Below are positions 1 to 64,000 of a DNA stretch of 64,000 nt, piece after piece. Position 1 is the stretch's first letter. Every line of letters begins with the position of its first letter. Source of the DNA: Marsupella aquatica. Its lineage: Eukaryota; Plantae; Marchantiophyta. The position numbers and the translations under genes are program-made. The stretch spans positions 7,799,079-7,863,078 of the forward strand of contig OZ316898.1 in assembly GCA_973895155.1 (NCBI GenBank), written 5' to 3'. The notes under the pieces are model-generated. The model saw only the letters and a list, made by a program, of their open reading frames with translations, was not told the DNA's origin and did no database searches.

Positions 1-3000
1 TGGTCCCTAAATATTGGCCCCCAACCCGGATCCTATCGCGCATAATGGGCGCGCCACCAACTAGCAACACCCATAACTTTCTCGTTAGGCATACGCAAGC
101 GGAGTGCCTTAGCCCGTTGTGATCGGGTCGACCGAGTGCTCATGCCTAGGTCCACAGGTCTCATCGCCGCTCGGGGCCCCTGATCGGCCCAACCCGGATC
201 GGGCCATAACTTGCGCCCCAAGCTTCCGTTGTCCATGGCGTCAACTCCATTGGCCTTGGGCCCCAAAGGAGCTCACACTCAAGCCCTCAGAACTCAAAGT
301 CCATCCAAAAGTCCAGACGATCGTCCTTGAGCCCGGCCCATTTCCCCTTGACCCGACCAGCTCTCAGCTAGTCCAAGTCCTTAGTGTGTGTCACCAGCTT
401 GGCTCCTTGCCTTCGCTAGCGCCACGTCTCGTTGCCCACAAGTCTCCCCATGCTAAGTCCTCCCCTGATGGCCTATCCGGGCGTGGACCATAAGGGAGCT
501 CGGCGTCAGAGTCAACGACGCCGGAGCTAAGTGTTAAGGTAGTCGAGTTCCGCGACTGACAAGCTTTAGGACAAGTTAGGCTATTTGGGCCATGACCATT
601 ACCTGGGGGCAGGGCGGTCAGTTGGTGATTGATAGGTACGAGGGAGAACACAGGCTGCACTCAAGGAAGGAGCTATTTTGGACGAACAATGGGTGTTGGC
701 TCTGGTTCTGGCTTATGGCATTGGGAGGACTTATCGTTGACCTACTTACCAATGTCTGTTGGGCTTGAGATAAGATGCTAGACTCGTGAAATCTAGATCC
801 GGAGGGGTTACTTACCGAGATGTTTGGTTGCTTGTGCAGACAGCAAGGACCGTTGAGTAGCGGTCGTGTTGGAGAGCAAGTGCGGCTTCGTAGAAACTTA
901 GGGGTGGGTGCTAAGATTGGTGAGGGTACTGGGTGGCAAGGTCCACTACTCTAGGGAGAGACTAAGTTTGTTGGCGAAGTGGTGTATTAATATTTAGTGT
1001 TTTCTCCTGGTATGAGAGAAGGGTATGCCCATGCAAGTAATCTTTCTTCCTTCTTGCTTCCATGCTAATCATACCTCAAAAAACCTACTGATGCACCATT
1101 TGTTGCTAGAGATGTAGTTGATTGACCCCTAAATTGAAAAGTCTTACTTAGTTGAAGGACCCCATGGATGTGGCCCATAAGGTCTATGGACGGTTTGGGG
1201 ATCACTCACGGGTACTTGAAGTAGCACTTTGCATTTTAAGGGTCCATCAAGTATGTATGTACATATTTGCCCAAAAGTGGCCAAGAGTTTTTTCAAAAAG
1301 TAAAAAGTAAAGCTAGGAAAGGGAAAAAAAAAGGAGTTGCCAAGAGTTTTCAATGACAGAGCTGGAATCTAGCTAATTAGGCACTAAAAAAATTTAAAAA
1401 AAAGGCTGTCTCGCACCCTCGCTTGAGGCCTGTGCTAGTGTGCTGGGTGCCGATGTACGTGGCAGATTCAGTAACCTTATCTACTCAGTGCAGCGGGCCC
1501 ACGCTTGCATGAATTCTCAGACTATCAATGGACATCTCTTGCCTTGAAAACCGAAAGCAGGCCATTGATGGACATCTCATTAATTAACTGCTCTTTCGAC
1601 AAACGGACAAAGTGTGCACAATGGACGTCTCATTAACTGTTCTTTAGACAGAGTCTTTGCAGAATTGCAGGAGTACCACATCATCATGATTTGGCAAACT
1701 CCTCACTGGCATCCCTAGACTATGGAGGTCGGACTTTTGTTTCAAAGTAGAAAGCCACAGTCCATGAAAGGCAGGTCCTGAGTCCTGTGTCCTGAATGAC
1801 TGATTAACTCAGCGAGTAACCTTACATTGTCCAGATTCGCCGCCCAGGATGAATTTCTTGGTCGGTGTTTTTTTGCTTCGAATTGTTCGTGGAGGCTTTT
1901 CTGCTTTCATTCTTTGACTCGAGCCTTTCGTCTCGTTTGGCAGCTTTCGGGCTGTTAGGGAGTTCATCTTTAGCTCTTTTAGTTTGTGGTGTAGATGCTG
2001 TGCTGCTTGTGCATGGTTCCCCTCCCGCTGATTGTGTCTCGACTCTTTCCTCCTTTTCAAGTTCTCCTGATCAACCAAAGGGATCCCTGGGCACCTCAGA
2101 TCAGACCCAGAATTTCAGCTAGCGCTTGCAAGCCATGACGTACCCCCTCATTCCCGAAATAGATTAGATTCTTCAATTCCCACTAAGTGTCTCTCCGAGT
2201 GCCTCATGTCCGAAGCCCGCCGTGAGATGCAGCAAGCGGAAACTCTGCGATATGTAAACAAATAATGCCAAAGAACAAAAAGCGCCATACCGCTAGACAG
2301 GATCCCAACTCTTTTTAAGCTCCACGAATGGAAATTCGTCGCTCGCCCGGTCGCAGGGTCACCCAATTGTTGACTTTACTTTATGGGAAATGTGTGTAAT
2401 GATGGGCCCAAGGTCCATGACTCCACATGTCATGGGCAGGCCCTTTGGCATGTGAAGTATGATACTCGTCCATGTGCATCCTCCGTGGATCTTACTTTAG
2501 TTTTAGAAAACTATTATTAATGAGGCTGTTTGAATGACAGTTGTCTCAGGAGAACTGAACTTTCTAACAAGGTTTGACTTGACTTATCTATTTGTTCACA
2601 CTCAGGTCCTTTCCTATTGAATTATGTCCAATTTTAAGCATATGTAATCAAGCAAGTTAGCGGGCTATGTGATCTCACAGCTCAATTTGGCCACTGTGTG
2701 CTAACCACCAGATATTGGTGATTTCAACCTAGTCACTGACATTCAATTTGGCCATGATTTTACTTGATCTCGTTCGGGGGTGAAACTCAAAAAACTCCAG
2801 CCTGAGTATGGGTTTTAAAACTATTGATGAAACCGAAACAGTACATCACCCACGCCCAGAGATTCAATAAAGCTATGGTTTTCATCTCTACAGTAAATCT
2901 AGGGCAAATGTGACAATAGAAGATGGAGCTTCACGAGAATTATACATGTGAAAATTTAGCTTTGGATCGCATGATATATGACAAACAGGAACCTAAAACA

Positions 3001-3679
3001 CAATTTACCCATCGAGTGATCGGTGACGGAAGGTTCTGACCAGCATAATTCTGCAGACAGTGCGTGTCCATGCAAAGAGGGGCATCATCAGTCGTGGATC
3101 AGATGCACAGATCTTATCTACGATTGAGATTGCCAAAGCTTCTAATATCCAACCCGTGCGCAGGCCCCCTCATGTACGTAGCATGAAAGCATGTTCTATT
3201 GTTCTACCTCAGTGTGACTTTTAGGCGTGTGCGATTTCTAAATCCCATTCTGAAGATCCGCCGCTATAGAGCGAAAGTGGAGGTCATGGATTCTGTCTCC
3301 CAAATGGAAAACGGTCCCGTACTGAAATGCTTTCATGACTTCATCCCTACTTTATGCCTTCCGCTTTAGAGGCAGCAGAACTGCAGATTTGCAGAATGTC
3401 CTCGATCACTCATCAGTACAGTGAAGTAGTAACAAGGATACCCAGTCAACCCTTTTGAGCATACTGGTCACATACTGGTGACACTTGTACCTTCTCGACT
3501 TTCGACTTTCGACTCGGGGCTCGAGGTACGTGCGTGCACTGCTGGCGGCACGCAGTTTATGCAAAGCGTTTAAGATCGATGGGCCGGTTTTATTCTCTAT
3601 TGCAAAAGTATATCACAACTCAGTTAAATCTACCTTTCAAGAGGGTGCCCAGAAAGTATTTCACACCAAAGTGCTGTCA

Positions 3680-4064
3680 CAGTGTGTTTTTTTAAGTGGC
3701 GAAAATTCGCTAGATTCCACTTCCCCAAAAATACTCATGCCACTTTTGGCTAAAATTCTCTACTTTTTTCTCTCATTAACCAGTGTTTCACCTAATCCCA
3801 GGCCCCATTAGCCAGAATCTAAATTCGCTAGATTCCACTTCCCCAAAAATACTCCTGCCACTTTTGGCTAAAATTGGCTACTTTTTTCTCTCATTAACCA
3901 GTGTTTCACCTAATCCCATGCCCCATTAGCCAGAATCTAACGTCAGTGAAATAATTGAATCCAGAATCTTTTGAGCATCTTCTACTTCACGCACACTTTA
4001 CATTAGCCACTTTGGCTAAAAGTGAAATCCTTAAAAAAAAGTGAAATCCTTAAAAAATACACTG
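3680..4064. mobile_element. Putative MITE with CAGTGT-type TIRs, containing an internal 118-bp tandem duplication
   Basis: Left end CAGTGTGTTTTTTTAAG (3680) matches the reverse complement of right end CTTAAAAAATACACTG (ends 4064). Direct repeat at 3703-3820 / 3821-3938 and a 20-bp duplication near 4019-4058. No convincing TSD. Confidence 0.5.
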
Positions 4065-5060
4065 CTCACAGGTCTCTCCCGCGCTCGGCCCTTTTCGTTT
4101 TCCTCAGTCTTCGGTGCAGGTAGGGTCCTACTATTATTGTTACAACGTTACGCGACGACTGTGTTATATACCAGCAGCTCAAGCAGTTACTACAGTTCCC
4201 ATGCCTAGACATATGGGCAGGCCCAGTTCAGTCTAGCTACTGTAGTTGTAGACACTGGAGGCCGGTCCCATAAGCGATTGGTGGGCAAGAAGATTTGAAG
4301 CCCAACGATGCCCAGCAGGAGCTACGGCACCAGCAGCAGGACAGTAGGTGTCCACTTGAGAGAGAGATCCATCGTGTTCATGTTTGAAAGTTTCATTGAA
4401 CTCCATTGATTGAGCCAGCATACAGTGAGGCATCCCGAAAGGGAGAGGCCCGGGACTCCGGGAGGATTGAGAGGGCATCATTCTACATAATATTAGTACA
4501 GTTGTGACTGTGCATTGGAATGCACATTTATTGAGTTTGGGCCTTCGAACTGAATCTTCTCATTATGGAGCTCCACTTTTATGAAAATGACGAAAGGCTT
4601 GACAATGTACATCACTAAAGGAGAGGACGAGCGGACAAGCCCCGAAAGAGAAGACTGAGAAAGATACTATAAACAGGCGTAAGTCAACCCTGGCGAATAA
4701 CGAGAAAGCCAAAAGGGAAGCAAGTGGTGTCTCGGGAGTGGGAAAATGCGTTGCGCGCGACTTCCAAGTTGCTGACGAGGTTTGTTTTTCCAGTTGGTTT
4801 TCTTAGACATGATCAGAGGGAATTTAATGATAGCCTGAACAACTTGGAAGCAAAATCTCAATGGGCACGCCATAATTGATAACAAAAAGCCTGGTGTCTG
4901 GATTGGCTAGGTATGGGTAATCACCATCCCGGCTGATTTGGCAGGTTATACTGTACAGGGAGCCGATCATGGTGCGTGGTGTTAGATCAATTTCTCCTTC
5001 GCTCTCAAGAACTCAAAGCACCGTGTGATAGCTGAAATCGTTACCTGAGTATGAGAGCGT

Positions 5061-5119
5061 GAGTTAAGGTTTGGAGTCCAGCCTAATTTGGAGTTAGGGT
5101 TTGGAGTCCAGCCTAATTT
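5061..5119. repeat. 30-bp tandem duplication
   Basis: GAGTTA(A/G)GGTTTGGAGTCCAGCCTAATTT occurs twice, head to tail. Confidence 0.8.
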
Positions 5120-6630
5120 TCAACTTAATTCGTTCAAGATTTTTCTCTTTTATGTTTTTCTGTAGTTTATAGACGAGAGTGCCCATCACAGGCCCCCCTG
5201 CAACCGCATTTCGAGATTTATTTTCTCGTTTGTTGGGTAAAAGTGTTCAATCTCAATTTGTTTATCTTCAAATGTGAAGATAAGAGACAGAGAACCAGAG
5301 ATACTAGTGGGGGTGAAAAATAGTTCGAGGATTTAAGTGTATGAACTTCTTGCCACCATGGCGTTGTGGGCTAGTAGTCACAAAGTCATCATTTTTTAGG
5401 CATTATAACCACTTCAATCACTGCAAGAAAGTATACTCAGTGCAAAGGCACTTTGAGACCTCTACCTGTCTCTTAGTAGATAAAGTAAATTTGAATTTGC
5501 ATGAGATTTAGGTTCGAGTGTGAAGAAACTTGTCTCTTGATAAAGAAAGTAAATCTGAAATTTGCTTGAAATGTGGGTAGTAATAGCCCACCAAAACTTG
5601 GGCCAGAGCTCTCGTTTAGGGGGCAGTATAGCCAACAGCGCCCTGGAAACACGGCACGGCTATTTATATACCAAAGCCCTGAAAGCAGGAAATTCTATTA
5701 AATTTGCAAAGCTCATCGTTTTCCAAAGAAAGCGCAGGTTGCAGTCACTTTACAGCTGCCGCAGACTGGATACTTCGGACTTAGACTACGTTGCTGCCTT
5801 CCATGAAAATTTTGACCTATCTCACAAATTTTCAAAGTTCCGTATCTCTCTGCCAGCCAGTTATTACAATAGAGAAGAACTACGGAACTGTCCCACGGAT
5901 TCATGTCCTCGGGATTGCAAAGACATGTCCATCAGTCCAGCAAGTGCTTGCATAATTTTCAACTCCAACCTGCCCGATGAAACCTCCGAATTTGATACCG
6001 ACCATAGACTGTGTTTCCGTGGATCGGAGGATTTAGTGTATCGTGATTTTATGTGATGCTCCTGTAAAGTATGATAGATGCAATGGCTGGGACTCGCTTC
6101 TGCCAGGTCGTGCTGCTTAGCGCTGGTCTGGGTCGGTGTTGATTCGCTTTGTTGTCCTGATGTACCTGAACGAGTCGGTTGTTTTGGTTTTGCGGTTTAC
6201 AATGCAAATTGTTTTGCCATTAAAAAAAAAGAGGAAATGGTGCAATTTTCAATGCAGAATGCTTTTGCTATTTCCACAAGAAAAGATATGGCTGAGAATC
6301 TCAACAGCGCACAAGTCTACTGTAGTTCCACTCTGTCATATATATATATGGTACAAAATTCACTCCATAGCTACAAGGAAGACAATCGTACTTAACTGTG
6401 AATCTTAGATTGGATTCGCCGGCATGTAGAGCATATAGTCCAAAGAAAACATCCTGGAATTCATTTTCATCCTCAAATCCTGGAATATGCATCTGATCAA
6501 GTCTTAATGAAGCGTAAAACTTTCCCCTTCCGTGAAAGGGAATACGTCTCGTCTGCCGAAGGTGAAGGGCGCTCAGGGAGTCAATACAGCACTGTTGTCA
6601 GGAATGCAAAACGGCAAGTGTGCAAAGTAA

Positions 6631-6830
6631 CATGATCAAACGAAGCTTGGCTCCACGGAATCAAAGTTACTCTTCTTTACTAGGAAATCCTCCATGATGA
6701 AACGAAGCATGGCTCCAAGGAATCAAATTTACTCTCAAATTCTTTAATCCCTATCTAGGGAATCCTCCATGATTAAACAAAGCTTGGCCCAGAGGTATCA
6801 ATATACTCTTCTTTAATTCGTATCTAGAGA
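6631..6830. repeat. Degenerate tandem repeat, 3 copies of about 60-75 bp
   Basis: CATGATnAAACrAAGCwTGGC...ATCAA...TACTCT recurs at about 6631, 6693 and 6768. Confidence 0.7.
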
Positions 6831-7439
6831 TGGAATTGATTGAGGGAGCCAAGGCTTCAGACAGAACACTATGGTGCTCAAGTTGCAACAGGCTTTCTTG
6901 CTAGTGTCCTGTAAATCATCAACCTATCAAAACACAAGACGCGTTCACACGACTTCAGGCTCCTATAAAATTTCATCTATTCAATTGATCCCTATCTAAT
7001 AAAGAAATTTGACTAGTTCAATTAGCGTTAAGGGTTAAATTTTAACTTGGAGAGGCACTGAACTCGCACTTGGATAGGAGTTCAACTCGGACCTGGACAG
7101 CCGGTTCTGGAGGGCGAGCGATGGGAGTTGTGGGCTGCGTCGTGGGCACAGGCAGCATGGAGGCTGTTGGTGCAACCTTTGTCTCACATTCCAATGGGTG
7201 CTTCAATTTGTTTTTGTTCAGATTCAGGGATTTGAAGCGTTTGCACAAGTCTTCATCTACATCTAAAGAAACAGAACAACTTCCCGACACTTTGGCTTCA
7301 AATTTAGCTTTTCTGATGATAAAAATCTGTCCATTTCAATATAGTTCAACAAACATGGAACTAATAAGGCACTAAATAAAAACCTGCAGAGACTTCAAAA
7401 TTGGAAAACCCCATGATCACAGGCATCTACCACGACCAG

Positions 7440-8024
7440 TCAATCGCCAAACATCTTCCTCAATTTGTACATGTCAGCCTCTGCAGGGCCGGAACCCAGC
7501 ATCTTCATCACTTGACAGAATGGAAGAGGGATGGCTGGCCTGGCTAACAGAATAGCAATTGCCCATTGAGAGCAGTCCCATTGTCCGTGAGCAATATTTT
7601 CTACTTGCTCATCACTTAAATGATGCCAACACAATGAGTGCTCACCACCAACCTGGTTGGCAGGGGTCACTCCAGCTACAGCATGAGCTGATTGTATCAA
7701 CCAATCACGAAAATTATTGAAAGAAGCCTCCGCATCTGCTCCCTGTACCAAACCTGTAGGAGCACCTGGGAGACCTAGCGCAAGATGAAGTCCTCGATAA
7801 TTGACAACCTGCACCACTAGCGCACAATCGTCCTCCGTCATCCCTCGTACAATCTGATTGCACGCCATTATCAGAGGTGGCGTGAGAATGCCCTTGAGAG
7901 AATCAGCGCATGTGATATTGTGACTCAACTCGTTCTCATCAATGATGTCTCTCCTCTCACACTTGCACCGGCCAATGCGTTGCATCTTCCCCAAAAGCAA
8001 AGATGCAGAGGCTCTAAACTTCAA
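7440..8024 (-). CDS. Unassigned 194-aa ORF; possibly part of an orphan gene or TE relic
   Basis: Long, compositionally protein-like ORF with no family recognised. A possible downstream segment lies at 7042-7290. Confidence 0.25.
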   Translation of the reverse strand: MKFRASASLLLGKMQRIGRCKCERRDIIDENELSHNITCADSLKGILTPPLIMACNQIVRGMTEDDCALVVQVVNYRGLHLALGLPGAPTGLVQGADAEASFNNFRDWLIQSAHAVAGVTPANQVGGEHSLCWHHLSDEQVENIAHGQWDCSQWAIAILLARPAIPLPFCQVMKMLGSGPAEADMYKLRKMFGD

Positions 8025-8596
8025 TGTTTTCGGCTCTAAACTTCAATGTTTTCTTGAACAGAGGGATTTGATGGGAAGAAGACCCGTTCAGTGCTCACTC
8101 GCTATGTGAGGGCTCCATCCGTTTTTGCCGGTGAGTGGGGGAGGTTTGCAGGCTCACACAGCCGATTCTCACGTCCAATGATCACTCGCGATGTGAGACC
8201 TTCATCCTTGCCAGTGAGTGGGGAGAAGATAGGACGTTTTGCAAGCTCACACAGCCAATTCTCACTCCGTCATCGTATCTTTAGCTGCAAGAGAAACATG
8301 CATTGTATCCCAGGTTAGGATGCTAGCCACAAAACCGGTCTGCTAGAAGTCAGTTAAGAATGATGATTGAATTGATTTAAAACCCACAGATCGGTAATTG
8401 CGGAAACTACCTGAAGTAAGAAATCGAACCTACGAAACAAATTTGCGCAGAGAAGCTAAATCCTAACGAAGGGAGAAAATATGGACAATGGTATCCTTGC
8501 AAGACTCAATTGGAGGCACTTAAAAGAGTAGTGGAAATAATACTTAACTTGAGAAACGTGAGCAAGGTGAGGGTATTGCTATGGACCGAAAGTACA

Positions 8597-8775
8597 GCTT
8601 CGAGCTGTGTGAAGCTTCGTGTCTGGCTCGCCAACAAGGTCTATCAGGGCTGCCTCAACATTCATGTGAACATCTTCTCTATCAGCTCGCCAATTAAACT
8701 CCCCGTTCTCTATTCTCCTCTCAATTTCTTGGAGCGCAGTTAAATGGCGGTACAACCCTCATCGGTTGTCAACCC
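8597..8775 (-). pseudogene. argH: Argininosuccinate lyase single-exon fragment, frameshifted and truncated
   Basis: After a CTGCAG acceptor the minus strand reads [11 protein letters not shown](1-nt frameshift)[48 protein letters not shown]. This matches the plant ASL region EDVHMNIEAAL...KLHTARSRNDQ. Similarity stops before RNDQ. Confidence 0.85.
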
Positions 8776-11700
8776 CTGCAGCAGAATGTCACCAAAATGT
8801 CCGTCCGCCCGTCTGCAGGGAGATATCACACGGGACAGGGGTAGAAACCTGTCCGGATTCTTAATGTTTGTCAGCTGCTTCTACGACCATGATAACCGGG
8901 AGTCCCGATTGCCGCGGAGACTTCAAGTGAACTGCAGGAGCCATCATTGCAGAAATTTTAGTACGTCAATTTAAGAGCACTGAATGCTCGAGAAAACTGT
9001 CCGTGCACACACAAAGCAGAGGGTTAGAAAGCTTAGATATCTGTGCAAATTTCGACAAAATGCTTAAACCTAACATAGTAGAGAACTATCGAAACCGAGT
9101 CAGAGAGTGAGTACAACAGATCGAGAAAAGATTTATTTTCGCGAGATGGAGAAAATGCTTCGACCTGGTTGCGAAAAACTTGAGCGAGCGAGACAGAGAG
9201 TTGATAACGAACAGAGCTCGGATTGCTGCGGGGAGCTCACCAGAATGCTTCAACCTGCTACTATTGTAGTTGCACCCGAACAGACGAATCAAGCGAGCGC
9301 TCAGCTCCCAAACACACTGAGTGAGAGGAGATAGCTCTCTTCGGTTTCGAAAGAGCACTCTCCCAGGAAATATGCATGAGCACCCACGAATGCCACGCCC
9401 GGGCAGAGACTAAACTCTCTACTGGTTAATGATTACTCTGCAGTGTGTTAACATCTCAACTCTCCAAAGCTGGCTTTGGACAAGGACAGTTCAGGGCCAG
9501 ATGCGTGTAGGTTTCTTTCTTTACGCAAGTAGAAATGACTGTCCAATTTGAGAGGCCCGGAAAGAGTGACACCGCAAGTATATGTTCCTGATGTGTGGCT
9601 ATAAAAATACCAAGCTCAAATATTTTGCTCACAAATCACCTCACCTGTTCTCCATAAGCAAGCAATAGATGCTGCAAGAGCAGTGGCTGTGCCCTTTGGA
9701 GATGAGTGTAGCCTGGAAACTACAATGCCTTCGTTCGCCACAGCCAGCTTCACAATTGATACCTGCAACATAACATGTATTCCGTAAATTCACAGGTTGG
9801 ACTTAGCCCTGTGTTCTGTCACAACCCCAAATCCTAGGAAAAACAATGGAATCCGCTAGCGAATTTCAAAGATATATACAAATTTAAGCTTTCTTGAAAG
9901 AAACCAACCCCATCCAGGACTCAGCTTGAGCCTACGGGTCCAGTCAAAAATCACATTTATTTCATTTGGAACGAAACAATTTATTTTTAACTTCATGCAA
10001 AATTTGGAAGAATTATGTCCATCCCAGAATTGATGATTGTTAAAACAAAATCAAGTAACGACACAAGTACCTACCTGAAGCAGCTGGATGCGCTCCGATA
10101 ATTGGGTAAAGTCATCTCTAACCACAGGCGGACATCTGGATGCAAGCTGTATGCCATCCATTATGCGGTGATCTCTCACCAGCTGAAAATCCAACAAAAC
10201 GAATAAATTTGAGAGTTCACAGAGAAACACGCCACAACGAGGAATGAAAAGCACCGATCAAAAAGTAAGACCGGTAGGATAAGAGCGGGACGGACTTCAA
10301 GATTCCAATAGCAACAAGTCTTTCTCAATTATTCGAAGCTTAAATCAGCAATTCATGAATTGGCACGAGTGATCCCAACCTCTCTTGCTCCCTTCCCTCG
10401 CAGCTTGCTCACGTCTCCTTCCCTACTTGCTCCGGCGCAATGGCGGTCGCCCTCAATATGTCTTGGCTTCCTCATCGCCCAAATCAAAAAACTACTGTAC
10501 CGTCACTAGAGCGAGAGCTTACGGTCATCCTCAGTCTCTTGGCTTCCTCTGAGCCCATATTAAAGAACAACACTGAAAGCCGCGGCGCAGATGCCCGGGA
10601 GACAGGGATTTCTACTGTTTCTGGAGCTCAATTGAGAAGTGAACAGAAAATCGTGAAACCTTAAATAATGGGATTACCGGCTGGAAGTAGTGAAATTCCA
10701 ATCATAGGTGCTCACAACCGACAGCCAGAATAGCACTCGAGGGGAAAAGCATCAACATGATTGGAAGAAACTGGCTATACTTTCAGGCCCTCTAGGGAAA
10801 CCCAAGCGACAATAATCACAGGCCATTGCCAGGAAATTGGAGACAGATAGCGGATGCACACAATTTAAGGGTTTCCGCTGTATTTTTGCTCTCTCACAGC
10901 AAATAGGGTTCCTGAAAACGAGAGACCCAGGTGAATCCAACAGCACCAATTTCATACGCCCTTCTCTATTGAATTCACTGGCGTGAAGATATATTAGGTG
11001 AGCTCTGGCAGGTCAGATGGATTGGGGTAGACAGGGATAAAAATTGGATCTGTACTTCACGAAAATATCGTTTGCATTCAAGTTCGAGAAGAAAGGGGCA
11101 TTATTAAGATCATGACCCACGGAATCGGTATCCATGGGCAAGCCAAATTACGGAACTCATATCCACGACCTCGTTGAACCTGATGAAAACATCAAAAACA
11201 TTAATCAACAATTCTTATGGTAGCAGACAAAACGGGGGCATTGAGATCAGTGAAGCAAGGTTCGCTTCTGGGATTTGCAGCGAATTCCTAGAACTCCAGG
11301 AGCCGTAGGAAACGACCGTGCTCTAGCTCATCCTATCATCGTGTGCAATGACATTATTACTGAGTCAGACGTAAACAAGTCAGAATTGAGCATGGCTGAC
11401 TGAAGCAGCTGACGATAGCTGACGGACGGTCAGTGAGGACCAAATTTCCTGGGAGTAAATACCAGCATCAGTTTCCCGTGGACCCGGTTCAGTTTTGAGT
11501 ATTGAGTCAGTAAACTACTGTAAGGGATTCCATCCCTAAAATTGATCTTCGGAACCGGGACAGGTGCCGAGGGCAGAAAAATATTCATGGCGGATTGTCG
11601 TGTACACAGTCAGCATTAAGGTGCCGTAACCTCGAGGTATCCTCAGAGACCATTTTGCGATTATTGACCCGGAGCACCAGAAACCACATTTTTCCATCTT

Positions 11701-12154
11701 CCTTCATTGCATCCTACAACCCAATTCCTGGATAGCGTTATGACTTTCTAGGAGCTGACATCATTCGTGATCCTGGGAAGTGTCATTGCTGACGGCCATC
11801 ATCGAATGTCGCCGTCTCACTTCGACAGTGAATGGTCTGGGCCCAGCGGTCACTTCGATCTCCGTCAGTGATGAGGCAGGTCGACCCAGAACGATTGAGG
11901 GAAGGCTTTTCTCAGAGCAAAGCATTCCTCATTCGGCCTTTAAAAGTGCTTCGGGAGCGGAGGATTGCCAAGTGTCGAATTTGCAGTTCAGCGCAGGAGA
12001 AAAAAGTGAAATCGTTTCCTCCATCATCCATAATTTAAGCTCTACCAAGTGACATGCTCAGTTGTTTGTATCGATCGATTGAGTAATTGAGTGATACATT
12101 TGCTGGACATTGTGTTGTGATCTTAATTTCGATCAAGCAAGCAAGCGCCGAAGG

Positions 12155-14405
12155 ATGGCATCCCGGGCAGTGGTGGTGACTGAGCTGAATGGTGATCCCC
12201 AAAAGGACTGGAAGGTTGTGACGAAGGACAAGCCACGCGCATCGCCTGGCAACGTTGTAGTGAAAGTAGTCCTCCGTCCTGTCAATCCGACGGACGTTCT
12301 GTCCCCAAAATACTTCCTGGGTCATCTCAAAGGGAAAGACGTTGTCGTCGGTTCAGACGGCGTTGGCTTTGTTGAAGAGGTACGATGGGTTCTCCTCTGT
12401 TCTGATGACTGGTCTCTCCGTTTGCAGCAGCTATCTTTATGGATGCGAAAAGACCACCTTAAACATAATTTGTCTTCCATCTCAATTTTGCCTGACAGCT
12501 GCCCAATTCTGCTCCACCTCGAAGGATAGATTTCATTCCAGCAATTCAATGTCAGCAGCAATCCTTAGGCATCTTAGGAGATACAAAAGGCCACCTTCTA
12601 TTTAGTCTCCAAAATTGATGGTTTCCAAATTTCGTTCCAGCTCCGAAGGGAGATTGGATTCCAATTAACCAGGATAAAATTCTCACAACAGCCATTTTGA
12701 TGATGTTGGTTGCTATGGGTAATATCAGGTTGGCGAAGGTGTAAGGAAGGTGAAGGTGGGACAGAGAGTGGTCCCTTCATTTCTTACCCAGTTTTTTGTT
12801 AACGGCAATGGCTCTTGGCAAGATTATGTGGAAGTAAGCGAGGAGGAGTTGTTTACAATCCCGGACTCGCTGTCTAACGAAACAGCAGCACAGTTCCTGA
12901 TCAACCCATGGACCCTATACGGTCTCGTTACCGATCAAGCTGTGCCCAAGGGCGAGTACCTTCTCCAAAACGCTGCTGCCTCTGTTCTGGGCAGGTAATA
13001 CCGGATTCAAGCCTGAACTTTCTTTTCCAACGTAGCTCATATGCATTCACGCTGCACACTTGTAGAGCAGATTGATCATTTGGCACGGGTTGATTTGCCC
13101 AAGTGCCACCGTGAATTGTACTGTATGCTACAGAATTCATCATTTGCTCTGATAGTCTGCTACAACGAGATTGGAATACTGATTCTTCCTACCCTGATTT
13201 GGGCTGTGTTTGGAATTTAAGTAATCCCCATTCGAATGTTTGGTCATGGAATGAAAATGGTGGCTCAGGAATTGCAAGTTTCTGTTACTTGTCTTATCCC
13301 AAAGACTTGATGTTGCCGAGCTTTTGCAGGCGCAAGCGGGTCAGGATGGGAAAATTGAACTGACGCCTTGTATCTGTATTTGGCTGGTCAGGCAGGTAAT
13401 TCAGTTGGCAAAGCACTGGGGATTCAAAACGATCAATCTTGTTCGCCGTGAGGAGCAAATAGAGGAACTCAAAAGCTTAGGGGCAGATGAAGTAATAAAT
13501 AGCGCAAAGGAAGGTTAGTAACTCTCGAGCCGTTGATCCATATTTTAAACTTGGAAACGCAGAGCTGTCATGAGCGGGAGACAACGATTGACCACTTGGA
13601 TCCCAGAAAATTTTCATTTGGTCTCTGTTGATTGCTGAAATTAACTGTCCACGTTTCCGGTATTGATCGTAGTCATAACGTTCGACACAAATTTGATGCC
13701 TGCTGTTGGGTGATTGTATGTTTCCCTCACGGACTGGTACTCTTCCAAGCAAACATCTCGTTCTAATCGAAATCTGCCCATGTTTGGTCAGATGTTGTTG
13801 CACGGGTGAAGGAGATAACTGGAGGGAAAGGGGCCTACGGTGCCATCGATCCAGTGGGCGGGATCAGTACCAAGGTAACTCTTCGATTGAAGACTGCTGA
13901 TTTAGGTGTTGTGCTTCTTTTTGTGAGTTTTAACTCTTATACTGTTGCTGAGACTGGCTCCATGCTCAGTTCTTCTGTTCTCTCCGTCCGAAGACCCCAA
14001 GATCACAGCTCCCTGTGTCAAAAGGTCTGGACAAAGATCTCTTCTGTAGTTTCTCGGCTCACTCGGACTAATGTCCCGCTGGAAATGAATGTATTGCAGA
14101 CAATTGCTGCGAGTGTTAGAAACGGGGGTAAAGTGTTCGTCTACGGAAACATGGGCTCACCTGAAAATGATGTCACAATTGGAATCTTTGATTTGGGAAG
14201 AGTAGATATCAAATGGTGGGGCTTACTCGACTTCGTGAAAGGTCCAGAACACAAGCAAGAAGTAGCGAATGCAGTCAGTAAACTGCTCGCGGAGAAGGTG
14301 ATTGTTCCTCTGGCCGGGAAGGTATTCAAAATTGAAGACTTCAAGGAAGCTCTCCGAGAAGCAGATAAAGCAGGCAGAGGAGGAAAAGTGCTGCTTGCCT
14401 CTTGA
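12155..14405 (+). CDS. Medium-chain dehydrogenase/reductase (enoyl-thioester reductase-like / quinone oxidoreductase-like), 5 exons
   Basis: Exons 12155-12379, 12729-12994, 13392-13513, 13792-13874 and 14100-14405 with in-phase GT-AG introns. Motifs: RPVNPTD, VGSDGVGFVEEVGEGV, GSWQDY, FLINPWT, QNAAASVLGRQVIQLAK, LGADEVI, GRGGKVLL. Confidence 0.88.
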
Positions 14406-15817
14406 ATATCTCAGGTGATGTCAAGTCTGTGGTTTTATGAGTCGGGAGGAACCACATGTCACACAAATCTCACCCCTCAAAGTGAGCATGTAGAATAGAG
14501 ACTTTTGGCTTTGCCACTACCTATTTCTCAACCATGTGCCTGGAACTAAGTCCAAGGATGATGGTTGAATAAATTGTAGAATTATATATGTAGACGAGTG
14601 GGGGTTATTCAAAAGTCATGGCATGGCCTGGGGATCTACCTTTGGTGGGACTGGGCCACCCTGCCGGGAATCACAGATCAAAATGTGGTAATATACATAG
14701 TGCACTCATTGATTTAAAGAAAATAATGAGATTTGTCGTGGTATTGAGGGATGTAGTACACCATATATGTCATATTTTGATGTGCAATTAGTGGGACCCG
14801 GCCAGCCACCGAACTAGAATTAGAGGAGGGAAGTCCACCTTGGGAGGGGCCTACACTTATTTATCTTTGGATTGTGGTACCTGGGCTGCACCTTGGAAGC
14901 TCATGAGGAGTTCCTACAGGTCCCACTGGTCCCTCCCCTTCCACCCTGATGCTCTCGCTTCCACAGATGTGTGGTTGCACTACAGATAGACTGATAGAAT
15001 TTACTTTCTTTCACAAAAGAACCCACTGGAAAGAACCATGCCAGACCTGATCACTCATCGGTCTTTAGGAGAGTGTTGCTCCTGTTGTAGTATCTAAATT
15101 ACTTGTTAGTGGCGTCTTTCTGAGGCTCTCCTCCCCTGGCATTGGCTTCACCCATTTCTAGCATTGCGACCCTCCGGTATATATGTTGTGCGGTGCTGCC
15201 TTTTTTTAGGCTCCCCTCTCTGTATGTTGGCTATTTGAATGGATTTCATTTCGTTTTTTCGAGTAAAATACGAGAACTCAATTTTGGAATTTCTTGTACC
15301 TTGCGAAATAATTATCTTTTGAAGTGGGCTTGTAAATTGAACAACATCATTTTATCACTCCCAAGAGTCTGGTGGTTTCACTCATTGTTGGACTTTAATT
15401 ACGGGCTATGAACATCTTAAAAAAACTCTTTTCTTTTGGGGGGTGATGATATTTTCCCTTCATCCCTTTTGGAGCTTACTGGCTATGCTTCCGCGCACTT
15501 GCCAACAAAGAAGTTGATTCTATTAATGGAGGTTCATTATTAATGTTGTTCATGCTCGGGTAGAATGAAGAGAGCAGAATTGATTATGATAGATTTGTAC
15601 TTTGTCTACCAAAGATGGGGAAAATATGTGTTGGATAAATGAGTTTTGTGAAGTCTGTTCTTATTTCTTAGGTGGCCATGCTCTTCAGTATAGACTTGTT
15701 GATTTGGCAATTGGGACTCTATCAAGCCCCATTTGGCTGGGAATGTGGAACATTGCGTGAACATCCAAAAGATTTCAAGCTGTCTCAATTTTGGATGCTT
15801 TGTTGTACTTGCTTGAC

Positions 15818-16164
15818 TGTTGAGCATAAACGACATTTGCAACGGCAAGCCCATGAACCATCCAACGCACATGAGTCGACACAGAGAGATACGTGGTTCA
15901 CCTCCACATGAGGCTACGTCCACGGGAACACACAAGAGCTTTACTGCACTCTAGGCCGACAGGCCATACCAAGCATCCACAGCACTAGCTCTCCAGGCTA
16001 TCTCTCAACTAGCTCCGTAACAATGAGCCTTAGTCCCCCAGGGGCTGGCACCAGCCCTGGCAATATACACAACAGAACTACCGCTAACCTTAGCTAAGTC
16101 CTAACCCGAGTTAGCCTAACTGTGGTTAGCTCATGAGTCACAAGACTAGGAGCAATACCTAACA
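15818..16164 (-). repeat. 3' LTR of Copia-A (347 bp)
   Basis: About 94% identical to 23010-23357 by manual comparison. Confidence 0.93.
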
Positions 16165-16951
16165 AACTCCCCCTTGACTCTTGTCTTGGGGATTGGACTA
16201 ATTGCTACCATATGGAATCCTCAACGGGAAGTTCTAGACAATCACCTAAATAGGTCTCCCCCTAAAAACCACAAGGGTTAACTAAGGGTTAACTAAGGGT
16301 TAACTAGAACTAAGCCAAACTGGAATGAGTAATCCATATAATAGTCACACATTGTTAAATAACTCTACTTGCACTACAACTGCAAAACCTGCAAAGTAGC
16401 ACGTTGTCTTGAGAAACTCTCCAAAGGAATCACTTTGGTAAAGGCATCAGCGGGATTGAGCTTTCCATCAATCTTGACTAGCTCAAAAGTTTTATCAGAC
16501 ACTGCTATCCATCACCTGGTTAGCAGCCTTGGAAGTGAAGAGCACTTTGACTATCACAGGTTAGAGACATTAATTTTGCCACGCTCTAAACCCATCTCCG
16601 CGATCAACTTGTCCAACCAAATCGCTTCCTTTGCTGCTTCTGCTACTGAAACATACTATGCTTCTGTAGTAGACTGAGATATACACTTCTGCAAGGTAGA
16701 TTTCCAACTAATACATCCTCCTCCAAGAGTAAATACAAACCCAGTTGTAGACCTCCTTGTATCCAGACAACCTCCATAGTCAAAATCTACATAGCCAACT
16801 AACGTTCTATCTGATCTGACATCAAATAGTAATCCATAGTCCTGTGTACCTTTCAGATACCTGAGAATCCATTTCACATCTTCCCAATGTACCTTCCTTG
16901 GATTTGACATGAATCTGCTAACCTTGCCTATCGCTAGGGCCAAGTCAGGCC

Positions 16952-17233
16952 CCCGGGGTCCTCACTTCTTTTCTTACGACCCATCACGCGGGAATAAGTA
17001 TAGGGTTTTTTATAGGGTTTGTTGAAGAACATTAGGGTTATTATAATCCAATTTGAGAATTATAAGAATCATAGGGTTTTTTAAATCAAATATGAGAATA
17101 TTTTTGGAATATTCCATTAAGTTAGGGGTAAAATAATTCCTAAAAAAAACTCTATTGACTTAACTTTTATGGTGTTTATTCCCCCAAAAATTTGAGCGTG
17201 ATATGGGACACCCCTTGGATTGAGGCCCCCGAG
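16952..17233. mobile_element. 282-bp AT-rich MITE inserted in Copia-A RT (hAT-like 8-bp TSD)
   Basis: Ends CCCGGGGTCCTCA and TGAGGCCCCCGAG form an 11/13 inverted match. TSD GTCAGGCC (16944-16951) / GTCAAGCC (17234-17241). The empty site is visible in the paralogous Copia near 42980-42995. Confidence 0.8.
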
Positions 17234-17283
17234 GTCAAGCCTAGTACAAATCATCAAATACATCAGATTGCGTACTACCTTCT

Positions 17284-19836
17284 TGTGATGCCTAGCCAGG
17301 AATCACTAGGCCAGTTAAGTGGGGAAAACGGAGGTGTAACCTAGAAACACATTAGTAACAAAAACAAGGAAAATATAAACAATTATGGGTGACTATGGAA
17401 CCCGGGCCGAGGCCGGAAGTAAGGACGTCGGGGAAGAGAACACGATTAGGGTTAGGGCGCGCTACTTAGCGTCGGCGGCTAGGGGTAACCAATAGGAGGG
17501 AAGATCAGAGGAGGAGAGGGGTAAGGACCGCTCGCGAGGAATGGTGGCTCATTTGCAAGCACGAACTGGGCAGCCAACTACGGGAGGCCAACTACTATTA
17601 GCTGCTTAGGCAAGCACTCTAGGCGGGATCAGATACCGACTATCGACTCAAGGAGGGTATGAGCAACGTCAATCAAGCGGCACATTTTTGGGGATGCTTG
17701 TTCGAACGGGCAACTGAGTACATTAGCACTTTAGTACGAGGACGAAGAATCAGAGAGAGCAGCTCGAGAATGGTAGGAGCTCGCTCGACTGTGGGAGCTA
17801 CAGAAGTCTGCCTTCTTAGGAGGAGAACTCATCAAGGCCGAGTTCTTGTGGACTCCTACTGCCAATCAGCTCGATGACCTTCTGTCGGCATTCGAGAAGC
17901 CATCAACAGCTGCAACGACGTGCACTGGGAGTTGAAGGGTAGCACGGAGGGGTGGACAAAGGCAACTATGCTAGGAGAAACATCCACGGCAGCCGAGATG
18001 AAGAGGAAAGGAAACAATAACGAAGAGGCCACCCCAGCAAAAAGAACGAGGTTGGCGGTACCAAGGAAGCTAGCAGAGCAGCAGAACAGGAGGCAGGGAG
18101 AACCCGAAGAGGAGGAGGTCGATCCCATCAATGCCATTCCAACAAGGATGACACCTGGAAAGGCTGGGCGGCGACCCTACCAGAGGAAGTGCAATTACAT
18201 TTTGCACGGGAGGAGGATGCATGCTTTACGGCCATGCAGACCAAGAAGTACCAGGGTTTCATGGCCGGATCCGGCTTGGAAGCCTTTGTAAAATTACCAT
18301 GGCTGAAGCCGGAGGTGCCGGACTCAGACTTATTAGAATTCGTGGGATCATGGGAACCCGAGACCAATTCCACGAGGGTGTATGGGAAGGATTTCTATCT
18401 CACTCCCCGAGTGATTGCCGAAGTGTTTGGTTTGCCGATGGGCAATAAGACTAAGGTTGATACCAGGAAGACCTTGCCTGACAAGGAGTTCCGGTTGTTC
18501 CCAGGACCATCAACAAAGAATGGCTTCTTTCGGAACACCTGCACCAACCCGCACATCGGAGAGATGATCAATTTCTTGCGGGTGACCATGCATTGTAGCT
18601 TGCCGAGGGCAGAGATCGGCAAGGCTCAGGTCTACCTAGCAGAGAGGCCAGACCCAAGTCGGGATTACAACGGGTACCTCCTCAACCAACTGAAGAAGAT
18701 CTTGAAGGAGGAACAGTAGGTGATCGGCGTGGGAAGCGTGTCCCGGCTTGGCTATCACATGCCGCTATTGTGCCGGTATGCCAGAAGTCAGATCTTTGCC
18801 CCAGTACTTCCCCTATCGGCAAGGGCAACGGAGGAGGTTCCGGAGCAGAGGCCGGCAACAGAAGAGCCCAACCAGCCTGCCAGTCCTACGATTGAGCAGG
18901 TGTTTTGGCCAAGGAAAGAAGACTTGCCATTGCAGCAATTAGGCATGCAGAATCTGCTGAAATTGCCGAAAAAGGAGAGGACGGCACCGGCAACGGCAAC
19001 GGCATCGGTACAGGACACTGCCCCAGAGGCCAGCCTAAGCCGACTCAGGAGGGAAAACCCCTTTACCGGAGCCAATGAGAGAAGGAGGTCGGAACACAAG
19101 CCGAGAGTTTGAATATATGTGGGAGCCTCAAGCCCCGAATCGGAGGCAAAGCAGCCTAAGGCTCCTTCCCACGGAAAGCAGAGGGAGGAGACAGGTTGGG
19201 CAGCGGGGAGTCCAGGGCCTCTTCTTTAGCAAGTTTTTAGTTGCACCAACAGGGCTGGGATCAAGTAGTAAGAGAAGCTCTCGGTTAGTTATACAGTGAC
19301 CCTTGTGTATATTCATGTTTCCTCATGCCTAAGAGCTGAATAGAGTTGGCCTCACGGCTTAGTTCGCAGAGCTTGTGTATGAGATGTACTGTTTGTATGG
19401 CAAGTGCATGGTATAACTTAGTCAGAAGGAGTCATTTTGCTATTTGTGTGTCGCATTAACTTGTGTGAAGAGTGCCCACATCAACTAATAGATGAAGGAA
19501 GTAAGCAAGGGAGTGAGAGTTGGATGTGTCGAGCTAAGAGAGGTCTCAGCGGCTTAACCAAGCCAATTGAGGATCATTCCGACGGCGGAATCCAAATATA
19601 CCTAACCAATAGGATGGGAATACAAGGGAAGGCCTAGATAGGGCCGGCTACGTATCTCATGACCCGATGAAGGATCTGTCCAGTATATGTGTGTAAAATG
19701 TTAATAGTAGTAGAAGGAGGTTAGCAGCGTCCCATGCCACTAAGCCGTAGAAACGACCTCGCCGAAGACAAAACCTGCGAGAATCGGCTTGTGCAGGGGG
19801 GTTTCTTGGGTTTGGGGAGCCATGGGACGCACCACA
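17284..19836. mobile_element. 2553-bp solo-LTR-like insertion, probably Gypsy-derived, nested in Copia-A RT
   Basis: Starts TGTGATG and ends CACCACA. Perfect 5-bp TSD CTTCT at 17279-17283 and 19837-19841. Copia RT resumes exactly on both sides. No internal terminal direct repeats and no gag/pol seen. Confidence 0.85.
17968..19112 (+). pseudogene. Accessory ORF of about 380 aa inside the solo-LTR-like insert; plant-mobile-domain / retrotransposon extra-ORF-like
   Basis: ORFs 17920-18291, 18189-18719 and 18720-19112 join through one frameshift and one in-frame TAG. Basic NLS-like N-terminus (KRKG..PAKRTR). Core LLEFVGSWEPETNSTRVYGKDFYLTPRVIAEVFGLPMG resembles the PMD-type W.P.T..F...G....IT..DV..ILGLP motif. 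Confidence 0.55.
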
Positions 19837-22800
19837 CTTCTCATAAGGAATCTTAGCCATCAGGCCTTTCTTCACAGCATCCGTAGGAGAGAAAGCCAAT
19901 GATAACTTGAAATGTGAAGCTAAAGAAATACTCATTAGCTTACAGTTTTCCATGTTGAATCGTGCAAGTACCTTTCTGGCATACTTGCCTTGACTCAAGC
20001 ACAACTGTCCAGTATCAGAGTTCCTAAAAATCTCCATCCCTAAGATCCTCTTGGCCTTACCAAGATCCTCCATCCTGAATTTAGAACTCAATTTCGCCTT
20101 GAGTTTGTCAACCTCAGATTGATCTTTAGCCACAATCAGCATGTCATCCACATAGATATTAACCAGAATGATGAAACCAAACACATCATTCTGGGACTGA
20201 TTTTGTATACACACAAGGATCATACACCATCCTTGTAAAATCTTGAGCAAGCATGAAATCATCAAACCGCTTGTTCCACTGTCTGGGAAATTGCTTCAAT
20301 CCATACAAGGACTTGAGCAATCTGCAAATTAAGTTCTCTTGAGCCTTCTTCATAAAGCCTATTGGCTATCTCATGAAGATCATCTATTCGAGGTTGTCAT
20401 AGAGAAAAGCAGTAACAACATCCATCACCAGACCAAAAAACACAACAAGCTGACACAAGATCCAAATTGTAGAATACTTAGCCACCGGTGAAAAGACCTC
20501 ATTGTAATCCACTCCTTTCTCTTGAGTGAATCCCTTGGCAATAAGCCTTAGTTGCCTTGTAGATCTTATCTCCACCCTTTGAAGGACTGTCCTTCAACTT
20601 GTAAACCCACTTGCTGTCCACTTGCTGACCTCTTGGAAGCTCCATCAGCTCCCATGTCTTGTTGTCACTCAAAGATTGCAACTCCCTCTGCATTGCTGCA
20701 TTCTACTCATGCTTCTGCTCTGAAGCACAAGCCTCATTGTACAAAGAAGGTTCTCCTTCTTCCAAGATCAAAGCCATATCATCATCATTACGTGCAATGT
20801 CAATATCATCAAGCTTAGATGAGTCTGCCCATTGACCATACCTGGTAGGAGCTTTAGTAGAACGACTGTAAGTTCTTCTAGTAGATGACTCAGGCTGATT
20901 TGCTGTTGCTGCTGGCTGAATTTGAGGTACCCCAACAACAATTTGCTCTTCTTGTTCCATCACAGGAACCAGTTCCATGCCCGAAGCTTCTCCATCTCTC
21001 CTGTCATGAACATCATCATGACTAATCTCCCCCTCAACCCGGTCCAGGATGGGAGATTTTCTCTTGCCAGTATGGGAGTTTTGAGAACTCCCCCCCTCCT
21101 TTGATGATTTGGATTCATTAAAGGACACATCTCTATTGACAATTAGTTTACAGGTTACTGGATCCCATAACCTATAATCCTTCACACCTTTTTGATAGCT
21201 AAGGAAAATGCACTTCTTCAACTTGGACTCCAACTTGGATCAAAACTGGGAAGGTGTAAGTACATAAGCATCACATCCAAAAATCCTCAGATGTGAGTAA
21301 TCTGCTGGACGCCCGTACCTCATTTCAAATGGCGTCTTGAATCCAATAGAACTTGATGGAGAGAAATTTACCAAATAAGCTGTAGTGTTGACAGCTTCAG
21401 CCCAAAACTCATGTGGTAAGCATGATTAACTCAACATACTCCTCGAGCGTTCCAATAGTGTTTGGTTGAGTCTCTCAGAAACACCATTTTGCTGTGGAGT
21501 ATAACTTGTTGTGAGATGGCGGGTAATCCCTTGCTCCTTACAATACATTCCAAATTCACCGGAACTGTATTCACCGCCGTTATCCGATCGAAGATATCTC
21601 ACCTTATTACCAGTCTGATTCTCAACTTGAGCTTTCCACTCCTTAAAAGTGGCAAAAACATCAGTCAGACTTACTGTGTAGAAAGTATATCCACACATAC
21701 CTTGAGTAATCGTCTATGAACGTGACATAGTATATTAACCGTCCAGAGTGTGAGGGAGTAGGGGCTGGTCCCCACACATCACTATGTACATACTCAAGTA
21801 CCTCCTTGCTGGTGTGAGTTCCAACTCCGAAGGGTTTCTTGTGCTACTTCCCAAGCACACAGTCAATGCTCACAAAATTCTAACTTACAAGATTACAAAT
21901 TAGAAAGTAATCCTTTTTTCTGAAGAACAGCCAAACCTTTTTCACTCATGTGGCCCAAACGAAAGTGCCACAGCCGGGCCGTCTCCTGATGAGATAAGGT
22001 TAAATTGGCTTCATCACAAACTACATTGCTCTCCAAAATGTATAGATTTTTATATCTCTTTTCCTTCAATACAACTTTAGTACCAGTTGAAACCTGAAGG
22101 ACACCATTAGCAGAACTCCACCGATGACCATTTGTCGGACCATTTGCTTTTAAAACTCCAAGTGAAATGAGATTTTCATCATGTTGGGAATATGTCTCAC
22201 ATTCCTCAATGTTCTCACAACACCATCAAACATCTAAAATTTAACAGATCCAAGTCCAACCACTTGACATGGGACTCTATTTCCCATCAACACTGAACCG
22301 TTAGAAACCGTGTAAGAACTGAAAAAATCTCTCCTAAAGCAAATATGAAAAGTACATGCACTATCTAGTATACAGTCTTCACTACCTAGATTTGACACTA
22401 CGTTGAGAGCAAAACCTTGGCATCACAATATGTCATCATCATCGAGTAAATCTACCTCATGTGCGCTCGATGCTGCGTTAGCTGATGCGGTAGGGTCCTT
22501 TACTTGACAATCCCTTTTCATGTGGCCAGGCTTGCCACATCTCCAACATGCAAGAGGCTTCCTCTTTTGCGATTTCCCTCTGGATCTAGATCTCCCCCGT
22601 GATGTAGATCTAAATCTGTTCTGCCCATTCGTGCGTTGCGCTGGTCTTCCACGGTTCACATTCAACGCAATGCCAGAAGAAGATGTTGTTTGTGCTTGAC
22701 CCAGCTTCTTCTAAGCATCATCAGACAGTAATGAGCTCACCACCTCATCATACAAAATGGACTTCAGATCTCTGTACAAGAAAACCTATTTCAAGCCCTG

Positions 22801-23009
22801 ATAAGATGGCGGTAAGGAGCTTAGCAGAAGCAAGGCCTTATCCTCATCTTCAACTCCCTTACCCGGTTATGGCAGATCCACCGCTAGACTGTCAAACTCA
22901 TCCAGGTGATCCTGCAGCTTGCTCCCTTCCTTGAGCCTAAGGCTCATCAAGAGAGACTTCTTGTACAGCCGGTCTAACGCATCTTCCTGATACACGCTCT
23001 GATACCACT

Positions 23010-23357
23010 TGTTGAGCATAGACAATATTTGCAATGGCAAGCCCATGAACCATCCAACGCACATGAGTCGACATAGAGAGATACGTGGTTCACCTCCACA
23101 TGAGGCTACATCCACGGGAACACACAAGAGCTTTACTGCACTCTAGGCCAACAGGCCATACCAAGCATCCACAACACTAGCTCTCTGGGCTACCTCTCAA
23201 CTAGCTCCGTAACAATGAGCCTTAGTCCCCCCAGGGGCTGGCACCAGCCCTGACAATATACACAACAGCACTATTGCTAACCTTAGCTAAGTCCTAACTT
23301 GAGTTAACCTAATTGTGGTTAGCTCATGAGTCACAAGACTAAGAACAATACCTAACA
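23010..23357 (-). repeat. 5' LTR of Copia-A (348 bp)
   Basis: Adjacent to the tRNA-iMet PBS; TG...CA ends; TSD TTGAC. Confidence 0.93.
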
Positions 23358-25259
23358 TTGACTTGTGTATGGTTGAAAACGAGCCTGAATGCTCATTCTT
23401 TGCATATTAATAGAAATGATGACAATAATAGTGCATGATATCATTTTGACATACATGACATATAGCATCTGGTAGTTCTTTCCATCCACATATATTTTGG
23501 TGGGGCCCTAGAGTCAAGGTCCAAACTTCACTCTAGAAGCCCTGGTATAACCCTAGACCCCAACCCTAGCTTCTCATTGCATTCTATCAGTAAGATGGAT
23601 AAACCACATCCAGAACAGCAAAGCTTATAATTATAAGTCAAACATCAGGACCCTACTTGAATTGAAGCAGCCATGGTATTCTCAAGCATCATGCACACCA
23701 TTTCTAAGACGGCTATGGTTGCTGCTCCCCCTCATGTGTTCCCAATTTCAGTTGACACTGGTGCCCATCAAATTCCTACATGTACACTACCAATCGCCTA
23801 AATTTCAAACCGATGTACATGCCAGACTTGTTCTAGTACTTGCAGAACATCTCCTTATTGTACATACTTTCCTGGAAGTTTTTGGAAATTTAACTGAGGT
23901 GACAAGTTGATGATCTCCAAATTCCATCATTAGTGCCCAAGCTGGTGGTGCAAAATTGGTCAACCCCACATGCTCTCTACGGCCATCAAGATAGTCAACT
24001 CTTGGACAGTTAATTAAGACTCCATAAACTGCCAGGAAAAAACCTTGCTTTGTTTATTGCAATGTTAGTTTTTGTGTATACATTTTGCAGGGGCACTGTG
24101 CAGAGAAGTGATGTGTCTCAAAGGTTGTCACATCAAAAGCCAGGACCTTTGAGGACTTTGCCCTCGGAGTTCTGCTCAACAGGCAGTCAAGCCTGGCGAG
24201 CTAATGAGGCGGCTCATGCATGAATTTCGCTTGTACTACTACCCTGCCAGACCATCAGTCGAGGGCTACTGAGAGTTAGGGGATGCAATTTGGGTGATGA
24301 TGGCCAACATGTTAATAGGGAATCCAAGCACAACATTGCCAACAAGAGGGAGTACTTTTTTTTATTTCTAAATCTTTTTAAGAATATATATATTCAAAGT
24401 TTTCCAAGAGTTTCAATTTTATGTAGTAATACTTAGTACTTTTCATTGCAGGCAGGGTGGGCAGGCATTGGGCAGACATTTTATGAAGGGTCAGGATTAG
24501 CTTGACTTTTTTCTCATTTTGTAAAGCAGATGCCGCAACCTTTGTGGCGACATAGGATACTATAGTGTTTGACCTCAAAGACAGCTTCCTGCATTGCCCA
24601 ATTACATAGCGCCACGCATTCCCCTGGTGCCCAACAGGATCCTCCAGGTTCCATGGAGTTGAGACGGCTAGGTGGCCAAGGGCCCTGTCAATAGAGGATT
24701 GGAGTTTGGAGAATGCCCACTCAAGAGTGTCAATGACTTCAACAAATTCCTACTGTAGCTTTGAGATGCAAATCTGGATCATTTCAACGAATCACTCGCA
24801 CGAGAATTGGAGTTGCGAGCTTTTTGACGAGAAACTGTATGATTTGAACAAATTTCTAGGACTGGAGTTGTGTAGTTCCAATCGGTTGGTTCCCACAATA
24901 CCTTTAAAAGTACGCGGTTATGCCGTAAAAAGAAAGATCACTGGGCAATACTTTCTGGGCACAGGGTTATGGAAATGGTGGCACCCATAGAAAAGGTTAC
25001 AACCTTTCTTCATGTTATGAAAATGGTGTAAAAGATTAGACACTAGGTTACAAAAAGATTATACACTAGGTTACACACCGGTAACCTTTGTTACACACCT
25101 GTAACCTTTGTTGATGACAGGAATTAAACTCCCAGAAGCATCAAGTGAGCTTCCCGATGGGGGACTTTTCATCCCACATGCACTGTTCATAACCAGTTCG
25201 CCCCGTCACCCGTGACTCGTCGACGGAAATTGTCTTTCGCAAGGCAACTTCACTAGTCC

Positions 25260-25674
25260 GTGCGTGTGATAGGGGAGGCTCGTTCAGCAAGAGGGGAACT
25301 CCGTTGGAACGCTTTTCTCACTTTGCAGAGAATTTGGAGAGTAGGTTTTTGTGCGTGTGACAGGGGAGGCTCGTTGAGCAAGAGGGGAACTCCGTTGGAA
25401 CGCTTTTCTCACTTTGCAGAGAATTTGGAGAGTAGGGTTTTGCGTCAATTTGAACTGAGTGCGTGTGACAGGGGAGGCTCGTTGAGCAAGAGGGGAACTC
25501 CGTTGGAATGTTTTTCTCACTTTGCAGAGAATTTGGAGAGTAGGTTTTTGCGTCAATTTGAACTGAGTGCGTGTGACAGGGGAGGCTCGCTGAGCAAGAG
25601 GGGAACTTCGTTGGATCGTTTTTCTCACTTTGCAGAGAATTTGGAGAGTAGGTTGTTGCGTCAATTTGAACTGA
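25260..25674 (+). repeat. 108-bp tandem repeat (about 3.8 copies) in the TFIIB promoter / 5' UTR
   Basis: Units start at 25260 (91 bp), 25351, 25459 and 25567 and are nearly identical. A GA-rich tract follows, then the ATG at 25821. Confidence 0.92.
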
Positions 25675-25820
25675 GTCAGAGAGAGATAGAGAGCGAGAGA
25701 GATGGCGGAGAAATAGGCGGCGTGAAGCAAGCCGACGGAGACGACACCGTTGCTTTCTTCTTCTTGTGAAGGAAAGTGTAGGGAAGCGAAGTGAAGCAAA
25801 GCGGGTGATAAAATCGGAAG

Positions 25821-28621
25821 ATGAATAAGGTGGTGTGCCCAGAATGTCACAGGGCAACAGAGGTAGTGGTCGATCATGCGGCAGGGGACATGGTGTGCTC
25901 GGAGTGTGGACTGGTCCTGGAGGCCCATTCGATAGACGAGACCTCTGAATGGCGAACGTTCTCCAACGAGTCATCGTCTAACGACCCCGTCCGTGTTGGA
26001 GGGCCCTCCAATCCTCTCCTCACTGACGGCGGAATGTCCACAATCATCACTAAACCAAATGGGGCTCAGGGAGATTTCATGTCGTCGCTGGGCCGTTGGC
26101 AGAACCGGGGCTCCAATCCCGATCGGTCTCTCATCATCGCGTTCCGCACAATTGCCACCATGGCTGATCGGTGAGTTTGTTGCGCTTTAATCTTCTTCCA
26201 ATACCGTCCGGTAGACTTCGAGGCTGTTTTGTCATCTAATGTACCTCCAGCTAGTTTAGTTGGTTTTGGTAGAATGTGAGGCCCTTAAACACCGCAATCT
26301 GCCTTTCACAGGGGTCCACTTTACTTCTGCAACCCCTAGAATATTGGTCAAGTTGGCATATCTCTATTTGCAAGACGTCCTGTGGTAAAGGGGTTGCAAG
26401 AGCGATATGATGTTCTCTGTGTCCCTTGTCCTGATGTATTGTGACGCAATTGTCCTCTCCAGGATGTAAAGATTCTTCTTTTGTCTAATCTGTGTAGGCA
26501 TTGTTCTTGTCTTTAAAGAACGTTTAGATGTGCCCACTTTTGTCCTCCTCCTAGCTATAAATGGAAATGCGGATTTCTGATGTTGTTCTTCGTGTTTATG
26601 TATTATGTTGATGTTGGCAGGTTGGGGCTCGTCTCCACCATCAAGGTGTGTATCAGTCTCTAATCAGTGCTATCTAGGACGTCCAAGTTTATTTCTCAAC
26701 TTTGATCTGTCGAGTCGAATTTGTCAGAAAAACTGTGGTGTGTTTCAAATTATAAATGGGAATTCTAGAGGGACACATGAAAGCTACAGTAGTATTTCGC
26801 ATGAACTGGAGACCTGTTTAATATTGTTGTATGAATGCATTATTAGAGTCGTTGTCAGATGGTTCAATAGTAATACTGAATGTTTTGCTACAGTTTTTTC
26901 CGGACACAAACCTGGTCTCTACTTGTCTGTTTGTTATATTGCATTCGCGTACAGGTAATGTTGTGAGTCATCGAAAATAGTGTGCTATTAGGCCTACTGT
27001 CAACCTAGAATTTGCCATGGTCTGTCATGTGCTCTTCGACTCCTGATTTACCCCAACGTGTCAGAAGGAAAGGATGAGTCATACTGGATGCCTAAGTTTG
27101 TATTAATTCTGTGCAACGCACGTCTTGACCAGGTGAGGTGTTAACCCTTTGCAACAGAGATGTGCTAAATGCACTCCTGCCTCTTTGTTGTGAAGGATCG
27201 GGCTAATGAGATCTACAAGAAGGTGGAGGATTTGAAGTCCATCAGGGGCAGGAGCCAAGATGCCATTCTGGCTGCTTGTCTCTACATTGCTTGCAGGCAG
27301 GAGGACAAACCGCGTACTTTTAAAGGTATTGTGGGAACCAACTTCTTTGCAACGAATTCTAAGTAGCATGAAGATGTAAGACCGATCGGGATGCGGAAGG
27401 CATTGGTCATATAATTTTGGCGCTGAGAAGCAATCATAACTGGCACGATGCTAATAGAGATATTCCGTCTCCTCCTGAGAACATCAAGTCTCAGTAGCTT
27501 GCCTCTCTCGAGCTAAATACACTATTTGGCGTGGCGGTTCCTTTGTCATAGTCCGGCGCAAAGTAATACTCTGATTAATAATGTTATCCCACTGCAGAAA
27601 TATGCTCCGTAGCAAATGGCGCTTCTAAAAAAGAGATTGGTCGTGCCACAAAGTTCATTGTCAAGCAATTGGAAGAGGAAATGGGAATGTCCATGGAGAT
27701 GGGCACAATCCACGCTGGTGACTTTTTGGTAGGTTGCCTACAGAGCCTTTTCCATAGGTTTTCTTTATCACGTGCTACATTCGTCATTACTGCCATGTTC
27801 TCGTGTCCTCTTTCATCCAACTACATGGTAAGATTTAAGTGGATGTACAATCAGTCTCCTTCGTGGTATATCTAGCACATCTATATATATAGCACATCTA
27901 AGCTTTGGTTGATATGCACAGAGGCGATTCTGCTCACATCTAGGAATGACCAACAATGCCGTGAGAGCTGCTACCGATGCTGTGAAACGATCAGAACAAC
28001 TGGATATTCGGTAAGGATACGTCCCCAGTCTTTAATGCGTTCAGGGAACGGAACTTATATATGCTGGTTAGTTCCCTTGTTCCATTAAGTAAATTTACAT
28101 AAACTACTCTAAAGTGACCGAACTGGGGTACGTTTTGATCGCCAAATTGACTGACATCCACTATTTGTATTCACTGTTATGCAGGAAAAGTCCCATTTCA
28201 ATTGCTGCAGCTGCAATTTACATGATATCTCAGCTTTCAGACGATAAAAAACAACTCAAAGGTCTGTGTCCCCGGTTTTATTTGGGAAATATGTATCTTC
28301 ATGTGCAAAGAACGAATTTGAATGCCCTCACCTCTACAGTCGACACTCTCTACGTGCACAGTCGCAGGAAGACGATGTCCTGTGATTGGTTCACCATGTT
28401 GTGCGGGATTTTCTCTTCAATTTCTCGACTGCAGATAAGGATGTGGTGTCTTTCAAGGCATGTTCTAAACGCTGTTTTCTTTTCCAGATATTTCTCAGGT
28501 TGCTGGTGTTGCCGAGGTCACAATCCGGAACTCATACAAAGATCTCTATCCCCATGCTGCAAAGCTTATCCCCGAATGGTTTGCAAAGGAAGAGGATCTT
28601 AAACAATTATGTGCCCCCTGA
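25821..28621 (+). CDS. TFIIB: Transcription initiation factor IIB, 7 exons
   Basis: Exons 25821-26170, 26621-26645, 27196-27325, 27598-27728, 27922-28010, 28185-28261 and 28488-28621. Zn ribbon CPEC...CSECG, B-reader DETSEWRTF...DPVRVG, cyclin repeats [20 protein letters not shown] and [28 protein letters not shown]. Confidence 0.97.
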
Positions 28622-29642
28622 GACATGCGATGTTAAACCGAGCATCTTGCTTCTGTTTAGGGGGCATGCTATTGTTATGTTTGCTGGGCGAATTGTTATA
28701 GTCTCCAAAATTCTTCCCTTTTTGGGTTTTGGAGAAGAAATCACATTGGGCAATTTTGATTATCATGATTTGGAGAAGACGACATAATGCTATCAAATTC
28801 CACCATTCACCTGAATCTTCTCGTGCTCAAAGTCGTCGAGGTGGTGGCCGGATAATAATACGCACTACCAGTCAGTAGAGCTTTGAGTTGCAGGCCTTAG
28901 AGAGTTAATGATCCTTAGAGAGAAAAGCAGATCTGGGGATATGCTCATTCTGCTCTCAAATTGTCTTGATCCCTTCGGATTCTTCTGTATTGCTTTCCCG
29001 TACCTCAAGAGGTATTAACCTTTTACAAGAGTCTCAAACATGCATCAATCGTTCTTTCTCAAATTCATGTCAAACATTGAGTTCGGGTGACTCGTTCCAA
29101 GTTCTGCAGTATGGATGCTCTTTTTTAACAATTCCTTTTGTGCCTTCCAACAATTCACTCCACAGTACTTCCTCATCCAAAATTTTGGCTTAGGTTGTTT
29201 ACAAGGAAAATAATAAGATCTGCCCAAAGAGGGGAGTAACCACACCAAAGCAAAAGTAGAACATTGATGTAGACTATTAGTGCTCCACAATTGTTTCTTT
29301 CCCTCCACACTTAAACCCTAAACATCACCCACTAAGAAATCCTCCCATAGACAAAGGCTGTTTGGAAACACTTGGATGGATGACGAGCCCCTATAGACAC
29401 AAAGGTTGGCTCTAGAGATTTGGATGGACTTCACCGGCTGAAATAAAGGCTCATCAACACAAAGGTGGATTTGAGAGACTCCCATGAACATGAGACATAC
29501 CCTTGCTCTACCCCACACTTCCCATCATAGGACCCTCGTACCCTAGAAGTGGTTTTTTGGTTGATTAATGCAAAATATGAACTATATTAGGATGCACTTT
29601 GTGCTGTTGGGTAATTACTCTTACGTCTAGGTTAGGTATGAC

Positions 29643-29801
29643 GTGGTTGGTACAACAACGTGGGTTGGTACAACTATGTGGTTAGGTACAACTACGTGAT
29701 TAGGTACAACTATGTGATTAGGTACAACTACGTGATTAGGTACAACTATGTGGTTAGGTACAACTACGTGATTAGGTACAACTATGTGGTTAGGTACAAC
29801 T
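29643..29801 (+). repeat. 18-bp tandem array (about 9 copies) in the U3 of the Copia-B LTR, repeated at about 35753-35911
   Basis: Unit GTG(G/A)TTAGGTACAACTA(C/T). Confidence 0.93.
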
Positions 29802-31215
29802 AAGTTGCACACTATATCATAAGAGGCATGTGTGCTTGGAGAGGTAGAACCAAGGCTCATTGTTATGGAGCCACTTGAGAGATAGGGAGAGCTTACACTG
29901 TGGAGACTCGGTATAGCCGACGGGCTTAGAGTTCAGTAAAGCTCTCTTGTGTGTTCCCGTGGACGTAGCCTCAAGGAGGTGAACCACGTATCTCTTGTGT
30001 CGACTATTGTGCGTTGGATGGTTCATGGGCTTGCCGTTGCGATCGTCGTCTATGCTCAACAATTGGTATCAGAGCATGCTTGGGAGGTGACGTGTGTTCG
30101 TGACGGGATTTCATGACGGTTTTTCCAGCGTTGAGTGTTGGTGGATTTTCCAGAGTTTCATCGCATGGAACTTGGAGTTTATGGGCTCAACGGATAGATC
30201 AGGGCAAGAGCTTTCTAACGGTGTGAAGAAATCGTTGAACGGAGCTCGTGGTGCAGAGAGATCTAAGTTTTCGTCATTCTGGATTTTGTGAAGAAAGTTG
30301 GCAATCGACTCGGAGGGAGAAGCGTCAAGTGTTTTGACTCAACGGAGAGATTGAGGCAAGACGATTGTTTTTGAGTCCGGGATTGGCTCTTTGATGCAAA
30401 GAGGAAGGCTAAGCAAAATCAATTACCTTGTTGGACTTGGTGACGGCACCAAGTGCAATTGATCAACATTCGTTGTTGACAAGGTACCATTTTTTTCTCT
30501 TTGAAAAACTGATTCGAAATTGGCTATGGCAATTGAGAGAAATCTGTCATCTTTACCAATTTTTTTCTCCCTCGTTCTTTCCTCGTTTTGGGTGCTTCTT
30601 ATATCGATCTTCATCGCCTCGGAGTCTAGTTTCCAAATCTGAAATCGGATCTTGATTTCGTCAAAACCCGAGTGAGATATCTTGTGTTTGGTGTCGAGGG
30701 GTACATTCTGCCGTGTGTATTTTCTGCGCACGCGACCAGATTTCGACGACGAAGGGTGGTAGGGGGTTTTGGGGGTTCGAGGACACATGTCAGCCCCTCG
30801 ATTGTTCTTCCAAAATTCCCACAGGGCCTGTACAAGGGTCATAGAATATTCCAAAAAACCAGAGAGCTATTTTTTGACCGTCCGACAAAGATTTCATCCG
30901 CCGAACGATAACTTTTTTGGTTATTTTTCGGCGAGGTCGTAGCCATTGAAGTTGGCAATGCAGCGCACCAATCACATCGCAATTCCGACAACGGGTTGTA
31001 CTTGGTATTTCGGTTATTCCCTGAGGTGGTCAAAACGGGGGAGTTTCCCAAGGTTTTACCCACCTCGACCGAAATTTGAATAACTTTTCCGTCAAATTTC
31101 GATTTTGATTTTGGTTTTCAGTATTGGACTCCTAGCTTTGTGGGCTACGCGGCGGTGTTGAGTTTCGAGTTTTTTGAGAAGTTGTGAAAAACAACATTTT
31201 TTGTGACTTTCTCAT

Positions 31216-34200
31216 ATGAGTGATTCGGAGGAGTTTTTCGAAGACGTGGAACTTGAAGCACGAGGATCACCGCGGAGGTTTCAGGGGCAGAGAGAGGAGC
31301 AGGAGGAAGAGCACGTGACACCGATACCATCACCGGTGCGGCGTGTGGTGGAGGAAGCAGTACTACTACCGGAGCTCACGGTAAAGAAGAAGATGGGGAC
31401 TTTCAAGCTTGGGGGACCCAAGTATGAAGTGACAAAGTATGATGGGCGCTCTGACTACTTGCTATGGGAGAAGCAGGTGAAGGGAGTGCTTTATGCGTCA
31501 GGGATGGGCCAACTGCTGAGCCCTCGTGAAGACGATGTTGATGAGAAATAATGGGACCGCATGCAGGAGCAGGGAGTGTGGTGTGTTACACTCTATCTCA
31601 TGCCTCCCATCATCAAGCAGTTAGGTGCACATAAGGATTGCATGTCCTTGTTTGCGGAATTACAGAGCAAGTATCACCGCAAGGAGTTGTCGAACCGGCT
31701 CTACACTTCCTACAAACTGATGAGTTTCAGGATGAAGGAATCTGGTACGAAGTTGCAAGACCATGTGGATGCTTTCAACGACATGGTCGTTGACTTGGAA
31801 AACCTTGGGGAGACTTTGAATGATGAGACGAAGGCTCTGCAGCTTCTTAGTTCATTGCCTCCATCTTACCAGTCCCTATCACGAGTGTTGTTGCATCGTG
31901 ATAGGGATACCATTTCATACAATGACGTGGTAAGTTCTCTGCTTAGTGATGATCTTCAGCAGAAGATGCACATCACGTCACAGCCTTCATCATCTGGTGC
32001 TGCCCTCAATGTTAACCGTGGGAGGAGTATGCAGCGACCAACTGGGGACCGTAGAACCCAGTTTAGATCTAAATCCAGATCTAAGTCCAAGGGTAAATCC
32101 CCTCAGAGGAGGCAGGTGACATGTTGGAAGTGCAACCAAGTTGGACACTTCAAGCGAGACTGTAAGGGAAAGGCAGCGGAAACTTCATCGGCAAATGTGG
32201 CTAGGGCTGATGGAGAAGCTGATTTACTCAATGATGAGTATGTTTTATGAAGCCGGGGGTATGCCCTGTGCACGTCATCTAGGAGAGCAGATGATGTGTG
32301 GATTCTTGATTGTGCTTGCTCTTTTCATATTTGTTACATTCGTGAGTTTTTCAGTTCTTACTCTGTTTCAAACGGTTCAGTTCTGATGGGAAATGATCAC
32401 TCCTGTCAAATTGAGGGAATTGGGTCTGTGAAGATTCAAATGTTTGATGGCGCTGTGCGCACAGTGTCCGGAGTCAGGTATGTACCTGGCATGCGTAAGA
32501 ATCTGATTTCACTCGGTGTGTTGGATTCAAATGGTCATCAATGGAGCGTTATTGATGGTGAACTTCAAGTCAGGTCGGGAGAGACAGTGATTTTGAAGGG
32601 GAGTAGACAAAAGAATTTGTATGTGTTACAGGGCAATACTGTATGTGGAGAGGCCAATGTAACCAAGTCTCACGAGGAGATGACTCAACTGTGGCATTCA
32701 CGGCTAGGCCACATGAGTGAGAAGGGTTTGGCTATCTTACGGAAGAATGGACTCATTTCTGATTTGCAATCTTGTAAATTAGAGTTTTGTGAGCATTGCA
32801 TTCTTGGAAAGCAGCATCGTCGTGCTTTTGGTGTTGGAACTCATCGTTCCAAAGCGGTTCTTGAGTACATACATAGTGACGTGTGGGGTCCATCCCCGAC
32901 TCCCTCACACTCTGGAAAGTTGTACTATGTATCATTTATTGATGATTACTCAAGATTTGTGTGGATTTATTTCATGACGCATAAGTCTGATGTCTTGTCC
33001 ATTTTTAAGAAGTGGAAGGCCCAGGTGGAGAATCAGACTGGAAACACGATCAAGTGTTTGGATACAAGGGTGAAGAGTCTGAGGTCAGACAACGGCGGGG
33101 AGTACACTTCAATGGAATTTGAAGAGTACTGTTCAGAACAGGGGATAACTCGCCATCTCACCACAGTTTATACTCCGCAGCAGAATGGTGTCGCTGAGAG
33201 GCTCAATCAGACACTGTTGGAGCGGTCACGGAGTATGTTGAGCCAATCAGGTTTACCACAAGAATTTTGGGCAGAAGCTGTCAATACCGCAGCTTATTTG
33301 GTAAATCTTTCTCCTTCTAGTGCTATCAATTTCAAAACGCCGTTTGAGATGCGCTATAAGCGGCAAGCAGACTATCATGGCTTGGTAATTTTTGGAAGTG
33401 ATGCATATGCTCTCACACCAAAGCAGAATAGGACCAAGTTGGATCCTACCTCCAGGAAATGTGTTTTTCTTGGGTACCAGAGTGGTGTGAAAGCCTATAG
33501 GCTATGGGATCCTATTGCCTGTAAGCTCGTTGTCAGTAGGGATGTTTCCTTCAATGAATCCAGATTATTGAAGGAGGGGGAGAATACTCAGGTCTCCCGT
33601 ACTGACAAAGGAAAATCTCCTATCCCGGATCTCGTTGAGGGGGAGATTGGTTATGAGGTGCATGACCGGAGAGAAGGAGTTGCTCCAATTATGGAGCTGG
33701 TTCCTGTGCCAGAGGAACCAGAGGAGTTTGTTAATGCTGGTGAGCAACAAGTGGATGCTGTTGAGCTTCAAATTGTACCAGCACACGCAGATCAACCGGA
33801 GTCATCGGCTAGAAGAACATCTGGTCGCACTGTACGCGCTCCATCAAGGTATGGACAGTGGGTTGATTCATCTCAACTGCAAGAGGATGATTTTACAGCT
33901 GATGATGAGGGTGATGCGTTAATTTTGGAAGAAGGAGAACCTTCTTCATTTCATGAGGCAAGTGCTTCAAAAGAGAAGCAGAAGTGGACTGCAGCAATGC
34001 AAACGGAGATGCAGTCACTAAAGGACAACAAAACTTGGGAGCTTGTTAAGCTGCCTAAGGGTCAGCAAGTGGTGGACAGCAAGTGGATTTACAAGCTGAA
34101 GGATAATTCCATAGGAGGTGGATCGAAGGTCTACAAGGCTAGATTGGTAGCAAAGGGATTCACACAAGAGAAATGTGTGGATTACAATGAGGTCTTCTCA

Positions 34201-35523
34201 CCAGTTGCTAAGTACTCTACAATACGACTATTGTGTGTACTTGTTGTAATGTTTGGTCTGCTCCTAGATCAGATGGATGTTGTCACAGCTTTCCTCTCTG
34301 GCACATTGGAAGAGGTGATCTTCATGAGACAACCGCTAGGTTTTGTGAAGAGAGGACAGGAGGAATTGGTTTGCAGATTGCTGAAATCCTTGTATGGGTT
34401 GAAGTAGTCACCAAGACAGTGGAACAAGCGGTTTGACGATTGGATTCGGTCACAAGGTTTTCACAGAAGTGTATTTGACCCTTGTGTGTATTTGAAACCG
34501 GTGAAGAATGTTGTCTTTGGGTTCATTGTTTTAGTACTTTATGTGGATGACATGCTAATTGCAGCCAAGGATAGGTCTGAGATTGTTAAGCTCAAGGTAC
34601 TGCTTAGTGCAGAGTTTAAGATGAAGGACTTAGGGCCAGCTAAGAGGATTTTGGGTATGGAGATCACTAGGGACTTGGAGGCTGGCAAGCTATGGTTGAC
34701 GCAGAGCAGTTATGCAAGGAAGGTAATTGCAAGGTTCAACATGGAGAATAGCAAGCCAGTAAGTACCCCGTTGGCTCCACACTTCAAGTTATCATCAGCG
34801 TTCTGTCCTACGGATGACACAGAGAAGGGGTTGATGTCAAAGGTTCCATATGACAAGGCAGTGGGGAGTCTCATGTATTTGATGACTTGCACTAGACCTG
34901 ATCTTGCCATGGCTATGGGCAAGGTGAGCAGGTACATGTCGAATCCAGGGAAGGTACACTGGGAAGCAGTGAAGTGGATTATCAGGTACTTGAAGGGTAC
35001 CGTGGATCATGGTCTTTTATTTGATGCGAATGCAAAGAATGCTAGATCATTGATTGGCTATGTAGATTCTGACTATGGACAAGATTTGGACCGAAGGAGA
35101 TCAACAACAGGATACGTGTTCACACTTGGCGGTGGATGCATAAGTTGGAGGTCTACTTTGTAGAAGTGTATTGCTCAGTCTACTACAGAAGCGGAGTATG
35201 TTGCAGCTGCGGAAGCAGCAAAGGAAGCGATTTGGTTGGATAGACTTATCACTGAAATGGGATTGCCACAGGGGAATGTGAAGCTCCATTGTGATAGTCA
35301 AAGTGCGCTCCACCTTGCTGTGAACCAGGTGATGGACAGCAGAGTGAAGCACATTGACGTCAGGTACCATTTTATCAGGCAGGCTGTGTCTGATAATTTG
35401 TTTGAGCTAGTCAAGATTGATGGTAAACTCAACCCGGCTGACGCATTTACCAAAGTGATTCCTTTGGAGAGTTTCTCTAGACACCGTGACGTATTGCAGG
35501 TTTTGCAATTGCATCACAAGTAG
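31216..35523 (+). pseudogene. Copia-B gag-pol in a single reading frame with four in-frame stops
   Basis: All segments are in frame +1. Stops: TAA 31549, TGA 32248 (gag/pol boundary), TAG 34405 (LK*SPRQW) and TAG 35161 (TL*KCI). Motifs: CWKCNQVGHFKRDC, WILDCACSFH, HSRLGH/CEHC, LRSDNGGEY, QQNGVAER, LYVDDML, SRVKHIDVRYHF. Confidence 0.95.
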
Positions 35524-37286
35524 AGTTTTCTTAAACATTCATTGTAATTACTGATATATGCTCTTCCTCATTCCTATGTATTAGGCTACGGTTTAGTTCT
35601 GGTTTGCTCTAGTTAGAGAGGGAAACCGGTTTGGTTTCTGTCCAGAACTTCCCGCTGAGGGATCATATACATTGGCAGTATTACTCTCCCCTAGACCAGA
35701 GTCAAGGGGAAGATTGTTGGGTAATTACTCTTACGTCTAGGTTAGGTATGACGTGGTTGGTACAACAACGTGGGTTGGTACAACTACGTGGTTAGGTACA
35801 ACTACGTGATTAGGTACAACTATGTGATTAGGTACAACTACGTGATTAGGTACAACTATGTGGTTAGGTACAACTACGTGATTAGGTACAACTATGTGGT
35901 TAGGTACAACTAAGTTGCACACTATATCATAAGAGGCATGTGTGCTTGGAGAGGTAGAACCAAGGCTCATTGTTATGGAGCCACTTGAGAGATAGGGAGA
36001 GCTTACACTGTGGAGACTCGGTATAGCCGACGGGCTTAGAGTTCAGTAAAGCTCTCTTGTGTGTTCCCGTGGACGTAGCCTCAAGGAGGTGAACCACGTA
36101 TCTCTTGTGTCGACTATTGTGCGTTGGATGGTTCATGGGCTTGCCGTTGCGATCGTCGTCTATGCTCAACATGTGCAAAGTGGATCACTCCCTGTGCTGA
36201 CTTTCAGGGTTCAGATTATTTTGAAAGTTCAAAAAGAAAATTATAGGGAGAATAATACTCTGGGAAACTGAAGTGCCCATGGGCCCAAATGTTTGATAAA
36301 ATCTCCAGATGGACTCGCTCAATCCAGATGGACTGCAAATAATCCTCTTTTGTACTCAGATAGCACAATTTCTTTGTAACCAATTGATACTTCTCTGGTC
36401 ATCAGTAAGCCAAGTTGCAAGGTTCATGTGAGTGGTCCATCTGAGCAATACTGTCACTACTCTGACCTTGTGATATATATTGGAAACATTTATCGTGCTG
36501 CCCAACAACAAAAGGCACCCAACAGGGACTATCCCAAAATGAGGCATAAGGACCAATAAGATCTAAAACAAACACTCCCGCTTTGTTATACAGTGGTGGT
36601 GTTACAAAATCTAACATTTACAGTGCATAGAAAAACTAGGAAAGAAACAAAACAAGCCGAAGGTACATAGAAACTGAAAAATTGAGGAGGCATATAGAAA
36701 CGGAAAACAAGAAGATGATTGAGGATGAAGTGGGGAAGAGAGAGGATCCCGGATTTGTCCTCCTCAATTCTCACCCCCCCCCCCCCTTAATCCTCCTCCC
36801 AGACAAGTACTTTGTGTATGGCACATGTCAATTCCTGCTAGTTTCTGTTTGGCTCCAAAGTCAAGTGAACCGCAAACAAGTCGCGAGACAAGTTGTTGAA
36901 GACAAATGGATTCTCTTCCATGATGGTGCAACGATTCTGAAAACTGTTTAAGATGAAATGGGACTTTTATTGCCAAACTGGGCGTGTGATAGTTGAACAG
37001 AAATGGTTATTAAAATTGGTAATTTCAAACCTGTCAATGGAATTTCAAAGCTTTGGGGTTACCAAACCCAACCAGTCTTTCAGTAGACTTGTAAAACATG
37101 GACGAGACCAAAAGGACGAGCTTACAACCTGTGTACACAATTTTCCTACCTTATCCCGAGTGAGTGAAGCCCAAGTACTTCTGGCTCCCAAAACCTTATT
37201 GTTCAGAGTTGACTGACACAACTTTTTGAAAACATTGAGAAAAAGCTTCAAAATCCATCTCAAATTGCTGCAAAGCTGGATCTCAG

Positions 37287-40044
37287 TCAGTTGGGTAGTT
37301 GAGAACCAGAGCCTGTGGAGAATCTGTGCACCATGACATGCGTGTAAGTCTCCCCTGGCTGCACGATGATCGATGGGAAGTTGGGCTGATTCACAGCATT
37401 CGGAAATCCTTGGGTCTCAAAACAGAAGGCAGAATGCTTCTTGTACACTTTGCCTTCCTTGCCCACCGTGTGCTCCAAGAAATTCCCAGTGTAAAACTGC
37501 ACTCCAGGAGCATTGGTGAAGAGCTCCATGACACGGCCAGATGCGGGATCCACAGCTTTTGAAGTTTTCCTCAGATCAGTTCTGCATCCTTCAAATGCGT
37601 CCAGGGTGCCGCCCAGGACGTAGTTGTGATCATAGCCGCCAGGTGCCGGACCTGGAACCAGGTCTATGCGTGACATAATCGGGTGCTCTTCCAAAAAGTC
37701 CCAGGGAGTCCCTTTAACAGAAAGAAACTCACCTGTGGGAATAAACAACTCGTCCACTGCGGTGATCTGAGACGCCCAGATCTGAACTTTGTGGTCAAGA
37801 ATGTCACCACTTCCTGCTCCACTCAAGTTCCAATAAGTGTGGTTGGCTAGGTTGACTGGGGTAGCATTGCTTCCTGCTTTTGCTGACATTTCAGTGTGTA
37901 GCTCCAAGGCTTCACTTACGGTGTAAGTCACTGACACCTCCAAGTCTCCGGGAAAGCCTGGTGTAATCAGAAAATCTGCTTGAGAGCTTTCTGTGTAAAG
38001 GGTGGATAAGATTCTATCCAGTAGGACTAAATGCAATAAAGAAAGCCTCAAAAGAATGCACGAAAAGTTAGGGATACAACCTCGTATCGACGATATCTTG
38101 AGAAGCTCTGATGGATAAGTATTTGACTAAGATTACCTTCTTCACCATCTTTGCTCTGGTGTGTGAACTGTACGGAAGGTCCCCTGGAGTCTTTGACCTC
38201 CTTGGATTGCCAACGAACCTTGTCAAACCCGATAAGTCCTCCTGCCAATTAACCTCCCGCACACTGCTAAGGTAAACCAGGAGCTTAATCGGAAAAATGC
38301 CTGGAATCTTTAAGGCAAACTAGTCTTTGGTGGATTTACAAAATTTCAGGTGTCTAACTCTTCATTCTTATCTCAGTGGCCACTCTTTTCAGAAATCCTC
38401 TTTTTGTCCACAAAGGAAGAAGTTGACCAGACGTCATGAAGGTCAAAAGAGCCAAAGCGTCAAGGCATAAAATTCATATGGTAAGAAAATTTTCGAAATA
38501 CTAGGACAACTTTGAGTCCTGCGAAAGTGCTTGCCTTACCGTGGAGAGTACTTTGACCTTCATTGGGATAAAGGGTGTAGGTTTTGCCATCCAAAGTAAA
38601 GGTTGCCCCGGCAATCCTGTTGGCCACACGGCCTACAATCGCACCAAAGTAGGGCGATGAGACACCATCCTGCAGGCGAAATAGCAGCTATGTCAGAGAT
38701 TGAGCATCATTCTCAGCCATTCTCACACATTGGAAGTTATAGATGGCATTAAGAAAGAATGCAACCTATTCATACCACAAGCTATGACAGATGTTCTCCG
38801 TTGTTCGAGTTAAAACTGCAGAAACTCTGTTCTCTTAAAGAGATTCTCGATTCTTTCCAATTTATTGGCCTAACAAACAATGACTAGCACCGTATCGGAT
38901 TTTAATGGAAGAAAAACATTCAACTGAGGTCATCAATTGCAGAATCGCTTTTGTTCAGTTCTGGGCATTTTTCCCCACTCGTTCTTCTTCTCTTCGTCCA
39001 GTGATCAACAACGATCAGGATTCTCACAAATTTTGTATTTCACTCTCATGTCCAATACCTTTGTTTTTGTATCCGTGCAGGAGTTATAGTGGAGAGTACC
39101 CTACTTGTCCAAGGGGCAAGATGTTCAAGACCTAAGATGTCATATTTTGAAATGAAATCTAATCAGGGCACTTGGCAATCGTAAATTTTGGTATACTTCA
39201 AATTAAGGTGTCGAGAAACTCTCATGTAAAACTCTCCTACATAGAGACATTTATAAATTTTCCAGTCAGGAGACTGACTGACTGTATCACTGCCCAATAA
39301 AATGGCCAAAAACCATTTACGAAATGAAATATTAGTATGCTCGAGCCCACATCACAAAAGCAAATAAATGATGATGCGTCACATGAGCAATCCGCTTCAT
39401 TAGACCCAATGTAGGCCGGCCCCAGCTTTACACTGTAAGCAATTGCCCCAGAGAACGAGAAGGGGGACCGTGTGTCTGTGTTTAGGGGGGAAGGGGAAGG
39501 TGAAAAGAAATCTTGCCATGTAGGGAGCAAGCGTGTCAAACCCTAGGACAACGTCTGCCACATTCCCTGCAACAATCACAGTTGGTTGAAGCCAACATCA
39601 GCAGTAGCAGCGAGCGGACGTTAACAAGTAAAGATCCGATCTGTGCGCCAGATAGATTCAATCCGAACAGTGAACAATGCATTTTCAAAACGTTGGAGTC
39701 TTTCTATCTTCAATTGAAGAAAGTACAGTTGAACGAGAATGACTGATTGATTTTCAAGTTCATGGATTCTAGAGGCAGACCATATTGCCAGCAGACAATC
39801 AGGTACAGAGCTGAACTACCATTCAGTTAAGATCCCACGCAACAATGTCAAACTAAATTTAAACTCCACGAATCTGAGATAAAATTGGGAAAAGATACAT
39901 ACCCTTCGCGTCCGGGACCATCAGAGACATAATCGTGGCACCCCATTCTGTGATCGTGACTTTTAGCTCCCCACTCATCAAGGTGTAGATTCTTGGCAGT
40001 GAATCATCGTCACTCTTTTCCAAAACAACATTGCCTTCTCCCAT
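37287..40044 (-). CDS. Aldose 1-epimerase (galactose mutarotase), at least 5 exons
   Basis: Exons 40044-39903, 39566-39517 (GC donor), 38669-38540, 38241-38137 and 37957-37287. Motifs: WGATI, DVVLGFD, YFGAIVGRVANRI, LHGG, NLANHTYWNL, GYDHNY, PGVQFYTGNFL, FCFETQGFPNAVN. The true start may lie further upstream (acceptor-like site at 40099). Confidence 0.93.
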
Positions 40045-40979
40045 TTGTTTATCTTCCACAACAAGATCTTTGATCGGACTCGGACTTGCAGAGCCCACCT
40101 ACTGGGTAATTCAAACGAAGGTTGCAAACGATTTTCTTGCCGGGTTGTCAATCAAGGTGACATATACCGATCCCAACATTTTAGTCTCAGATATGCTTCC
40201 GGAAAGGTTTTTTCCTGCTCACAGAACCGAATTGGCCCAGAACAATTCGACTCGCTTCGAAAAGTTTAGCCAATCCGATTGAGCTCTAGCTGCTCTGTAT
40301 TCGAGTACAGTGACAGATTGAAAACGCAGAGAGATAGACTCTCCTCTTCAGACTTCAGCTATGAATCGGATATTGTACAGGAACGAATTTGGTGAGACTG
40401 CTTAGGATGGCGACAACGCATTGTCCAGCCCTCCATCTCGAAAATTGCTCCCGTCATCAGCCTTTCGTGGCATCAAATACTGTAGAAGCCCCAACTGAAT
40501 TCGCCAGAGCTGGCAGTCTCTAAGCGCACATTTAGTGCAAGATATCACGTTATTCCCATTTATTTTGCATGGACTTTGCACTTTTTTTTGCATCTTTTCT
40601 AAGCGCAGACAGGCCTGGAATGGTCTTCCTAATTGACCGGTTTATAAGATAAACATACTCTACAAGTGCATTTTTGTAATCCACTAATAAAAAAATGTAC
40701 ACTTACCAGTAAGTGCACAATCCCATCAGATTGCATTTTACTGATAAGTGGATGCCTTTCCTTAGTAGAGTTAAATATGTACTTATGGAGTTGGAGAGTT
40801 GAATTTACTGCAAGGATGTACAATTTGTGTAACAAGTCACCAGCTAGACTGCTCATTGACAAAGGGGCTACTTATCAATAGGTGCAAATTTTAGGGGGTT
40901 TGCACTTATCAGGAATGCAAAACTGGTTTAGTGTACACCAGATCAATCTTCCTGAGACTGTGTGTTCAGAGAGAGAGTT

Positions 40980-41764
40980 CTTTTTTGTTTTTGTTTTTTG
41001 TGAAAAAGAACCGGCACAGGGCGGGAACCCACACAAACCACCCAGGGGACAAAAGCCACCGGGGCAGGAAGAAAAAGAAAACCCTAATTAGGCCAGAAAA
41101 CCCGGTGCAACCACCGGGTGATTGCCAACACCAGCTCTCCTTGGATACTCACCATCATTCATATGTTTACAGCTAAAGTTACAAAACTTGTTCACTACTA
41201 AAGGGACCTGTTTCACACAAGAGGTACTCGTGTTCTGCATGGTTGGCCTGCAAACAGCTAAACCTGTGTGACCTATCCTGAACCCACCTTATCTGCACAG
41301 CCATCCAATTCTGCCCGTGGCTCCGGGATGTCTTCTCATTGTGAACTGTCATCAATGGATAAATTCAAAGCAATTGGGCTCTCAGTCTGCTCCCATGGTT
41401 TCAGCACTATCTGAATTTGGTCAAAGACTTTCCTAATTTGCTTGCTTTTCCTAGGTAGTGCACCCCTCTTACAGAGTGCTAAGATGTGTTTCGGATTGTC
41501 TGAGAACCACCCATGTAGGGAGCCATCCAAGGCATTGGGAATGATTGAGTGGCCGCACTCTTTTCTTTCCATATGCTATTGCACATCTCCATAAGTATGA
41601 TCAGTGGTCCTCGTTTCCGTTTATGTGTCCTAACCTCATAGGAAATTGCAGTAAACAAGTTCTCATTTGGGAATTTAGTGCAGAAGCTCTGCAGGACATT
41701 GTTCACTTCTCTCCATCGCTCATTCACCGTTCTGCAGCTGAAGAAAGGTGTTCTGTGTGCATTT
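40980..41764 (-). mobile_element. 5'-truncated L1-type LINE (3' end only)
   Basis: T-rich tract at 40981-40999 (A-rich tail on the minus strand). 10-bp TSD AGAGAGAGTT at 40970-40979 and 41765-41774. Minus strand encodes EHL(fs)FFSCRTVNERW...CNSIWKEK, resembling the zf-RVT HLFF.C..W and IWKERN motifs. Confidence 0.75.
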
Positions 41765-41827
41765 AGAGAGAGTTAGTTGTAGTTATTTCAGTTTAGCTCA
41801 TAGCCCATGCTTGGGCACCATACTATT

Positions 41828-43534
41828 TGTTGAGCATAGACGACATTCGTAACGGCAAGCCCATGAACCATCCAACGCACAATAGTCGACACAAAGAGAT
41901 ACGTGGTTCACCTCCATATGAGGCTACGTCCACGGGAACACACAAGAGCTTTATTGCACTCTAGGCCGACCGGCCATACCAAGCATCCATAGCACAAGCT
42001 CTTCCTATCTCTCAACTAGCTCCGTAATAATGAGCCTAAGTTCCACCAGGGTCTGGCTTCAGCCTTGGCTATATGCACAACCGCACAACCGCTAATATTA
42101 GCTAAGTCCTAACCCAAGTTAGCCTAACTATAGTTAGCTCATGAGTCACAAGACTAGAGCAATATCTAACAAACTCCCCCTTGACTCTTGTCTTGGGGAC
42201 TGGACTAAATGCTACCATATAGAATCCTCAGCGAGAAGTTCTAGACAATCACCAAACCAGGTCTCCCCCTAAAAACCACAAGGGTACTAAGGGTTAACTA
42301 GAACTAAATCGTAGTCATACAGATATGAGTAATCCATATACAAATAGTCGCACATTGCTAAATAACTCTACTTGCACTACAACTGCAAAACCTGCAAAGT
42401 AGCACGTTGTCTTGAGAAACTCTCCAAAGGAATCACTTTGGTAAAGGCATCAACGGGATTGAGCTTTCCATCAATCTTGACGAGCTCAAAAGTTTTATCA
42501 GACACTGCTTGCCTGATAAAATGGTACCTGATATCAATGTGCTTCACCCTACTATCCATCACCTGGTTAGCAGCCAAGTGAAGAGCACTCTGACTATCAC
42601 AGTTTAGAGTTATTTTGTCATGCTCTAAACCCATCTTCGTGATCAACTTGTCCAACCAAATTGCTTCCTTTGTTGCTTCTGCTGCTGCAACATACTCTGC
42701 TTCTGTAGTAGACTGAGATATACACTTCTGCAAGGTAGATTTCCAACTGATACATCCTCCTTCAAGAGTGTATACAAACCCAGTTGTAGACCTCATTGTA
42801 TCCAGACAACCTCCATAGTCAGAATCTACATAGCCAACCAACGTTCTATCTGATCTGTTATCAAATAGTAATCCATAGTCTTGTGTTCCCTTCAAATACC
42901 TGAGAATCCACTTCACAGCTTCCCAATGTACCTTCCCTGGATTTGACATGAATCTACTAACCTTGCCCATCGTTAGGGCCAAGTCAGGCCTAGTACAAGT
43001 CATCAAATATATCAGACTGCCTACTGCCTTCTCATAAGGAATCTTAGCTATCAGACCTTTCTCCACAGCATTCGTAGGAGAGAAAGCCGATGATAACTTG
43101 AAATGTGAAGCTAAAGGAATACTCACTGACTTACAATTTTCCATGTTGAATCATGCAAGTACTTTCCTCGCATACTGGCCTTGATTCAAGCACAACTGTC
43201 TAGTATCAGAGTTCCTAAAAATCTTCATCCGTAAGATCCTCTTGGCCTCACCAAGATCCTTCATCCTGAATTCAACACTCAATTTTGCCTTGAGATTGTC
43301 AACCTTAGATTGATCTTTAGCATGTCATTCACATAGATCACGAGAATGATGAAACCAAATACATCATTCTTGACTAATTTTGTATATACACAAGGATCAT
43401 ACACCATCCTTGTAAAATCTTAAGCAAGCATGAAATCATCAAACCGCTTGTTCCACTGTCTGGGAGATTGCTTCAATCCATACAATTAAGGACTTGAGCA
43501 ATCTGCAAACTAAGTTCTCTTGGCCCTTCTTCAT
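41828..43534 (-). mobile_element. Truncated Ty1/Copia 'Copia-C' (RT-RNase H plus 3' LTR), close relative of Copia-A
   Basis: LTR at 41828-42171 followed by the PPT complement AACTCCCCCTT. RT/RH ORF at 42377-43144. Homology to Copia-A stops abruptly at about 43534. Confidence 0.92.
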
Positions 43535-43539
43535 CTTCC

Positions 43540-45451
43540 AAATTTTGACAGGGCTAGTTTCATTTGGTCCGCAATTAGATCTGTTCGCCAGATATACATA
43601 GTTTGTTGGCCCTACCACAGAAGCGTACATACCCCTTGCCAGCTGTCTAAGCTCCAACGCAGATATGAAATTAACCCATCCAACAGAACGAGGCACAAGT
43701 TTAAGTTGCTTCTCGAAGGGGAATAGATAATCTCATCATAAATTGATTCGTAAAAATTTGAACCTGCACAGCATTGCTGTTAACCCAAAATTCCAAGCCA
43801 CATCTCCAACACACCAGCTTAATTTGTTCTTACATGAAATCAATGGAGATCTGAGTCCAAGCAGCAGCTCAAATACCAAATAAGCAGCTGAAATCGGCAA
43901 CCTCGTGATACAAAATTTGACAAACGTTTCATATATGTACTTCGATCGATTCCCTCCCTACCACCAAACTGACTCTAATTGATAACCCAACTCGTCTACT
44001 AGCTAGCGCTGAAATTGACTATACTAAATTTGTCATATATCAGAATTGGCATTTTGAGCTAGACCGTTTTGAGCTCTAGACCCTTGATAACGACAGAAAC
44101 GTACCAGCGGACACTTATCCAAGCCTTACCGTACCTGCATGAGGTGTTACTCTTTAGCAGAGCATACCCAAAAGCGCAGTGTCTAAGTACTTGAAGTGAG
44201 CAACTCACCTGGTTGCCATATGTAATGATTCACCCAGTTGTTATCAACCCACATGTAGAAAGACATGGTCTGGCTGCCGTCTGTCACGTTCCCATGGAAG
44301 AACGTTGCTCGTAAAAGATACGTTTCCCCAGAAACTACAGGCAGCACATAGCAGTTTCTGGTATTTGACGATCCGTCAAATACTCTGGCAGTCCGCGATT
44401 GCCTTTCGTTGATCCCGGTACTTGCAACGGCAGTCTGTTGGTTCCTTCCTGTCGAAATATATTTAGCATCCGCCTCCCAATAGATCCCAGTATTGTTGTC
44501 ATAGTAGCTTACATCGCTCCCACAATCAATGCTAAGAAATCCTGCGAAAGAAGAGAATGTCTAGTACATGAATATCTGACCGTAATCATATGTTAGAAGC
44601 GCCCAAAATTGTATGACGTTGTGATATATACATCGAAGCTTGCTACTGACTGTATAATTATTTGGTATTTGTACATTCCCAGACAAATAGAATTTTGTGA
44701 GCATGGTTTAGCCGTCAGTATATATGATTGTTTTCACGCTGTTGTACTCTGACTGCTGCGTCCGACAAAAGGGCAATGAAATGGTGAATAACCTGGTGAT
44801 GAAATCTCACATTGTCCACTGCAACCTGCAATCAGAATCTAAGTTTTCGGAGCAATTCGATCAAGTTCTTCGCAACCATGTTTAATTCTAAGTGTTATAA
44901 ACGATTGTAGTCGGCTTTCCAGTAGGATTTCTTGAGAAAGCCTCTCTTAGGCCATGAGAATTGCGTTTAGCTTATAAGAAACACACAGCCCGCTTTTATG
45001 TGGTTCGGGATCTAAATACAACTGGTACGTTAGTTAACAATGTTTTAAATAGTCCGATCTGTTGATTTTTTATTTAGCACATTATTGGTCAACCTGTCAT
45101 AAATTAATTTTGCTTGGGTAATGTCTGCTCCTACGTACACAAGACTACATTCAATTCGCTTGCACATTCCACTTAGTCTACCCGGTATCATTCTCTCTCT
45201 TTGAAGCTTTGTAAGTTCAAGAAGATTGTTAACTAGGCAGCATCGAATGGCTGTGTACTAATAAGTCGACATCCGTACCTTACGACCTCCATTCAACCGT
45301 CCGGTTAATTGAAAGCGAATTGATTGAGCAACACAAAAATTAGAAAACTTGCCCTGTGGTCCTTGTTGAGTTCCGACAGTAGAAACGCAAGCCAGACAAG
45401 TGACAAACAGAACCCATAGCGAAACCCTTCTTCTTCAGAAAGGATCTCCAT
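43540..45451 (-). pseudogene. Malectin-like-domain receptor kinase / receptor-like protein (LRR-I type), 5' exons only, frameshifted
   Basis: Exon 45451-45353 encodes a signal peptide (MEIL(fs)RRRVSLWVLFVTCLACVSTVG..PQG, GC donor). Exon 44541-44209 encodes GFLSIDCG...WEADAKYI...RTARVF...NCYVLPV...YLLRATFFHGN. Exon from 43763 encodes LCL(fs)FISALELRQLARGMY...RSNCG. It is then cut off by Copia-C. Confidence 0.85.
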
Positions 45452-48400
45452 TCCGCGTCACGCTCCTTGAACGGTCCTTCCTCAACGAGTGCACCATTGT
45501 CTGTGCATCATGACTTATTAGAGTCTAGAATCGCATCTTCTCATCTTATAGGCCTTCTACAGTACCGGTCTCAAGTGACTTCCCTCCGAGTCCCCCCTGT
45601 ACTTGACTCCCGACGACCATTCCTCACCCTGCAAAATAAGCGGAAGACCTGGGAACCCTTCTACAGGACGTCGTATGTCATTGAATGAGACTCCGCGCGC
45701 AGTATGGCCGATCATTTTAATTGACACGCGCGGCTACACACCCCCGACACACCCTATGTATCCACGCATTAGGGGTGGAAACTTTTTGTACAAATTAAAA
45801 TTTCACGTGAGCATCTCCTAATTAATCTGAAACCTTCGAGTGAGTAAGTGTTATCAAGGCAAGGAAGGCAAGGTTCTTTTGCCTTCAAGGCAAAAGACCA
45901 AGAGCAAGTGCTTGAATCACTATTTTTGGAATGAAGTTGACTTCTAGGATAGCAGCCTCTATCCACAATTGGAACACAGTAGCAGTTTGCAGATAAAGCA
46001 AAGCACCTCCTCTGAATAGACGGGAACCGGCCGGCTCTCACTTCACAAAACAAATGCAGTTCTGTAGCGTTCTTCAGTGGCTTTCCGAGCCTAGCTAGGC
46101 TCGGGAATTATAATGAGTTGGATGGCAATTTGCCGTAGGACCTGCACCCAACTTGCCGTGACCTTTTTGTTTCGAGTTTTGCGGTGCGCTCGCTGCCCAT
46201 ATGGCTCCTCATTAATTAATGTAAGCCCAAACAATCATCTACCCACCTATCTATCTTCGTCTGCTCTACACTATAATTAGCGACGGAAATCTACGGTCAA
46301 ATGACCAACTCCGCCATATACTTGGTCTGCAGAGTGAAGCATCTAGCCGTAACGGCTAGTTACTATTTTGGTAACAATCTTTGTGTATATTTAAACTCTA
46401 GCTACTTATGAGTAAAGATTGGCATGGGGGTCTGGGTAAGAAAAGTTTTGGGAAAGGATGAGTATGGGAGTCTGGATAAGAGAAGTGCTGAGTAGGAATG
46501 GGCATAGGCGTCTGGGTACGTAAAAGAAGTGCAATTTAGAGAATTCCTACATAAAATGGTATGTCCCTTGGATTGCCGTGACCCTTCTCGATCTTTGAGG
46601 CCCGTCTTGAGGTCTACCACCTAATAAATATGGAGTTGGTATAAACGCTGGCGATGTAAGTTCTCATAATTTATGTGCGTAAGCTGACAAAATGAGATTT
46701 AGAATCTAAATGAAATTTTTGTCTCTCATTTGTGAGGTTTTAGCTAGGATGGATGACGCTAGGATGAAACTCTACAATCCGCATCGACAGGTCTAACCCC
46801 TTTGTTAAGAAAATGGCCTGTAAGCCAACAGAATAGTGGCCGGGATAGTGATTTCCTATTCATCTAGCCTGAATTCCACCATCAAAACACAGCACTTGTG
46901 CATGCATCGCTACCGCACCGTTTTCACATATCGGAAGTAAAGCTAGGAAATAATGATTGTATTCTTCAGTACGACCCCGTTCCAAGTCTGGTCTAGCGAT
47001 GGCATGCAACAATTGCATACAGAAAGAAGCTGACTGCATCGCCCTGGCCATCCGGGTCCTGAGAGCCTGTCCGGTTGAATCTCACACCAGGTGCGATCCA
47101 CTACTGAATACTCGGTAGTACATGCCGAGCACACAGGCCGATCAGAGGGTCTGTGAGGGGCGGCCAGACATTTTCGTTGTTAGAAGCGGACCCAGCTGGC
47201 CCCACGGACGTATCATAATTGTCTTGATAGGGAGCCCTGCTTCCGAATGATCAATCCACTCCCGAATCCATTGCATCGAAGCATAATTGCTGACGCACAG
47301 CAGTCAAACTCTTTTGCTGGAGCTGAATTTGAGCTCCCTTTTCCTAGAGATCAATGAGACTAAAGGCAAACAGTTGTCTGTTCTCAGAGCATGTAATCTC
47401 AGCTGATGGGGTGCCCAACTGCCCACAGTCAGAACCACAGTCATCAGAATAATATATTCAGAACTCAAGGTTCTAACAGGTCAATTGCAATAGAGATATT
47501 TGTAAAGTTGAGACAAAGTTTGACGGACAGATTCAGCTAACCACGGATGATTAGTAAAAAGGTGTCGATAATTGGAAAGTAAACTACACTGATGGAAGGA
47601 GGTTGAGTTAACACTAAAGTGAGACGAGTTAGGAGTACAATGTAACAGGTGTCACGTTCACAATGAAAGTTGCAGGATTGGGTGTCTTTTGGAAAGAACC
47701 TCATCACGCTACGTACCATTTGCGGTTCTTGAGCTATGAGTTCTTGAGCTATGCACTTTGAGACATCATAGATATGTTTCCTTGCTCGCGCGTGCGCCCG
47801 CTCGCTCTTAGCACACCTTTCAGTTTGACTGAACTTCTAAATCGTTGAGGCACAGTGAAGGACCATGGATTTGCAACTGTTCCTTGCGCTCGAAATGGAT
47901 ATGGATGGTCTCCCAGCTTTAGTCGACGAAACCGATGACGAGCTTGAAGAATTCGATCTGTAGTTGTTCATGTTGATGTCACACCATTCTGAGTAGTGTA
48001 GTAGTATATCGTGCTATTAGAGTATGTACGTTTGGTATGAGTGCTATTGGAGCCGATAAGGTTCTGTCAGGTTTGTGTGAGAGGGTACTTCTCACTTGTG
48101 AGGCATTGAAAGGTCATCTTTCAATGTTGAGCCTTGGAGAGAGAGGAGCTTGAGTGTGGCTATGGTGGCTGTGAGCTCCGCTTGTGTAACGTGGATTCCT
48201 TGAGTAGTGCAAGGTGCGTTGGCTTGACATACGTGTGTGATCGGATCGGTGCGGGATCGATGGGGTATTGTTGACCGGGATCGTTGTGCCGATTGTATGG
48301 AGATTACATTGAAAGATCACATTCGAAATCTGCTGTACGGACTGTGCGGACAGAAGTTCGATTGATTGAGTTGTTGACGGTTCGTGGTAGCTCGGATCGT

Positions 48401-48576
48401 GTGTTGTTATCGAATAGATCGTTGGTATCTTGACCTGTATCGTTGTTGTCCGATCGGCCTGCTTCCCGATCGATGTACAGATCTGTGATTGGTGACAGGT
48501 TTTGAGTTGGAGGTCGATTGATGATTCGTGGAGGAAAGCGAATGTTGAGTAGATGTTGGACAGTGGAAGTCGATCT

Positions 48577-49180
48577 GTGAGGCTTCAGATCCGATTGCCG
48601 GCTACTGTGAGGCTTCAGATCTGATTGTCGGCTACTATGGGGGGCTTCAGATCTGATTGCCGGCTATTGTTGGACGATGTTGGCAAGGCGCAGGTGAAGC
48701 GACGGCTCTTTTCCTGAAGGAACGGAGCTGCCAATGCCCCGTGCGACGGTATCATCGACGGCTCTTTTCCTGAAAGAACGGAGCTGCCAATGCCCCGTGC
48801 GACGGTATCATCGTTTCAGTGAAAGAAACGAGGGTCAAAGGTGTTGAATCAAGCTACTACCAATTCTGTGGAAGGGCTGTGTTTTTCATGAAGGAAATCG
48901 ACAGTTTTCGGGAGCTTTTCATGAAGGAAGTAGTCATTTTTGGGGTCAGGTGTGAGGCGCACGAGGTCACCCATCCCAAAAGTGCTCGCGCGAGACGACG
49001 CATGGGGTCACCCATCCCCAAAGTGCTCCCAACCACGAGCGCGAAGTCACCCATCGCGAGCGCAAGCAGGCGCGAGGTCGAGGTCACCCATCCCGGGGCT
49101 ATTCCGGGCCGTGAGCGCGAGGGGAGGCACAAGGTCGAGCGCGAGGAGGTCACCCATCCCAGGGCTATTCCTAGCCGCGA
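48577..49180 (+). repeat. Short tandem repeats in the Gypsy-like leader / LTR
   Basis: An approximately 29-bp GGCTTCAGATC.GATTG.CGGCTA unit x3 (48577-48670), a 57-bp duplication (48701-48812), and GC-rich GTCACCCATCCC repeats (48965-49165). Confidence 0.75.
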
Positions 49181-49730
49181 GTGCTTAACTAGCAAGTTCT
49201 CATCCCACCTTGTGTACACACAAGCTTTGACAACTTGTTGTTTAGATTCAAGCGCCAGGGGGCTTTATACACTTCTTGGTTTGTTTAGAGACCTATTCTA
49301 GGCCAAATCAAAGGCTGTCTTAGGGTTTTTGATACTTCTGAGTCCATCTAGACTCACAGATTGAACCAATTTTGCCTTGGTTCTCATCTACAACATTGGA
49401 GTGCCATTGTGAAGCCTATTATGAAGGCTCTTCCTTGAACCTTATGCACATTGTCATATTGATTTGCATTTGCTTTTGTGTGGAGAGTTGAATGGTATCC
49501 ATTCTTGTTTCTGGATCCTCTTCACACATGTTTCCTGTTTATACGCCATGTTAGTTTGGTGTGGGCGCTTGATTCCATAGGAGTGATCCGGGTTTGCAAC
49601 TGGACATTCTAGTGTGCTGTGTATTTCTCTCTTGGTGATGTTGGAGTGATGCCCAACACACCATGGTGAGTGCTTGTGGTGCTGACAGGGATAGATTGCC
49701 CTTAGGGTTAGCACATAGATTAGGTTAGGG

Positions 49731-52511
49731 TTGGTCACCACGGATTCTTCTAGTGCTGCTGGATTACCCGATGGACGACGGACCGGTTTCACTCGGAGTG
49801 GGGCACAGTTTTGGCCAGCGGCATTGGTAGCAGTCAGTAGTGTAGCTTCAGACAGTGATTCTGATGAGGACTCAGTGACCAGTTCTCCTCATCATCAGGT
49901 GGTTGCACCTTTGTTGTGGGATATGGACGAGATGTACGAGGCTACAAAGGGCCCACGACGATACTCTGGTGTAGTTGGCACAATTGATTTGGATGACTTC
50001 ATCCAGGAGTTTGATACGTGGTGCGATATGCAGACATTGCGTAACGTCACGTTGTTTACCCCTTTCATGGCATGGAAGGGATTATTCCAGCATTTGGAGG
50101 GGCCACCCATGGATGACTACCATGAGTTTCGGAAGGCTCATTTGGTTGAGATTGAGGCATGGAGGCAGCATTGGTCGCCTCATTATGTGTCCATCACCTA
50201 TGGCACTAGTGCGGCTGCCCAACCCATTGCCACAGCTGCTGCTTCTTCTAGCAACACTAGCCAGAGTGGCACACCATCCACCAGCAGCACTCCAGCAGCA
50301 TCCACCACTACTCCTGTCGGTGTGATTGTGACAGGAACTGGAGTTGCGCCAGCATTTAATCTTGTGGTGGAATTTTTTGAGGTACTGAAGCAGAACTATC
50401 AGGGTGTGAGAACTGATAAGTTGAAGGGTCTTCAAGAGTTCCAATGCAAGACTGGAGAGAGCCTACGTGAGGCATACACACGTATGCGCAGATTGATCAC
50501 TGTCACCAAGGGAGTGACAGAGGCTCAGGCAGTCCAGTTTTGGTATGCAATTCTGGACAGAGAATTGCGACGCAGAGTGAGAGATGTCACTCTGCTTAGG
50601 GATGCAGATCCCACATTAGCAGTTGTTTTCACCCTTTCTGAGCGCATTGAGCTCAATATGGTGAATGAGAAGGTGGTGACTTCCGGATTTGCCAAGGAAG
50701 CACCAAAGGCTGCATCTACATCCACACCACAGCCTACTGCACGGAAGAGCCAGAGGGAGAAGCCTACTGCACGAGAGTCTACCAGCCAGAGACCTGTGCC
50801 CTCTTATGCTGGACAGCAGTCAGGATGTTGGACCTGTGGTGGGGATCATGCACAGAGATATTGTCCAGATCATAGAGGATCAGGGGGAGCATCAGCACCT
50901 GATCAGCAACAATGTGATCATTGTGGAGCTCCTGGACACACCAAGGATAGGTGTTTCTCACTCCACCCTGAGTTACGGAGAGGAGGATCCCATACACATG
51001 ATCAGGGAAGAGGAGGAGGAGGTAGAGGTGGTGGACGTGGTCGTGGCATGCCACATGCAAAGAGACATGGAGGTGACGCTGCCCCTGCTGTAACCGTAGA
51101 TCCAAAGGATGCTAAAATTGCTCAATTGGAGCAACAACTAGCTGCCATGGCTAGTTCCCAGGTGAGATCTAATTCTGGTGATGGGGCATCTACATCCTAT
51201 GGACCTTCCACATCCCATGGTCCTTCCACATCTTATGGAGCTGATGGAGACCTTGCCACCATGGGATTCATGTGTGGCACTCCACATATTGATGCATCAG
51301 CAGCTTTGACACGTGGGGCAGCCAAAGCTCTTGAGCCCCGAGGAGCAGTAGTGGAGTTAGATCCACAAAGGGGGGATACACGTCGGCAGACAAAGCTTCC
51401 TCAGTCTTTTACATTGTCAGAGACAGTTCAGACTGCCTCTATGAACCCGGTTCGGACAAACCCTGATGTGGGTAAGTTGGCAGAATTAGGTAGTGATGCA
51501 GCAGGGATGACAGGTACCTTACTGGGGGCGGCTACTGCCATAGTACGCACCCCATTATTTTCAGCGACAAACATGCTGAACTTGGGAGTTGGTCCTGCAG
51601 AAGTGTTCAGATTGGCAGCTACACTCTGTGAGGACACTCCAGTGGTTGCTTCCCATGCAGAAGCAACTTGCAGTGTTGATGCAGTGAAGACCATGCCACC
51701 TACTGCTACTAGTGAGACATGGCATGCAGCAGCAGCGAGGTTGGTGGATTTACCAGCACGCCCTGCATTTGAGAGGACTAGGTTTGAACCTAGTGTTGTG
51801 TCATTGGATAATCGAAGTGGTATCTTCCGATTAGTTGGGCCTTCTGGAGCAGTATACAAGCCAGAGAGAGTGTTATTGGATACTGGTGCTCAGCCCTTGA
51901 TGTTGGGGAAGTCTGCCATACGTGGATTGGGATTGCATCCAGAGGATTTGGAGGATTGTCCCTTTCCCATTCAGACTTCATTGGGGGGACCTACACTTAC
52001 ACAGCATATCACCAGGAGACCACTTGATTTGAGGATTCAGGAAGGTCATACCACAGATAGCTCACAGATACAGGCGCGAGCTATTCTGACTAAGGCAGAG
52101 TCATATGATGTGTTGGTGGGATGTACAGTGCTCTACCCCATGGGATTTATTCTTGATTTTTGGGAGGAATCAGTGTCATATAGACCTGATTGGCAGTCAG
52201 GAGATGCTCGATTGAGCAAATTGCCAGTGAGATTTAGTGGACCTGTGGGAGGCCCTAAATCCACACCATTGTCTTTGGCAGCATTCAGTGGTGTAATTGC
52301 TGGACCTGATGATTTGATTGAGGGTAATGCGCATGCAGCCGATGTTCCACCATTGGAGGAGTCTCATGAGGAGCACATCATGCGAGGATTACCTGTTGGC
52401 ACTGTTGTGCCACCAGTGTGGGGCACTGCACAGGCCTTGCCACAGGCAGCAGCACGATTGGTACATGATGCATGGCGTCATGTTTTTACACCACAGTCAA
52501 GAGTAGAGTAG
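49731..52511 (+). CDS. Retrotransposon Gag (two Zn knuckles) plus aspartic protease polyprotein; probable start M at 49923
   Basis: Gag-like DLDDFIQEFDTW and FQCKTGESLREAYTR. Knuckles CWTCGGDHAQRYC and CDHCGAPGHTKDRC. Retropepsin VLLDTGA...YDVLVG. Confidence 0.85.
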   Translation: MVTTDSSSAAGLPDGRRTGFTRSGAQFWPAALVAVSSVASDSDSDEDSVTSSPHHQVVAPLLWDMDEMYEATKGPRRYSGVVGTIDLDDFIQEFDTWCDMQTLRNVTLFTPFMAWKGLFQHLEGPPMDDYHEFRKAHLVEIEAWRQHWSPHYVSITYGTSAAAQPIATAAASSSNTSQSGTPSTSSTPAASTTTPVGVIVTGTGVAPAFNLVVEFFEVLKQNYQGVRTDKLKGLQEFQCKTGESLREAYTRMRRLITVTKGVTEAQAVQFWYAILDRELRRRVRDVTLLRDADPTLAVVFTLSERIELNMVNEKVVTSGFAKEAPKAASTSTPQPTARKSQREKPTARESTSQRPVPSYAGQQSGCWTCGGDHAQRYCPDHRGSGGASAPDQQQCDHCGAPGHTKDRCFSLHPELRRGGSHTHDQGRGGGGRGGGRGRGMPHAKRHGGDAAPAVTVDPKDAKIAQLEQQLAAMASSQVRSNSGDGASTSYGPSTSHGPSTSYGADGDLATMGFMCGTPHIDASAALTRGAAKALEPRGAVVELDPQRGDTRRQTKLPQSFTLSETVQTASMNPVRTNPDVGKLAELGSDAAGMTGTLLGAATAIVRTPLFSATNMLNLGVGPAEVFRLAATLCEDTPVVASHAEATCSVDAVKTMPPTATSETWHAAAARLVDLPARPAFERTRFEPSVVSLDNRSGIFRLVGPSGAVYKPERVLLDTGAQPLMLGKSAIRGLGLHPEDLEDCPFPIQTSLGGPTLTQHITRRPLDLRIQEGHTTDSSQIQARAILTKAESYDVLVGCTVLYPMGFILDFWEESVSYRPDWQSGDARLSKLPVRFSGPVGGPKSTPLSLAAFSGVIAGPDDLIEGNAHAADVPPLEESHEEHIMRGLPVGTVVPPVWGTAQALPQAAARLVHDAWRHVFTPQSRVE

Positions 52512-52640
52512 TCTCTTGCAGATGGACCTGTGACTCTTTCACCATTGGATACCACTCCTATTGCTTGACAGTATCCACCAGAGGGTATTTGTTTGTTGGA
52601 TCTTTTTGGTGGGATTAGCACTGGATTGGCTGCTGTTCTT
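52512..52640 (+). pseudogene. In-frame continuation encoding the N-terminal SAM-binding motif I of a C5 cytosine DNA methyltransferase, truncated by the CACTA insertion
   Basis: Same frame as gag-PR: SLADGPVTLSPLDTTPIA*QYPPEGICLLDLFGGISTGLAAVL. Compare DNMT3 IRVLSLFDGIATGLLVL and DRM PNGINVLSLF.GIGG. Confidence 0.65.
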
Positions 52641-53725
52641 CCACTAGTAGAAAACAATGTATTTTATGACCGAAACAATGACTATTAATCAGGTCTTTTT
52701 AACAAAACAATGACGCAATTGTTCTCGTCTTTCCAGACACGTCACAACGGACATTTTGGTCACGGTCCTTTTGGACAAATGACGCTAAAAACATGTGGTC
52801 ATTTCATACTATCCTAAATGACCATTTTTATGATATGGTCATAAATGTTGAACGGTCCAAAATGACGACACAAATCACCATCGACGGTCAATTGCCGTTG
52901 ACCGTCGATGGTCCCCGTACCCAATCACACAACGACACGTGGCAATAAAAAAACAAATAACATTGGTCATTTTGGACTTGTCCAAAATAACGTACATTAT
53001 ATAACAAATCAAATAGTGACACGTGGTTCAAAGAGGATTCACCATTTGGCAATATATTTGGGTCATTTTGGACGTGTCCAAAATGACTATAGTATAAACA
53101 AGTCATATTGAGACACGTGGTTCAATTGGGAGAAGACACGTAAAGATACACATTAGTCATTAATGACATGTCTTGAATGACATAAAGTGAGTCATAGTGG
53201 ACTTGTTTATAATGACCATGAGAAAGGTCATTGTATATGTCATTCTTTGAATCATTTAGTCTATGTCTTTAATGACCAGAGTTGAGTCATATTGGTCACA
53301 AAGATAGTTGTGAATAATGACCATTACATCAGTCATTCTAGCCAGTCATTTAGTCATTCAAGCCAGTCATTCAGACGAAGTATTCAATGATTTGGAGAAA
53401 TTCAAATTTAAGTGATCATGATAGATAAAACTTGATGTCAATCAAAAATCATATATTACAAAGCCATTCAATAGAGTTGCTAAATGAAAACTTAAAGAAA
53501 CATTCGATATATATCACAAATCTAATTGATATTCATACAAGATACCTTCATAAGTCTCACGGTAAATATTGAACTCAATGCAAATTTATGAAACAAAATT
53601 ACATTGACATCAATAATATTAGATTGTCAATTGTTACAACCTGACATACCAATCACTCTGCATGTTTATAGAAAAACAGAGTTGTCATTCTATCATGTCT
53701 ATTGTTTCTTGATAGAGTGCTATTT

Positions 53726-56609
53726 CTATTGCTTCTTAAGCAATCTAGAGTTCCATAGGGCATTCATCCCTTTCACATCAGATAATTTAGACTGGTTCTC
53801 CCCTGAATTGGCAAATGGCAATGCCACATCTACAAACACTTCAATCACACGCACTCGCAAGAAAGGGCTTTCAAAATCTGCACAATGAAACTTATCTTCT
53901 CCTGGCAGCCCTGTCACCTCACCTTCTGCCACTATCATGGAATTGTCCACAACGCTCTTCATCTTCACCAAATCTCCTCTTGCAAACTGTGAACAACACA
54001 TTTTGTTAAAAATGCAATAAACAGAAATTGAAAGATAGAAGAACACTCAAATCAAACACACATTTACCTTTGCAACGGGGTTAGGAGACTGCATTGGTTT
54101 CTTCTGTGCAGGTGATGCATTTGCTAAGGATCCTTTCTTCCTTTTCTTCTTTCCCTTTCTAGTTGATGGAGTGTCATCCTGTTCACTTGGAATGGGAGTT
54201 TCTTTTGGCAACTCAGATGATTCTGGGGTTACATCTGGTGTCAACTGAGTCGACTTATCCTCTGGCAACTGAAAGGCATCTGAAATGGCTTCTTTGGGCA
54301 ACTTAGATGGCAAAAGGTTCACTTCCAATTCAGTTTGCTTTAGAGTACTGTTAGCTATGTCAGTTGGTCTTCCCTGCGACACAGGAGGCTCCCCTAAAGA
54401 TGCTGTCATAAAACACACACAAAAGAAATGCATAAACAAACATGTATACACCAGCAACATATAATCACACTAAAAACATGCAAGAACATTATAAACATGC
54501 AATGACATATACACATCACAATAATTACATTGAATGGACAGTGTATACATGATAGAGAATTTTACCTTCATTATCGCCTGAAAAAGTAAGAGATCGCTTT
54601 CTACTACCTTGTTTGGTAGTTGTAGTCAACTTACTGTGACTAGGCACAACTGTTGGAACTTGTGCATTACTGGGGTGATGTGCCATCCACGTAGTCATCA
54701 TGTTTGTCAACTCCCTCACAGTGCCTTTCAACTCAGCGACATCCAATTTCACAGCCCCAATGGCAGTGATCTCTTCTTTTGAATGTGGGGTCTGTAAATG
54801 AACCACAAACCAACACAACAGTCTCACTGTCAAACTTACAAACGACACAACACTGGCTCTGTCAAATGGAGAATGATGTACAAATCAAATTGGTATGACA
54901 ATACTCACAGCTGATCCATGTCTGTTTCCTTGCCCCAGTAAGCTAGCACTTTTACCCTCCCCACTTGCCAATGATGGGCTCACCTTTGCTCCCACAAAAC
55001 TACCAGTCTGACCTTCTGCACTTGCCAATGATGGGCTCATTGTCACCTTTGGCAATGAACCCTGACTACCATGGTTTTCTTTCAGGTCAGATATACCTGG
55101 GCTTGATCCTCTCTTCTGCTTCTGTTCAAACACACAATGAATGAGAAATCACAGAGTTTGTTTTCATCAAGATTCACAAACAAGACAGAATTGATAGTGA
55201 AAATGATAGACAATTTACCATTCTCTTTGCTGCTGCAGCATGCCCTCCCCTTCCAAAGTGAGAGGTATCTTGCACTCGTGCTCTTTTATCAGTCATCTGT
55301 TTACTCAAAGATATCAATGTTGGACTGGTAAAATGAGATACCAAAGCTGCCCATTTCTTTGGATCAACACCAGATGGCCCAGGTTTGGTTGGATCCTCAT
55401 TGCAAACTTTCTTCCAATAAACATGCATTTTATGGCGCTCTCTCTTCAATATGCCACGACAATGACTCTGGAATTTGGTGTTAATAAATTCCCCACCCAC
55501 ATACTCCCACTCAGCTGCCATGTTATTCCACACTGTGGTTGTATGAACTTGTGGATGATCAGTCCATTTTGGCTTTGATACATCAAAGACTCTGAGTACG
55601 TTGCCACGAAGTTCCTCCAGCCAGTATTGTTTGTTGCCATCAGAATCATCAATATCATTGTCATAAATCTGCATTTCATAGACAATGTCAGATCATAACT
55701 CTGGAATTTATGCAGAGTCCAGGTTTTATACACACAACAACAGAGAGGATCAGATTTGTCTAAATCTACAAACAAGTACAATACTCACTTTAATGTGTTT
55801 GGGCACCTCTCCGCAATCCCTTCGTTGTTTGGCAGTATTATCAAACTGCTTCTTAGCATGCCTTCATTCCCTGCGCATCTCAGAGGCCCCTCCTGCAATG
55901 CACACACATGCATTCAATCAAAAAATATGTACATGATTGAAAAGTTGAGCAAATGTACTTGCATATGCATGACGAGCAGATTGTGTATTACCTGAAGATC
56001 CTCTGGAATGTAGTACATCAGATTGACCTGATCTGCCTTCAGATGCTGATGGAACCACTAAACAAACACACAACACCAAAGCACTTCAATTAATTTCATT
56101 TCCAAGTAGAATATCAACTTCCAAACACACCTGAAAAGTAGAACAGTACAATCCACTCACTTTCATATAAGAGTCCAGTGTCTGGGTCTTTCCAACATCT
56201 CACTAGCCCACCTCCACCAGGCCCAGTCTTCTTAGGACCACGATTTTGTTTCTGTACCTACATCATGGACAACGTAAGCATATCAACATATAATTTGAAA
56301 AAGGGACAAGGATCCCTTCCTATTAGGATGATGAAGTTCAAGCATTACCTATTGTGCACTCTCTGGTTCTGACCCTCCAATGTCAGAATCCTCAGTGTCA
56401 TACTCAGAAGGAGAACCATAGCCATCATCACCAAACTCTGCCATGTTCACCTTGGTAACTTCTGATAGTCTAGAGCTCCTCCTCTTTGGCAATGTTTCAG
56501 TTGAAGTACCTTTCACCAAAGCAGGCTTTCCTCTCTCTCGTTGTACATGTGTGGTTGGGCCTCTAAGGAACAAAGCAATCATCAACATACACCAATGCAG
56601 ATCAAACAT
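53726..56609 (-). CDS. CACTA second protein (TnpA / Ptta-like), multi-exon; exon limits approximate
   Basis: Exon near 55174-55674 encodes RERHKMH..P.GVDPKKWAALVSHFTSP...SKQMTDKRAR...HFGRGGHA (Transposase_24-like). Terminal exon near 53726-53989 encodes VAEGEV...FH...RVRVIEV...LPF...LSDVKG..ALW (TNP1-like). Many GT-AG sites lie between. Confidence 0.7.
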
Positions 56610-57088
56610 ACATGCAAAATGAATCTACAACACCGTAACACTAGTACTTATGTACAGGATCCATACTAGTATGAGACCAATCTGGAATATGAAAACAGAA
56701 CATGAACCTGACAACTCCATCTACTGAATCAAATTTGCAATAGACATATCAACACACACATCAGCTTGCAGTCTGGCCCCAGTCCTAGATCACGCATAAT
56801 TCTGACATTATGCTCTATGTTCCGATTTCGGGCCTCCTCATAAGGATTCACAGAATGTGACAACCCTTGCAATCTTCCTTTCACAGGCTGCATTCACCAA
56901 CTGCACAAATGGGTAAACCATTAGTCTGATTTCATAAATAGTCCATACATGTAGTCCATCTATGGACTTCACACACCTAGCTAAAACCTATTCACTGCTT
57001 AGGCCTGCCCTTTCTTGTAGATCCCTCTGCATCTCTGCCTCGTTTGGGACCAGTACTTGGTCCTGGATTTTCTCAGGACCTACAGGCC

Positions 57089-60000
57089 TTAGCCAATTCG
57101 ATGTGTAATTTTGGCATTGTTTTCCATTGTAGCATGGAAATCAACGTCTGTGTAATCACCTAACACCCTTGTGGACCTGGATTCTTTGTGGAGGATTGTT
57201 CTCCATGCTATCCCCTTCTCATTGGGGTGGAAGAAAACCTGCTCCACTTGCTTTGGGAAAACGTAATCCATTTTCTTGGACACACCCAGTTCTCTATGGA
57301 AATTCACCTGCCAAAGACCAGACTTGGTATACCTCATACTGGCTGAGGATTTAGGAGTCCATGATGGATCTGCCCATTTCCCTTTGAAAAGAATCACCTC
57401 TTTCCTCAAGCTGCCATAATTCAGTACCGAGATATCTATCAAGGCCCCTACATACTGTACAGATTCTTCTATGGTTGCACCAGACCTGTCCACTCGCTTC
57501 TCAGTGAATGTAGAAGCCATCCCAGAATCAAAAGTGCTGAAAGCACCAGAATCACAATCACTCAAACACCCCAAGGATGGAATAGTCCAGCTCCAATGGT
57601 GCCATAGGCTCTACATGCCCTATACAGTCGTGCCTTCAAACTAGGTGGTGTGGAGTATGCAGATAGTAATGACCGCTCAGACTCTTTCTCAAAATTATGG
57701 GTATTGACTAATGTTTGAAACCATTCCCTGAAAGGTGGCAATTCTTGGCAGTCTACGGGAAATTCCACTGGTTTTCTTCGATTGGCAGGCTTCCTCATCC
57801 ACTCCTTCCGGAAATCCACTCTTCGTTTGGTAACAGTCTCATTGGTAGCATCATATATCCTACATGGCAACAACAACACTGAAGACATTAGTGCACGATC
57901 CACCATGAATATACAAACACAATGGGGCAACATAATTATGATCCATATGCCTAAGGATAGGAGAGTTTCTAGGGTTTATGTACCTGTACCATGGAGCCAC
58001 TGTCTCTTCATTCTCTAATATATAATGATGCATGGCCATCATTTCAGACCAATCCAAAGTTATCGCCTTTGCAGCCCCTTCCAAAACAATGCCTGCAACG
58101 CCAGCATCCTCCTCCAACTCCCAGGTTCGTTTTCCCTCTCCCTTTGCATCAATCATGTATTCAGAAAGAAATCCCAAAGACTCATCTAATACATAGCCTT
58201 CAGCCATAGAAGCCTCTGGACGTGCCTTGTTTCGTACATAACCCTTCAATACCTTCAGGTTCCTCTCTATTGGGTACATCCATCTGCCTGTAACTGGGCC
58301 ACACAAGTCTAATTCCTCCACTAGGTGAATCATTAAATGGGTCATGACATCAAAGAAGCTTGGTGGAAAATGGATTTCCAAAATGCAGAGAGTGAATGCA
58401 ACATCCATCATCAAATTCTCATACATTGAAGGGTCCCACACCTTCGTACAGATCTGGCGATAGATATTGCTCACCCCAGCTATGGCCAAGCGAACCCCTT
58501 CATCAAGTAATCCCATTGTTGCCAGAGGGAGAATCTGTTGCATGAGTTGGTGGAAATCATGTGATTTCAACCCAGAGAGTTTCTTGGATTTTGTAACACA
58601 CTTTGCCAAAGAACTTGAAAAACCAGTGGGCCCTTTCAAGGTCAATAAAACCTCCAAGAACCTTGTTCTTTCCTTCTTGCTCAGGCAATATGGGGCTGGG
58701 GGCATCAACAATTTGTCATCCTTACGCTTGGGAGCTGGATTGGGTACAAGCCATAGGTGTTGGCGCACCTGTAAGAGCTTCATGTCTTCTCTCACAGAAG
58801 GAGTGTCCTTGGTCCCAATGATAGTGTGCACAATGTTGTGTGCAAGATTCTTCTCACAGTGCATGGGATCTAGACAATGGTTAATGAGTAGTTTCTGCAG
58901 TGGACACACAATTCAGAAATTAGGGCATTGAATACAACTTTTGGCATCACTGGGCAGTAGTTTGTGCAGTGGACACAATTCAGAAATTAGTGCATTGAAT
59001 ACAACAATTACAAAATCTGGGCTACAGGAAGTATATGAAGAGAATATATTTCAAAGTCATATGAAGAGATTGCAGTAATTCATTGTAGTAGTATGGAGTC
59101 TTACATTCCAATAGGGCAACTTGTACAGACCAGTAGCCCTCTTCACTCCATGCACCTTTATGGGGCATTTCTCATCCTCAACCTTGGTTCCTCCCTTCTT
59201 CAAATATTCTGTTGTCTCGTCTCCCCACTTCTTTCTATCAGAGCTTGTCATTCTACACGGTGCAGGTCGACTCTCAATTGCACCATCAAAGTATTGTGCA
59301 CTATCTGGTCTACGAAAAAGATGCCTTGCTGCTAACCATCGACGGTGGCCACTGTACTCTAATTTCTGCAAGTGCTTAGAACCACGTGCCACACATTCTG
59401 GCCCACAGATGACACATCCTTTGTATCCAGAGTGTTGTTGTCCAGATATTAAACCATATGCAGGGTAATCATTGATTGTCCACAATAGCACAGCCCTAAG
59501 GTTGAAGTGTTGAGACAATCCTGGGCGTGGCAATTTGTCAAAGCAGGGCACTCCTTTCTTCCACAACAGCTCCAACTCCTCATAGAATGGGCCCAATATT
59601 ATGTCTAGCTGTTCCTCTATTACTGAATCAGGTCCTGGAATCAGCATAGCTAGCATGACAAAGAACTTCTTGGTGGTAAGCCAAGGAGGTAAATTGTAAT
59701 TCAACAACAGTATTGGCCAGGTAGACCAAGCTGTGGAATTATTCCCAAAGGGATTCACCCCATCAAGTGCCAACCCAAATCGCACATTCCTTGGTTCAGC
59801 TGCAAATTCCCGATCAATATTTGTATCCACATGCTTCCAAGCCTTTGAATCTGCTGCGTGCCGAACCATGTTGTCTGTGCTTCTATTCTCATGATGCCAA
59901 GTCATGAGTTTAGATGTACCAGCAGTGGCATACAATCTCTTCAACCTGGGAATTATAGGGAAATACCGCACTACCTTCCTTGCCTGTAATGAATTCCCCA

Positions 60001-60964
60001 CTCTCTTCATCTTGGGCTGCTGACACACTGAACAGTTTTCTAACTTGGCATTCTCACCCCTAAAGAGCATACAACCTTTCTCACAGACAGGGATTCTCTC
60101 ATAATCCAAGCCAAGCTTTCTCAATAGCTGCTTTGCAGCATATAAGTTCTTGGGCAGATTATGCTCTGTAGGCATACCATGCTCCCCCATCAAAGACAAC
60201 AATGCATTCACTCCTTTGTTTGAGAATCCATGGCCATGACAGATGTTCAGCAGAAGCAACATGAATGACACAACATCTATTTTGCTGCCTGGGAACAAAG
60301 GTTGCATTGCTGCATCTAAAGATAACTGTGCAGGATCAGTCTCCACAGGAGTTTTGGAGGTTTCAAGGGGGTTTACAGGATGGGCACCTCCTTCACTCTC
60401 ATCATCCCCAAGTACAAAATCCAAGTCGAAACGGTCCTGATCATCTAGCTCATGCTCAGGGGATTCTTCACTGGTTCTCAGCAACGTTTCTTCCAGTAGA
60501 GCCCTGATATGTTCTTCGACATCTATAGTTGGATGTTCTTGAACATCCACAGTTGGATACTCTGGAACATCTACAAATAAATGTTCTTCAACATCTACAG
60601 TTGGCTGTTGTGCACAGGTTGCCTGCTGAAGGTTTGCTACCCTCAATGCCTCAGGGCCATGTTGTGACATGTAGTCAGCACCCCACTCTTCATCAGAAGA
60701 GTCCTGTCCCTCTCCCACCCACACTTGACATGCAGGGTACCGACCATGTTTAATAAGGTGCAGTCTAGCAGTATTCCGATTAGTCCTATAATTCCCTTTG
60801 CAGTTCACACAAGGGCAGTACATCTTATGGTCCCCACTCTTGTGGCAGGCCTTCTGTTCTCGAACCCACAAAGCATCATCACGATGTTGTACTCTAGCTG
60901 GATGGAAGAGCGGCAACTTTGGAGTTCTACCCACACCTAACGTATTCTGTGGAAATTGTGCCAT
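57089..60964 (-). pseudogene. CACTA transposase (Tnp2 / TnpD: Transposase_21, DUF4218, DUF4216), 3 exons, one frameshift
   Basis: Exons 60964-59105, 58894-57984 and 57859-57089. Motifs: CPCVNC, HAADSKAWK, RNVRFGLALDGVNPF, WTINDYPAYG, DPMHCEKN, GLKSHDFH, RWMYPIER, NKARPEASMAEGY. Apparent 1-nt deletion near 57600 (AYG[N]HW). Confidence 0.92.
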
Positions 60965-61564
60965 GCTAGCTTGATTGAAATTGTATTCAAACTATGATTT
61001 TCAAACTGAATCAGAGTGACATGCATACAAAATTGGGCCTACCGTCACAGTTGTACAACCGATGCCAACCACAGTCCAATTGCTCAAACCCACAGAGCCC
61101 AGTTTCTCAAATCCATTGTAGTAGGGCACCTTCTCCTTCTTGCATACAAATAGAGCATCACATACAGTGTCATCAGAATGATACTATGAACGTAAATCTC
61201 TGTGCCTTCATCATTTCCAGTATTTGTTTGCCTATTAGGAATGTGAGCAGACAGGTCTGGAATAAGTAACGTTTGTGACACCAGTGACAAATTTACAAGT
61301 GAAGTTTAGACATCAATATGGAGGAAAGTCACACTCAAAGCACATGCTTGAAAATCGGAATCCTACCCTGGAAAAGATAATAAAGTTGATTTCTCAAAAT
61401 TAATTGCCTCAATCCGCAATGCACTGTCGTAGAGTGTGTATACATGAGGAGTTCATCAAACTGCATATAAATAGTCCACATGTTTTAGCACTCTGAAAAT
61501 TGTTTAAGTCCACGTGAAACCATCAAAAAGCTCTATCTCAAGTTTGTGTTCCATCCAGCCTCAA

Positions 61565-62224
61565 TCAAATCCAAGATATGTGGCTCCTAGCAGGAGTGCC
61601 TAGTGTAGGGTCAATGTCATGGTCAGGACAGTAAAACATCCCCTTCTTGGGCTGCCCATGCGCTGAGTGATCCCAAATTGTTCGATCATGGGCAAATCCC
61701 CTCTGTTGGATAAATAGTAGGCAGTCCTTGTGCCATGCCTTAGGACACCTCATGCACTGAACCAAAAATCCATTAGCCCCATCATTGGGCCCCTGTCCAC
61801 AAGTAAGACAAATATGGAGTCCACATGATGCTGTGCCAGGAACCAAACACTGCCGACAGTAAAACCGGGCACAGAGAGAGTCTGGACATTTTCTTACCTC
61901 TTCACCAATTTTTCCAGACACATGGCACTTAAAGCAAGAATGTTCCTCATTCTTGCAATCAACACAAAGCCATTCTCCAACATGGCCATCAGCGAGGGAT
62001 ATAGTTGGGCATAGCCATTGTTGACCCAAAGGACAGGAAACATTCTTATGGAAATGTCGGTGGCAAGGCCCATCACAAACAATGAGATCCCCTCCCTCAT
62101 CACAAATCACACATACATGTGGACTATTCTGGTTAATCTCAATGTCTGAATATAAGGACAATTGAGGTGCTTGAGAGGATTCACCTCTGCAACGATTCAT
62201 GGCCTTCTGCTTATTGCGAGCCAT
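61565..62224 (-). CDS. Stand-alone EDM2-type (NSD-like) multi-PHD finger protein, 219 aa, inside the CACTA
   Basis: CVICDEGGDLIVCDGPCHRHFH...WLCVDCKNEEHSCFKC...CPDSLCARFYCRQC..CGLHICLTC...QCMRCPKAWHKDCL...IWD...YCPDHDIDPTLGTPARSHISW is collinear with the EDM2 PHD cassette, including its YC..H.ID..L.TP.R.H C-terminus. The ORF is intact and intronless, with a splice acceptor just upstream of the ATG. Confidence 0.85.
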   Translation of the reverse strand: MARNKQKAMNRCRGESSQAPQLSLYSDIEINQNSPHVCVICDEGGDLIVCDGPCHRHFHKNVSCPLGQQWLCPTISLADGHVGEWLCVDCKNEEHSCFKCHVSGKIGEEVRKCPDSLCARFYCRQCLVPGTASCGLHICLTCGQGPNDGANGFLVQCMRCPKAWHKDCLLFIQQRGFAHDRTIWDHSAHGQPKKGMFYCPDHDIDPTLGTPARSHISWI

Positions 62225-64000
62225 GGTCCTGCACACTCAGACCCTACATCAGATTGTGAAACAAGAAGGAATAACAGGGTGCAGCATGACACAAAAGAAT
62301 GAGGGTGCAGCATAAAATATGACATGTAACCACAAGGGTGCAGCATAAACCAATGCTTTATAGATGGCAAAGCATTTAGGACTGAGCAGCGCAAATAACC
62401 TTGGCCTATGATTGGAAGCAATCACAAATATTGCAACCTGTATGCCTTCGCTTGCTGTACAGCAGTGCTCACTCACCCTGCCTTTTTAAAATCTGTAAGG
62501 GCAACACAGAACAAATAGCAATTGAGTTTCAGCAAAGCATTCATTTGGCTCTCAAGTTTTAAAATGGACAAAGCAAACACAACAATGTGCACAACAAAGC
62601 ACAGAGAGCAACAAAACTCCAGCAAACTGGGACTCAGGCAAGAGATACGAATTTTAGCAGTGAAATCAAATCAAGATTCGGACCTGTGAGTTCAACATGC
62701 AGTGCTCACTCACCCTGCCCTTTTTTAAATCTGTAAAAATCAAGTTTTATTGTGTGCCTTCTACATCTTAAGCTACTGCACACATCTATTACAGAACCAT
62801 AAGTTGCTTTACTCTCAACAAGCTGCTGGTCCACCCACTTTTTCAAAAGCTGCACCGTACTCTATCTTCGTGCACAAATGACTATACCGGGCTGCTGTCA
62901 GAGACCCTTACGAAGAATTTAAAATTGACCAAGCTGAGTTTAGTTTAGTTTCGTCCAGTTTGCAGACCAAAGGAAATCATGTGGCTGTATTCATGGAGTT
63001 GTATTCATTGCTGTGTATGGATGTTGTGTGAACATCAGACAATTAGCTGTAAATTACCATAGTTGAAGAGCAAGGCTTGTACAAAAGCCACTAAGGAATT
63101 CTCTGAGGTGGCACAGCAGTTGGCAAACCACACACAAAACTCTGAAACTTTTTGGCGACAAAATTCTACAGAGTCGCTGCTGGAATCAAGTGAGGATTCA
63201 CCATACATGCCTGCACTTCTCTTCAGTAAAAAAAAGAGAAAAGAAAAGGCTATGATACAGAGGGATGTCAAAAGAAGAGTAAGGAAACCAAATTTTCATT
63301 GAGGAACATAGACAGACTAAGGAAAACATCATACAATGGAAAACTAAGGACTACATTGTAATAATAAGAGATCAAGCTCACCTTGCACCACAAAGATTGT
63401 CACGACTCACCTCGCAGTTCCTCGCAGCTTAGGTCCAGGATGACATTTCAATATGGAGGAAAGGAGTTTACTCATTTAAAACAGAGAAGGAGTGGCATCT
63501 ACAGGGACTTTGGCAGCACACTGAAAAGGTTGGCGATACATCAGGTTATCTTTCTAGGTTGACACTGCCAATAGAATTTTGAACACAACAAACACAACAA
63601 ACACTGCCAGATATAGAATTTTGAACACAAGGGTATGGCATCCTGATTTGCCTAACTCAATCAACTTAATAGCATATTTTTATGTTCAATTAGGCAGCAC
63701 TAAATAGAACAGCCTTTCACGCAGTCAGAATAATTGGCAATAATTGCCAGACGACAACAAGACAACAAACTGAACTGAACATAGCAGACAAATCCAACAA
63801 GTAGCAATCAGAAATCAACAGCAGACAGACAGAGGACAACTCGGTCAGAACTCGGGCACTTGATTTAGTTGTGGTAAATAGCCGTTCAAGTTCTGGACAA
63901 GCAAGAGCAATACGTGAGCAGACTCCAGAAAAATCATCTCTTGAGATTGAGGAGAAAGGCATTCCCCAGCCAGCTTACCTATGTCTTGAAAAATGTATCG

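Follow-up and report, generated by a model that had tools for sequence, protein, structure and literature searches.

A dead Ty3/gypsy retrotransposon copy in the liverwort Marsupella aquatica, with relatives that carry a DNMT3-like domain ahead of a conserved, probably leaky stop

A 64,000-nucleotide stretch of the Marsupella aquatica genome (hereafter the window) contains an element that is almost certainly a gypsy retrotransposon carrying a DNA methyltransferase (DNMT). The explanation favoured here, with a probability of roughly 0.6, is that this is the dead 5' half of a Ty3/gypsy-type element; in its relatives the DNMT lies ahead of a stop that is likely leaky, so that the enzyme would be made at the level of a coat protein and would likely methylate the element's cDNA. 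The relevant features of the window are as follows.

47977..48310, + strand: 5' end of the element, starting with TG; this stretch is probably terminal repeat A, its right boundary being approximate
48311..49718, + strand: 5' leader with short tandem repeats (families D11, D13, D14 and D15); repetitive depth in four of four runs
49719..52511, + strand: Gag-protease reading frame, stop to stop, 930 codons, first ATG at 49923
50814..50975, + strand: two CCHC zinc knuckles (nucleocapsid), from the translation and a tblastn search using the knuckles of P0002 (E 1.7e-17)
51783..52232, + strand: retropepsin (LLDTGA), 83% identical to the P0001 protease
52509..52511, + strand: premature stop TAG, private to the window copy
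52560..52641, + strand: start of the DNMT3-like domain, 27 codons, with motif I (SAM binding)
52566..52568, + strand: premature stop TGA, private to the window copy
52642..52654, + strand: CACTA terminal inverted repeat cutting the retrotransposon, preceded by TTC (52639-52641), as expected of the target duplication
57089..60991, - strand: CACTA transposase exons (Tnp2, DUF4218, DUF4216; PF02992 E 7e-66, PF13960 E 8.5e-36, PF13952 E 7e-5)

The first-pass annotation had the element begin at 49731; its 5' end lies further left, at 47977, where the first letters are TGTCAC. Read depth in run X1 rises there from hundreds to more than 100,000 (bin 47968-48081) and drops about 20-fold past 48309, and a read comparison in run X2 shows flanks that differ upstream of 47977. 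In relatives, repeat A is about 340 bp long. No primer-binding-site-like TGG was seen by eye after repeat A in the window's leader. Aligned over 943 columns, stops being read as X, the Gag-protease frame shares 51% identity with Marchantia P0002; the frame's retropepsin matches Pfam Asp_protease_2 weakly (E 0.011). As had been claimed, the same frame runs beyond both stops to a methyltransferase motif-I stretch at 52578-52640. The closest relative, P0001, is 75% identical over the 307 residues from protease to motif I and shares 26 of the last 27 translated positions, the sole mismatch being the stop read as X; four further relatives match at 19-23 of the 27. Nearly all read depth at 52509 and 52568 carries a different letter in four of four runs, and both premature stops are confined to the window copy. 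Truncation of the frame by a CACTA repeat was likewise borne out: the repeat starts directly after TTC, and sister copies diverge from the window exactly at 52641 in three of four runs (loose ends: X1, 30; X2, 12; X3, 10). The 64-kb window contains no second matching CACTA end and no tRNA. With two private stops and a CACTA insertion within motif I, the window copy is dead.

Since only 27 codons of the domain are visible, a piece too short for Pfam scoring, the 20 residues resembling motif I might be a chance match or a fragment of a host DNMT caught by a single copy. This is extremely improbable and is refuted by whole-domain homologues: the near-complete identity is to a relative with the entire domain, the same fusion occurs in named liverworts, peat mosses and algae, and 561 clusters match at E values up to 1e-30. 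A complete, non-permuted DNMT3-like domain is present in P0001 and in Marchantia, Calypogeia and Sphagnum relatives, and a PF00145 match, one of the checks proposed at the outset, lies directly downstream of the protease in 10 of 25 protease-region homologues. Motifs I, IV (PC), VI (EN), VIII and IX-X follow the canonical order in P0001 and alignment A2 (the window retains motif I alone), with RT-RH-IN downstream, so the attempt at refutation through missing catalytic motifs failed.

The domain of P0001 matches both PF00145 and DNMT3A. Against solved structures by sequence, DNMT3A ranks first (E 3.6e-11), followed by DRM (1.2e-6) and HaeIII (4.5e-5), and in a Foldseek comparison the P0001 structural model resembles the catalytic domain of DNMT3A (E 5.8e-16, TM 0.80 of target). 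Phage DNMTs are far weaker (30 loci, best E 1e-13). The 'DNMT3/DRM style' initially assigned to the motif holds for DNMT3 and fails for DRM, because the motif order is non-permuted. By sequence and modelled fold, the domain is DNMT3-like and nearest DNMT3A, with methyltransferase activity predicted. Among 80 loci, the catalytic Cys is retained in 75 of 77 covering loci, the Glu in 73 of 79 and the motif I Phe in 69 of 70; the motif VIII arginines survive in 50 and 58 of 79, being degraded in many genomic copies. The DNMT dN/dS of 0.12-0.16, from between-family pairs with finite dS, is similar to that of the protease. In sequence, the relatives' DNMT keeps its full catalytic set and has evolved under purifying selection. 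The DNMT tree was a quick one with phage outgroups only, and 10 of 86 full-domain proteins were excluded from it as gapped, redundant or divergent.

The order in relatives is Gag-CCHC-PR-DNMT-stop-RT-RH-IN-PHD, which bears out the proposed position of the methyltransferase between protease and RT; the window copy itself stops short of RT. P0063 and P0106 also have the DNMT before RT, whereas in P0239 it follows RNase H. Chlorophytes show a second layout, RT-RNaseH-DNMT-integrase-PHD. The RT-RH of locus L025 is best matched by Ty3 (E 6e-71), ahead of caulimovirus-type (4e-43) and retroviral (2e-27) sequences. The element had been described as an LTR retrotransposon, of which the gypsy affiliation stands and the two ordinary LTRs do not: in full-length relatives of the peat-moss type the direct repeats are split into A (as above) and B (about 115 bp), arranged A-coding-B-A-B in five full loci and B-A-B in three more, among 22 loci with the PHD end. 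The window shows the 5' repeat alone. The full loci showed no pair of complete LTRs with a tRNA primer-binding site, and by eye no TGG follows the 5' repeat. Ends are TG..CA, and the 4-bp target duplication is perfect in three of four distinct full insertions, with one mismatch in L041. An rve integrase and 4-bp duplications argue against the DIRS order, for which a tyrosine recombinase and no target duplication are expected. Troyka, considered because of its split repeats, was rejected as unrelated. Its ends are CG..CG, its duplication is 3 bp and it is described as confined to animals (PMC12440569).

RT-RH-IN had also been predicted to follow the methyltransferase. The order is as expected, but in the bryophyte-associated clade the frame stops after the DNMT and RT lies across a conserved stop. 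DNMT and RT share one frame in 42 of 56 loci, all 42 of which have a stop in the linker, at one column in 38. At the junction, 66 loci were examined, six lacking an anchor; a stop is present in 58 of the 60 anchored loci, followed by CAR in 56, and the remaining two have a sense codon at that position. The full CAR-YYA context is found in L011, L020, L025 and L026, with three different codon pairs, against a background of 21 in 8144 in-frame positions; three of five families show it, with differing amino acids. Weighing against readthrough, the complete hexamer occurs at only five of 58 stops. This is the leaky signal of tobacco mosaic virus (TMV), for which 6-32% readthrough in plants is reported (PMC2754532). 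The stop-carrying families form one RT clade (support 99). The conserved stop is likely leaky, with readthrough predicted: most ribosomes would probably halt to give Gag-PR-DNMT, while a minority would continue into RT-RH-IN. As the stop follows the DNMT, the enzyme is likely part of the abundant Gag-side product and not of Pol. The window's own family very probably has the same stop and repeats, because P0001, the nearest relative, terminates at the corresponding position, 51 residues past the DNMT domain. The stop, RT and repeats are assigned to the window's family from relatives that are about 50% identical.

Instead of readthrough, splicing of the RNA or reinitiation at an ATG 3' of the stop could yield RT-RH-IN, with the DNMT remaining on the Gag side. 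Ogre elements splice between gag-pro and rt-int. The commonest, peat-moss-type family has an imperfect hexamer, CAA CCC, which departs from the signal by one letter, and an ATG two codons past the stop; public Marchantia and Sphagnum gene models (P0004, P0005, P0006 and P0102), which are predictions only, omit the stop. Against these observations, there is a single in-frame stop and not several (L019 has a second immediately after the first), the CAR-YYA context recurs across families, and no shared ATG lies downstream of the stop, L011 and L025 having none in the first 40 codons. No common donor-like splice site was found at the junction loci. In addition, the codons immediately 3' of the stop are constrained: conservation over 30 codons 3' compared with 30 codons 5' was 19 vs 13, 26 vs 20 and 19 vs 17. 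Splicing or restart is regarded as distinctly unlikely. In six loci, no shared fold signal was detected in the 100 bases 3' of the stop (z -0.7 to -3.3).

Under the readthrough reading, the DNMT would be packaged in many copies alongside Gag and may methylate cytosines, probably CG, of the cDNA before or at integration, whereby a new copy might arrive resembling host DNA or limit its own expression. This step is given slightly less than even odds. The CpG ratio is 0.30 in the element's ORF and 0.22 in the neighbouring CACTA transposase, so depletion is no stronger in the element and this comparison provides no footprint of self-methylation; CpG depletion was rejected as a test, as it cannot tell self-methylation from host methylation. 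Alternatively, the DNMT may spare its own cDNA, binding nucleic acid without methylating it, or methylating host chromatin or RNA once released from the polyprotein. Consistent with this are the CpG loss, not above that of neighbouring transposons, the large target-recognition insert of the P0001 model with its low-confidence loops, and the KnitGypsy-Dnmt3 element of Klebsormidium nitens, which gave no methylation in yeast, a result termed inconclusive by its authors (PMC5890265). However, the catalytic Cys and Glu are retained across families whose synonymous sites are saturated, fusion to Gag would place the DNMT at the site of cDNA synthesis, and the related retro-DNMT3s of Symbiodinium are active, with de novo CG methylation (PMC5890265). 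We consider an enzyme that spares its own cDNA unlikely.

DNMT-carrying gypsy elements were earlier described from one alga, K. nitens, and the capture of the DNMT3 was regarded as particular to that lineage (de Mendoza et al., 2018; PMC5890265). In the literature searched, no report of such elements from land plants was found. Among 45 and 70 matches, none was a named protein from a vascular plant or from Physcomitrium, a weak negative because gene sets frequently have such elements masked out. A wider and tentative scenario is a single ancient capture of DNMT3 in green plants, with the domain moving within the polyprotein to a place behind RNase H in chlorophytes and ahead of RT in streptophytes, a leaky stop arising in land plants, loading at Gag stoichiometry and methylation of the element's cDNA; at high copy number, the elements may even contribute to de novo methylation in bryophyte hosts. 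Added here are the conserved DNMT-RT stop, its CAR context and the likely placement of the DNMT on the Gag side. The stop alters the expected dose, as a Gag-side enzyme would be several-fold above RT or integrase. As methylation mutants exist in the model liverwort Marchantia polymorpha, which contains these elements, the enzyme's use to the transposon is directly testable. Copies are annotated as 'DNA methyltransferases' in public gene sets and may confuse counts of plant DNMT3 genes.

Among known systems, KnitGypsy-Dnmt3 shares the PR-DNMT-RT-RH-IN order, the non-permuted DNMT3 type, purifying selection on the DNMT and the RT clade of DNMT-before-RT elements (support 99); its combination of a gypsy body with DIRS-like split repeats (PMC5890265) is seen here in peat-moss-type relatives. 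A K. nitens protein, KFL_009030040 (P0051), has a homologous DNMT (E 4e-52, 47%) but is a single protein from DNMT through RT, whereas the present elements have a conserved stop in a leaky context, occur in land plants (liverworts and peat mosses) and carry a C-terminal PHD finger. SymbioDIRS-Dnmt3 of dinoflagellates, the source of the cDNA-methylation model, similarly has a DNMT3-type domain in a retrotransposon polyprotein and A-coding-B-A-B repeats, but is described with a tyrosine recombinase and DIRS RT (PMC5890265), in contrast to the DDE integrase, Ty3-like RT and target duplications found here. A lone in-frame UAG separating an abundant product from a rare one is also known from TMV (UAG CAR-YYA; PMC2754532), whose context is shared by the three families, and from the gag-pol readthrough of MuLV (PMC5009743); here, the stop lies 3' of protease and DNMT and not of Gag, and its readthrough is predicted. 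Finally, the EpiLTRs of Cymbomonas and Euglena are gypsy-type elements with a cytosine DNMT, which is, however, sister to DNMT4 and placed at the pol end beside a DAM domain; their description keeps the streptophyte Gypsy-DNMT3 elements separate (bioRxiv 10.64898/2026.05.21.726589).

The polyprotein frame that the first-pass annotation had followed through two stops into motif I of a C5 methyltransferase, where a CACTA element cuts it off, proved to be real (49719-52640). It lies among the following features of the window.

13767-14405: zinc-binding dehydrogenase, host gene
~15800-23340 and 41800-43500: older Copia copies
29605-36014: Copia element; 300-bp repeats at both ends 100% identical, stops in frame
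37287-38126: aldose 1-epimerase, host gene
44183-44560: malectin-like receptor kinase exon, host gene
49719-52511, + strand: frame of Gag, two zinc knuckles and retropepsin (sequence, ORF translation)
52509 and 52566, + strand: in-frame stops passed (translation)
52578-52640, + strand: methyltransferase motif I, end of frame (translation)
52642, start: CACTA end, directly after the motif I stretch
57089-60991, - strand: CACTA transposase (domain search)
61565-62236, - strand: intronless ORF with NSD-like PHD fingers, CACTA region, upstream of transposase

In contigs from four public sequencing runs, both stops were private to the window copy, and in three of the four the sister copies depart from the window sequence at 52641. 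The 5' end of the element was placed at TG 47977 by depth and unlike flanks, and the first segment after it (~330 bases) is very deep. In one run (X1), 3761 contigs fell on a 1.8-kb stretch that includes the CACTA end; thousands of contigs on the element indicate a highly repeated family, depth not being equal to copy number. The window element itself is a dead copy. The CACTA element is of plant type by its transposase domains, and no second CACTA end was found within the 64-kb window; the NSD-like PHD ORF is probably inside the element. The Copia element at 29605-36014 is a recent insertion and a defective copy.

Ahead of the first conserved Met of Gag lies an open, ATG-poor stretch of ~70 codons (49719-49922), with a TRSG-like motif kept in the window and in relatives including the metagenome loci L011, L067, L072 and L073. 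Among 12 sequences compared, 11 keep it open over 56-99 codons and nine have no ATG in it; a non-AUG start or a spliced first exon is possible.

A search with the protease region returned 25 longer proteins, and PF00145, the profile proposed for checking the domain, directly follows the matching part in 10 of them. In the tree, the window protein and its best match, P0001, are sisters (support 99; 75% identity), nested among families from Marchantia, Calypogeia and Sphagnum. P0001 shares 26 of the last 27 positions of the window protein and carries a complete domain in canonical motif order. Among solved structures, P0001 is closest to DNMT3A both by sequence (E 3.6e-11) and by predicted fold (E 5.8e-16). 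The suggested DNMT3/DRM style is upheld for DNMT3 but not for DRM, which, like bacterial enzymes, ranked behind by sequence. Domain searches gave 45 and 70 proteins, with named hosts Marchantia polymorpha, Calypogeia fissa, three Sphagnum species, Closterium, Klebsormidium nitens and Cymbomonas, Scenedesmus being a further host of DNMT-carrying relatives. A profile search yielded 561 clusters with E values no higher than 1e-30; among 143 new top matches, 124 contain the catalytic motif and 100 a further retrotransposon domain. Comparisons between families show purifying selection on the DNMT (dN/dS 0.12-0.16); the catalytic Cys is conserved in 75 of 77 loci and the catalytic Glu in 73 of 79. 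P0082, a DNA cytosine methyltransferase deposited under a bacterial metagenome bin, falls inside the transposon clade with locus L025; its label is probably contamination.

Element anatomy was read from 80 metagenome loci, mostly of peat-moss type; one of these, L024, groups with Sphagnum proteins (support 99). Their domain order is Gag-CCHC-PR-DNMT-RT-RH-IN-PHD (PR, protease; RH, RNase H; IN, integrase), with RT-RH nearest to Ty3, so that RT, RH and IN follow the DNMT as expected. Terminal repeat units A and B are arranged as A-coding-B-A-B in five of 22 PHD-reaching loci, and B-A-B is seen in three more. These split-repeat relatives end in TG..CA, with a 4-bp target duplication that is perfect in three of four distinct insertions. 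In L041, L049, L067, L071 and L072, a purine-rich tract precedes B, and the internal B-A junction reads CA, two letters, TG, resembling joined linear-cDNA ends.

Many relatives' proteins finish 50-160 residues past the DNMT. DNMT and RT share a frame in 42 of 56 loci, and the linker holds a stop in all 42, at one column in 38. With nucleotide anchors (66 loci examined, 60 anchored, 50 distinct junctions), a stop was found at the junction in 58 of 60 loci, followed by CAR in 56 of these 58; the anchors contain the stop, and the linker result is independent of them. The full CAR-YYA hexamer occurs in three of five families with differing codons, against 21 of 8144 in-frame positions elsewhere. 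In the peat-moss type, five of the six letters match, and in L019 another stop stands where CAR is expected. Codons just 3' of the stop are more conserved than those 5' of it, and no shared ATG or donor-like site was found around it among the families compared. CAR-YYA is described in the available text of PMC2754532 as the TMV leaky-stop signal, with plant readthrough of 6-32%, and gag/pol readthrough is called very rare among LTR elements in that of PMC3441728. Judged from sequence, the conserved stop is likely leaky, which would put the methyltransferase among the Gag-side products. In the RT tree, the families with the stop make up a single clade inside the DNMT-before-RT group; K. nitens belongs to that larger group, and its protein lacks such a stop.

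A second element group, including Scenedesmus, has its DNMT after RNase H and before integrase, a layout of which no description was found in the accessible parts of the literature examined. The group is large (P0043-P0061, P0239, P0062 and many profile matches), has a PHD finger and includes Scenedesmus and Cymbomonas as named hosts. RT and DNMT trees each split the two layout groups; as these were quick trees without outside gypsy references, a single DNMT capture is not proven.

Translation would mostly terminate after Gag-PR-DNMT and occasionally continue into RT-RH-IN-PHD, which would make the methyltransferase abundant in the particle, where it may methylate element cDNA. In the model for split-repeat elements, the internal junction templates both ends; by analogy, the B-A junction would do so here, and integrase would then insert them. 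Against this mechanism, CpG loss in the window ORF (0.30) does not exceed the value for the CACTA transposase (0.22), the hexamer of the commonest family is imperfect and has an ATG nearby, and the window family is seen as a 5' half only, its 3' layout being read from relatives. Also against it, the K. nitens enzyme showed no activity in yeast, according to the available text of PMC5890265.

That text describes such gypsy elements from K. nitens only, and its species table includes Physcomitrella and Selaginella, with Marchantia and Sphagnum absent; two later papers, in the portions available, cite it for 'streptophytes'. No report of such elements in land plants, or of their stop, was found in the literature searched, subscription journals and Repbase being outside reach. 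The nearest named relatives, the malectin-like receptor kinase exon, the Copia elements and the plant-type CACTA point to a land plant, probably a bryophyte, as host. The proposal of a DNMT-carrying LTR family in a land plant, with the DNMT between protease and RT, was supported. The A-coding-B-A-B arrangement of the metagenome loci is the repeat layout reported, in the accessible text of PMC5890265, for KnitGypsy-Dnmt3, the DNMT3-carrying gypsy element of K. nitens. The window copy is of the KnitGypsy-Dnmt3 kind, in a variant that widens the range of these elements to land plants and whose relatives have a stop that is likely leaky.
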